The notes under the pieces were generated by a model. The model worked only from the letters and a program-made list of their open reading frames with translations. It did not search any database and was not told where the DNA came from. From Chlorokybus atmophyticus (lineage: Eukaryota > Plantae > Mesostigma and Chlorokybus algae): a stretch of DNA of 64,000 nucleotides. Position 1 is the first letter of the stretch. Each line of letters starts with the position of its first letter. Below, one piece after another: positions 1-64,000 of the stretch. The DNA lies in NCBI GenBank assembly GCA_009103225.1, contig RHPI01000773.1:272003-336002 (forward strand), written 5' to 3'. The position numbers were made by a program, and so were the translations under genes.

Positions 1-1393
1 CGAGGTAAATGAAAGGTGAGTAAGTGTGGGGAGCAGCAACAATTTGCCCACATCATGCGGTGTGACATACACGATGATGTGACATACATGATGTATGTAA
101 CAGGGCTGCTTGGTGGTTGTAATAACTGTGCTGCTGTGCATGTTGAGTGTTGGAATATGCCTTGCACAAGTCATGACAGGGGTGCAATGGGACTGTTCTG
201 GCTGAGTCATACTGCCTAAATAGTCTTAAACGGCTATGTATGACTCACAAAGACTACGCGGGTCTTTGGTAAATTGCACGCAGGTGGGCTTGGTGGGACC
301 GGTTGAGCATACTTGCTGGCTGTCGGCGACCATATTGCGGGAGGGGGCTAAGCAGTTGTCGTCAACGTCAGAGTCATGCATAATGCAACCTGCAAGGACC
401 ACGCCCCTCACCTCTCTTTTTGCTGCGTTCGTGCGCTCTGCAGGTGGTTACATTGCTCCATTGTGTGCTTGAGGGTGTGTTATGTACTATTCTGGTTCTC
501 TTAACACTCTGTCTTGGCCCCCACCTAACTTTCTCCTGTATTATGTTGTTCGCCCTTTGTATGCTAGAACGCTTGCGTCTTGCACACACAGTCTTTGAGC
601 GTACCTAGCGTAGCTCTTATGTGATCAAATAATGTGCTTTGTTAGTAATTGTAAATGTTGCTTATTATTATACTATAAGCCCCGCTCTGCCTGTTACGAA
701 ATGAGGGTATCCCAATTGGCCACATTATCAAAAGGCGCTGATGGTTGAGGACTTTATATTGATTAATGCTACCATGGTAGCACTACCTCTCGACAGCTTG
801 AACATGTACAAAAGCATGCACGAGTAAAAATAATATTATAATAACATCATGGTTAAGCGCTCGCACGTGCAACGGTATGCATTGTACATGGTATGCAATT
901 TATGAAACGCTCATAGCCCAGTATGCCTAACACGAGGGCAATGTTTTACTAATGCATGTCTTTTTAATCAATAAAACATTGAAAAGATCGTAAATGATCG
1001 TTACCTTGATGTTTCGTAATTTGTTTATTTTTCAACATTCTGTTGATGTTCAAAGACTTGATTGCTATTTAATCCTCCCTTCGTTAATTTAAAAACACGA
1101 ATTTGAAGCAATCTCTGTGTGGGACATTACTACGTTCAATGACAAACTCGCATGAAGTAGATACACTGATACTGATATGTAACCACTAGCTGCATGCATA
1201 ATATGACATGAGATGAGGATACACGTAACATGCCATGTTGCTTCCTTAAAGCGGCTTCATGTAAGCACCACACATGCATACAATAAGGCACTTGAGTCAT
1301 GGTAACATGCATATGCATGCGCCAAACAAAAGCATTATATGCACATTGTGCATAAAGCGAACAAAGACATTTTTATTTAAACGCTTATGCACA

Positions 1394-1885
1394 TGTGACA
1401 ACCCACTCGATTATAAAAGACTTGGTGCTTTTATGGTCGATTTGTGGTTACTAAATGTACCTTCCCGTTACATCCCCCCCCCCCCCNNNNNNNNNNNNNN
1501 NNNNNNNNNNNNNNNNNNNNNNNNNNNNNNNNNNNNNNNNNNNNNNNNNNNNNNNNNNNNNNNNNNNNNNNNNNNNNNNNNNNNNNNNNNNNNNNNNNNN
1601 NNNNNNNNNNNNNNNNNNNNNNNNNCCCACCCACCTAAGAACGCTGACGTCCTCCGCATCTGCCCGTTCTGCCAGGGAATCATTTCAGCTTCAAGCAATA
1701 AGTTATGAAGTTACCGTTTACGACGTGTTACTGGATTGAGAAACAATGATTGCGGAATTTGTGTGCAAGGCAGGAAGCGAACCTGGGTCTCAAGCTCCGA
1801 TACCAATGTCACAGCCCACTTAACCATAAAAGACTTGGTGCTTTTATGGTCGCTTTGTGGTTATTTGATGTACCTTCCCGTTACA
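1394..1885 (-). mobile_element. Miniature LTR retroelement (TRIM-like) with 79-bp LTRs
   Basis: Direct repeats at 1394-1472 and 1807-1885 (about 10 mismatches in 79 nt by eye) read TGTAAC...CA on the minus strand. TGGTATCGGAGC (1794-1805, minus) lies 1 nt after the 5' LTR and resembles the tRNA-iMet PBS TGGTATCAGAGC. A G-run PPT (1473-1486, minus) abuts the 3' LTR. The interior contains an N-gap and no clean TSD. Confidence 0.75.
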
Positions 1886-4099
1886 ACATGTGTAAAACCA
1901 ATGTTGTGCGCATGCGTGAAACCAACACTGTGATGAAGAGAGATTTAAATTTAAAAAACGTTATGCCTTTGTAGGCATAATCCTTGATAAGCATATGCGA
2001 TAAGCGTTGGCGTATATTGTAGCAATATCACTACTTACTTGCTAATCGGGGCTTGCAACCTTATGTACAAGCACCAAGGACTTACAAATGGAAGTCTCAT
2101 CAGTGTCACCGTTGCAGTACCTCGCACGGGGAAGTCGCAGCTCAGCACCAAGGGAGGAGAGGATGACCACCTCTTAATCCAGCTCCAGGCACAAACACAC
2201 GCCCAACACACCCACTGTAACATATATGGTATGGGACATATATGAGGCATGTGGCTCCCCCTATGCCAGCGACTTTTGCTGCCGTAGCCTAGAAATTAAG
2301 GCGCCGATGTTACACCCACGTGCACAACACCACAACACACAAGGAATGAGGGGGAGAGCCCCTTCAACAGCCAACAACCAGGCACCCCATGCACACATGG
2401 CCCTCTTGCAAGGCAAACACACACTGACGTCTTAATCACATACTTATCCGATCCACTCACGGATTCAACTAAAGATATATACCACATGCTGCTCTCTCGA
2501 CCTAGCACGCAGGATGTCCAAGGCCACGTAGGCCTTGACACTATGCGCTGAACTTGTCCCAACATTGTAACCAACTTGAACAAACTCCGCCTTACGAATT
2601 TTAGACCACCTTTGATTCTCATAGGAATAACAATCCTACCTCGGAATCACAAACTCAGGCTCCCCTAGCACACATGTACTTGCGGATTGCCCACAGGCAC
2701 CACTTGCCTTGCGACTGTCACACATGTGGCAAATCGCACTACCACAGTGCGCATCCTATGGTTTGCCAACTTGGCACACTGTCGTGCAACTACCACTACC
2801 TATGGCAACTCACAATGCAATATTTAAAGCTTACATGCCATAGGCATTGAATGGCGTTGTGCTAGCCCTCATCAATGCCTTGTGTAGTTTATCACTTCCA
2901 GACTTCATAGGCTCAAGAGCAGACCTATATGAGAGCGTACCCCACAAGCACTATACACGCTTGCAAAGTACGAGTCCCCGCTTGCTCTCTTTTTACTAAC
3001 ACAAGTAAGGGACTGAGAATGACTTTCGTTAGCCCCATAGGCGTGATATATATGGCGTGGTGGAACCATCTTGACGTAATTTGATTCTATACCTATTTGT
3101 TTTATAATGCCATATTGCAATTGGAAGTGCACTTGCGCACGTATAATCGAGCCCCCATCCGTCGAGTTGAGCTTATATTGTAACATTAGAGCTTAGCCAC
3201 AAGGATATGGCAAGCATAATTACCTTTGGCGAGTAAACATTCCCTTTATGACCATGCCATATATGTAATTGAATTATCTACATAAATGTCTATAATATAA
3301 TTAACGATTAGGCATTTGCATTGTGCTATACTGTGTCTGCTTGCATCTTAAGCCTCAATGACTGCATACCGATTACCCACTTAATGTAAGTACATTACCA
3401 ATCAGACACTATTACGCATTGGAACGCCTCGATGTCATAATGAGTGCGTGGGGCCTGTATTTGGGGATTTGCTGATGCTCCAGCTGTAAAAAGCTCATTG
3501 CTCAGCACAAGTTGAGGCCCTGAAAAAGCACCCTTCATAGCATGTAAGGCATTTTCCAGCGCGCAGCTTGTGTTTGAGGAGCAACCGTAATGCTCTTATA
3601 CCACTTACATGTATCATTTGATGTGGTTTAAGAGAAGCGCACTTATGCAAGCCATACGCTTTGCAAGGCTTGCCTTGGCACATCAAGCATAAAACATCAC
3701 TGCGCTCTTGCAGCCCTGTTCAAGTGGCGGGTTGCGTTTTACGAATTCTGTTTGGCAACATATTCACTTGATATTACAAGATATCGTTTACTGCTGTCAC
3801 GATAATGACCCTCGGCACGCAGTTCCCCCTTCGCACTCCTTATGCTCCTTGCCCTAGAATCTAAATCACCCGAAGCTTTTCCCCCGACTCCTCGGCAGCC
3901 AGCGTAATGTATGACCCATCGACAACGACCCCCCTCCCCCCCCCCAATCNGCAGCGAGAGCTTATGGCTGCGGGCGACATCGACGGCTCCCTTAGCTAAT
4001 CTATAGACAAACCCTGACAGGGAAGTCCGCAATAAGTTGCAAGTACGAGGATTGGCGCGGAAGCGTCGGCGACCTCCATGAATTTACAATGTCACATCA

Positions 4100-5800
4100 A
4101 CTTAAGCAAACCGCGTGCATGCGTCGCATGACAGTGACTGACAAGGGACTAAGGGACTGACAGATGCCTGACCCTGCCTAACCCTATATGACGTAACGGT
4201 TTGGTCCATAAAGGGACTTTTTAGGACGGCCGTTACTATCAAGCAACACATACCGACGATAACCGGTCGATCAATAAGTACAATCGACGGCGGCCTGCCT
4301 GTGACGGCAACACCGCACTTTAAGGTGACGGCCGATTGTCGGTCGTCCCATTTGCGCGATGGCGACCTATCTGTATAGCAGGTAAGTCACGTTTTGGTCA
4401 CATACAGTGACGGCCGACCGTCGGTCGTACCCTGACCGTCAAAAAGTATGCGCGACGGCCTGCCTACTTTGGTAACCCAGTCACCGTTAGTCCCTATCAG
4501 GTGACCTTACCGCGCTTATTAAGTGACGGCTGATCACCGGTCGTGCACATAACGCGGCGGCGACTTACTTATTGTGTGTCAAGTATGATAAGCAAGTGAC
4601 AGCCGGTCCCTAAAGGTCGGCAAGTCGGGACGGTGGTACCGACCGACAAGTCGAGACACTGGTACAATGCAGCCGCCGTACCATGTCAATGGTACGAACA
4701 GTGCCATTGTTGCAATGGCACTATGGTATTATACTAATGGTACGATAGTGCCATTGCGACAATGGTATATTCGTACCATTATAATAATACGATAATGCCG
4801 TTGCGACAACGCGTTTGAATAACTTGGGCTGCCCAAGTTATTCAAGCTCTCAATGGCTTCAAGTTGAACAGAGCGATGTGTACCATTAGTATAATACGAT
4901 AGTGCCATTGCAACAATGGTATATTCGTACCATTATAATAATACGATAATGCCGTTGCGACAACGCGTTTGAATAACTTGGGCTGCCCAAGTTATTCAAG
5001 CTCTGAATGGCTTCAAGTTGAACAGAGCGATGTGGGCGACGGCGGCGGCGGCGGCGGCGGTCTTGGCGGCAACGGCAACGGCTAACAGTAGGTGAGCTTG
5101 GTTGCTGTCTGACGTTGTACTACGCGCAACACCGCATGCCATCTAACCACCGTCCTTGCCTTGGGGCGGCCAGGCCAGGCGGCGGCAGCGGCGGCGGAGA
5201 AGGAACGGCGGCGGCGGAGCTGGAGCGGGCGGTGCAGGAGCCGCAGCTCAGTATAAGGGTAGTGCTAGCAGTAGTACCTAAGGTAGTAGTAGCAGTAGTG
5301 GTAGTGGTAGCAGTAGTGGTAGTCTAGTGGTACTAGCAGTAGTAGTAGTAGCTCAGTATACTACATTGTAATTAATTTATTATTTGTCACGCATTCTTGC
5401 ACAGCTGATGATGACAATCATGTGTGACACCTCATCATGATTAAGCGATACCAGTAGTAGGTACCTTTGAAGGTACACATCATCGACGGTAGGTACCTTA
5501 AGGTACCTGACAATTTTGCTCAGTTAGCGTACAGCCGCCGATACCTAACTGATAAGTATCGGTTAGTTACTTGTTAGTTAGGTCAAGTACCCTTTGCTTA
5601 ACTGTTGGGTACCTGACAGGTACCTATTAATTAGGGTCAGTCCCTTTATGCAGACGGCCGCCAACTAATGAGGACGGCCGTTATGCTCAGGTCCCTGTAT
5701 CGAGATTGCCGGTAGACTGAAGGTCGACAGTCTAAATGAGTATCCTCAGGTGCACGGCCGTTGCTAATATCCAGTCGGCCGGCAGGGAAAACATTTTGCG
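4100..5800. repeat. Palindrome-dense non-coding block with recurrent GACGGCCG, AAGGGACT and AGGTACCT motifs
   Basis: Many short hairpins and palindromes, e.g. AGGTACCTTAAGGTACCT at 5491-5508. A 12-bp inverted pair CATAAAGGGACT lies at 4207-4218 / 5639-5650. (GGC)n and (GTA)n tracts occupy the middle. Confidence 0.6.
4741..5034. repeat. Near-perfect tandem duplication (140-bp units, period 154) each with a 15-bp stem hairpin
   Basis: 4741-4880 matches 4895-5034. Each copy contains TTGAATAACTTGGGC-T-GCCCAAGTTATTCAA. Confidence 0.9.
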
Positions 5801-6369
5801 ACGTGCATGCTGCCTTGCATGAGAATAAAATATTGTACAAGTTGACAACTTGTAACTATTGTTATATACTTTTTCGCCTGCCTTGCCCTACTCTTTGTTT
5901 TTCTCCATGTCGTGCGCATTGCTGTTGAATCTGTGGCGTGGCCACTGCCTCGTTGCCTGCGGACTGCACCACCTTTTACACAATACAGTACTTTGCAACC
6001 GCTTTGGCAATTACAAGCAACCACTAGCGTACGATTGTTGAGTTCTTGCAGAACGTAAGCTCGCTTTACTTAGGTAATTTGGAAGCACGCATGAACACCT
6101 TTGCATGCTTGCTGTGTGCTTGCTCACATGCATCCTTAACATCAGGAGCTTTTGACTTGCAACTTACTCCATAGCACTAAAGTCATTTCTTAAGGTGTTT
6201 TTTGCTTGTTTTGCCTTGCTCGTGTTTTTTGCATGTGTGCATGCGTCTCAGAAGATACGGACTCAGCTGAAGGACCCGACAAGCAAGATCATCCAGAGGT
6301 TGGAGGTGAGACAACTCTACCCGATTAGCAAACTTCACTCTGGATTCCTCCGCTCTACCAGAAGAGCAG

Positions 6370-7972
6370 GTGGGCGAACCCGACCTACTCGCTGCTGCAA
6401 GAATCTGTTCTTCTCTCTATCGTGACCACAGTCCCAAAAGCGAAAAAGACATGGCAGCCATCAATGGCACTCGCAACAGCAGCAGAAGCAGTGGCAGCAG
6501 TAGAAAGCTCGTCTTCATCGATGATGTTGGCTCTATCTCACTAAAAGAGTGGCTCAGTCGCTTCAACCCCATTATCCTGACAGTGAAGATACAAGTAAAG
6601 GGCGAATGGAACGACCAGTAGAAGTTTCTCATTGCCGCTATTTATTTTACCTTGATGAGGTGGCGTTGGCCGTGTGGCACGAGTTTGCCTCTGCACACGA
6701 CCTGCTCGAAGATGGAATTGTTGTCCGCTTTGAGTCCTCTTCTGGTCCCACCATCTTAGCTGCCGATGGATTGGGTGCCCCACGGGCTTTACCCTCTGTG
6801 ACCCCGCGCATTCCACGGGAACGCGTATCTCCTCAAACGGAGGTGACCGACACCGGCAACAGCGCGTCTGGCACCATCGCTGCCACGACGCCATTTCTAG
6901 TATCTAAAGTAGAGGCAGAACAAAACCAACGAGACTGTTGGCAGACGATGCAGCGCAGCTGTCGCCGCCTACCACTCCCTCACCCTTGCGTCATCACCTC
7001 TTGCTGCACCACCCCCTACAGCTCGTCAAAACCACAAGCTGAGGAGGGCAGCTCTGTTGAGACAGCACCACTATCTTCTTGAGCAGACCTGGTTTTTCTA
7101 CTGAACCAATGCATCCCGCTTACACCGCTCAGAAGGTTTAGGAGCTTATTAAGCTCAGAAGAAAGATCAGCGAAACACCCGTTCAGTATTACCAGCGCGT
7201 AGTTAGCCTAGTGGAGGACACTCCTCTGCATGAGATGCCACTGGTTAATCCCTTTTACCTCGCACGGGTGTACATGGAACATCTGGAACCACCCTTGCGC
7301 AAGCATGTCGCCGAGCTCAGCGGCGAGGCCAACTACACATTATGGCTGGCTTACAACAATGCCGTATACTAACAAGACTTGCTGCAAAGGCTGGCTGGCC
7401 TCAATTTCAGCGGTCTCGCACATTGTAGCAGCAGGACGATCCCGGCCTCAACCATTGCTCCGCCAAGGCAAACGCGCACTACTCACGCCGTCATGCACGT
7501 AGAAGACCACCCTCACCTGACCTGTCACAGGTGCGACAAAGTGGGTCACTTTATCAAAGAGTGCTCAATGCAACACGCTGACACCTGCTGCACTCATTGC
7601 GGCATGGACGCGCAGCTTTCAGCAGCTTGCTATACGTTGCATCCGGAGCTTAGGGAAGCTCTGAAAACAGCTCCCTCTCCAGCTGGTGCAAGCGCCATTA
7701 ACAACCTTTAAAACAAGGGAAAAGGGAAGGCTTATTTCATCCACAGTAGCAAGGCTGCAGGCAAAGTCACAGCAAAAGTGGCATTGGTGACCCGAGGCAA
7801 CGCTAATCTTCATAACATACAAGACAAGCTCAAGAGGCTCTTGGCCGACATTGAAAACTTTGGTAGCAGAAGGGACAAGCTTGAGGATCTGCTCAGCTAT
7901 GACAATATAGCAGCTTGCGCTGCGGCCCGACCACCGCACCCGCCTATACGGTTCATAGGGGTAAAGAGCTGA
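6370..7972 (+). pseudogene. Retrotransposon gag remnant with zinc knuckle(s)
   Basis: EWLSRF gag-like segment (6370 ORF), CHRCDKVGHFIKEC CCHC knuckle and a second degenerate CTHC...C (7379 ORF). In-frame stops are present, e.g. TAA at 7709-7711. Confidence 0.75.
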
Positions 7973-10900
7973 CCCGGCTCTAGCTAGTCCAGCCGCTCTT
8001 CAAACCTGCTCGCAGATCGGCCGCATAGACCATCCTCTACCGCAACACTCCCTCTAGCCAGTTTATAGCCTCGGCCCCCGCCGTAGCTCGCCCATCTCAG
8101 GCTACGTCTGACATTGGACCCGACGCTGTGCAACCCTCATGCGAGGTGTTGAAAGACACATTCATCGCTGGGGGCGTCTCCAAGCCACCTGGCAACAACA
8201 CCGCTCCTATCCACCCACCCAGGGGACAAGCCTATTGGTTCTTTTAAACCTGACAGCAACCGAGAATTAGATGGTGGCTCGCACTGGTACTGTCACCCTT
8301 CAGTTAGCTGTAGCATACTTTGCTAATGACACTATTGCAGAGGACCTCGACTTCAGATTAAGCTGAATTCAAACACATGTCCCACAGCTAGTGGCGTCTG
8401 TGGTTGAGAGACATAAGGACGCCCACGGGCTGGCGTACCACGCACGAATCATTAACTCTTTTGAACAACTGCTTTTCCACCTGCCTCCATTCACTCTGGC
8501 AAGCGCTCCTACTGGCTTCTTTCATTATCTAGACACCACGCCAGCAAGTTCGAATCCCGCGCCGACCAGAATGGGCACCGTTGCTCGGCAGCAGCAATGG
8601 AACCTGGCCAAGGTCATTTCTGAGAAGAGCATCGATTCGCCATCTCTCCACACCTCCAGCATCTGCCTCCTACCCTTACGGAGGCACAATGAAATCAGCG
8701 CTAAAGGGCTGCAGTTACCAGGCACGCGCACATTTTATAATAGCATCGACTTGGTCCAGCAAGACGCCTCGCCAGGGTACCTCGGCGCTACCCGGCGGAG
8801 AGACGACAGGAATTTCAGCAGCAACCCCATCATGAGTTGCAAAAAGCGCCATGTCTACTCGTGTGGCCATCCCCAGAGAACGTGGAACGGTGGGCTATAA
8901 AAGCCTTACATACCATTTAAGATGACCCACACATGGCATTTATAACGAACTTGTTTCTACCTCATGAAGACCAGTAGAGGCTCGCGTACCGTGCGTGACG
9001 CTGTGCACGACTGGGTGCGCGAGTTGTTACGACATAAGCGTCACGCAATGAGCAGCTGGTTGACCAATGAACAGCAAGAGCGGCTCCAGAACCTCCACTC
9101 CCCTGAGGACATTGTCATGCGGGATGTACTCGAAGGGCTCGCCGCACTTGAAAGCCAACCGGGTGAACCAGGGGACCTAGTCGACGCCGTCGTGCACTCG
9201 CGCACGATGAGCTAACTAGAAGACATGGCCATGCGCTGGCTAAACGCCCTCGTCGATTGTGACACGAGGGAGTACCGTTATCATCAGCGGCACATACCAC
9301 CCGTATGAGCGGAGATGAACTTTACTACACCGCTCTTGGAGACGGGAATTTCGCCCACCACCTCGGAATACGCCCGATCGTTAATCCCTAACTTGCCGCC
9401 ATTAGCAACAGCCATGCGGTTGCATCAACTTTTCGGCCGGGTATCCACCAACCTGAACTGCAACACTTGGCACAGTACCCTCCACTCCTGCGTGAGTCAT
9501 GGGATAGAGACCACGGACCGTACATGACCCCATGACTAACGTACGCAACCGCATGCGCCTGCGCGCTCCCTTGCAAACGCTTCGCCTCGACCATTGGCAG
9601 CTGCGCGAAGGAGTCTTGCAAGAACGCTGTAACGGTAAAACAACGTGGTTGTTACCCCGGAACCCGGCGCAGTCCCAACCCCAGACCGGCCAGACTTTTC
9701 CCCGGAAACACCAGCTTCCGTGTTCAAGGCCACCATCGCATCCAAAAGAGCATGCCTTTGGGACAGACATCACCGCAGCATGGCAACCCCACAGGAAGAA
9801 GACTTGCATGAGGCGCTGATGTCCGCATTCCAACAAGAATGTTCACTCCGACTGCAGGCACTTTCTGCTTCCACCCCCACAGCTAACAACACTCATACAT
9901 TCGCTACTTGGAGCCAGGAACAATAGGAGCACATTTGCCGGGAGCTGATGCTGATGAGGCAACGCCAGCTTCTGCAAAATGCGTCAACCTACGCACGCTA
10001 AGAATGGAAAAGGCAAACCCACCTGCTGAGTGGCATCAAACCTTTCACTTTACCCCAAATAAAAGGAGGGGGGGGGNNNNNNNNNNNNNNNNNNNNNNNN
10101 NNNNNNNNNNNNNNNNNNNNNNNNNNNNNNNNNNNNNNNNNNNNNNNNNNNNNNNNNNNNNNNNNNNNNNNNNNNNNNNNNNNNNNNNNNNNNNNNNNNN
10201 NNNNNNNNNNNNNNNNNNNNNNNNNNNNNNNNNNNNNNNNNNNNNNNNNNNNNNNNNNNNNNNNNNNNNNNNNNNNNNNNNNNNNNNNNNNNNNNNNNNN
10301 NNNNNNNNNNNNNNNNNNNNNNNNNNNNNNNNNNNNNNNNNNNNNNNNNNNNNNNNNNNNNNNNNNNNNNNNNNNNNNNNNNNNNNNNNNNNNNNNNNNN
10401 NNNNNNNNNNNNNNNNNNNNNNNNNNNNNNNNNNNNNNNNNNNNNNNNNNNNNNNNNNNNNNNNNNNNNNNNNNNNNNNNNNNNNNNNNNNNNNNNNNNN
10501 NNNNNNNNNNNNNNNNNNNNNNNNNNNNNNNNNNNNNNNNNNNNNNNNNNNNNNNNNNNNNNNNNNNNGGGGGCTGTCATTACCACGAAACCTGAGGCCA
10601 TCACCTACCCCATCGCCCGTACAGAAGCGACATGAACACTTGTGTGAGCCACGAGATCTAGCAAAAATAGAGGGCGGCCCTGGCTCTCCTCGGCCAGCAA
10701 ATCAGCGACAATCCATGGCATGGTTTGGCAGCGCAGCGGCGCGGTTTAATCGATCATAAGTTGAGGCGGCTTCCACTTTGCCTATTAATGCCTGCACACC
10801 ACCTGCAGCTTAACCTCTTCGTCAGTGCTGCGGCATAATTGACGAGTTTCGTCGGCATTCGACTCCCTCGCTTTCTCACACGAGCCATAGACTTCTTTAT

Positions 10901-11389
10901 GACCCTGCGCCCCTACGAATCTGGCCCTAGCCGGGCAGAAAACACTGTGCAACAATTTTTTAAAGAACCCAATTTCTTCCACTGGGAGCATCAGCGGGAC
11001 CAATACCTCCTAACCGCCTCGATTCGCAACCATGAGGATGACCAAGAAACCCTAGCACGACGACAGCAAGTGGAGCAGATGCGGGAAGGCACCGGGATAC
11101 CCGAGGAGATGGTGCAAAGACAATCACGGCCCCTCACCGAAGCAAAACGAGAATTGACCGCAGCTTACTTTAGCCTGCTGCCTATTCTGCCGGCCACCTC
11201 CTATGGGACCTGATAAGGCCATCATTGGGAGCGTGCTGTCACTGCCGAAGCCCTATGCTCAGCTCTAATGGTCGCTTCGGACTGCCAGCCCCACCGTGCC
11301 GACTCTGCTGCATTGTCAACCACCCGAGAGCAACCACCTTCACCCACCAACGATGGTGACACGCGCACAGCAATCGTGGTTTGTTCTGA

Positions 11390-11900
11390 TTGAAAATGCC
11401 ACAGCGATTGCCGCTTATCACTTTTTTAAACGCGCGTATGCCGGACCCAAACCTCATTGGGCCGCCTCGCACAACTGACCGGCTCGGCTCGCCCCCTAAC
11501 ATTGCCATGGTCAACAATCAGCGCCCCCACGTTACATTCGCCCACCACTCGTGGTCCCCTATCCACGTCCTTTTCGACACCGGCGCGCACCCAGTCATCT
11601 TGCAATTGGGACGCACTACTGAATGCCTTAGCATCGACTTCAATGTTTTAAATGAATCCTCTCACAAGATCCGCATAGCACAAGGCGGTCTCGAGAACAC
11701 CAGGGGGGAGACCCAGCGCATCCCTCTGCGCTTCACCAGTTATAGCATGGGGAAATCACTGTTCTGAGTGTGTTCAGCCTCATCTCTGACTCAGAGATTT
11801 TTGACATATTCGTTGGCATCATGCAATGATTGAGTCTTTGTTCCCCATTGGCACGTCAATCGACACGTGGTTAGAGCTTGCACTCTTTTAACCACGCTGG
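11390..11900 (+). pseudogene. Retropepsin-like aspartic protease remnant
   Basis: IHVLFDTGAHPVIL catalytic D-T-G motif, followed by a frameshifted FDIFVG and IDTW segment. Confidence 0.75.
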
Positions 11901-12791
11901 CATGAATGAGATGGCACCCCCACAGCTATTCCACTACGCCTTTGCACCTCTTCCTGTTACCCTCTCAAGGCTATTCCTATCCTACTCGTCAACACTGCTT
12001 TGCATTACAACCTTCGCACTCTCAATGAGGATGAAGTTGCACCTTTGGCGCTACGCACGCACCGATCATGAGTATTAGATAGAGCTGAGCGCGGGGGGGG
12101 NNNNNNNNNNNNNNNNNNNNNNNNNNNNNNNNNNNNNNNNNNNNNNNNNNNNNNNNNNNNNNNNNNNNNNNNNNNNNNNNNNNNNNNNNNNNNNNNNNNN
12201 NNNNNNNNNNNNNNNNNNNNNNNNNNNNNNNNNNNNNNNNNNNNNNNNNNNNNNNNNNNNNNNNNNNNNNNNNNNNNNNNNNNNNNNNNNNNNNNNNNNN
12301 NNNNNNNNNNNNNNNNNNNNNNNNNNNNNNNNNNNNNNNNNNNNNNNNNNNNNNNNNNNNNNNNNNNNNNNNNNNNNNNNNNNNNNNNNNNNNNNNNNNN
12401 NNNNNNNNNNNNNNNNNNNNNNNNNNNNNNNNNNNNNNNNNNNNNNNNNNNNNTGGGGGCAGGTCTGTCTCTATATATTAATACAATTGTCGAGATGACA
12501 TCAGTGCAATTGTCTGTGGAAGGATCTGCGCAAGCTATGCAGGCAGGAGTTGCAACTGCGTCGCCGACATCCATAAGCAACCCACGTCCCGAAGTACGTG
12601 GTAAAACAGTCACTGCAACAATTAAGACTCCTCGTGAAGTAGCTAAGCAGAATCCTGCGCTTCGCCGCCAACTACCTCGGGCAATAGCAGCACGCGTGGC
12701 ATCCACACCAGTCACCTCTCCATCAGTGCCCGGCGATCCTCTGCGTCAATTGGACTTGTTCACCGTCCAACTGACACCACAATGCCGCCGC

Positions 12792-13290
12792 CATGGCATC
12801 ACCGTCTTAGCCTGTTTGGAGGAGTCGGCAGTGGCTTGGCAACCGTGCTGAGCGTGGGCATCCCAGTCAGCAAATACTTTTCTTGTGACCCAAGCCAGCA
12901 AGCACAAACATCAGTGTCTCACCACCTGCTTCAGATGCGCAAGAGGTTCCCACTGCTGAAATCGTCTGCAATAGCAGGTAGTCTTCGCGCCTTGCCTTAG
13001 GACATAACTCATCACAAGAAAACACCTGCGCTCATTGGGAGCTCCCCTTCGAGGTGTTGACATCGTCATCGCGGGATGGGAATTTCAAGGTCAATCACAA
13101 GCTGGCAAGGGACTCAGCCCGCAGAACCTCCGGTCCAAGCTGCTTAAGGAGTTAGTTCGTGTCATCCACACACTCAAGCAACAGCAACCTTACAGAGCAC
13201 CTGCATACATTCTCAAGAATGTATTTGCTCAATATAACCGATATAGCGACGTACGCGCTGATTACGCACAAGTCTGCACAATGCTTAGCA
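12792..13290 (+). pseudogene. Cytosine-5 DNA methyltransferase domain (N-terminal half, inactivated)
   Basis: Motif I GITVL/xLFGGVGSG is split by a 1-nt frameshift at ~12810. Motif IV-like VDIVIAGWEFQGQSQAG has TTT at the catalytic Cys position (13083-13085). RSKLLKELVRVI follows, then motif VI-like YILKNV (ENV with E to K). Confidence 0.85.
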
Positions 13291-13291
13291 C

Positions 13292-13420
13292 ACAACCAGC
13301 ATCAAACTCAATGGCAAGCATGCGTGTTGAGCGCTGTTCTTCCAAAAATACGACTTTACCATTACCCACAAGCCTAGCATTGACAACACAAACGCTGATG
13401 GCCTACGTCGCAATCCTAAC
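13292..13420 (+). pseudogene. C-terminal tail of Ty3/Gypsy RNase H
   Basis: The frame starting at 13292 reads TTSIKLNGKHAC*ALFFQKYDFTITHKPSIDNTNADGLRRNP. This matches the Gypsy RH-end consensus (ARWALxLQEYDFxIxHxPGxxNxxADxLSR). Confidence 0.8.
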
Positions 13421-13584
13421 CCCAACATGGTACACGCTACCGGCGCACGGTACAACGGCGACACGCCTCGCAAACACGCCATGTTGGTCGTTGCTGCTGG
13501 CATACGCGCTGAGGCTCGCACTCAAGTGCTTTAAGCTACTATATCCCTGCAAGTGAGAGCGACATCTGGACTAATAAACCCACC

Positions 13585-16279
13585 TTGCAACTGATCAAGA
13601 CCGGAGTTCTACTTAATGGTTTGGATCACACAGAAGCTAACCGCGCGCAGCACCGAGCAAAAAACCACACCTGGAACAACAACGCAGTCTGGCGCATCAT
13701 GAATGATGGGCAGCGCAAGAAGGTGCCTACCCTCAATCGCCGGGCATTCATCTTTGCCAACCTTCATCACCAGCTTGGCACTTCGGCGTGAAGTGCACCA
13801 CCAACCTGGTTCGCGGTGACTATTGGTGGAACGCAACTGAGCAGAGGTGCTGCGGTAGTGCAAGTTTTGTAACCGTATTCGTGCCAGCTTCTCACACTGA
13901 CACCCTCAGCTGCACCCTTTGCCCATTATGGGACTCGGTTATCGCACCGATAAAAATGGCCCCCCAACAGGTTGGTGTTGCTCTCAACTTGAATGAAGAT
14001 CTAGCTATAGCTTAATTAGGGATCCGCATGTAAGCAACATATTGGATTATGCATTTTTCCCTACTGCAGCCACAATTTAGTTTGGAATCTAGCTGCCATT
14101 AAGGTCAAGTAGTTGGTGTGCATTAAGTTCGGTATCCGTCTTTTCTCAAACTTATTAATGTCCACATCCTATAGTATATTTTGGTTAGATCATGTACTAA
14201 GGGGATCAAACTTTGCGTGATCTAACCAAAAATATTATGTCCGCAGTTTGCGGCAAATTGCTAAAACTCACTGGGAAGGAATTCACGACTGCATTGCCAA
14301 GTTTTAAACCTGCGCGAACGAGCCTTGGGATCGAGATACCAAGTAACGACATAAACACTGACCAAGTACACTACGACGACACTGAGCACCGCGTTTGTAA
14401 ACAATATAACCTTACAGCGGCTACCTCAATTATCTCACGTGCCGCAAGAAGTGTTTGATGGATTGCATGCATGTGTCACGCAACGCATGCACCAACAGCT
14501 GCATACAGTACATATGTGTATATATGTGTACATATATACACGGCTACCGATACCGGTATGTTGTTGCCGCTGCATACAGTGTACACAAATATATGTATAT
14601 ATACATATACATATATATATATATGTGTATATACATATATATGCCGGTAGCGTATATGCATATATATACGGCTACCAGTACCCGTGTTTTTGTGCTCAAT
14701 ACATAATCGGGAAGGAAACCACGGGAATGTGGGTGACTTGAGCATGAAGAATGTGTTAGACCTGCCGTCTCGTTCAATCGCAGCGCTTAATTACACGCAA
14801 ATGTTTGCATTAAGTTCCTTGCGTCACCTGTTTTGGCAAGGTTGTTTGCGGTGAGCTGGGGAAGTTTTTAACTCATGTGCTATTACTAATCATAACACAT
14901 GCAAGTAGTAGCCTTCTACATGTACTTGCTTGCCCCGCGGCCTGCTACTAACGGGGCAAGCCATAGACAGGCCGCGGGGTTGAACTCGGCAATGATAAGG
15001 TCATAATATTATTAGGGTTTGTAACAGTGCACCGTAATGGTCGTAACACACACCTTGTTAAGTATACATTCTCGCACTATTAATGGAACCGTTCACAACG
15101 TACATGATGATGTAAAAGGATTTAGCATGCAGCATAAATGCATTTTCGTACTGTCGCCGCGTCCTCAATTGCGTTGGAGAGTATAGTTGCATTGTTAATG
15201 ATTTGGTTGCAACTGTAATAACGATTTACACATGCCTTTCTCACGATCTAAACCTTTAATTACGTTAACGCCAAATCCTCAACATTGTTAAGGATTCGGT
15301 GCTTACGAATGTCACCGGCGGAGTGCCGTTTGTAACAGGTTGTAACAATATTTCGGCTACAGTCATAACATATATAAGCGTCCGCCATGATGTTTTTGGA
15401 AACCATTTATTTACGGCTCCGTTCGTCATAGAGTTGCGGATTCAACCTGACTTGCCACAACCCATTTACACCGGTGTCGCTGGAGTATTGACCTTGCAGG
15501 CGAGCTGCCAATCACTCGTCGTGGCAACCTGTACATATTTGTCGCCATCGAGCACTTTAGCAGTGGGTTGAGTTGGTAACCTGCCAGACAAGACTGCATC
15601 TACGGTGACTCGGGTCTACCTTAAGCACATCCTCGGTAGATTCAACGCCTGCGCAGAGCTCCTCACCGACAGCGGCACTGAATTCCAAGCGGAATTCGGC
15701 ATCTTGCTCAACCGCTCACTCGTTGATCACCATCGCACCAGCCGTGATCATCCGCAAGCTGATGGCCTGGCAGAAAGGATGGTGCAGATCGTTAAGAAGG
15801 CATTGTTGCGCTACTGTGCGACACACCGATAGGAAGAGTGGGATGATTTTCTGCCCTGCCTTGCGATGGGGTACCGCTGCGCTACGCAAGCAGCCGTGCA
15901 TTCCTTCAACCCGTATTTTCTCATGGTTGGGAGAGAACCACTGCTGCCCTTTCACATACTTCACGCCACGCAAGCCGTAGAAGACCTCATCAATAAGCCC
16001 ACGCACATGATGGAGGTACTCACTGCACGTGCCGCTATATCAAGGGCATCCGTGCCCATGGCTCTGGCCAACCTAAAGACAGCAAAACAACGAGACAAGG
16101 GGCGCTATGAATTCGTGCTCAATGGAGGCTACATCACTAGACACGCAAATTGCACGTCAGGCTACGTCTACCGCAAGAAGCAGACTACAAACACCTTTGA
16201 CCCTGCCAGCTACGGCACTGTGTACAAGGTTGTACAGGCTCGCGCCACGGGCACTCTGTCTCTAGGGCTCCATCTATAA
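13585..16279 (+). pseudogene. Integrase (Zn-binding plus rve core), interrupted by a nested insertion
   Basis: VPTLNRRAFIFANLHHQLG/HFG...DYWW Zn-binding region. LHPLPIMGLGYR|WSIDLAGELP is rejoined across the insertion. The core continues LLTDSGTEF...HPQADGLAERMVQIVK. Confidence 0.9.
13945..15476. mobile_element. Non-autonomous DNA transposon, CMC/CACTA-like ends, 3-bp TSD
   Basis: TIRs CACCGATAAAAATGG (13945-13959) and CCATTTACACCGGTG (15462-15476) match 12/15. TCG flanks both sides (13942-13944, 15477-15479). Removing the element and one TCG restores GYRWSID. A TA-rich tract lies at ~14510-14670. Confidence 0.85.
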
Positions 16280-16374
16280 AAACTGAAGATGACCATGTGC
16301 AAAGCTGCTTCCCATGTCGTCTCCCGTACGTGGAAGGCCTTGGCAAACCTCGCCGGGTTCCACGGACCGAGCAA

Positions 16375-16491
16375 TGCACCGGCTGCGCCTCAAACCGCTG
16401 CTCTTTGATGGAATGTGACGCCTGCTTGGAATACTGGCATAAAGCTTGCAACCTCGGTGAGACACGCGCTGCGCGGCCGATCCCAATGTAG
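16375..16491 (+). pseudogene. PHD finger at the polyprotein C-terminus
   Basis: CTGC...MECDACLEYWHKAC supplies the first six ligands of C4-H-C3. The last Cys pair is not seen in frame. Confidence 0.7.
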
Positions 16492-16783
16492 CCTCATCCT
16501 CTACCAGCCAACCATGGCGCTGTTACAGATGCCAAACTCATCACGGGGACGCTGATGACCAGGCCAGGGGGGGGGGGGGGGGGGGNNNNNNNNNNNNNNN
16601 NNNNNNNNNNNNNNNNNNNNNNNNNNNNNNNNNNNNNNNNNNNNNNNNNNNNNNNNNNNNNNNNNNNNNNNNNNNNNNNNNNNNNNNNNNNNNNNNNNNN
16701 NNNNNNNNNNNNNNNNNNNNNNNNNNNNNNNNNNNNNNNNNNNNNNNNNNNNNNNNNNNNNNNNNNNNNNNNNNNNNNNNNNN

Positions 16784-16835
16784 GGGGGTGCTTGTTGAGT
16801 AACTGCCATCCGATAGTTACTCAACAAGCACCCCC
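16784..16835. repeat. Perfect 21-bp stem hairpin with 10-nt loop
   Basis: GGGGGTGCTTGTTGAGTAACT-gccatccgat-AGTTACTCAACAAGCACCCCC. Confidence 0.9.
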
Positions 16836-17759
16836 CCGATGCCTAGTTTGTATGAGGCTCATACCAAGCGTAGGGGACCACTCAGTTTTCCCCTCCTCCC
16901 TGTCTCCTGCACCTACCACCACACCACCACTACGAGTACAGCAGCCCCTATGCTCCTTACTCTCCCCATCGCAACTTCGCATGCTGCCTTGCAGCATTGC
17001 GTACTCTTCACACTTGTGCGCTTCACCGTACGCGCTCCCATTGCGAGACATACCCCGCGGTCGAGCCTTGCATGCACGACACTGTGCTCGCTATACGTAT
17101 ATGCTTGTACCCTATGTGTGCCATGCTATGCTGACCTCGTGCTTTAGAAAGTATGCAATGCAGAACGCGCGCATGCATGACACATGCAACTACCACCAGC
17201 ATGTACACACAATCATCAAGTACACCACCGGGCTTTGCACTCATTAGTACACTACCTACTTATCTACCTTCACTGCCGCCCAACACCCCGTTAGTTACAC
17301 ATGAACACATGAACACATTTTTGTGTGCATGTTGATGATACTGACCACAAATTTTGTACATGTCCTTGGGTGTGTAGGTTGATTAGACCTCAAACAACCC
17401 CCCACCACTACGACCTTGCCTCCGGATGTGTTTACTGAATGTGTAGTATTATACAAATCTAGAGAGGGGTGTCATCAGCAGCCATAATCCATAAACTCAC
17501 TAATATGAACAATAGCCCACAATGTTGAACAGAGAACCCACAACTAATAACAACGCGCATACGCAGCAGCAAGGGAGCAGCACTAAGGGCTGCCCCTTGT
17601 GCTTGCCATGTGTTTCCTGGTTCTCCTCACAATGCCAATGCTCAGCAGCTGGTGCGTAGGCAACATATCGCAGAACTTTGCGACTTTGCAACCAATTCTA
17701 GTCATGCTGCTAAATGGCTAACCACTTACTAATGGACTAAACTATTGCTACTACCAGCA

Positions 17760-20634
17760 TCAAGACTTGGTGCTCAACTGCTCACTATCAGAAGGTGATG
17801 GCTGCTCATTGTCTAGTGAAACTGCTGTATGCAAAGGTGCATCTGTTTGAGGCACACTGTCATGCCCATTAAACAGTGACGCCTCTTCAGCTGCCGATTC
17901 TTCCTCTTGCTTCTCCTCGGTGAGCACATCTTGCAGGGTCTGCAGATGCAGTAGCAAGTATTGTGTTGTAGTGTGACAAAGTAACTCAGCAAGTAGGGTC
18001 ATACGGTTTGAAGCACACCTGAGTCCGTTGTCGTCGAGACTCGCGGCGATGCTTCTTCATCTCCAACTTAGGCTCCATTTGAGTCGCTCCACTACCTTTT
18101 GACTTGTATCTGCAGTGATGTTGGCTCAAAAAGCTGCGGCAATGCTGCTTGGCACCGCATAGGACATGTGCATGGCACTTGGTGCATGCACTACATCCAT
18201 GATGTCAATTGCAATTTACCGAACACTGGTCTCGCGCTTATTCATGGTTTGTCGCTCGGCTTGTTCACGTTTTTCAACCTGGTTCATCAGTGCAGCATAG
18301 TGGTCATACCTGCCATACAAATCATCCTGTCAGAAAGCCAGTACCGCACAGGAATGTATCATTGCAAAAACATGATGTCAGCTTGCGCATTGGTGGTCAC
18401 AGTAAGTGATAGGCAAGGTGCAATATTTTTTATACCGCTCCCAGTCTCCGCGAGCAGCACAGTCAGGCTCTGCGCGATGAGTACAGTTTGCAAAGGCGCA
18501 AGCACTGGTTTCCAGCCTTGTCCGTATCTGCATGCCATGTGTTTAGCAAGATAGAACACCACACTCCCACAGTAGTCAAGTTACAATTTTAAGTCGCACC
18601 TCAGGAAAGCACATAGGCAGCTGTTCTGAGCTTATGTTATTTAGAGATGGTTGACTAAAGCCAGGAGTGTCGGCAAGCAATCCCCCGTTGGGCATCTTCA
18701 AGAGCTCTACATGACGAGTAGTGTGTCGTCCCCGGCCATCGCGCTCGGACACAGTACCTACCTACGAGCCAGTACGGGATCAGCCACTGATGTCAACCAG
18801 TGGCTAGTCCCGTTACAAAACCATTGGCCAAAGAGCATACCATCAGCTCACCGCAAGCTGTGTCTCTAAGTCTGTCTCAGCTGCAACATCATGGCCATTG
18901 ACACTGTTCGAACGCAGGTGGTTGATTAAACTAGACTTGCCAACACCACTTGGGCCAGCCACCTGACAAATGCCACTATGATGTAGATAATTTGGTATTA
19001 GTATACAAAGAAGCACGCTGGCCATCACGGAAGCCTCACCACTGTAACCCTGTCAACAAGTGTTGGCCGTAGCTCAGCAACATTCTGCCCAGTGTACACG
19101 CTGATCATCACAGGCTTGTAACCCCATCCTTCTAATCGCTCCCGCCAGGAGTCTCTAATCTCCGGCTCAATCAAATCCATCTGCATAGTTGCTGATGATG
19201 TTCTGCTTGCCAAACATTGCACACGACTGCGGAGGAGAGAGACAAGCAACCTAACTGCACCTTGTTCAAGGCCAGTGTCACAGGGACACCCGACGCTTCA
19301 GCCGCTACCAAAAACTTGTCCAGCTGGTGAAAAGATGTAAATACGTTGGCAAGTCGTGGAAATCGTTGTGTGGAAGTAACAGCACAGGCCATAGGCTAAC
19401 AAGCGAAGCAGCGCAGTACCTGCTTACGTTCAAGTGCTGGCCTTGTCAATGAAAAAAGCAGCAGGAGATGATCAACATTGGCTATTGCCACATCAGGAAT
19501 CTCGTTCCGCCTGTCGGCAACATCTTCTATCATGCCTGGATTGCATGCAAGCAGTATATGAGCTAAATGCGCATGTGAACGTATCCTTGACATCAAAACA
19601 ATAAACATTTGTACTAATACATTGAAGCAAGGTTGTGAGCATACCACGCTTGTCCACCCAATCAATAGCCCGCACGATGACGCTGTCCCCAACAAGAACC
19701 CGCTTCTTGATCTTCTTCATGACTGCTTTAACAACACACAACAGCTCTACGCCAACAGCTGGGACAGCTAGGTTAGCTTCTGGAACACCTGCAGCACAGC
19801 TGGTGGTCTGCTCAGGAGGGAAAGCCAGTGCCCATGCATGACTTGGCAACCGTGCAGCAACTATGTGCTTGTGCGTAACAAGCGCCAACTCCATACCGTT
19901 TGCTGTTGCATTATGTTCAACTATTGACCCTTCGCCAACTGCCTCGACCAAGACGCGCATGAAGTTCGCTTGTGCCGCAATCACCTGCGCCATAATGTGG
20001 CTTGAGGTCAACCAGAAACTCCACAAGCCAACCTTTTGTGTAAACCAAGCTATGACAGCAGCAATAGATCTGCACGCTTACACGACATACATAGCTGCAG
20101 GTTGAGAGTGCTACAATCTAATAACTTCTGCGACACGGTGCACGGTGTCAAACACGTGTTGCAGACTGCGTGACCCAACCTCTAATTGGCCATGCACACA
20201 ACTTTCAACACGTGCACATCTTTCGAAATGAGGCATGTATGCAACTAACAGAGATGACCAATGCACGCTGCCAGAGCACGACCACAATGTATTCATTCCA
20301 CCGATCCGCTGCTCTGTACCTTTCCAATTGCGTCTCCAGGCCCCAGCTGCTGCGTGAACGCCGCCGCCGCCGCAGCTTTACCATCATCAGCATCGTCAGC
20401 TCCAGACGTCCCCGCAGCTGCTTGACAGCGGCAGCTGCGACGAGTGGAAGAGATGCAGAGCTCAACGCAAAGCTTTGCTAAAGAGAGGCGGCAGCTGCGG
20501 CCTGCACTGCTGCCGTTCCCCCGGCGATATGCCAGGTGGACTGTCTTCCCTCTGCTCGCTGCTGGCCTGGTTCGCAAAGCACTAGCTGTCACAATAGTAG
20601 CATAAGCCGCCTGCGCTACCGCCTGCGCCGCCAT
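17760..20634 (-). CDS. rsgA: Small ribosomal subunit biogenesis GTPase RsgA-like, organelle-targeted (multi-exon)
   Basis: Exons read VIAAQANFMRV, VELLCVVKAVMKKIKKRVLVGD, VANVDHLLLLFSL and G1 box GPSGVGKSSLIN. The N-terminus is Ala/Arg-rich and transit-like. Confidence 0.9.
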
Positions 20635-21033
20635 AGGCTAACAACCAGGCCGCCAGGACGCGCAGTGGCTTGGTTTGGCCTGATACTGGTGTTAAGTCTG
20701 ACTGCTTCACCACTACCTTAACCTCGGTTCCCATTGATATCGCTTCTCGTGGCAGAATCTCCACCTAACCAGTGCGGATATCGTTATATGGTAACGCAAC
20801 AAGCCAAATGCGCGTAACCAAGCTTCGGTGCAGGGTTTGGCAGCAGCGGCCTCCGCCTGGCCTCGCGGTGGCCTGGTCTGGCCACCGGGCTTGGGTCATG
20901 GAGGGGAAGCGTTTTGGATGAAGTGGACTTCTGTCCTGCTGACTGGGCGAGGCTTGGCCACAGCTTGATGCGAAGCACGCAGTTCATCCTTGCTTCGCCA
21001 GGCCGTAACGTCAGTAGTGGACTGTAGGCAGCC

Positions 21034-24000
21034 ATGGTGACCTGCTGCGGAGGCTACAGATCGGGGGCGAAAGCCCCCGTCAAGCGTTACAAGATGCTGG
21101 TTTCAGACGTGTTCCCCCGTAATCAGGTGTGTGTTGGTGGTTGCTGTATGGTATGCACTGCACGCAGCTGCTGCTGTGCTTACCAGTAGTTCATGCGCCT
21201 CATTAGCATCCTTCATTGTTGGTTGCACGAAGTGCCTTTACGACAGCTAGCAAAGTCACCGCCTTCACATGTCACTGTCATACATAGCAACCAGCTTCAA
21301 GCCAAATGGCAATTCAGCTGCCACCCTGCACTGTTCGCACTGCTGCGTCACATAGTTGCTAGATGCCTCTGAACGTTGTTGAAGTTAAGGAAGCAAATCA
21401 TCAGTGTAATCACCTTATGATCCGTACACTGAAGTACCGCTTAGGAAGACGTGGGTCAAGCCTCCTGACGTGTTGCATTCTGCCGTTATGTACATTATGA
21501 CAGTAGTGCTCTTCCCTTACTCTTGTAGTTGACCTTACCAAGTTTTGGAGTAATTTACACACGTGCATGTTGTCTGTGAACGGTGCAGGAAGTCAACAAC
21601 AGAAAGATATCGAAGTTATGTGACTATGCGCAAAAGAACCCGCAAAGCATTCCCAAGGTAAGGGCTGTAAACTTGCTATTGTAAGCATATATGCTTGTCA
21701 TGGTTTGTGAATTACAGCGTGCACACATCTTGATATGCCTGTGCAGATTGCTCAAATCCTGGAGCAGCGCGCATTCAAGGAGCTTCGTGCTGAGAAGTAT
21801 GGTCATGTCACGTGTGCCATGAAAGCATTCAGCAAGATGCTGCATGCCTGCAGGACAGACATGTAAGTCACATGCTTTTGAACCGCTGTTGGTCTTGATG
21901 TGCCCCTTTGTCATTCAAGCCTTACTGCCGGACGGCAGTAAGGCTTGAACAGATCTGATGTTGCTTTCTGTGATACAGCTCAGCATTTGCACAAACTGTG
22001 TTGACACTGGTGCGAACGCTCCTTGATCATCGAGAGGATGACATGCGTGTGCTGGGCGCACAGACTCTGTACGAGTTTGAAGTTGTGCAGGTCTGCTCAT
22101 TGAAGTTTGCTCACGTCGGCATTCGTGCAGTGTGGTCTCCACACCTGTTCATTATTGACTTGACCTTTGCTCATGCAGAACGATGCCGCATACATGCTTC
22201 AGCTGGACAGTCTGGTTCCCAGGGTGTGTGACTTGACGAGACAGACAGGGGAGCGCAGGAAAAAGCTCAAACTTGTTGGCCTCCGCTGCCTTCTGGAAAT
22301 GGTAGTTCACTTTACTGTGCACCTGGCTGCGCTGCGATTGCGCGCATTTGCTGTGCGGATTTGGATGCCAAGTTAGCCAATTGGCAAGGTGTGAGATTGT
22401 GGTGTTTGTGCACTTGCAGGTACGGCTGATGGAAAGGACTTCACAGCTGTCCGCAGCCATGGATGAGGTATGATGATCGTTGTTGCCTAATCAATACCAG
22501 CAGGTTGGCCAGCATATGGCCATTGGTGAACACTGAAGCACTCGTTGCAGTCATTTGTTCGCTCAAATACTGTGCAACGTGTTGTACGACGAACCGATGA
22601 TGACGTAGACGTGTCATATTCGCAGATAGTCACCACCATCCTTGATAACATAGATGTCAGCTCTGGCATGGATGGAGAGCACAAGGAGAAAGGCAAATTC
22701 AAGCGAGAAGGTGATAGATCAAAGTGCATACAAGCTGCCTGCACTTTGCTGAAGGCACTGACCTGCTCTGCTGACAGGCCTGCATGCTGTGGCAAACCTG
22801 GCACATAGGGTTGGCATGGATGACTTTGCAGCAAAAGCTCAGAAACAAGCCGACACCCCTGGAGATGTCTCACGGGATGCTCTCCGCGCTTTGGGTCGTC
22901 TGGCCAGGGAGGTATGCAGCATTGAACTAGCCTACTTTGCACTCAAGAGGTTGTGTTTCATGAATTATTTAACTGTTGTAGGCATCTACTGCACGGCGCG
23001 TGCTCGAACCCATGCTTCGGTTTATGGACAAGTACAAACACTGGGTACGACAGTTGTTAGTGGCCCGTACCTAGCTGTTGTTTGCTTCAAGAGTTGTTGA
23101 ATCTGACATATGGGTGCAGACGGATGGGAGTGGCATTGCTGAGTCCGCGGTCAAATGGCTGCAAGACTCGCATGCGGATGGTAGCTACTTGCTGATATCT
23201 GTGCTGGTGTTGCATTGCCATTCAAAAGAAGTGCAGGACAACCCTCAAGTCAAGGTATAGGAAGCAAGCAACTAGCAGTCGCAGTTGTATGAAGCTTAAT
23301 GGGCATCGCGAGGAAGTTGAGGAAGTTGTGTGCTCATCTATGTGCATCATGCAAAACAGGCTGCAGTCGTCAGGCAAATTGCCAAAGTGACAGAGCGGTC
23401 GAAAGTCAACATCTCGAGTGCTGTCCCTGTAGCCTTGCGTGACCTTATCAGGCACTACAGAGCAAGGTATGATGAATGATAGTTTTGGTCTTTTGTCAAC
23501 CAGCCACCAGCGTTGCAAGGCACTGCATACATCTCCAGACTGAGTGCAAGTGACTGTTTTACACAGCGTTGAGGCCAGTCCGGATGAGAATCTGAGGCCA
23601 GTTGAAGAGTCGCAGTTGCTTGATGCCATAACAGATTGCATAACAGTTCTGGCGAGAAAGGTATGCGCATGTGGGTTTGTCGAGCAGTTTGTATTGGCGC
23701 AGCCAATCTGCCTGCCCTGGCGGCTTATATTAGCGGCACTGCAGATTGGCGATCCCTGGCCTCTGATGGAGATTCTAGCGGGCATCTTGGAAAAGCTTCC
23801 GCAATCACCACTCCAAGCACAGGCCTGCCTAAAGGCCGTTCTTGTCACAGCACATGCCATCTCACATCTGCCACCATCAGAAAAGATGCGTCATCTGGCC
23901 CCAGCCTTCCCACAGGTAACACTGCTTTGTAACCGTACTGGCTTGATGGATTGCATCAGCCACCGAGTCATCATGTATCAAACAATCGCAGCGGTTGGGC

Positions 24001-26650
24001 AGTGCGCTGCTGTTTGATGCCATCATTAGCTGACCACTGCGTTACAGGCTTGCCTGCACCAGTTAGTGTCAGCCATGTTGGTCCCAGATGCGAAAGTGCG
24101 AGAAACGGTGCACACAGTTTTTGGAGTGCTGATCACGCGAAGGTCAATGCCAATGAAGCAGCGCTCGTTCAAGTCCACTTCCATCGCTGCACAGGCTGCC
24201 ACACACTTTGCTGGCCGATTGAAAGGGAACTGGAAAGACCTCATGCACAACACACCACGCGGGCGCGGCTCTGCAGGGAACGAAGATGATTTAAGCAATC
24301 AGGCCTCCACCAGTGGCAGTGGCTTCGGTGGCGTGCATAGAAGCTTCACCATTGCAGGTCAGGTGCGACGGTCACAGGATAACGAGGACGAGTTTCAACC
24401 AGCTGTCTCACAGCTGGACACGTCAAGTGAGTGTCTTCCCACAATCTTCACTATTTTTCCTGTTTGGTCTTCATTGGGTGGTGGTTCACTCCTCCTTGCT
24501 ACAGATGACCTGAATGACGGCGTCAGAGCCAGCTTTGAGATAGACTCTGCTGTGAGGAGTATGCAGGAGCAGTCTCAATCCTCTGACCAACACAACAGGC
24601 AGTTTTTCTCTGTGGTCACTGAGCCTGTCGGCCATGCGAAGAGGCCGAGCATGGAAGCCATGCCAGTCATGCGAGTGGAATCCGTCGCTGTTGGTAGAGA
24701 CAAAGGGCACAAAGAGCACGAGAAGGATCGTGAAAAGGGAGAAACCAGCAAGCAGCACAGGTGGAAGAGCCTCGCTGCTTCGCTTCCTGCATCCAATGAC
24801 GCTGGTTTGCTCAAGAACTCGCAGGTATGCGACGAATAACCAGTTCTGTCCGCCATATGTGGGATGGACACAGGTTGGTTTTGCAAACGAGTGTCTGTGT
24901 TACACCGAATTGCTCCGGTCCCTACAGGCGGGACTGCTGCTTTCAGCACTATGGTTGCAAGCACTGATGACGGATAACCAGCCTGGTAACTATGCCAGCT
25001 TGGTGACAACATTCAACCTGGTCCTCACATACTCCAGAACAAAGACTATTCTGCGCGCTGTGCCTCTGGCCTTGTTGATACGGCAACGGGCATTGTTTCC
25101 TCCAGAGTCTGCAGAGCTACCAGCGTTCCGTTGCCGCTCGCTGCTAGCAGTTTCGCACGCCATGCTGCGGTGTGTTGCTCGGCACTATGCAGTGCCGCCT
25201 GTCGTGGCAACCAAAGAGGAAGCCGACATGTTACAGGTTTGTACCTTTGGCGGTTGGTGCATCAGGGCTGGTTTGATTGTTGCACTGCAGTGTGCTGTCA
25301 GGACAAGGGCAGTGCTGTGTTGAGCTCACTACAATACTCTGCAGGTTTGTCCTTACCTGATTGCAACAGAGAAAGGTATGGAACCCTCGCCGGCAGCATC
25401 AGAGAGCAGGAGTGGGTATGGAGGTGCTGACGATGCCGCCAAAGCTGTACGTGTTTAACAATGGCAGGGAGCAGTGCTGTGTGGCAGGAGACTATTCTGC
25501 AAGTAGTCTTAGCATACTTGTTGTTGACAGGATGCGCTCATGGAAAAGATTCGTAGTGGGGACAACGAGGCCCATGCAAGTTTTGCCGTCACTACAATCA
25601 TTGATGCCTTGTGTACCACAGTTTCTTTGCAGAAGGTGGGGTCTAGTACAAGCGACCGTGCTACTTGCAACATTTATCAGACGGCTAATGCTGCCTGTGC
25701 CAGGAGTTTGGGGAGGATAACTTGCAGAAGGCGCTGTTTCAACCATTTGAGCCCGATGATTCGTATATTCTTCGAAGGCCATTAAGTGCAGCCAATCGTC
25801 TTCCTTCCTCGAGCGCTTTTCCTGCACCCGGCAGGTTGTCTAGCGGCAATCTGGAATCTCTGGGATATGCAGACAAGTCTGCGGGACTTGTATTGCTACC
25901 GGCATCAGAAATTCTAAATCAGGTGAAGTTATGAACGGATTTGCGTCGTGGGGGGTCTGCTTTGATTGTTGTGAGCAGCTATGTTGACCCGAGTGTGGTT
26001 GTGCGCAATGCAGTCAAAGGCTGGCATGCCTCTTACGGAAACATCCAGCCCAGTCGTTTCACCAATGGCTGGGACCTCCTACACTGAAATGCTTGAGAAG
26101 GTCACAACCTTTGGAACAACATACCGTGAAACACTGCAGGTACTCGTTGATTGCCATCTGGTGTCTTGCACACAATGTGTGTCGCTAGTTTGCCACAAGT
26201 TTTGTTGTGTCTGGGCTGAATGGCCTGTGATTGCATTTCCAGACTGTGCTACACGGGGCTCCACCAGCCCGCGCGGTCAAGGAAAATGGGCATGCGGATC
26301 ATACACTGCTCCCAATTAGGACCAAAGTACTCACTGATGTACGACCGCAAACCATCACCACACATGATGCCGAGACTCTCAGGTCTCAAGGTAATGGCGA
26401 AGAGGAGTCCTCGCCCACCAGTTCCTACCACTCTGCCGATGAGGCTTCGCCAACAGGATCCACTCGCAGCGACAGATGGAACCAATTGAAGATTGTGCCG
26501 CCATTGCAGGAAACATCCCTCGCAGACATTTCATCGCTGAATAATAATTCGCGCATGTCAACTCCCCCGGACACCCCTCCTTCAGCACCTCTCCCTCGTC
26601 TGCCACCAACCTCAGCATACGACGCGTTCCGCCTTGCTGCTGGTTGTTGA
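21034..26650 (+). CDS. EFR3: EFR3 / SEMI-ROLLED LEAF 2-like ARM-repeat protein (multi-exon)
   Basis: PVKRYKMLVSDVFP and RKISKLCDYAQKNP at the N-terminus. The C-terminus RLPPTSAYDAFRLAAGC* resembles the plant family ending. GT-AG introns. Confidence 0.85.
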
Positions 26651-28080
26651 TAGCAGACCTTCTGAACTTTTACAAAAAATGCGAAACGGAAATGCAAATG
26701 CACAGTGGCATGCACAGTCAGCAGCATGCAGAGTGACATAGCGCATACCACCAACACCATTGTAAGGTTGACCACGGGCTTCATTCACTACCTAACACGC
26801 TACACTACCCTACCACCCCGTCAGCCATGTAAGCATGCATATACGTATGCATTCACCTGCACAATGGCCGTTGTGCAGCCTGTGCAACTTATGTGGTTGC
26901 TATCAGAGGCGTTCCGTGTATGTGGCGCTGTTCTATGTGTGCAGTTGTAGTGGGGCTCTGCCATACCGGGAAGAAACACAAAATAAAGAAAGCGCAAAGC
27001 GTTACACTTTAGATTGGCAGGAAGCATTCGTAATGCGTGTTAAATTCACAAGCTGAAGCAGCTGATGAATGCAAGCATGTAAACACAGCAAGTCAAAAGA
27101 AAGTTACCTTGCGCATAGTTGAAGAACGCAAAGCCGGCCGACCAGGGAATGCAAGCCGACCACAATGCACAAAAAAGCGTGCAACAAAACTCAAGTAATA
27201 TGACGAGGACTAGGCCTTGGTAGGCCTAGTATGGAAGCAAGTAGCACAAAGGGCTGGTCGCTAACCAAGCGCCGTGCTGCAGGTGATTCACTTGGACATT
27301 GGCATGTTGTGTGATTTACGGGGAAGGCCAATGGAGTAGTAATAGTGTAGATAGTATAGCCCGGTGGTGGATTATATAGCATATTATGTTGTATGTGCGG
27401 GTTGTGAATGTCACCTTGTGCGTGATTGTGATTTACACTCCTTGCATGCAGTATATGAGGCTTAAAAGTTTTGTACACTCAATGGGGCAGGTAGTTGTAG
27501 TGAAGTAGCTGCTTGCTTACCACGTAGTACTAGCCCAATGGTCACACACCGGCAGTGTGATAATGTGCATGATCAAACATGTAAGCCACATGTTTGATGA
27601 ACGTAATCTTGTGTATTATGTATGCACATCATAAAATACAAGGGCCATTAGTCATCGCAATGCACACAGTAAACACAAGCACATTTATAACAAACAACAA
27701 GGCAAAAACCTGCATGCATATGTTGAAATGTATATACAACGACTTGTGTCCATTTATGCGTATACATGTATTTAACGTACCTGTAAATGCAAAACGCTAT
27801 ACATTATAATATGCATAAATATATAAATATAATATACATAATACATAATATATATATATATATATAACTAAGCGTTTTTATGAATGAGAACTTTGTATGG
27901 ATATGGGCGCGTGTGGAATGTTGCTTGGCAGTATGTTACGCACAACTTAAGCGTGCATATTTGCACTCTTGAGCTTTATGACTTACATAACGCATATACC
28001 TGCATTAATGCAAGGCCACGCATGTGAAGTTTACAAACATGTCTCATGTATCATGGTATGCATGAGATTGAACCGAGAAA

Positions 28081-28213
28081 CAGGGGGTTTCGCCAATGAC
28101 CAGAATCGAAGGCTTCTGGTCTGGCGAAACCCCTGGCGAAACCGTAATGTATTACGTACACTGCCCCGTTGTACCTATCGGTTCAGTCTGAACCAATAGG
28201 TACAACGGAGCAG
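28081..28213. repeat. Two adjacent long hairpins
   Basis: 28081-28135 has a (GGGGTTTCGCCA)+(GACCAGAA) stem. 28161-28213 has a 26-bp stem with 2 mismatches and a 1-nt loop. Confidence 0.85.
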
Positions 28214-28241
28214 ATTTGCGCAGCAACTTGAACAACCGGTA

Positions 28242-28766
28242 CCGTATTTACCCCGTCAGAGTCCCCCCCTTTTTATGCACTCCCCCCCTTGATTTTGCTG
28301 GGGGCGAATCTATTCGGGGGGGATTCTATTTGGGGGGCCTATCTTACGACGGGGGGGACTCTATTGTGTAGCAGAAGCCGTCGAGTTTCAGTATATAACT
28401 TGCGTATATCTGGTAACGCGACTACTTCATTAGCGCTTATGTGATGAATGAAGTGAATACTATCAAATTGAAGGGCTAATATAAACAACCATAACACTTA
28501 GTATGCGTAATTACATATAGTTTATCAATCAATACTCTTATTCCAAACATAACAGTACTTCTGTCCGCTTTAAGGGGGACACAAATAGGGAGGGGGACTA
28601 TAATATCCGAATACAGTCCCCCCCCCCTAAATATGTCAAGGGGGATTGTATACGGGGGGGGGGGGGGGNNNNNNNNNNNNNNNNNNNNNNNNNNNNNNNN
28701 NNNNNNNNNNNNNNNNNNGGTGGGGGGGGGGGCGGGGGGGGGGGGACTCTGACGGGGTAAATACGG
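28242..28766. mobile_element. MITE with CCGTATTT termini and TA TSD (Tc1/mariner superfamily, Tc2/pogo-like)
   Basis: A perfect TIR CCGTATTTACCCCGTCAGAGTCCCCCC occurs at both ends, with TA at 28240-28241 and 28767-28768. There is an internal N-gap and no ORF. Confidence 0.9.
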
Positions 28767-28823
28767 TAGTCGTTGATTAACTAACCACGTCTTAATACCG
28801 GTAGTCGTTCTTTAATTGCGATC

Positions 28824-29025
28824 ATGGGTTTAGCTAACTCGATTACGTCAGTTTTCCCGCATATAGTTTGAATGTAAACTGCGCTTACCTTACAAGAAAC
28901 CAATTTGTTAGCTCCAAAGTCAATATGGGTTTAGATAACTCGATTACGTTTGTTTTCTCGCATATAATTTAAACGTAAACTGAGCAAACCTTGCAAGAAA
29001 CCAGTTGGTTAGCTTCAAAGTCAAT
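28824..29025. repeat. Diverged 101-bp tandem duplication
   Basis: 28824-28924 matches 28925-29025, both running ATGGGTTTAG...CAAAGTCAAT. Confidence 0.85.
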
Positions 29026-29269
29026 GAATTATATACCATTTACAGATGAGTTTTAACTATCACATTGCACAAAACCCCTGAGTAACTAGTGCGGTCGAGA
29101 GTTGGCTCGCAGCTTTCCGCAAGCCTTGCTATAATCGTCGGCGGTGGCGTGCTTGTTTAAGGCGCATGAGCCCTGGTGGTGGAGTCTGGTCTTGTAGACA
29201 TGAGGGCCGCAAGGTCATATACGGCGGGCTTGCTGCGAGCGCGCAACTAGCTGAATGCCCGCAGGAGCT

Positions 29270-29831
29270 ATGGCCTCTGCCTCATGGGGTTCCGAGCTAG
29301 AAGAGACTGGCGTCGGCGAGAACGGTCGCAGTGACAATGGCAATGGGGAATCGCTAGGGAGGTGTTTTTGGATATGCATGTGGCCAGTATGCCTAGCGAG
29401 TTATTGCCGATGATGTTCTTCGTGCGTTGTTTGTGTGCTTGCTCTCTCTCCCTCTCTCCCTCCCTCCCTTCCGCCCTATTGCTGTGCTTTTTTCCTTATT
29501 GCTATGTGGATAGACAAGCATAGCGGTGGTCATGAGATGATCAAGCAGTCAAGCTGTTAAGTGCACATTTGATACACGCCGCTAGCTAACCCCTTTTTTT
29601 GTTTGTTATATATATTATTCTCATTGATGTGCGTCTGCAATAGCATGCTTGCCAGCAGCTGGCTATCATTGTTGTTCACAGCCATTTTTGTCTTTGCTGG
29701 TGCTGTGTAAGATGTTAGTCCTGTGTAGTGTTTGCTGATAAACCCTACACAAAAATTTGTCAGCAACAAGCATTTGTGCGTAGTTGCATAAACAGCTCCC
29801 AATAGTTGTTGCCGCCATTAATTAATGTATG

Positions 29832-29892
<61 letters not shown>

Positions 29893-30651
29893 NCAAAGCG
29901 GCCCTGCTGATGTGCTTGCTTCCCTGTTGCTGTGTGAATAGACAAGCATAGCGGTGCAGGAGTGCTCAAGTAACGAGGCTGTTAGCTAACCCCAGGGTGG
30001 TGGTTGGCAGTAGTCAAATGGTTTACCCCATATGGCAAAACCTAAAAGAACTCCAATCCAACGTGTCATCCCCCAAATCCAACGTGTCATCCTGTCAATC
30101 ACGTATGTCAAAGCTCGAGGACGGAGTGAGTAGTCTCCGTAGCACCCAAGACGATGCCAAAGGTAAAGACTTTGAAGCCGAGGTTAAAGCAAGACCGGAG
30201 TATTTCTCGAAGATCGTAGTGGCCAATGTGTTTCAGCACGTTACGACAGCAGAGTTGGACAAATATTCTGTGGCTGAGCGGCACCAGCGATTTGAGAACG
30301 ACGTTGAGTGGAAGAGGTGGCGGGATGTGGTTTATGAGGTGACGCTGCTGGATATGGACTTCAGCAGCTCTGTTTCCGCGGATTTACCCTTTGGCGCGGT
30401 GGCTAAAGAGCGCGCGGCCACAACATCCATGCGTCAGCGCCCCTGCATTTATAGCAATAGAAGCATCAGTTACACTCGGTATGCCAGATGTCGTCCGCAC
30501 TGACGAGCGCGCCACCGCACTGCAGCTGCTTCTTCCCTACATGCCATACAACGCCGTCGTACCGGTGGCGCTTGGAAAGCGAGGTGAGTACGACGCCAAG
30601 GAAGCCAAGATGCGCGGTGTCGTCGCCGTCACCAACCGTCATGTGCGGTAG
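29270..30651 (+). pseudogene. Coiled-coil plus PD-(D/E)xK-like nuclease gene, one intron, one frameshift
   Basis: Exon 29270-29361 splices in frame (GT...CTAAC-CCCAG) to 29996. A heptad region is followed by KGKDFE..EYFSK, ADL, then in the +1 frame IEASV..DVVRTDERATAL..VVPVALG. Confidence 0.6.
29832..29892. repeat. (CT)n microsatellite
   Basis: About 60 nt of CT dinucleotide. Confidence 0.95.
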
Positions 30652-31920
30652 ATAAGTGCGTAGTCAGGCTTGTTCAGCTCGCGTAGAATAGTGTGTAATA
30701 CACAGAATGCAAGGATTGTGGCATGCATGAGAGAGTGACATACACATGCATGAAGGTGTGACACACACATGCATGAGCAGTCTACTCACCACATCATGAA
30801 GCACTCTCATTAACCACAGGGCTGCTAACCTAGCTGCTACCTACCTTCTCTACTGCCCATACCCCATTAAACATGCATGCATGCAGGCGTGCGTGCGTCC
30901 TCACCTGCACATGCGCCTTGGTCAGCGGTCTTCTTGCAGCAGCAGCGGCCACACCAGCAGCAGGCCTCAACGGACTCCCCCTCCCGCTTCACCCACACCC
31001 CCGCCGCCATCTCCGCAAGCCTCATACTGCCGTCTTGTCAACTGCCGTCTTAGGGTTTTGTCGGTACACGCACGCATGCATGCCTGCTATGCTGACTGCT
31101 GTGCTAATTGACTGACTGCTGAGCTGACAGTGCACTAACGTGATATGTCAAGTGCTGTCGCTCAGAATGCCAGTGTCTCATCTGACTCAGCAAAGTGTCC
31201 GTTGGGCCAGCCATTGTATCGCTACTGCTCCTGCTGGCGGCGGGTGTTACAACAAGAGGCTGTAAAGACCAGCACGCCATAACCTAGCCTGCTGCGCCCC
31301 TCACGCACAGCACAATACAGCATCCCGCTCACCCCCTCGCCTAACCTCCCTTGCCTGCTGCTGCTGCTGCTACCTGCTGGTCGCTTCTACAACTACGCTG
31401 ACACCAGCCCCGCTGTTGCTCAGGTCTGCCCTGCCTTGCCTTGCCTTACACCTGCTGTGCTGCTACTGCCCCGCCCCACCTCTCCGCCCACCACCACCAG
31501 CATACGCACGTAGCTAGTGCACATAGCCTTGCCCTTGCCCTTGTAATTCAGTCCTTGCTGGTGTGCCTGTTGGTGTGCTGGCTGGTGTGCTTGCTGGTGC
31601 CTTACATTGTGTTGCAATTGTTGGAAAGCCTATGCATGTACTGCAGGCATGGACACTCCCTCGGCGGCGGTGCATGTCGTGGCTGTGTAATTGTTGCATT
31701 CTGTGGTGCATTGTATAGTAGATTTGTCGTGTGGCATTCTTTTGGTGGTGTTGCTTAACACAGCGAAATGATCATCTATGGCCATGTATGGACTACCTGT
31801 TTGCTTGGCCGTGTGGTTGGGGCTGCACCGCCCTGTTTTTGTATAAAAGTGTAGCCCACAAAACACGCACAATCATCAAGACGCAACTTTTGCACTCCAC
31901 TACTGCAGCTCCACCTAATA

Positions 31921-34914
31921 TCACCGTGATGGAGTTCTAGAAGATGTCTGCACAGCATCGGCTGCATTGGTCCTGTTTTTGACGCTACTACCGTTCCCGG
32001 CCCTCCAAGTGCCACGACGTGTGACATCATCGCCGCTAACTTCAACTGTCAACGCTTGCCGCTGCTGTTGCTGTTGTTGCTGTTGTTGCTGCTGCTTCTG
32101 TTGCTGCAGTTGCTTCAACTCTTCATGCACACGTGACATCCGCTGCGTCGGACGCAAAAAGTACCGGGGACTCTCGGCCCCCTCACTCCGCCACGCCCGC
32201 ACACCCAACGGCAACCCCGCATCTACAACAAGACATGTCCGGTAAGTCTCTAACCACACAAGCACACATCCACACCTAGTCCAACTCTCCATCCACTCAC
32301 CAAACACGGGTGTTTTTTCCTCCACCTCTGGTTCGCAGCTCACTCTGCGGTTGTTAGCATCCATCTGGCCACTACTGGCCAATCTGAGTGAGGCGAGCGG
32401 CGGGGGTGGCGGGAGCACGAGGGTGGTGGGTGGTAAAGGAAGAGTGGGCGCAGGACCGGGAGTAGGGGAAGAGGGAGGTGAGAGTTGTTGGAGGGAACCT
32501 TGTCGCGCTGGTGTTGGTGTACGGGCCCGGCTGGCTGGCGTGGTTGGAAGCGGTGGATCATCCGCCACAACGGGCTCCCAACCGCCCTCAACCTCCAACG
32601 GAATCCACGCTGCCTGCGAGACAAAGGTGCATGAGTACTTGCATGCGCGCAAGCTTGTGCTTGTGTATACATCTGTACATGCACACCGGGCCAATGCGCA
32701 CAAATACGCATGCACCGACGCGCCCACGCACATGCACGCACACTTGTGTTGTACACGCGTATCTGCGTATGCACGCATGCACACATACATCCATGCAACC
32801 ATCAACCACCGTACTTGGGCAATCTGCGCAAGTCTGTCTCCCAGCATTTCCAGCGTGGCGACGGCGGCAGCAGGGCCATCGAGCGGGGCGGCCGCAACCG
32901 GGCTCAGCGCACCGTTGTTGCCGCCGCTGCCAGTGCTGATCGCGAGCGCCATGCTTTGTGACCGACCCATACGCGAGTTTGGGATGTACCGCTGCTTTGT
33001 CGGCCTGGTACATGCATGCGTGAGTTAGTGAGTGTCATCTGTCTGATTGCACACATGCGCGCGCGCACTTACACAAACACACTAATGCACACGCTTGCAC
33101 GATTGCACACACGCGGCAACGCATGCATGCGCACGCATGCACCTATGCGCGCTCACGCTCGCGCTCACACTCACGCACACACCAGGTTCATTTCAATCCT
33201 CCTTACTCACTTGATCAGTTGTGTGTTGGCGGCGGGTACCTCCAAGGCCTTCACTGCCGGAGAGTTGATCGTAATCCAGAGCGCATCAGGTGGGTCTATC
33301 GACAGTGAGCGCAATATGCCATCTACGCTCATCTGCACGAATCAACCAGTTAGTTGACCGCTGGATAGGTGATGGAGTGGTCAGGACAGAGAATTGATAA
33401 CTTGCCTGTAGGCAGTGAACCAGCAAGACCGATGCGTGAAGCTCAGCCTGAAGCTTGTCACGCTTTCTTTCTGAAGCTTGAACGCGGTTCTCAAGCGAGT
33501 CAAACCTGTGGGCATGTTTGTGCGTATGGGTGCGCGTGTGCGTGCGTGTCACAATGCACTGATTCACACAGGGTGAGTCAAGCAAACAGTCTCATGTGAT
33601 CCCAGTGTTGGCTTACTCGTTCCATCGGAAGCGCTTGTCGTAGCCGTTGTGAAGCACGTCGGCGTGGAGGGCTTTGAGCTGCCTCTGCTGAGTGCGGAGG
33701 TTGGCCACAGCGGCCTCACTCGACGCCACACTTGCCTGCGCACACACATGGAACAAAAGTCAACTTATGGTCAATAGGAACTACTGACTCTCACCTCCTG
33801 TGCGTAAGGAAGATCTCACGCATGCGTGCACACAACATACACACTCATGTACTTTGAACAATTTCTTACAGTCACTCAGTAACTCAGAGTCACACACACT
33901 CACTTGAAGTTCTGATCGGGTTTGAAACCGCTCAAAAAAGGCGTTGAGGACTTCGTTTGTGTCACTGCAACACAGGTGTATTGTGTGAGTAAGATTGTCC
34001 ATCTAGTCAGCATGCATGGGCTTGTGTGCATAACATACGTTAAGCCGGTAATGGCTTGAATCCTGATAGCATATCGCTGCAGTTTAACCGCCTGCTCGCG
34101 GGTCTCTTGGCTTATGACCTCGTGCACCACGTTGCCCTGACCATAACCATCACCGTTAACATACTCTCGTGTATGTTGATTGGGGGCCCTTCTATTTTCC
34201 ATATGCTCTCTCACACAGCAGCCCAACTTTGCAATGTCCTCACTTGTTGAGTCATCATGATGCTGGCTTTCATGGCCTTGATGCGTTCGCGGTTCGTCCG
34301 CTCTATACGCGCGTGCCTTCTCTGCGCAGCCTCGGCCTTGCTCGCAGCCAACCTTGCCTGAACATGACACGGGGTACACCACACCAATCAGTTGTGGGTG
34401 CAAACGCGGAAGCATGTGCGCGCAACACTCCGACATGTGTGTGCAAGTGGGTGTGTGCGCTGGCGTGCATGTGTGTATACATGTGCACACGTGTGTGCGC
34501 ATGCGTGCATGCGCATATGCGTGCACATGCGCTAGTGAGAAGCTCATCCCACATCAGCATTGCTATAGAATCAACACCTTTGACATCACTCGGGCCTTGC
34601 GCTCATGCAACTCCTCCATCTTCTCCAGTTTCTGCTGCGCCAGTGCCCACCGCAATGCCTTGAGCTCCTGCAAGAGGTGGTCCCAAGTTTGAGTGACTAG
34701 CATGCCCTTGACACGCTGTTGTGTGACACCCACCCACCATCACACCCACACCCACATGCCAACACTTCACCTGTTCCGCTGCTTCTTGCGCGCTCGTGCC
34801 CTCGGCCTGCCGCGCCCACGCCAGCCGTATCTGCTCGACCATGTGTTCGCACGCCGACCGCGCCGTCGCCAACCGCAGCTCAGAGTGCGCTCGCGCCCTC
34901 TACAAGAAGGTTGT

Positions 34915-34945
<31 letters not shown>

Positions 34946-36690
34946 CATGTATGCGTGCGTAACACCAACATTATCCTACCTGTATCCGGTGTTGTACATG
35001 CACCGCCGTCTGCGCGAAAGCGTTCTCCCGCTGCAGAGCGTCGCACGCCTCCTCGAGCGCCTCCTCCGCCTCGGCGCGCCTGGCCTCCGACTCCTCCGCC
35101 TTCACCTCCTCCGCTTCCAAGGCCTGACCCTCAGCCTGGACCTGCATGTGGTTGTTGGAAGTGGTGTCATATATGTTGTTATGTGTGTGTGGGTGTTTAC
35201 CATCATGCGAAGTTCTTCCAGAGCGGCCTCCTTGTTGCGGACCTCGGCGAGGAGACCGTTGAGCTCCTGAGAGAGATCGAACACCGTCGCTGTGCATATG
35301 CTCGCCTCCTCCTCCGCCACCTGCAATGAACCAAAGAATCAGTCAATGAACAACTGAGTGTGCGTGCATGTGTGCGTGCACGTGCACGTTCATGTTTGTA
35401 CTTCCAGTCGCAGTCAAGTCCTTGAATGAGGCACTGTGCTCTCACCTGTCCCATAACCTTCCTTTCTTGCCAAGCTTGCATGCTCGCCAGCTTGTTCTGT
35501 CATTATCATCACCCCAAACTTCAGATCAACACTCACGCACAAAGCCACCCAACAACCGACCCAACACCATGCAAACAACGAACACACGCAAGCACCACAC
35601 CTGGAGCTTCGCCTCATAGTCCTCATGCGTGTTATTCCTGAACCCACTCCCAACACTCCCGGGATGGGACTCGTCCCCGGAGAAGAAGCTGTCGACGGAG
35701 TCCCGCCTCGACAGCTGGCGCAACTGGGTGCGTTCGGGACTCTGTCGGGGACGGGTCTGGGAACTGGGCCTGGGCCTGGGCTTGGAATGGGAACGGGACT
35801 GGGACTGGAAGGAGCTCTGGGCTGATGGGGGAGAGGGTGACCTGTTCTGGGAACGGCTATGGGAACGGGTCTGGGACCTGGAGTTTTGGGCAGCATGACG
35901 GGTGGGTATGTTTGAAAATGAGTGAGTGCTGTTGTGTATAGTAGAGGAGTAGGCATTGGCGAAGCGTGTGTATAACTTTGCTGACCTGGGTTTGGGTTTG
36001 CTGGCGAAGGGGTGTATTGGGAGTGAACGGATGCCGCTGTAGGAGGTGGACGGCCTTTCCATGTGATCCACCCTGACACACGAGAGACGCTTGTAAGGAG
36101 TTGCAAGAAACGCACAAACGCACACACGTACACAAGCACAAGCACAGTTTGTGCTTGCAGACTTCTCCACAAGGGTCACCCTCACATCAGTACACACACG
36201 TACGGGACACTGAGTGACAAGCATACATACACATGAACGCACACACACTACCATGTTGGTGTTTTGTCTCACCCAAAACTGACATGGGAGTCATCATAGC
36301 CGGCTTCCAGGAACCCCATTGCCGATGCAGATCGGATGTTGAATGGTGAGGTATAACCCACCCCACCTCCATGTTGGTCGCTATCACCATCAAAAACTCC
36401 CACTCTGTCACCACTACTATTGCTATTGATGCTGCTCCTCACCACATGTGTTGACTCTAACAGCGGCCCGCCTGCACCCATAACAGGCCAGCAGGGGGCC
36501 TGACAACCCAAGCGAGTACTACTGTCTATCCCATACTTCAAGACATAGACTCTCACGTGTTCAGGTGTGGAGTTGAAACTCAATCATCTCCAGTCATGAG
36601 CCAGTCCAGCACTAAGCCAGCTGCCATGACAGACATGATGACGCACACAAACAGCTCAGCCAGCACAGTCCTCTTCGTCGCCTCCATCTT
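31921..36690 (-). CDS. Large multi-exon protein of unknown function with coiled-coil, Ser/Arg-rich and poly-Q segments
   Basis: Exon-like ORF pieces read HEDYEAKLQ, VAEEEAS...ELNGLLAEVRNKEAALEELRMM, QAEGQALEAEE...EALEEA and a poly-Q run at ~32060-32110. Both ends are uncertain. Confidence 0.5.
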
Positions 36691-37136
36691 GGACTGATAC
36701 TCTACACTGAACTGACACGCTTTCACTGAGGCTGGCAGGAACAGTGCAAGGAAGCTTGCGTGTGTATGCTTATGTGTCTATCTCTCTGTGTGTGCGTTCT
36801 TATGTGTGGCTCACTCTGAGTTGCTCTCTGTTTGCGGCGGCAAAGCTGTACGTGACTCCAAGGCGAGTCTGCGCTGGACTGCTCCCACTCCTGACACGTG
36901 TCGGGATGGCCAATTTGACGACGCGGTCACGTGAGGCAGGCACAATCCGTGTCGGTCAATCCGGTTTCAAATTGTCAGCTGATGCCAATAGTCGGCATAC
37001 AACGCGTCTACGCCGACGACTGACTGTGCAGACTGCAGGCCAATCAACCATTGTGGCTGCAGGCGTTCGCTAAGCTGTTTGCGGGTCTTTGGTGGGAATG
37101 TTGGCTAAGACCGGCGTTGGGGGTTTGCTGGCGGCG

Positions 37137-37144
37137 AAACCCTA
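37137..37144 (+). promoter_or_regulatory. Telo-box (AAACCCTA) upstream of RPL15
   Basis: Exact AAACCCTA about 80 nt before the ATG, followed by a pyrimidine CTCTTT stretch. This is a known element of plant ribosomal-protein genes. Confidence 0.6.
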
Positions 37145-37225
37145 ATCTAGGTCTCTTTGGCCACCGCCGCCGCCGCGGGGTCGTCGTGGGCGTGGGCGGC
37201 GCGGGGCTCGCGGGAGGCGGCCACC

Positions 37226-38516
37226 ATGGGTAAGCGCTTGATAGTGTTGTCAATCATGTAACTTGTCGTCGCACGGTAGGGTGCAAGGATTGGTCTGGAG
37301 CTGGTGGTATTGCGCTTGTGCTCAGCTGGCGTTTCAACAGTGTTGTGGTCGCATTGGGGTGCCTGATCTGCCAGACTCAACAACCGCAGTGATCTGGTTT
37401 ACTTAATTGTTGTCCCGAGGAAGTGCGCACGTGAGTTGCATGTTTATTATTGTACAGATCGCCTCAAACATTGCTGCATGCACAGCGCAGCACACACTGC
37501 TTTCTTTTCGCCAAAGCATCACCAGTAGATCTAGCTGATAGCAATTGCAATCCTGCCCAAGCAATTGCCATTCAATCGCCATTTTACTTGTAATATCTTT
37601 TGTTGAGACTAGGGTTGTCTATGGTCAGGTGCCTATAAGTACGTAGAGGAGCTGTGGAAGCGCAAGCAGAGCGATGTCATGCGCTTCTTGATGCGCGTGC
37701 GATGCTGGGAGTACCGCCACTTGCCTTCCGTTGTGCGCGTGTCCCGCCCTTCGCGCCCGGACAAGGCTCGCCGCCTCGGTTACAAGGCCAAGCAGGTTGA
37801 CTAAGCAGATAGATTGCAGTCTCAGCATTCGGTGTTACAGTGGTTGGTAGGTACAGAACCAACATGTGTGCTTCTCAGGGTTTGGTGATTTACCGCGTGC
37901 GCATTCGCCGTGGTGGCCGCAAGCGTCCGGTGTCCAAGGGTATTGTTTACGGTAAGCCCAAGTCTCAGGGTATCACGCAGTTGAAGGCGCAGCGCAACCA
38001 CCGCAGCGTCGCCGAGGAGCGTGCGGGACGTCGCTGCGGCGGTCTGCGCGTCCTCAACTCGTACTGGGTGAACCAGGTAGGTGCCCATTCTTGCTCTCAG
38101 CGTGCATCATGTCGCAAAGCGTGGTGGGATGGCAACTTTGTTAAGAAGCTCAGCTATATGCATTCTGGTTGTATCTACAGTTGTTACTGACAGCTCTATC
38201 AGTTAACACTGGCTCATGGCGTTGTTTTCCTGCAACGCGTGTGGTTGATGTGCTTGTGATGCTGTCACAGGACTCTACCTTCAAGTACTACGAGGTCATC
38301 TTGGTGGATCCCCACCACAACGCCGTGCGCAAGGACCCCCGCCTCAACTGGATATGCAACCCCGTCCACAAGCACCGCGAGCTCCGGGGCCTCACCTCGG
38401 CCGGCAAGGCCTACCGTGGCCTGCGCGGCAAGGGCCATCTGTACCACAAGAACAGGCCCTCGCGCCGCGCTGCCTGGAAGAGGAACAACACACTGTCTCT
38501 CAAGCGATACCGGTAG
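37226..38516 (+). CDS. RPL15: 60S ribosomal protein L15 (exons 37226-37229, 37629-37795, 37879-38076, 38271-38516)
   Basis: [31 protein letters not shown]...[11 protein letters not shown]...[13 protein letters not shown], with canonical GT-AG junctions. Confidence 0.98.
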
Positions 38517-39275
38517 ACTGCTGCTGGTTAGCGGTGGCCTATTGCTGTGCTGGATTGTTGTCGACTCGACATTGTATTACAGATCGCTTTGTCACATGGC
38601 TGCTTGTGCATATGCGCTGAAACGCTCTACTGCCGAGTCACAATGGTATCACATGGGCCGTAACCTTGTTGTTTGGACAGAGTATATGACTGCTACTACT
38701 GACTTGCTACTAGGATATTGTGACCGGCTGTTCACTACATAATGCCACTGCTTAATTGCAAACCATGCCTCCTGTGAACATGTCGCTTTTGAGAAAGGCT
38801 TGCACATATTCAAACTAGGGTATTCTGGAAGAAATGTTCTTGATTCCAAGGTTGGGACAGCCTGTTGGACAGGTTCTTTGGTAGGTATGCCTGTATGCTT
38901 GTAACTTAACCATCAATAATGTTTGCAATGGGCAACATGCACAATTGGAGTTGCACGGACGATGTTCGGACCACACATGGTACATCGGTGTGAGGTACAA
39001 GGTTGTGGCCTGCGTCGCAGCTCATGTCGTACCATCCATTTCATTGCCATCAACAAGACCATCTTATATAGAAGCGCTCGAGGTGTGCAATGATAGGCTG
39101 CCGCTGCAGCTTACACGCATCCAGTTGTTGTGAGCATTATGTCCATTTGCACTCTGAAAACTGCATTGTAGCATAAGCGGTGCTGTACTCAGCTGGTAGT
39201 GAACATGCATGACAGCAACAACGACTCTGAGTGAGATTGCCATACACGCTACTATTGAAAGAATTGCATTGCTTG

Positions 39276-42200
39276 TTACCAACCGCCCTGGAAGCCGCCC
39301 CCACCACCCGGAAACCCACCATCAAACGTGAAGTGAAACGTTTGCTGTTGATGCATGTTTTGGTGGTGTCCGGGCCAACCCCCAGGACCCCCTCCACCCC
39401 CCTGATCATTAATGTCTTCTCCCCTGTCATAGCGAGCTTTCAACTCCTCGTTGGTCAACACCTGTGACATAGAATGAATAAGATCCAAAGAATGGCAAAT
39501 TACACAGAGGCGCCAAGTCTCTATGGGTGTATCCGTGCATCGCCGGTAGACCAACCTCATAAGCTTCAGCAACGGCGTGAAACTTCTTCTCCGCCTCCTC
39601 TTTGTTGTCGGTGTTCTTGTCAGGATGCCATTGCAGCGCGAGCCGCTTGTAAGCCTTCTTGATGTCGGCTGTACTCGCAGTTCTGTCAATACCAAGTTCT
39701 TTGTAATAATCTTTCCTAAGGCTCATCTTCAAAAGCCGTTCTGCGCGCTGCAAGGCTTCATGGATGCGCCGATCCTGCATAGCACACATTTGTTCATGAA
39801 CTCTGCTTCTGCACTACCTACATTCACAGAAGGTAAATGGCGTCACAATGAAATTGAACGCCATCGTTTAGCTGCCCGCCCCCTCTTCCCAACCAATAGC
39901 AACACAAATGACAGTTCGCATGCCGGCCAGGCCGCATATCTGTACATATGCTACCTGAGGGTTCTTCTCCTTGGCATTTCTGAAGTCCTGAATGGCGGAC
40001 TCGTAATCTTCTAGCAGCAGCTTGGCCTCGCCGCGCTCAATGATTGCCTCTAGCTGAAGACCCACGGATAAGCCGTGTGACCATCAAGCATGCTACCACA
40101 ACTTCATGCAACATGCGGGGAAATGCACATTGAGCCCTCATGCAGCAGCATCTCTGCAAAGGCCTGAGGTGGTGTACTATGGCCACCTACCTGTTCAGAA
40201 TCAATCTCTAAGGCTTGGTTACAAGACTGGAGCGCATCTTTGGCTTTCTTGAGCTTGACTTGCGACTTACAGAGGCCTATCAACAGCTCCAGGTTCATCA
40301 GAGTGTGCTCAGGGTCCACCTAGCAGAGTGAAGAGAGGTGAGGGGTAAAAGCCCAAAGCGACCACAATACAACTTGACAACTGAACTTGAATGCTGCTTG
40401 CAGGATCTAGATTAAAACTTGCAGACATGATGCCGACACGTAACGTTGCGAACCAGCTATGACCAATCCACTGAGTTATTACGACAGCTGTACCTCCAAT
40501 GCTGACTTGAAATCATCTACAGCTGCAGCATGCTTTCCCGCCTCTGCTTCGGCTTTCGCGCTGGCGGCAAGCTTATCAAGCTGTTTCACCTTTCGATACT
40601 CTTTCTTGCACTCTGTGTGCTCAGGGTCAGACTGCAAAGCCTTCCGATAGTGCCTGCATTGTATAGTACGACAAGTTTTCGGGTTGGCCAAATAACAGAA
40701 CAGCTATGAACAATTGGACACTTGATGATTGACTGCACCATGTGGATACTACACACATGCATGCATGCATGGCGGTTCTGCACAGCTGTTAAAGCCACTG
40801 ACCTCATTGCAACCTCATGGTCCTTGAGGCGGTAGTATCCTCGGCCACGCCAGAGTAGAGCTTGAATGTGATCAGGAGCCAATTTGAGTATCTTCCCGGT
40901 TTCTGCGACAACTGTATCCCAGTCGCCAAAGGATGCTGCAAGCTCGGCAGATAGCAACCGTGCCTGGGATATAACCGAATAACAAGTAATCAAGGGTCAT
41001 CAATACCATCTTTGAAATTTTGAGTACAGCAGCCTGTGCCGCCAATGGATTTACCACATGGCCTCAAGTGTAGCACTGTACAGCCGACTGCCAATACAAA
41101 CAACACGGAATGGATGTCATACCTCAACACAATCTGGTATCTGTTCTAGCGCCATGTTGAGGTACTGCTGAGCGTGCTTGAGATTGTCGTTATCTTGCCA
41201 GCTGTATGCATACTCCAGGTTTTGGCGCGCAGTCTGTGCCAATCCAAGCGTGTAAAAATTAATCCAACAATCTAGCTGTGATGTCTAGTGAGCAACAGCA
41301 AGACTTCAGGAGAGCTATACGCTACTTTTGTATACGATACAATAAGTACTGCATTACCTCCAGTATGTGTTTCTCTTCCGTGGCTGCCTTGTGACCTGCC
41401 CTGATCCGCAGGATTTCTGCAAAGTCCTGTGCTGCCGCGTCAAACTGGCAACACTGCCGCCTTAGTCTACCTCTATGTAGGTACCCCTGGATAAAAGAGG
41501 GGTCCACCTGCACCGCCATGTCCAAGTCCTGGCATACCATCGCACACAGTGGTGTGAGGGATACAACTAACGCACTCGATTACGTATTTCATGAACAGCA
41601 CACAAGGCTTTGCAGTAGGCAGGCAGGCGTCTCACCCTCAACGCCTCACTGTTAAGCCTTTGCTGCAAGTACGCAGCTGCCCGCTTCGTATACCCCAATG
41701 GTGCATTCGGATCCGATTCTGCATTCAGAAACTGCTTTGCTCACAGCACCGACATATTAAATTGCATTCTGCTCCTGAGCGCTGGAACCATGCTCCATAC
41801 CTATAGCTGTTGTATAATGCCGAACTGCAATCGAATACAAACCCTGTGCAACCGCTGAATCGCCATCCCGCATGGCGCCTGCAAGGCACAATACAACATA
41901 CAAGCATGTCATACATGTGCAGAGCTGGAGCTGTCATGTACGTGAAACACCACGCCATGAAGCTGCAGCTTGGAAAGGCGCATGTACAACAGCTGCTTGG
42001 CCAGTGCACACAAAGCACAGTACTGGCAGCCTTTGACAACTAGTAGCTTGTGCGTGAAATTGCAATCGCACGACACAATGCTTCTGACCAACAGTTACAA
42101 CAACAGCAAACCGTCTAGTAAGATTATTTCGTTGAGAGCTGCTGTTAAAGTACGTGAACAACAAGAGGGTACCATTGCAACTGTCGTGCACAATGGCCAA

Positions 42201-42323
42201 CCAACACAGCAGTACATGCTGCTTACCAGCGCCATCGCTTTTCGCATACGTTGCTTTGGCTGAGAAGCAAACAAGCAGTACCAAAGCAGCAGTAGAGCAC
42301 AATGCCGTCGCCGCTGGTGCCAT
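39276..42323 (-). CDS. P58IPK: P58IPK/DNAJC3-like TPR plus J-domain ER co-chaperone (multi-exon)
   Basis: Signal-peptide-like N-terminus and TPR-like exons. The J domain reads RKDYYKELG...[15 protein letters not shown], and a Gly/Phe-rich tail follows. Confidence 0.9.
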
Positions 42324-42778
42324 GCTGAGAGCCAAAGCTGTGCTGCGCAGAGCAGCTAACGGTCTGCGTCAGTTCACATGCTTGGCCTTACGCACTGCAT
42401 TGCGCAGCAGCGCTGCTTCCTTCAAGCGTCCTAGTGTTGATAAGCTACATTCAGCATAGAAGCATCCCAGTCCACTCCCCCGCCCGCTAGACACCTCCAG
42501 CGACACCGCCGACGACACAGCCAGCTGGCAGCTCAACAAGCTCCGCCTTGGTTAGACTGAAGCCGTCAGCAGCCAAACATCCCAGTCTGGTTAGCTTTAA
42601 TACAGTACGTTAACTAGACTTGCGGGTAGATTGGCAGACACTCCAGCTCTAAGCCTTAACTGCAATAATGTAATGCAGCCAGTGTAGCATTTTGCGTAGC
42701 GAAGGCGGCGGTGGCGGTGGCGGTGGCGGTGGCGCCCGGCTGGTGGAGGAAGCCGTCGAGGTCGTCATGGCCGTTGCC

Positions 42779-45700
42779 ATGCCGAGAGTGGTTCTTTCTT
42801 GCGTGCCTCCTGCTTGCTCTGTCCTTCGAGCAGAGTCTCCTTCGTCTGCGCCACCATGTTCTGGGCGTTCTGGACGTCGCAGCAGCAAGCGGCAGCGGCG
42901 GAGTGCGCTGTCTTGCTGCGCTTCCCAACCCAACCGTGAGGGAGAGGACCAGCTGGACGTTAACAAGCTATCTGATGGTCTCGGTAAGCTTTGCATGCTT
43001 CCAGCGCTGTCATGTCGAAGCTGTAGTACTTGCCGCTAGTTGGCGCAACACAGCTCATTCAAGTTCGCTTGGTATACTTGTCATTCGGCAGTCAAGCCAC
43101 GAGAATTGAGGTTGAGTGCATGGCAGTAAGAGCTGGGATCCTCCCTTTGGTCACCAACCATTACCACAAGACAGCAGCAGTCAAACGCCATGCTTTGCGT
43201 GGGCGCTTGTTTGAGTATGATTTCAAGCTCACCTCTAGGCTGTAAGGTTGCAATTGTACAGCACACGCACTTGACCGCAGTCGCAAGCATGCAGCGTGTG
43301 TTGTGTATTGCATATGACTTAGCATTGGACACATTCAAGCACTGCAGCAGATTAACCATTACACTGGCATATGCCTTGAGCTTGGTCAATTGTGTCCTGT
43401 TTTGTCAATTGTAGACTTTTTTGCTTTACTTCTGTTTTCCAAATTAAGAAGGGTGGGAGGTGGTTTGGGTCATCCTGGTGAACACGCTATCTTGCCTTGC
43501 TGAAGACTGACCTGCCCTTCTGTATCGCAGCTTGGGTTAATCGTGTGGTTGCTGTCAGCGCAGTTGCTGCTGCTGCAAACGGTGTGGCAGCAGCTCCTGC
43601 TGAGGCCAGGACACGGCGACACTTACGGCAAACTGCGCCTGCTCAGCAGCGCAACTTTACTGAGCCAGCACCAACCCTATCGTCCTCAAGTGCCAGGACT
43701 CAAGCGGCTTCACAGGACCCGGATGTTTTTACTCTCAGTGTCGATGTTGGAGCCATCAAGCGCCGCCTCCGTCAGTTCACGAACAGCGCAGTGCGCTCGG
43801 CAAATAGGGTGGCCAACATACGGGCTGATTCAGGTACAGTTGTTGGAAGATCAGACACCTGCCATCGCTTTGACTCCTGGCAGCAGCTGCAGCATTTGCT
43901 ACTGGTGTTTATGGATAGGCTGGAGCACACGTTGCGCGCTGCTATAACCATTGTAACAACTCGTACATTGCTGAAGAGCAGTTACTTATTGATGTATGCA
44001 GGTAGCGACTACTCAACTACTACGCATTTTCCAACTTACGAGCAGGCACCCCCACCGCCCAAATCATCCGCACCTTCTATATCTGGAATGGACAAGAGCT
44101 CTTTGCTGGTGGTTGCTGCAGCTGTCGGCATCTTTGCTTTGCAAAAGTTTGTTGGTGGCAGCAGGTAATGTGAACCTGGTGGACACATGTGATTGCTCTT
44201 GCTTGTGTCCGTCACAGCATGTGATGGATACAAGCACGGACAATCCAGCTTGCCTGCAGCAAAACAAACAGTGACACATGGTTACTGCATGCCAGCTGGC
44301 ACGCACAAGCAGAATGTGCTTATGATCAGGCCTACATTCACGCTGATGCTTTGTACAAGCAGCAGAAGGTTGAAATGTGTGCATGTGTGCGTGCACGCAT
44401 GTCTCTGTTGCTTTGTTGCTGGGCCTGTTTGCTTGCGAACAGCCTGCACTCGCTCACTCATGCACGATGCACAATGACATCCATGCAGATCAAACCGCAA
44501 CGCACGGGTGGTCCGGGACCGGTCAATGGGTGGAAAGGAAGTTGTGGTTCGAGACTCGCCACTGGATTGGAATCACAACACAGCAGGGCAGTCCTTTGAC
44601 GACAGGCTGAGGTAATAGTCACAGAGTTAACATGCGGTCATAAGATGCTTTTTTGTTGCTGCAACTGACAGCAGACACCAGCGAGTGCCTAGGGTCTGCA
44701 TATGTGTGTCTTGCTCATTGACGCATCCCTTGTGCGGTGTTTGTTTGTCATTTGTGAGCCATATCTGCATACACCTGTATACAGCAACAATGCAGACTTC
44801 AGGCGTTGTGGCCATTGATGTTCACCATCATTGCACTCTCAGGTACCGCAAGACAACAGCAGCTGCCAAATCTGTACCTTCTCCTCTGGGTCCTCTTGGT
44901 GAAGATGACTTCCGCAGCGAGCGCGCGCGGCGTGAAAGAGAGGCAGAGTCTGCTGCGCTGCGAGCTGATAAGGAGACCAGTGCCAGTGAAGGTCCGCTGC
45001 CTGCATGGTGGAAGATTCCAGAGACGGTGTTTGTGACACCACAGCGTCGCCAAGCAGCCGTGCAGGTGATTAGCAGGTCACGCAGTGATTTTGCAACCAT
45101 ACACACTCTTCCACAAGCATGCATCAGTCTGTCAACATGCACTCCAATTTTAACTCAGTGCTTGTTGACATTTCATCATGCTTGCCACATAGCACTTGAG
45201 TAACTGTCATCCCTGCAACATGTTGTTGCATGTGTGTACAGCTAATGTGATCTATACATGCGGATGGCAGGCTGCTACGGCGACACTGAAGCGCATGACA
45301 GATGCGCGTCTGGTGGGGCGCGAGTTTGTTGAGGAGGACTTGATGGCGTTGAATGAGCAGTGCCGTGACTACGGTGTTGAGCTGCAGTTGGAGACGCCAG
45401 CCCTGCGTGATGCGATCTATCGTGCGGCTGTCAATCTAGCAATCAATGCCGCAGAGAAGGGCGGTACTCCAAACATTGCCAGCCCCGCGGATGCGGTGGA
45501 GTTTGTCTCCAGCTTCGCTCATGCCATCAGTGTTCCCAGCAGCCGTGCAGTTGTGCTTGTCCAGGCCGCAGTTGCTGCTGAAGTTCGCAACCTTCTATTG
45601 CAGGTACCTGTGCACATTGGTAGCATCAGTCCAAATCTCAGAGTCAGTGTGCAATAAGCCTGCGTGCACGCGCGCGCGTGTATGCAAGCGCATGAGCATG

Positions 45701-46037
45701 CGCTTGAGAGGTTATTGTTTGAACCAATGCTTGGCTCTGTACCTCACATGTGCGCCTCCTGTTGATTATATAGGCAGCGGCTCTGGTGAGGCAAGGCCGA
45801 CAAGCCGAGACAGTCAGCGAGATGATGCAGCTGGCAAACATTCTGGCCACCTTTCCCCCGCCTCCCGCTGCGGCTGAGATTGGCATGGTGGCCGGCAGCT
45901 TGCAGTCAAAAATATCGCTTCCGGAGCGAGAAATTCTTTATGGCCTGTTTCTAAACGGCAACCACGCGCCTGACTCTGCATCGACGGTGCGGGAAGCTCT
46001 GGGATTGGACCAGCGATCAGCGCCGGTCAACAGGTAG
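42779..46037 (+). CDS. Uncharacterised putative plastid-targeted membrane protein (multi-exon)
   Basis: Ser/Arg-rich transit-like start and a TM-like SSLLVVAAAVGIFALQ. An in-frame splice leads to VVRDRSMGGKEVVV, and a helical C-terminus ends ALGLDQRSAPVNR*. Confidence 0.65.
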
Positions 46038-46849
46038 CCTCGAAAAGCAGCACACTCAATGCCGCAGCTCACCCAATTGCAAGTGTTGCTCGTGTCGTAG
46101 AGGCTAGAAAGTAGTGTCGTAGTTGGGCAGCTGTTATGTTGTTGCTCTGTTGTTACTACTGCATTCTGTGCCGTTTGTAACAGTGTGCAACACCAATGTT
46201 CGTCTGCTTGTCGACTCTGCTTTTGTGCTATGTGCGGTCAGCATTGGGATGCCGGTTAGTTTGGTGGAAGTTTGTATGTTGTGTGGCAAAGCAATGCTTG
46301 ATGCATCACTGGCAAGCAGCAGTGCACGTGTGCTGGCCAGTTAACGTGATGCCCACACCATGCTTGTTACCAACCTTCATGCCCTTGTTAGCAGCAACCA
46401 TTGCCTATTGTCAATCTGCATAACGCCAGTGCAGCTCGGATGTGTTATGCAATCACATAGTAACAGCAAACCAAGGACAACCACATGGGGTCTTTTCATG
46501 TGTCAACTTGGCATAGGTACGATGTGCGACAGGAGAGCCTGCTGTGGCAGTCTGCAGCACCTCCCGTTGCGCATTGTTTGTGCGATATGTGATGTGGATG
46601 TCATCTGGTATACGCCATGCAACATGTCATTAGTGGTCAAGTCAGATGCTGGGTACAGGAACAAGCATACATGTACACTGCACTCTGCATTGCTAGTAGT
46701 GTTGTATAGACACGCAATAGGTAGTGAAAACAAACATATTGTGTGCTACGCGTTGGAGGCAAGTAAGCGCGCAGCTGCAGAACGTTTTCTCTGCCCAATG
46801 TAGGCCATAAAAACAACTTAATCACTATGCTCTAATCGTAACGCAGAGC

Positions 46850-49745
46850 TCTATGCACAAATGTACAGGTTCTGGTAGTATGTTATCTGTGCAGCCATGG
46901 AGCAAGCCTTTAACATCACGACATTCTATGTGTGCAATGCTCGCACGCCTTTGGCATGCGGCGGCAAGCTCCTCGTAGTATCGGCAAAACCTTGATACTT
47001 CTTTGCCACTCGGGCTTTGCGCTCGAAGCGTCGGTGAAGACGATCGTGCAAACTGCTGTTGTTGCTGCTTCTGCTGCTGGTGTTGATGCCCATTCCTCCT
47101 CGAAGGTATGGTCTTCGCGCTCTTCTTCAGAGGTAAAGGAATGTGGGGTGGAGGGCTCGCTGTCATCAGCTATCTGTGCCGTCCTTGCTGCAGTTATCTG
47201 TTCTTGCGCACCTGCCATCATGACTGCACAACAACAATGCGAACCGATGAGGAACTGTGTGGCCAGCCCAAACAATGTCATTGACTGGTTGATTGAACAA
47301 CAGGACTGAACAAACAAGGTGCTCACTGAGTTTGCTGGGTGGCAACTATAGGCACCAAGGCGCTGTCACTACACACAGACAGAGGCAACGCTTGTAGTCA
47401 AATGCAACAAAGAGTACAGACGCACAGCCTTGTTAAACATATACGATGCGCACGTGTCCACATGATGGTTGCTCTCAATAACGTCATGTTGGTTGTTAGC
47501 AAGGACAAGACCGCTAAGCAGCAGCATTAGTGACAACGACTTGGCAGACAACAGCAGCGGCAGCAAGAAGACTCTGAATCTTACCTATGTGCAACGGCAG
47601 CGTCTTCCTTGCTATTGCCAAGAAGATAGTCGATTTCCACCACGCGACTGGGGTGATATTGCGTGTATGCCTCCTGATTTGCAGATGCGACAGCTTTGTT
47701 GAAAGACCTCTTCTTCATCAGGTCCACATCAACAGCCCTTACACACGCCGGCAGCATGGCCACTGCAGACTCTCTGGCCAGCTTGTTGACGATGGTCACA
47801 GCCGCTTTCGCCATTTGGCTCAGCGCATAGGTAAAAACACACACGCTTGTGCCAAGCAGGTGAAGCACACACACTCACGCAAGCAACGCCCTCTTTCACA
47901 CACAATGTCGCCGCCGCCCACGCACATAGCAAGAGCAAACAACAGCGATCACAGTGCTGCCGCCGATGCAGTTAGACTGACCGCGGCGTCTAGCTTAACC
48001 ATGATTCTGGCATGCTACCGATATCAGTCTAAAATACCCGCGCAATCATCGATATCTGAGTTTCTTACGCAACGTTGTCTTCGCGGTGGGCCGGTTACCC
48101 TTGCAGTTAGACTGACCACAGAAAGTTCCCGCCGAAAACTGAATGCAAGTGATGCGCACTGCAAGCTGCCTGCGGGCGGGCGGCACAGCCAGGTAGCGCT
48201 ACAAGAAGAAGGCGAGACACGACGCGCACTATAGTGGCAGCGGCGGCCTCACAGCCGGGCATTACGATCTCTGTACGAAGGCGGGAACAGGTCCACACTG
48301 CCACGCGGCATTCTCACTCTCTGACACTCAACTTGGGTTACAGCAGATCGGAATGCCCGGCTGTACGCTAGCCACAGCCACAGCAGTGCGCATCATGGTT
48401 CCCGCCTTGCATTCTAAGCAAGGCGGGAACGTCTTGGTCACTTTAACTGTGAAGCTAACCATCTTGCTGCTGAAGACATCGTCAAATGCATAGATATCGA
48501 CAGTTGTGATGAGTGGCTAGCTTTAATATCTGTGGCAGACAGAACCACGGCTAAGTTACACTCCGCAATACAAAGGCTGCTAAGTGCAGCGGCGGCAGCA
48601 TTGTTGTCGCTGTTGTCTGCTCTTGCTATGCGCGAGGGCGGCGGCGGCATTGTGTGCGAGTGAGAGCGCGCGATCGCTATGAGTGTGTGTGCTTGCGCCT
48701 GCTTTATACAAGCGTGTGTATATGTGCCTTTGCGTGCGCAGCCAAATGGCGAAAGCCGCTGTGATTATCGTCATCAAGCTGGCCAGAGAGTATGCAGTGG
48801 CCATGCTACCGGCGTGTGTTTGGGCTGTTGATGTTGCCCTGATGGACAAGAGACATTGTAGAGCAGCCGCATTTGCTAGTCAGGAAGAAGCATACGTGCA
48901 GCGGTTCCCCAGCCAAGTGGTGGAAAACGACTATCTGCCTGGCAAAAGCGAGGACGACGCTGTCGTTGCATAGAGATAAGCATCAAATGTTAATGCTGCT
49001 GTTTGCCAAGTCGTTCTGTTGCTGCTGCTTGTTATTGTGTGTTGTTGCTGCTTGTAATTACTGTTCTTGCCAACAACTATCATAACGTTTTTGAGAGCGA
49101 CCATCATGTGGACACTTATGCGTTGTACTCAACAAGCCTTTGATTTGTGTCTGTGCTCTCTGGTGCGATCAAATACCAGCTTTGCCTATGTCTGTGCAAT
49201 GACAGCGTCTTGTTGCCAGTCAGTTGACCATATATCCTCAGTCTCTGCGCCTTGTCTGTTTGGTCCTGTTATTAAGTCCATCAGCCAATGACATGGGCTT
49301 GCCACACAGTGTTGCCTACGTGTTGTCACCCGCCAACACTCAGCAGCTCGTTTGTTCATTCAACCAACCAATGACATGGTTTAAGCTGGCCACACAGTTT
49401 CTTACCAATTTTATTGTTGTTGTACAGTCATGATGGCGAGTGTGCGAGCATAGACAACTGCAGCGAGGACATTGCGGACAGCTATAACAACGAGCCCTCC
49501 ACGCCACATTTCTTTACCTCGGGAGATGAAGGCGACACCTTTAAGGAGTGGGCATCAACACCAACCTCCAGCATCAGCGGTTGGTCGCGAGGATCTTCAC
49601 CAACCCTTCGAGCGCGCAGCCCAAGTGGCAAGGAAGTTGCGAGGCTATGCCAATACTCTGAAGACCTCGCCACCGCATACCAGAGGCATGCAAGCTTAGA
49701 CATTCATGACTACAGGGAATGTTCTATGGCCCATGCAGCATAGAG
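46850..49745. repeat. Large diverged inverted duplication centred near 48300
   Basis: 47708-47818 is the reverse complement of 48742-48852 (about 12 mismatches in 111 nt). Paralogous peptides SSPTLRAxSPSGKEV occur on opposite strands at ~47000 and ~49600. Confidence 0.85.
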
Positions 49746-51540
49746 TTGAACATCACCAAATTAGTCATTGTCGCGCCACGTCTCCTCGACTGCCATATTA
49801 TCTCGATGCACCCACTAGCACAAAGCGAAATGCGCAGGTACTGAAGCTTGCAGCTAACACATGCATGACTAACATGGGGTGGTAGAAGTAGAGTAAGTAG
49901 TAGAGTGTAGCAGGCGCGCAAGCGTATGGTGTAGCCCGGTGGTTTTGTATAAAGTGAGGTGAGTGTCATGCATGCTGTATGTCATCATGACGTCGTGGGT
50001 TGAATATGCATGCGCATATGCAGTCCGCATTGTTTGTACATGTCCACCATGCTGCTACTCATACACAACACTGCAACTTCATGCAATGTATGCTCCTTTT
50101 ACTTCAAGTTACAAAATTATATACTAGCATGTCTAGCTACATGTAGTGAACAGGCTACACGAGGGTGATGATGACGTCCTTCTCCTTCCGGTAGATGTAC
50201 TTGCTGAGCAGGGCACGATAGTATGTGCCAGTGTCACACACTCACAACAACAGTCTCAGCGAAGGCACCAATTGCATACAACACACGAAGATGTATTGCA
50301 CTAGTGTTATGGCACTTGTAACTTGGTATGGTAACTTGCTAACCAGATAGCTACATCTGTTTAATCACACTACTTATACAATGAACAAGTCAATGACACA
50401 TGTCTTAATCTAGCACAACCAATTAAGAATGTAGTAAGCCATGGTTAAATCTACTTGGACTTGCTCTCGTCCAGCTTCAGCTTTGATCCACGCCTCTAAT
50501 GATGAGTGGATTGTCTCCTTGACCAACTCTTGACTGCCACATGGATGCCCACTCCTTCCACCAGTCCTTCTCCACTTACAACTCTTAAAATAGCCCCGAT
50601 TACACCCATCAGATCTGGGTTACGCTGATGTCGAGTTACTCTGACCATAGCTTGCCAAATGCACTTCCCCTCACTCAATAACTTCTTCATTCACCTTCAC
50701 ATCACAAAACCCAACAGACATCATTGTCTATATATGCTTACAAGCATATATAGACAATATCTAACTACCTCATGCCTACAACCAGCCCATAGTCTGTTAT
50801 TGTCCTGCATGTAGTCATAACCCGAGACATTCTAGCTCAAGACCTTCACCGGCATGACAAGATTGACTATACTTCTTGCCTACATTGGACGTTGTATATA
50901 CGCATCAACATGATGGTGCATCGCACTAATCTGGTTGATGAGTCCTGCATCATGCTGTTAACAAATAACACATGTTCTCTGTTGCAATGGCACCGCATGG
51001 GTTGCAAGCTCGTACGTACACATACGGGAGTGCATGCAGGTTGAAACACTGCATATCATGATGTCTTAATGGCAAAAAGACCACCATGGAATTTGAGCAG
51101 AATAAATACTTTGGAGGCACAGCGTCACACTGCAGCTGCAAGATGCCGTACAAACACCAGAGCCACAACATATCGCCATACAACCAGTCAACTACTGCCA
51201 AAAATGGTGACACGCCTTCCGGAGATAAATCTACAGATTCAACCCCATCCCAAGTAGTTCTGAAGGGCCTGGGCTGTACTGTCAAGTATTACAAACATAA
51301 CAAGCTTGCTTTTCAAAAGAATGCGGACATACGATCCATGTCCCTACAGTAGTCCTGGCCACCACTGCAGTGGCAACCAGCTGAGCGATACTGTGCTAAT
51401 TGCAGAACAACACACGCAAACACATGCAGGCATGTCAACAACCCAAGGCAGCCAACAAGAATCATGCCTTATGGCAGCATTCAGAATAGTTACTCCTTAC
51501 TAAGATGCGACGCCTAAATAACCAATCTGCGAGTCATCAA

Positions 51541-54500
51541 CTAGTTTGCAAGATATACGTCCAGACGTGCAAGCTGAACAGAGATAGCGGTCGTGGGATT
51601 GTGAACTCGAGTAACCCGAAGTCTTAACATGCGACATGCAACTTGTGTCTTAATGTAGAAGACGGGGGTCATTACAAAGCGCCCTGCAAACCTGTACGCG
51701 CACTGCTCATGAAGCAGAGTCCAAGACTCTTTATCGTCACTTCCTTCCAGTACCCTGTTTGTGAAGCAGCCATGGTTACAATTGCACAAGTGTTGCACAG
51801 GTATCCGTCAGTATGCGCTACACAATGCTTGCAACAAGCCCTACTTACCAGTCTGCAGGGTCCCTCTCAGGACTGTCATTCGCAGATGTCAAGCAGTAAG
51901 CTGCCACTGTTTGCTTGCAGTTATCCGCAAATCTATATGACAACCAGCCATTTCCTGCAGACAATCTGGTGAACACAAGCTCCACCTCACGTGTTGTGGC
52001 TTTGGTATGTGAATACACTTACCTGTATGACCATTGAAGTCTAGCCATTTTGTTCTCGAGCGGCCGTCAAACGCACAGATGCTCGACTCATCAGGAAGGT
52101 TTTCCCCGCTGCACCCAACAAATCCGCTGGATATTCGCGAGCCCAACCGGCCAAGTGCAACTCGCTCGTTCTGCGATGCGCGCACTGCACGCTGCAGGGC
52201 TTCGGTGGCAGTGATGAGCACGCCTGTGTTGAAAACGCCTGATTAGCGTCGAGCAACACACATTGGTGTACGGTTGGTGTACCTGGAGGCAGCACGCTTT
52301 GCGGCCCTTGACCTTGCTGCGCATGTGGCGTTAGCCCAATGCTTTGAAGGAATGCCGCTCCAGCTTCCATACCCGAAAGCGCGTGCAAAAGGTCCTATAA
52401 AAGAACAATACCGTTTGTTCTGCGACAGTGAGGGCAACACGCATGCACGCAAGCAGACAAGCATGCGTGCATGTGCACGCGCATGTGCGCACACACATGC
52501 ACGCAACGTGCGCGCACATACACTGATATTGCGACAGCTAGGGCAAGACGCGTGTATGTGCACGCGCGCACGGTGAACATACCGTGCTCTCGGTTGTTGA
52601 CACAAGATGTTTGACGGGCTGTGCGCGCAGATCTGCAACAACTTGCAATGCCGTTTGCAACAGGGACGTCATGCTCGCAGCGTCATCCAAGTGACTTCGC
52701 AGCAAGGAGTGCACTGCATTGATGACGCCCGCAGCACCTTCATCACTAGCTGGCCGTTCACTTCCAGCTACGTGGTTGTAAATATATCAGCCATAGAACA
52801 ACTCATACAGCATTTAGCTGCTCAGAACAAGCGCAACACGCACCTACTTCCCCTCGTGCCACCCGCCAATCCAGTGCACCGCTTTGGCGGCCAGGCAATG
52901 CGCCTGCCGACGTGTAAGTCTGTTGCAGCTCCTGCAATGTTTCAGATGTATGACTGGCAGGGTCAAAAAGGGTCGCAACAACAGTTCAAGGAGACGTTAT
53001 TGTGCATACGGCAGACCTGCAATTCTAGCAGCTCGGCGGCCATCATGAGAGCCAATTGTTGCAAAGCGGCTGGTGGAAGCGCAGACTGCAAGGACTGGTT
53101 CAGCCTCGCCAGCAGCATCTGCAGCTCCTCCTCAGTGACATGAGTCCGCCGGGTGGCTACCTGCTCCATTGTGTGCCATCACACGTGTTGATGAAGCCAG
53201 TCATCGCATGCAGGCAGGCAACAGCAATCACACCTCATGCCATTTGCGAGTGTAGCGGCGTGTCACATCTATGGCACCATCGTGTGAAAATGCAACCACA
53301 TAGCTCAGCTGCTTGCCCCATCCTGCTTCATAAAGGAGCGGACGGTCATAGATGTCTTCACATGGATCGCAATGGATCCATCTGCAACACCACATACTAA
53401 CCGTCACACACTTTGCTCAAAGCATGGACACAGTGTGCACAGCCCATGCGTACCTTTGACGGCTTGCAGAAAAGCACTCAGTCCACACATGATCTGTCCA
53501 GTCCATCACCCAACGAGCTTTGATGTCCAAAGACCGGCAGCATAAAGTGAACGCATTGGCCCATTCTCCGCAGCGACCACTGCGCGTTTCAAGAAGCTGC
53601 CCATGATAAAGAGTGAAATATGTGCCATGTGTGCAACCCAATGCAAGCGCACCGCTTACTTTGCCTGGATCATTATAGCGGGGAAAACGTGTAATCCTGC
53701 CGCATGCCGAGCACCTATACAGTTCGACCCTGCTTGCGCCGTACCGAAGATCGTCTTCACTTGGTGAACCCATACCTGCCGATGAAAGGTGTTCAACACG
53801 AGGCGTTGCTGCAAGCATGCGTGATGAGTGCTGCGTACCCGTCGCCACAGTTGGGCCAGAGCAGACATGGCATGCAGGTGCATCAATCCACCTGCAGGCA
53901 ATGTTGTATCATACATGAGCTCAAGCAATGACCGCATGCAGCAGTATGCAGCTTACAAACCTGAAAAAGCCCTTGAACCAGTGCAGAAGTTCACACACAA
54001 GCGCATCATCCAAGCTCAAAACCTCTCCTGGTGTCTGCCAGTCAATCAGCCAAATTGGTGCAGTTATCATACTACAGCAGGTAAGAGGCTAAGGCCTTTC
54101 AATATAAACTCACATCATTTGACGCCACTGCTTCTGCAGCTTTGCGCTGCAGCTCGTCAATAGGAATTACTGCTCGAGCTTTCGCTTGCAGCTCAAGGTC
54201 CTCGTACTGTAGCAAAGTAGCCACAAACCATGAGAGGCAATGCTATAGGCAGGAGTTTCGCACATGCAATGCAGCTTACCCTCAACACAGTTTGGGCGCC
54301 AGTGTGCAGACGCCCTGTAAATGACTGCAAACGGTTGGACTGTTGCTGCTCACGATGTAAAAATGCTGCTGCGAGAGCTGCATCCGCAGCCGCTTGAGCA
54401 GCGTTCTCTTCGGCCTGTAACCAACAAACACTTCAGCTTATAACGACAAAGTGCTTGGCAGGAGGAGTTACATAACAAGCGTACCTGTAGACGCCGAGCG

Positions 54501-55657
54501 AGCGCCTCATCGTCTTCGGTTATAGAAGAGTCTTCTGGTCCCGAAGCACTAGACCGCCCGTCGCCAGAGGAGGAAGGCCCTTCATCAAGATCCCCAAGCA
54601 GCATGACGCGCTGGAGGTCAGTCAGGCGCAGCGCGCTTAGTGGTGCATCATCTTGCAGCCAATACTCGTTTACACCGAGGAGCTGCAGCCACAGATTAAA
54701 CAACATCAACCATGCACGCGAGACCAAACAAACACATGATAATCAATGAAACAGTGCTACCACGCCTGACAACAGCTGCCAAATTCACAAAATGCAGTTG
54801 ACCAAAGGTACAGCTTTTAGGCTGTAAGAAAGATGCTATTATGGTTGCTGTTGCTGCTTACAGCCATTGTCTCCGCCAAATTCAAGCATAATTGTTTTAC
54901 CAAGCGGTCAGCATGGGGCTCACATCTCATGCTCACGACTCTGATATTGCAGCAGCAATCGCAGAGTCCTGCGTGTCCAAGCATAAGAACTGTGTCCAGA
55001 GCCCATGGCATCGTCACAACCACAAACATTGGTGCTGGAGGAGTTGCCTTCACCTACGCTGCTTGCAATGTACCAGCTGAACTGAACTTTAAGCTAAGTG
55101 CTCTTAGTACTATGCTTGTTGCGGACTCAACCACAGCGTTCCAATTCAAACACCAAGCATGCCGCTTGCGTAAGGTAACATATGATGCATGCAGCACACA
55201 CAGGAGCTCAAACTCGTGTACTGACCTGCTGGTTCTCTGGGGGCACACCAGTGATGGCGAAGATCTGCGCTTTCAGCACCTGTGAGAACGCAAGCAGCCT
55301 TCAACAGATTTTCAAAATCGCAAATTGGTAAACAGCGCTGTAAAAAGTGCTGATAGCTGGGACACTTCGCGCAAGCGTGCTGCACTGCATACGTTAGACA
55401 GACGGCAAACAGCTTCACAATATGCTTTATGATAACGTGCAAGCTTGCACGTTATCAGCAAGCGCATGAGCTCTTACGGTGAAGCGGCAAGACTAGCTGC
55501 AACGCATCAAACTGACAGACAAACTTGGACTTCCTACAAGCGAAACAAGCCATGAACATCAAGCGCAAGCGGCTCGCACCTCGACTGTGTCCGTCAAGTC
55601 AACCTCCACGCAGAGCTCATGTGAGCCATGCACAACGACTACGCGGACCGTTGCCAT
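51541..55657 (-). CDS. PNG1: Peptide:N-glycanase, plant type (multi-exon)
   Basis: UBL-like N-terminus [18 protein letters not shown]. The transglutaminase core reads [24 protein letters not shown] and [10 protein letters not shown]. The C-terminus has [10 protein letters not shown] and LEGSDD. Confidence 0.93.
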
Positions 55658-56253
55658 CACCGCCGCCGCCCCGCCACCAAAGCCAGCGCCAATAGCTAGC
55701 TGAGCCAAATGACGCGCACGCTTTCGAATTGTAAACACCGTCACCGTTAAGCCTATAGTGGAAATCACGGCTAGTTTACCACTAGCCTAGTCGATATCTG
55801 CTGTTGCAATGTGGCTCACAGCTAGACGCCGCCGTTCCTAGCAAACGGCTGTTGAACCGCTCTCTACAGCAACAGGCACAGCCATGCCTTGCCGGCGAGC
55901 AGAGGCTATGCACGCGCTGCGGTAACATGCTGAGCTTGGCGAGGTGGCGCACTGTGCAGCTGGTGGACGTTCGGCTGTCAATACGGACACAAACGCCCCG
56001 GTGCTGGTGCTCGCCACGCCGAGGTGCTGCAGTGCGCTGCTGCCACCCAAGCACTGCTACTTTTGCTGCTTTGCTGCTTCTCGTACTTTTGCAAGCTCGT
56101 TGCAGTGCAGTGTATGGTGCTGCTGCCGTTCGGCATTGTTTGACAGTTTTTCAGTAGCTTGCATGTGTTGCACTTCACGTGCACTACTCTAACACGCTGA
56201 GCATTGCTTTACCTGTGTCGTTGCTTTCTCTTTCAGCAGCCTGCAGCGCAGCT

Positions 56254-58255
56254 ATGGCCACCAGCACAGGAGACAAGCATGCCTCAGCCATCTCACCAGG
56301 AACCAGTCGGATTGGGTAAGCTCTCTGGACGGAATGCATGTGAGATAGCAGCCTGTGCTCTTCGGCTTTGCATGAGTGAACACACTTTGAGCAATCAACA
56401 GATCGCGCTGACTTGTGAACAACGTTTGCTACGCCCACCTTATTCCTGGTTTATGCCGCCTGGCCTCCGTTGCCACGTACAACTGCTTGTTGCTGGCAGG
56501 TGGATTGGCACAGGCGTGATGGGGCAGTCAATGTGTGGACACATCATGAATGCCGGCTACTCAGTCAATGTATACAACCGCACAATGAGGTGAGCCTTGC
56601 TTGCTTGTCAGCAGTGAGCGTCGAGCACCTCCGCTTGCCAAGGTTGACATACGTTATTTAGCATGTTGCTTGCTGCAGCAAGGCACAGAGTCTGGTTGAG
56701 AAGGGTGCAGCTGCTTTAAGATCGCCAAGGCTGGTAGCTGAGAGGAGCAATGTTGTGTTTACCATTGTAGGGTAAGGTTGATGTGTCTGCAGTCCGCTCC
56801 AGACTAGGCCGCACACATGTAACATGGCAACTGTGTCTGTGCGCACGCGCGTGTAGTTACCCTCAAGACGTGCGAGAGGTCATTTTGGGGAACCCAGGTG
56901 TTTTGGCCGGCTTGCGGCCAGGCGGTGTGGTAACCGCTGCCAAGAACACTTTTGCTCTCAGAGAACCATGCAACTCCGGGTTCTGAACGCTGTGTGCATT
57001 CCACAACTTTTGCAGGTTGTGGACATGACCACAAGCGATCCAGCATTGGCACGGGAGATTGCTGAGGCTGCGCTTGCCACGTAAGATAGGGTGTGGCCGT
57101 CCATTAATGTTGGTAGTCATGCAACAAAGGTTGTCATTCCAGAGGCTGTCAAGCGCTGGACTGCCCGGTGTCTGGAGGTGATGTTGGTGCACGAAACGCA
57201 AGTTTAGCTATCATGGCTGGAGGAGATTACAGCACGGTAAGCTGCGATCATTGTTATGTTATGGGTATGTGTATCCAATTCTGCTGTAAACAACACTTGT
57301 CCTCTCTTCTAGCATGATGCTCACGGGTGTCCTCGGCTTTGGTCTGGTGCATGGCCCGACGCGCACATGATTTATTGGCATAGACAGTTGCATATGCCAC
57401 CTGCTGGTTGATCACGCCATGGCAGTCACGGTCTGTGCACTGCGTTGCAGGTGAAGGCGCTGTTACCACTTCTGTCCTTGATGGGGAACACCACATACCT
57501 GGGGCTGGCGGGCAGTGGCCAGAGTTGCAAGCTCGCCAATCAGGTTGGGTCAATGACCCGCTTGTATGACATCAGCATGCTGACTTCACCTTGGTGCGCA
57601 ACAATAGGTCACTATAGCATCCACTATGGTAGGCATGGTTGAGGTGAGCCTTCAATTGCTGATCTGCCATTCTGTTGTATATGTATACCTGTTACGCCTA
57701 CCTCAAAGGCGGCCCTGTCCTTCATCTGCAGGGCTTGCTGTACGCGTCAAAAGCCGGTCTTAATCCAGAGACCTACTTGCAAGCAATCAGCGGAGGCGCT
57801 GCAGGCTCAAAGTCTTTGACACTGTATGCGTCGCGTATTTTGAATCGCGACTTCCAACCAGGTTTTATTTGGAATGCGCTTGGAAGCATCATCGCTTGTA
57901 CTGGTTCCTGTGCTTCCAGCCTCAACGCCCATTTCGGTCATGCAGGCTTCTTTGTAAAGCATTTTGTTAAAGACCTCGGCATTGCACTTGAAGAGAGTCG
58001 GAAGATGAACCTATCCCTTCCTGGCCTTGCACTGGTACAACTATGTTTTGCATGTGATAGAGTGGCACATTACCAAGTGGCTACCAACAATCGCTCAGCA
58101 TTAGGCGTTCAGCACATGTGCTGATACGGTATTGTTGGCAGGCACAACAGCTCTATGTGGCGCTCATGGCACATGGAGACGGGGATTTGGGAACACAGGC
58201 ATTGATGCTAGCACTGGAGCGATTGAACAACACAACGCTGTCTAGCAAACCGTGA
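56254..58255 (+). CDS. 3-hydroxyisobutyrate dehydrogenase-like / 6PGDH-family NAD-binding protein (multi-exon)
   Basis: IGWIGTGVMG Rossmann motif, DMTTSDP, DCPVSGGDVGA, KLANQ and HFVKDLGIAL. An upstream targeting exon may exist. Confidence 0.9.
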
Positions 58256-58389
58256 TACTGCTTATATATACAATATGGTGCTGGTGATGCACCCAGCTTG
58301 TCCTTATCGCTGTGCTACTGCTTCAACCTTGTTAGCCATGCTATAGATATGTGCATAATAGTGCGCGTCTCTCGCAATACTCCCAGCAG

Positions 58390-61300
58390 TGCCTAACGCA
58401 TGTGGCTCAACGTGCTCGTGCAGCTTCTCTGTAGCGTTTGCCGGACGAAACAGGCTGCAGGGGAGGAGTGCACGTCATCATAATTGCTGCTGCTGCAGCT
58501 GCTTTTGCCACCGCTGCTGCCCGGTGAAGAGGTTGGCGACATCCCCTCCGGCTGCAGGTAACGCAGCACCAGGAGGGCGCTTTGTGGGCACCTGTTCAGC
58601 CACAAGGGTCTCAATATGCACGAAAAAGTCTCCATCATGATCATGCGGTGTGGTGACTTTGCATGTTTACATGTTAGCTCAATAACCACAAGTCAAGACC
58701 ATTGGCCATGTACCTTTGTGGGTCTAGCCACAACCGCTTGTAAACAATTTGCTTCAACCTGCCCTTTGACATCATGTTCACGCCCCATGCTCTGTACAGC
58801 ACCAAGCGACTTTCCTGCAACACAACCAGGCAGCTGGTAAGGAAGCAGTCTGTGCACCGCTGAGTACCTGCGCGACTGACACAGGTAGACATCCACCTAA
58901 GCCTTTGAAGTGCATGCAGAACACCAGTCAACACCAGATCGGTTTAGAGTTGCATACGCTTGCATACCTGTGAGAGGGCTGCTCGCATCTTGGACAATAT
59001 GGAGTCGCGCTGTCTCTGTACAAGCGCTGCAGCCTGTTCCTTGGCTATTAGCAAGCTCAGTGCATCGCGGTGCACGCTGTCATTGCATAGGACGCTTCTG
59101 GGTGTTTCAAACTCCACCAGTGGTGTGGACTTCCCACTGGCGTAGTTTCGTGTATGTGAAACTGGCGTGGCTTCAAGCCTCGAGCCCTGGCAACTGCCGC
59201 TTTCTGTCTTCTCGCAGTCATCGGTACCACTTGAAAGCTTCAAGTAAGTCAGACTCCTTGTCAACAGGTCCACATTGTCTCTATGCCATGTCTTGAACAA
59301 CGCCTGCGCATGACAATCATCAGGGAACACACACATCAGCGATGCCTTTGCACTAGTTATCAGACAAGGGGTGTACCTCTAGTTTGCTGGCAGTGCTGGT
59401 CTCATTGGTATCAACATTTTCTTTGCCACGTGTGCCAGAAGCGAATAACCGTTGCCAGCTTGCAACACTGCTGCCATAGTTGTTTTCGGCTGTTGTGCGC
59501 ACTTGCAATGGTGTGCACATGTTCAACCGACTCAAAGTGGAGGGGCCCGGGCTTGTCATTGATGAGGTTGTGGTAAAGTTGTGGTCACTGGGATCTGTCT
59601 GCACACCTGGCAAGCAATGCATGAGTGGGTTAACAGTGCACTCACATCCAGCATGTGTGGTCGTGCGGTTTGCGTGCAACCGCCAAGTCCAACTTGCAAT
59701 AAAATGCCTTTGCATGGTTGACATATTTGCATGTTGGCATTTTACTTAGCTTAGGAATTGTTGGCCATCTTACCTTTGTCCTCTGTACTGTTGCCGGTAA
59801 TACTGGCAGTTAAAGTCTGTGGCGTGGAGTCAGCGAGTTGTGACGGCTACAGTCAAAGCCAAAAACAAATTAGGTCAGGTCATGCACAAGCACACAAGGC
59901 AATTACTCAACAGCAGGCGCTGTTCTACATTTTATAAATCGTCGGTCTCACCTGCATATCACCAAGCACAAGCCGTCGTCGGACACATCGCTTCGTACGC
60001 CACTGCCTGAACTTCCGCTGTTCGAAGCAAAATGTTGTCATTAGTGTCCAACAAGTCCAACAAGTTCATGTAATCTCGACATGACAGCTGTAGTCAAAAA
60101 TGTCGTCAAAAATGCTTACTTGTATGCTGACTGCTGCATCATGCGTTCGCAACTGCGCACTCCTTGCAGAAGACTTTCCTGGCAGACTGTTCTTCTCAGC
60201 ACTTGGCCAGCTGTTTTTTGCAACGCTAATTTTGGCGTCAAGGCCTGCGCGCTGGAGCGCCATGCACAATGGAGACAACGGGCGCTTCATCAACGGGGAG
60301 CGGGAACATGTTGGGGAGGTGTTTACGCTGGCCTTTGGTATCTTGTTGCGCCTGATGACTCTGGTGTACTCCGCTCTGGGCTGCTTCATCACACTACCTG
60401 CATACACAGTACTTTGTCAGTCAGACTCAAGATCAATGCCAGGTTGGCAACCAGAACAACACCAGTGCATGCACTCTCTTGCGGGTGCGCTCCCAAACAG
60501 GCGCATAACACGTCATATGCAGCACGATGACCTCCAGATTCCAACTAAAACGTAATGCACTTGCCGTCTTTCGCGGCAGCGCACTCGAGCAGCAGTGTCA
60601 ACAGTCCCAGCTTGTGTCTGTCTGTAGCAGTGGGTTTGTTCTTCGTGGCGCTGCATCGGGTTCGTGCACTCAAGCCAAGCGACACTCTTGGGCCGCACAT
60701 CCTTACGCAGTCTGTTGAGAAAAATGAATAGGTAAAAGACTAGACAAAATACCTTGTGTCACGACAAACAGGCAGTGCAGACATAAACATCCAAGATCGT
60801 CCTTGCATGCATGCATTTGCCCGTGCAAACTCTAGCATGCATGACGTGATTTGCACATTATCAAATGCGTAGGGTGGAAACAGCACACAACCAGTGCTCA
60901 CACATTGCTGAGCTTCACCTTCCAGCAATCGCGTGTCAATCTCATACCTGAACATTCACCAGGTGTCTGCATGGCTGCCCCGTCTCCATCAGCCTGTCTT
61001 TGGTCCGTCCCGGCACCCAAGGCACTCACGCTAGGAAGGGCAACAGGCAGGCCAATTGAGCAGTCAACGCTTTCGCCATTGCTCATGAACCTGTTCACAG
61101 TCTCCTTCTCCTCTTTCTCCTCATCTGCCGCTGCCGCCACTGGCGTGTCCTCGGCGTGTGATTTGTCCACCGCAGGGCGGGCGTCTCCACGCAACAACGC
61201 CTGCGCCACCGCCGGCAGAGAAAACCCTGCAATCGCCATGAGTAGAAAATCTCCCTCGCCTGTACCCTCACCGCCACTGCCGCCGCCGCCGCCGCCGCCC

Positions 61301-61400
61301 GCCAAGTCAGCGGCGGAAACTTTGAAAGTTTCAAAGTTTAAACGTGCGTTTCAAGGCGGGAAAGCCACCACTTTGAACGTGCATGGCATAACGTCGCCTC
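58390..61400 (-). CDS. Multi-exon low-complexity protein of unknown function
   Basis: Several 100-135 aa Ser/Thr-rich ORF segments with splice-like ends. No recognisable domain; boundaries are approximate. Confidence 0.4.
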
Positions 61401-62329
61401 TGTTGTAAGCATCAGCCTGCTGAATGCAGCAGGCTGATGCTTACAACGGAGGTGGCGGTATTATAACTGTGGGCAGTGCAGGCTTAGTAAGCAGGTCGCT
61501 TTCGCGTCAATGTCACTAGCTTTTCGATCAGCTATAATATGCCTGGAGATTCACTCCTTCATGCGGCGGCGCGGCGCCATGTGTAGGGTCCCTGGCCGCG
61601 AAGCGTCCTGTGTCGTGTAGGTGCGGGGCATTTTGTGGCGCCGCCGCCTGGCAGCGCGGCTCGGCCGGTGGCAAGGCAGAACTCACAGCTTCGCCGATGA
61701 TTGGCGGAGATTTGGGTCATGCCAGTGTACTGGCCTTCTGCTTCACTTTCTGGTAGCGCAGCTGTCCGAAGTGTAGCCTGCTTGTGTGTGCGCTCTAGCC
61801 ACTGCCGCCAGTTGGCTAGCCAAGTCCTTCCCCTGTCTGCTGGTTGACCAGCTGCCCAGCGCTGGCCTTCTCTCTCAGCTGCGTCAGCTGGGACGGACGT
61901 CAGCTGCCTCCAACCCAAGCAGTTACGCAGGCTTTCAGTGATACGAGTCGTGTTGTCGTTGTTTGTCAGCAGCAAGGCCTGGACTGAAGGTCACATGATA
62001 CATCACCGGCATGCCTTTCTTACCCCAGCAGGTGAATTCGACTAATGGCCATACACGCACAAATCTTGCCTAAACCATGTGTTGTGGTGTCAAAGGCATG
62101 TACATGCAATGTGGTGTATGAAGATGTTTTCCCACTCCTGCATGCACTCCTACATCGCCAATGGTCACCTTCGTGGCAACTTACCATACTCACAGAATTG
62201 AGAAAGCCGGCCAGCTGTGTGTGAGAAACACAACAAATACTCAATGCTGCCTTTCTTGCTGTTACCGCAGGCAACATGATTGTGCAATACGCTTGTGCAA
62301 TTCTGCTTGCAAGTGTTCTGCCGCAACGA

Positions 62330-64000
62330 GTCTCCTGCAGCAATGCAAGGGATTCCGTGTGGACCAACAACTATGACAACACCGTGGAGAGGATACAGGC
62401 GCAGATGAACGCCGGAAACCTGCAAGAGGTCACTCACAGCAGCATAGCGTCTGGAGGCACACTTTTGCAGGCGCAGGACATAGTGCAGGCCAACCAGATC
62501 TGGCGACGCAAGATTGTTTCACCTTCTGGCGACAAGGAGGAGGAGGACCAATTTTCCAGCAGAGACTGCCTTCCCCTTGTTGTCCAGTCGAGACAGCGCA
62601 AGAGCGCCCTGCTACAACGCCAACACCTGCGAGTCTCTTACTGCTTCAAAATCTGCGTGGTGAGCGCGAACACAAGACAGCTTAGCAGCTGAGGTACTGC
62701 TTGTTTTGCTTGAAAGATCTGCATGCTTATGTAATGACTGATCTGCAAACTGTGCATGTCAGGATTTCCCTCAGTGTTTGCACACTACACCCTTGTACAG
62801 GGACCAGACAAGCGGTCAGTACGTCACGGCTGTGCATTGCAACACGCAAGTGTACGACGGACAGAATGGCCCTGCCATTAGGCTGCAGGTTCGCACGGGG
62901 GACCTGAACGCGCCGGCACCCGTGTGTCGCAACCTGGTGGACAACAACCTCATCGCCAGTGTTGCCACGCCAATACTGGCCACCACCACCACCCAGGACG
63001 GTACCACGCAGGAGCAATACTCTCTTTCTGTACCAACGGAGCTGTTGAGCAGCAGCGCTTTGCCGATGTTCTATACCCCCGACATCTTCACGCACAGAAG
63101 AAACTTACCTATGGCAGTGCAGCAGCAGACCGATGCCAACGCACGGGTCACCGCACACTTGACTGCTACCAATTTGCTGAACGCAACAGCAGCAACGCAG
63201 AATGACAGATCGCTTTCATGGGGAGTCAATGCCGCTTCTGCACTGGTGGATAACTTGTGGCTTACCGCTGCTCCGTCTGATGGCAGCAGGACTTGGTCGG
63301 CCTCAGCCGTGTTTGTGCATGGTACAAGTAGTGCCAACCCGACTCAAGTCGACAGCCAGAATTTCTACCCTACCGCACCAAACGAATTAAATGAACTCAA
63401 CGGAGGTTGCTCTTTCATCCTGCCCACCCTTGCTTCATACGCATCCTGCCTTCAACAGCTCCATTCCTTCAATCTGCCTTCTAACATCGACACGTCTCGA
63501 TGCGTGCAAGACCCAATTGCACACTATGTCAACTTCTCCAATATCTGCTATAGAGGTATTCAGGGCATGGACCCTTCAGGCACAATTTGTGACAAGTACA
63601 TCTTTTGGATCAACCAGCCGGATACGGCATGCTACGAATCCTCCTATATGTACCTGATGAGAGCGGGCTCCAATCCTCGCGCGCTGGGAACTACTAGCGC
63701 CACGTACGCATCGGCGGCCGAGCTGGTGCAGTCCGCGCAAGGTGAGCCGGACTCCATTAGTCTGGATGAAATGAAGCAGGACATCCAGTTCGTGCGGCTC
63801 TATGACATGAGCTATGCCATCTGGCCCTACAGCAACGGATGGACAGACCAGGAGGTGGATGCCATCATCAATAGCAGCATACAGGTGCAGCAGAGCACAC
63901 TCGAGGGATACTTCCAGACGGAAGCCACCAATAGTAATGTGTTCCAGTCCATTGCTCTAATCATACTGGCCGTACTAGGCGTTGTGATGTCAGACCCGGA
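62330..64000 (+). CDS. Unknown membrane protein, 3' incomplete; long exon 62889-64000
   Basis: A 370-codon stop-free frame after CTGCAG (VRTGDLNAPAPVC...) has N-glycosylation sequons and ends in hydrophobic IALIILAVLGVV at the window edge. Short upstream exons lie at ~62330-62660. Confidence 0.7.

What the first reader, a model, noticed from the sequence alone, without database searches (positions are those of the whole stretch)
12792..13290. Ty3/Gypsy retrotransposon that encodes its own cytosine-5 DNA methyltransferase
Seen in sequence: DNMT motifs I (LFGGVG), IV (GWEFQG.S.AG), V/VI (RSKL...YILKNV) sit inside the pol region, downstream of the protease and upstream of the RNase H tail and integrase. 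Established (recalled, verify): DNMT-carrying retrotransposons were reported in Symbiodinium and Klebsormidium (de Mendoza et al. 2018), so the concept is known but rare. Inference: the ancestral element could methylate its own cDNA or insertion site. This lineage may be an undescribed family or host.
Basis: partly seen in the sequence, partly recalled or inferred. Interest (0 to 1): 0.85.

Follow-up and report, generated by a model that had tools for sequence, protein, structure and literature searches.

The report
Dead algal retrotransposon carrying DNMT3 methyltransferase
This is a broken copy of a Gypsy-type jumping gene, likely from a green alga, that still holds the front half of its own DNMT3-like DNA-methylating domain; such elements are already described, and in intact relatives the enzyme likely methylates the element's new DNA copies.

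Summary
At 12806-13289 lies the N-terminal half of a DNMT3-type cytosine methyltransferase. Pfam PF00145 misses it, but a profile of 24 intact relatives scores it at 62 and 42 bits, against at most -1.6 in 20 shuffles. It sits in a Gypsy element: gag, protease, DNMT, RNase H tail, integrase, PHD finger.

This copy is dead. It has Phe at the catalytic Cys, Lys at the motif VI Glu, a stop and a frameshift. A deletion of about 2 kb removed the rest of the DNMT, the whole reverse transcriptase and most of RNase H, and a CACTA-like insertion splits the integrase.

The DNMT is a family trait, not a nested insertion. Relatives share the domain order, keep the Cys in 147 of 151 aligned rows (4 gaps), and occur in Closterium, Marchantia and Sphagnum. 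The window's integrase groups with that order (support 97).

This is the known kind KnitGypsy-Dnmt3 (de Mendoza 2018). The scan already noted it on other DNA (18 findings, at least 6 genomes). A side result is a sister architecture with the DNMT after RNase H, including the chlorophyte Scenedesmus.

The parts
7121..7732 (+). gag-like region with zinc knuckle (CCHC about 7520-7567), decayed; its link to the pol part crosses 3.7 kb of unassigned sequence and an N gap
   Evidence: Pfam PF00098 E 2.9e-4, 21.2 bits, above cut-off; family gag-protease profile 63 bits; 3 stops
7740..11400 (+). unassigned stretch between gag and protease with one stop-poor frame; contains a 492-base N gap
   Evidence: 2-4 stops per 199 codons in one frame against 7-11 in the others in three 600-base bins; no significant match in Pfam, PDB, PHROGs or the session's relatives
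11471..11948 (+). aspartic protease region (LFDTG at about 11570-11584), frameshifted
   Evidence: family profile 17.8 and 11.2 bits; tblastn to P0040 and P0080; no Pfam hit of its own
12101..12453 (.). 353-base assembly gap at a poly-G run, between protease and DNMT
12806..13289 (+). N-terminal half (motifs I-VI) of a DNMT3-type C5 methyltransferase; one stop, one frameshift, Phe at the motif IV Cys (13083-13085), Lys at the motif VI Glu (13215-13217)
13289..13295 (+). deletion junction; about 650-700 residues (1.95-2.1 kb) missing: DNMT motifs VII-X, linker, all of the reverse transcriptase, most of RNase H
   Evidence: comparison with four intact polyproteins; downstream profile starts at position 486 of 1060
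13295..13462 (+). C-terminal tail of Gypsy RNase H
   Evidence: 39-61% identity to relatives
13537..13944 (+). integrase N-terminal part with H2C2 zinc finger, frameshifted
   Evidence: PF17921 E 0.008, below cut-off; family profile
13945..15476 (.). nested 1532-bp AT-rich insertion with 15-bp terminal inverted repeats (12 of 15 match, starting CACCG) and a 3-bp target duplication; CACTA-like, no transposase seen
   Evidence: one contig of run X1 joins 13917 to 15477
15477..16267 (+). integrase catalytic core and C-terminal part
   Evidence: 235.5 bits to family profile; 42-47% identity to the closest relatives
16279..16455 (+). decayed PHD finger at the integrase C-terminus
   Evidence: tblastn to 30 of 150 representatives; relatives carry PF00628 here; no Pfam hit of its own
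16567..16585 (+). poly-G run, likely the polypurine tract; relatives have a G-run at the same place before their 3' repeats
   Evidence: seen in L033, L064, L026 of 6 loci printed
16784..16835 (.). perfect 21-bp hairpin directly after the gap that follows the poly-G run; possible start of the 3' repeat
   Evidence: no matching 5' repeat found

Best explanation
This is a dead, internally deleted copy of a Gypsy retrotransposon family that carries a DNMT3-type cytosine methyltransferase between protease and reverse transcriptase, in a host that is likely a green alga, and in intact family members the enzyme would likely methylate the element's own newly made DNA. Shown: the domain's identity, its fixed place in the polyprotein of relatives, conservation of its catalytic residues across the family, and the lesions of this copy. 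Inferred steps: (1) the DNMT is translated with Pol and packed into the particle beside reverse transcriptase; (2) it methylates the double-stranded cDNA de novo, probably at CG, before integration; (3) the PHD finger on integrase reads chromatin at the target site; (4) a pre-methylated copy resembles host DNA or sets the chromatin state of the new insertion. This copy does none of this. I put about 0.9 on the identity and about 0.55 on cDNA methylation as the role.
For: Family profile hits at 62 and 42 bits against at most -1.6 in 20 shuffles. Collinear order gag-PR-DNMT-RNase H tail-INT-PHD, matching single-frame polyproteins P0041, P0045 and P0054. In metagenome loci picked by DNMT patterns (best 80 of 179): protease upstream in 66 of 68, RT downstream in 40 of 43 and integrase in 28 of 33 loci with enough flank (many are repeat assemblies of the same insertions). 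The window's integrase falls in a 13-row group (SH-aLRT 97) with all 6 DNMT-before-RT rows and none of the 44 DNMT-after-RNase H rows. The family profile ranks DNMT3A first (88.6 bits), then the next non-DNMT3 entry 4onj (49.9) and M.HhaI (40). A model of relative P0076 (pLDDT 95.6) matches DNMT3A/B/C, TM 0.62-0.72 over the query. Cys is kept in 147 of 151 aligned rows (4 gaps) and Glu in 148 of 151. Median dN/dS is 0.33 for the DNMT and 0.37 for RT-RNase H over 39 loci (pairs not independent). Retrotransposon Dnmt3 domains of Symbiodinium methylated CG de novo in yeast (PMC5890265).
Against: No PF00145 hit for this copy and no word-search homologue. Protease and DNMT are separated by an N gap, and no contig of run X1 was seen to bridge it or the deletion junction. 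The window's DNMT has no supported place in its tree (no starred set holds it). No terminal repeat pair was found in the window. The Klebsormidium Gypsy DNMT showed no activity in yeast, which the authors call inconclusive. The element is not more CpG-poor than the host flank (observed/expected 0.73-0.90 against 0.71), so composition gives no sign of self-methylation. No Klebsormidium sequence was retrieved for direct comparison.
Confidence: 0.8

Rival explanations
1. The family's DNMT3 acts on the host genome or the insertion site after integration (self-silencing, or silencing of competing elements) rather than on cDNA in the particle.
For: Several relatives are gag-protease-DNMT frames that end after the DNMT, apart from RT (P0040, P0042, P0044, P0046, P0056), so the enzyme need not travel fused to RT. 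An earlier scan note (e1-10584229) suggested this split. The authors of PMC5890265 list chromatin effects at the insertion site and slowed transposition as options.
Against: Other relatives have DNMT and RT in one frame (P0021, P0041, P0043, P0045, P0054, P0099). In 18 moss-like loci with DNMT and RT in the same frame, the stops between them were at varying positions and absent in 3, so I found no conserved stop. The domain has no chromatin reader of its own in the Pfam scans.
Confidence: 0.3
2. The DNMT fragment is an independent insertion or host-gene capture in an ordinary Gypsy copy, or a chimera of two elements joined by the assembly.
For: The fragment has an N gap upstream and an abrupt junction downstream. 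All five long gaps sit at homopolymer G or C runs. The gag-protease spacing is far longer than in relatives.
Against: Both sides of the junction map in order onto single polyproteins. The DNMT's best matches are retrotransposon DNMTs of this family (38-43% identity). The integrase independently groups with DNMT-before-RT elements. No N gap lies between the DNMT, the RNase H tail and the integrase.
Confidence: 0.07
3. The fragment is a domesticated or still useful non-catalytic DNA-binding module, with the Cys and Glu changes selected.
For: Both catalytic positions are changed while neighbouring motif residues persist. Earlier scan notes describe catalytically dead DNMT-like domains in other Gypsy elements (e1-7503896; not tested here).
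Against: A stop, a frameshift and loss of half the fold. Ten stops in 977 codons are spread over the element's domains, which points to neutral decay.
Confidence: 0.03

Closest known systems
KnitGypsy-Dnmt3 of Klebsormidium nitens (de Mendoza et al. 2018, PMC5890265; read parts 1-3 of 7, passages and the Discussion; Fig. 4 itself not held); called 'streptophytes (Gypsy-DNMT3)' in bioRxiv 10.64898/2026.05.21.726589 (passages read)
   Same: Unpermuted Dnmt3-type domain inside Gypsy Pol, no introns seen, conserved catalytic residues and purifying selection in relatives, and DIRS-like A-coding-B-A-B repeats in relatives (5 of 22 long loci, 3 distinct insertions).
   Different: This copy is dead and lacks RT. 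Its repeats are not detectable. It has a long unassigned region between gag and protease. I could not see the domain order of the Klebsormidium element or compare sequences with it. The passages I read name only K. nitens or 'streptophytes' as hosts.
SymbioDIRS-Dnmt3 and SymbioLINE-Dnmt of Symbiodinium (PMC5890265)
   Same: Retrotransposon-borne C5 DNMT; SymbioDIRS-Dnmt3 also has Dnmt3 in Pol at two different positions and methylates CG de novo in yeast.
   Different: Those use a tyrosine recombinase or a LINE endonuclease; this element has a DDE-type (rve) integrase with a PHD finger.
EpiLTRs of Cymbomonas and Euglena (bioRxiv 10.64898/2026.05.21.726589, passages read)
   Same: LTR/Gypsy-like elements with a C5 DNMT and a chromatin-reader domain, one in a green alga.
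   Different: Their DNMT is sister to DNMT4, is appended to the 3' end of pol in Cymbomonas, and comes with a Dam methylase and a chromodomain; none of these was seen here.

Membership tests
Gypsy-Dnmt3 (KnitGypsy-Dnmt3 kind) | C5 DNMT of Dnmt3 type with unpermuted motif order | tested here: met
   Motifs I-VI in order in the window; relatives rank DNMT3A first by sequence, profile and fold
Gypsy-Dnmt3 (KnitGypsy-Dnmt3 kind) | DNMT lies within the pol of a Gypsy element (RT-RNase H-integrase order) | tested here: met
   Protease, DNMT, RNase H tail, integrase, PHD collinear in the window; full order in P0041, P0045, P0054
Gypsy-Dnmt3 (KnitGypsy-Dnmt3 kind) | DNMT shares an ORF with RT and RNase H | tested here: inconclusive
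   RT is deleted in this copy; true for several relatives, while others end after the DNMT
Gypsy-Dnmt3 (KnitGypsy-Dnmt3 kind) | Key catalytic residues conserved | tested here: not met
   Not in this copy (Phe for Cys, Lys for Glu). Met in the family: Cys 147 of 151, Glu 148 of 151 aligned rows. This marks the copy as decayed, not the lineage as different.
Gypsy-Dnmt3 (KnitGypsy-Dnmt3 kind) | DIRS-like split repeats A-coding-B-A-B | tested here: inconclusive
   No repeat pair in the window, with an N gap at the expected 3' start; present in 5 of 22 long loci of relatives
Gypsy-Dnmt3 (KnitGypsy-Dnmt3 kind) | DNMT under purifying selection across copies | tested here: met
   For moss-like relatives only: median dN/dS 0.33 (range 0.23-0.44) over 118 non-independent pairs, RT-RNase H 0.37; the paper reports below 0.2
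Gypsy-Dnmt3 (KnitGypsy-Dnmt3 kind) | One clade with the K. nitens retrotransposon Dnmt3 sequences | not testable with these tools
   No protein named Klebsormidium was returned; the supplement search found no element sequence
Gypsy-Dnmt3 (KnitGypsy-Dnmt3 kind) | De novo DNA methylation activity | not testable with these tools
   Bench assay; not shown for the Klebsormidium domain either
SymbioDIRS-Dnmt3 | Tyrosine recombinase as integrating enzyme | tested here: not met
   rve/H2C2 integrase instead
EpiLTR | Dam methylase, chromodomain and DNMT4-sister DNMT | tested here: not met
   No Dam or chromo family in Pfam scans of the window frames or of 47 relatives; DNMT is Dnmt3-like
CACTA (En/Spm) non-autonomous element, nested insert | Short terminal inverted repeats starting CAC and a 3-bp target duplication (definition recalled) | tested here: met
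   12 of 15 match and a TCG duplication; the integrase reading continues across the insert

The most novel reading that the evidence does not exclude
One ancient DNMT3 capture founded a large Gypsy clade across the whole green lineage (251 clusters at 50% identity with E up to 1e-30), in which the methyltransferase sits before RT in one integrase group (named members all streptophytes) and after RNase H in the other (the one named member is the chlorophyte Scenedesmus). This window would be a deep, unsampled algal branch that also carries a protein region of up to about 1000 residues of unknown kind between gag and protease. I found no paper describing the chlorophyte form or the two positions.
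Probability: 0.35. Interest if true: 0.55.

Novelty: new member of a known kind. Interest (0 to 1): 0.3.

Why it matters
A transposon that carries the host's silencing enzyme is a real puzzle, and the role of these DNMTs is still open (PMC5890265, Discussion). This copy cannot address it: it is a half-domain pseudogene. Its value is as one more host record. The wider family seen through it is more useful: it is large, keeps its catalytic residues, has members in the model liverwort Marchantia and in Closterium, and has a second Pol architecture in a chlorophyte. That gives many natural DNMT domains to assay where the single Klebsormidium test was inconclusive.

Tried and rejected
No host genome is held, so copy number and intact siblings could not be searched. 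Pfam found nothing on the DNMT pieces or the read-through; a word search found no homologue; PDB gave only weak DNMT3A hits at E about 0.8. The Atlas gave no result. Terminal repeats: none by repeat finder, self-blastn or local alignment against shuffles; two reverse-strand local scores of 41 against a shuffle maximum of 32 were short and not pursued. Sequencing runs: one holder at share 0.05, no RNA holder listed; its contigs do not cover the deletion junction or the gaps, which proves nothing. The gag-protease interval had no significant match in Pfam, PDB, PHROGs, session relatives or earlier findings. IMG/VR gave 6 short weak matches, not examined further. The motif census of the 80 loci was biased by the scan pattern and is not used. 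Trees are quick-mode with SH-aLRT only; the careful integrase search did not finish. I dropped 17 near-copy ids from the integrase tree, and 13 near-copy ids, 36 of 72 type-B rows and all rows that could not be assigned an architecture from the DNMT tree. The host could not be named. An RPL15 exon ranks entries I recall as plant ribosomes first; a telo-box lies before RPL15 (its meaning is recalled); GC is about 52%. The integrase group's named members are streptophytes. This suggests a green alga, more likely streptophyte, but does not show it.

Full report
Observation. The named motifs are present at the stated place, in two reading frames with one stop and one frameshift. Pfam PF00145 does not detect them, either as separate frames or read through with X at the two breaks. 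A word search found no homologue, and PDB gave only DNMT3A hits at E about 0.8. I therefore looked for relatives through the integrase. That search gave 8 proteins, two named Calypogeia fissa and one Sphagnum magellanicum. One cluster member, P0021, is a single frame with DNMT (PF00145, 27.8 bits, above cut-off), RT, RNase H, integrase and PHD finger. Its DNMT region retrieved 20 more proteins, four of them named Marchantia, and 251 clusters at E up to 1e-30 in the representative library. A profile of 24 distinct near-full domains scores the window at 42.0 bits (12806-13015, profile 8-78) and 61.8 bits (13005-13289, profile 76-165). Twenty shuffles reach at most -1.6 bits. The domain is real, and only its first half is present.

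Anatomy. Family profiles map in order on the plus strand: gag with zinc knuckle 7121-7732, protease 11471-11948, DNMT 12806-13289, RNase H tail from 13295, integrase zinc finger to 13944, integrase core 15477-16267, PHD 16279-16455, then a poly-G tract. Against four intact polyproteins, 651-701 residues are missing at 13289-13295. These are DNMT motifs VII-X, the linker, all of RT and most of RNase H. A 1532-bp insertion with 15-bp terminal inverted repeats and a 3-bp duplication interrupts the integrase, and one contig of run X1 joins across it. Ten stops fall in 977 aligned codons. Motif IV has Phe where 147 of 151 aligned family rows have Cys (4 gaps), and motif VI has Lys where 148 of 151 have Glu. 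The copy is dead. Two caveats: N gaps at poly-G runs lie between gag and protease and between protease and DNMT, and about 3 kb between gag and protease has no homologue. The gag may therefore belong to another copy.

Is the DNMT part of the element? Yes. Metagenome loci were picked by DNMT patterns alone (best 80 of 179). Among those with enough flank, 66 of 68 have protease upstream, 40 of 43 RT downstream and 28 of 33 integrase downstream. These loci are close moss-like copies, partly the same insertions assembled more than once, so they show one subfamily well rather than many. Across the 150 best representatives, 68 have the DNMT after RNase H, 3 before RT, and 79 cannot be assigned; among the 20 word-search hits it is 4, 7 and 9. 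In a quick integrase tree of 72 rows the window falls in a 13-row group (SH-aLRT 97) with all 6 DNMT-before-RT rows and none of the 44 others, as the deletion reading predicts. The DNMT half-domain tree places it among the same type, but without support. Named members of that type are Closterium, Marchantia and Sphagnum; the one named member of the other type is Scenedesmus.

What kind of DNMT. P0021's domain and a 42-sequence profile both rank DNMT3A first, then DNMT3C and 3B, ahead of DRM2 and bacterial enzymes. An AlphaFold model of relative P0076 (pLDDT 95.6) matches DNMT3A/B/C-DNA complexes at E about 1e-20. Over 39 moss-like loci the DNMT shows median dN/dS 0.33, like RT-RNase H at 0.37 (pairs not independent, copies decayed).

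Mechanism. Shown: a catalytically conserved DNMT3 domain is a fixed part of the family's polyprotein. Inferred: it is made with Pol, is present where cDNA is made, and methylates that cDNA de novo before integration, while the PHD finger helps choose chromatin. Support is indirect. Symbiodinium DIRS Dnmt3 domains methylate CG in yeast, and the authors propose cDNA methylation (PMC5890265). Against: the Klebsormidium domain was inactive in that assay (called inconclusive), and this element is no more CpG-poor than its host flank. Action on the insertion site or on the host genome after integration is the main rival. A conserved stop after the DNMT, suggested by an earlier scan note, was not seen in my loci, though several relatives do end there.

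Host. No genome is held. An RPL15 exon ranks entries I recall as plant ribosomes first. The region is intron-rich, about 52% GC and mildly CpG-poor. A green alga is likely, and a streptophyte alga somewhat more so given the integrase group, but this is not shown.

Comparison with what is known. De Mendoza et al. 2018 describe KnitGypsy-Dnmt3: an unpermuted Dnmt3 in Gypsy Pol with DIRS-like repeats. I read parts 1-3 of 7, passages and the Discussion. Fig. 4 and supplementary figures were not available, and three supplementary text files gave no element sequence, so its domain order is unknown to me. A 2026 preprint refers to 'streptophytes (Gypsy-DNMT3)' as previously described (passages). PMC12344493 section 5 repeats this, writing 'LTR Copia'. 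PMC6453930 passages concern host DNMT3 only. Relatives here show the A-coding-B-A-B repeats in 5 of 22 long loci; the window shows none. It works like, and is very probably a decayed member of, that kind; monophyly with the Klebsormidium sequences was not testable. Five literature searches listed no paper on land-plant or chlorophyte members or on the two DNMT positions, but the library lacks most subscription papers. The scan itself has 18 earlier notes on such elements in at least 6 genomes and one on a split-repeat Gypsy in this genome. These are leads, not support.

Verdict. The feature is real and was correctly spotted, but it is a pseudogenised half-domain in one more host of a described kind of element. 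Novelty: new member of a known kind. Interest 0.3. The more interesting reading concerns the whole family (green-lineage-wide, two Pol positions), not this copy.

Noticed in passing
window 13945-15476: Nested 1532-bp CACTA-like non-autonomous insertion in the integrase, with terminal inverted repeats and a 3-bp target duplication; run X1 holds diverged copies of it and one sibling junction without it.
   Followed up: partly
window 7740-11400: About 3 kb between gag and protease with one stop-poor frame and no homologue found. A purine run before the gap at 10061-10076 could be a second polypurine tract, so this may be a nested element or an unknown domain.
   Followed up: partly
P0111, P0231 (Scenedesmus sp. 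PABB004 pol) and 68 of 150 representatives: Second architecture with the DNMT3 between RNase H and integrase; it separates from the DNMT-before-RT group in the integrase tree (support 97) and more weakly in the DNMT tree (76).
   Followed up: partly
P0048, P0049, P0055, P0057 (Marchantia), P0009 (Sphagnum), P0163, P0236 (Closterium): Annotated plant and algal gene models that are in fact Gypsy-DNMT3 pieces; P0048 is named a DNA cytosine methyltransferase in UniRef, so DNMT counts for these genomes may include transposon copies.
   Followed up: partly
L033 1897-11298, L064 5948-16126, L075 6169-17815: Moss-like relatives with A-coding-B-A-B split repeats; a poly-G tract precedes the first B in L033 and L064.
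   Followed up: partly
window 16784-16835 and 5836-5854: A perfect 21-bp hairpin after the poly-G tract and a 9-bp palindrome upstream of gag; either may mark an element end.
   Followed up: no
window 47115-49535: Decayed foldback: nested inverted arms of 75-89% complementarity over about 2.4 kb.
   Followed up: no
window 4688-5034: Tandem 140-bp duplication built of palindromes.
   Followed up: no
window 5430-5870: Segment on which many contigs of run X1 lie, likely a dispersed repeat.
   Followed up: no
window 37227-38516, 39430-39813, 53420-53908, 56201-58121: Host genes: ribosomal protein L15 with three introns and an upstream telo-box, a DnaJ-domain gene, a transglutaminase-like gene and a hydroxyisobutyrate/6-phosphogluconate dehydrogenase-like gene.
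   Followed up: partly
window 17000-64000: CpG observed/expected 0.71 with TpG and CpA excess through the gene-rich part, consistent with gene-body CG methylation in the host.
   Followed up: no
window gaps 1487, 10077, 12101, 16586, 28669: All five long N gaps sit at poly-G or poly-C runs, a sign of short-read dropout.
   Followed up: no
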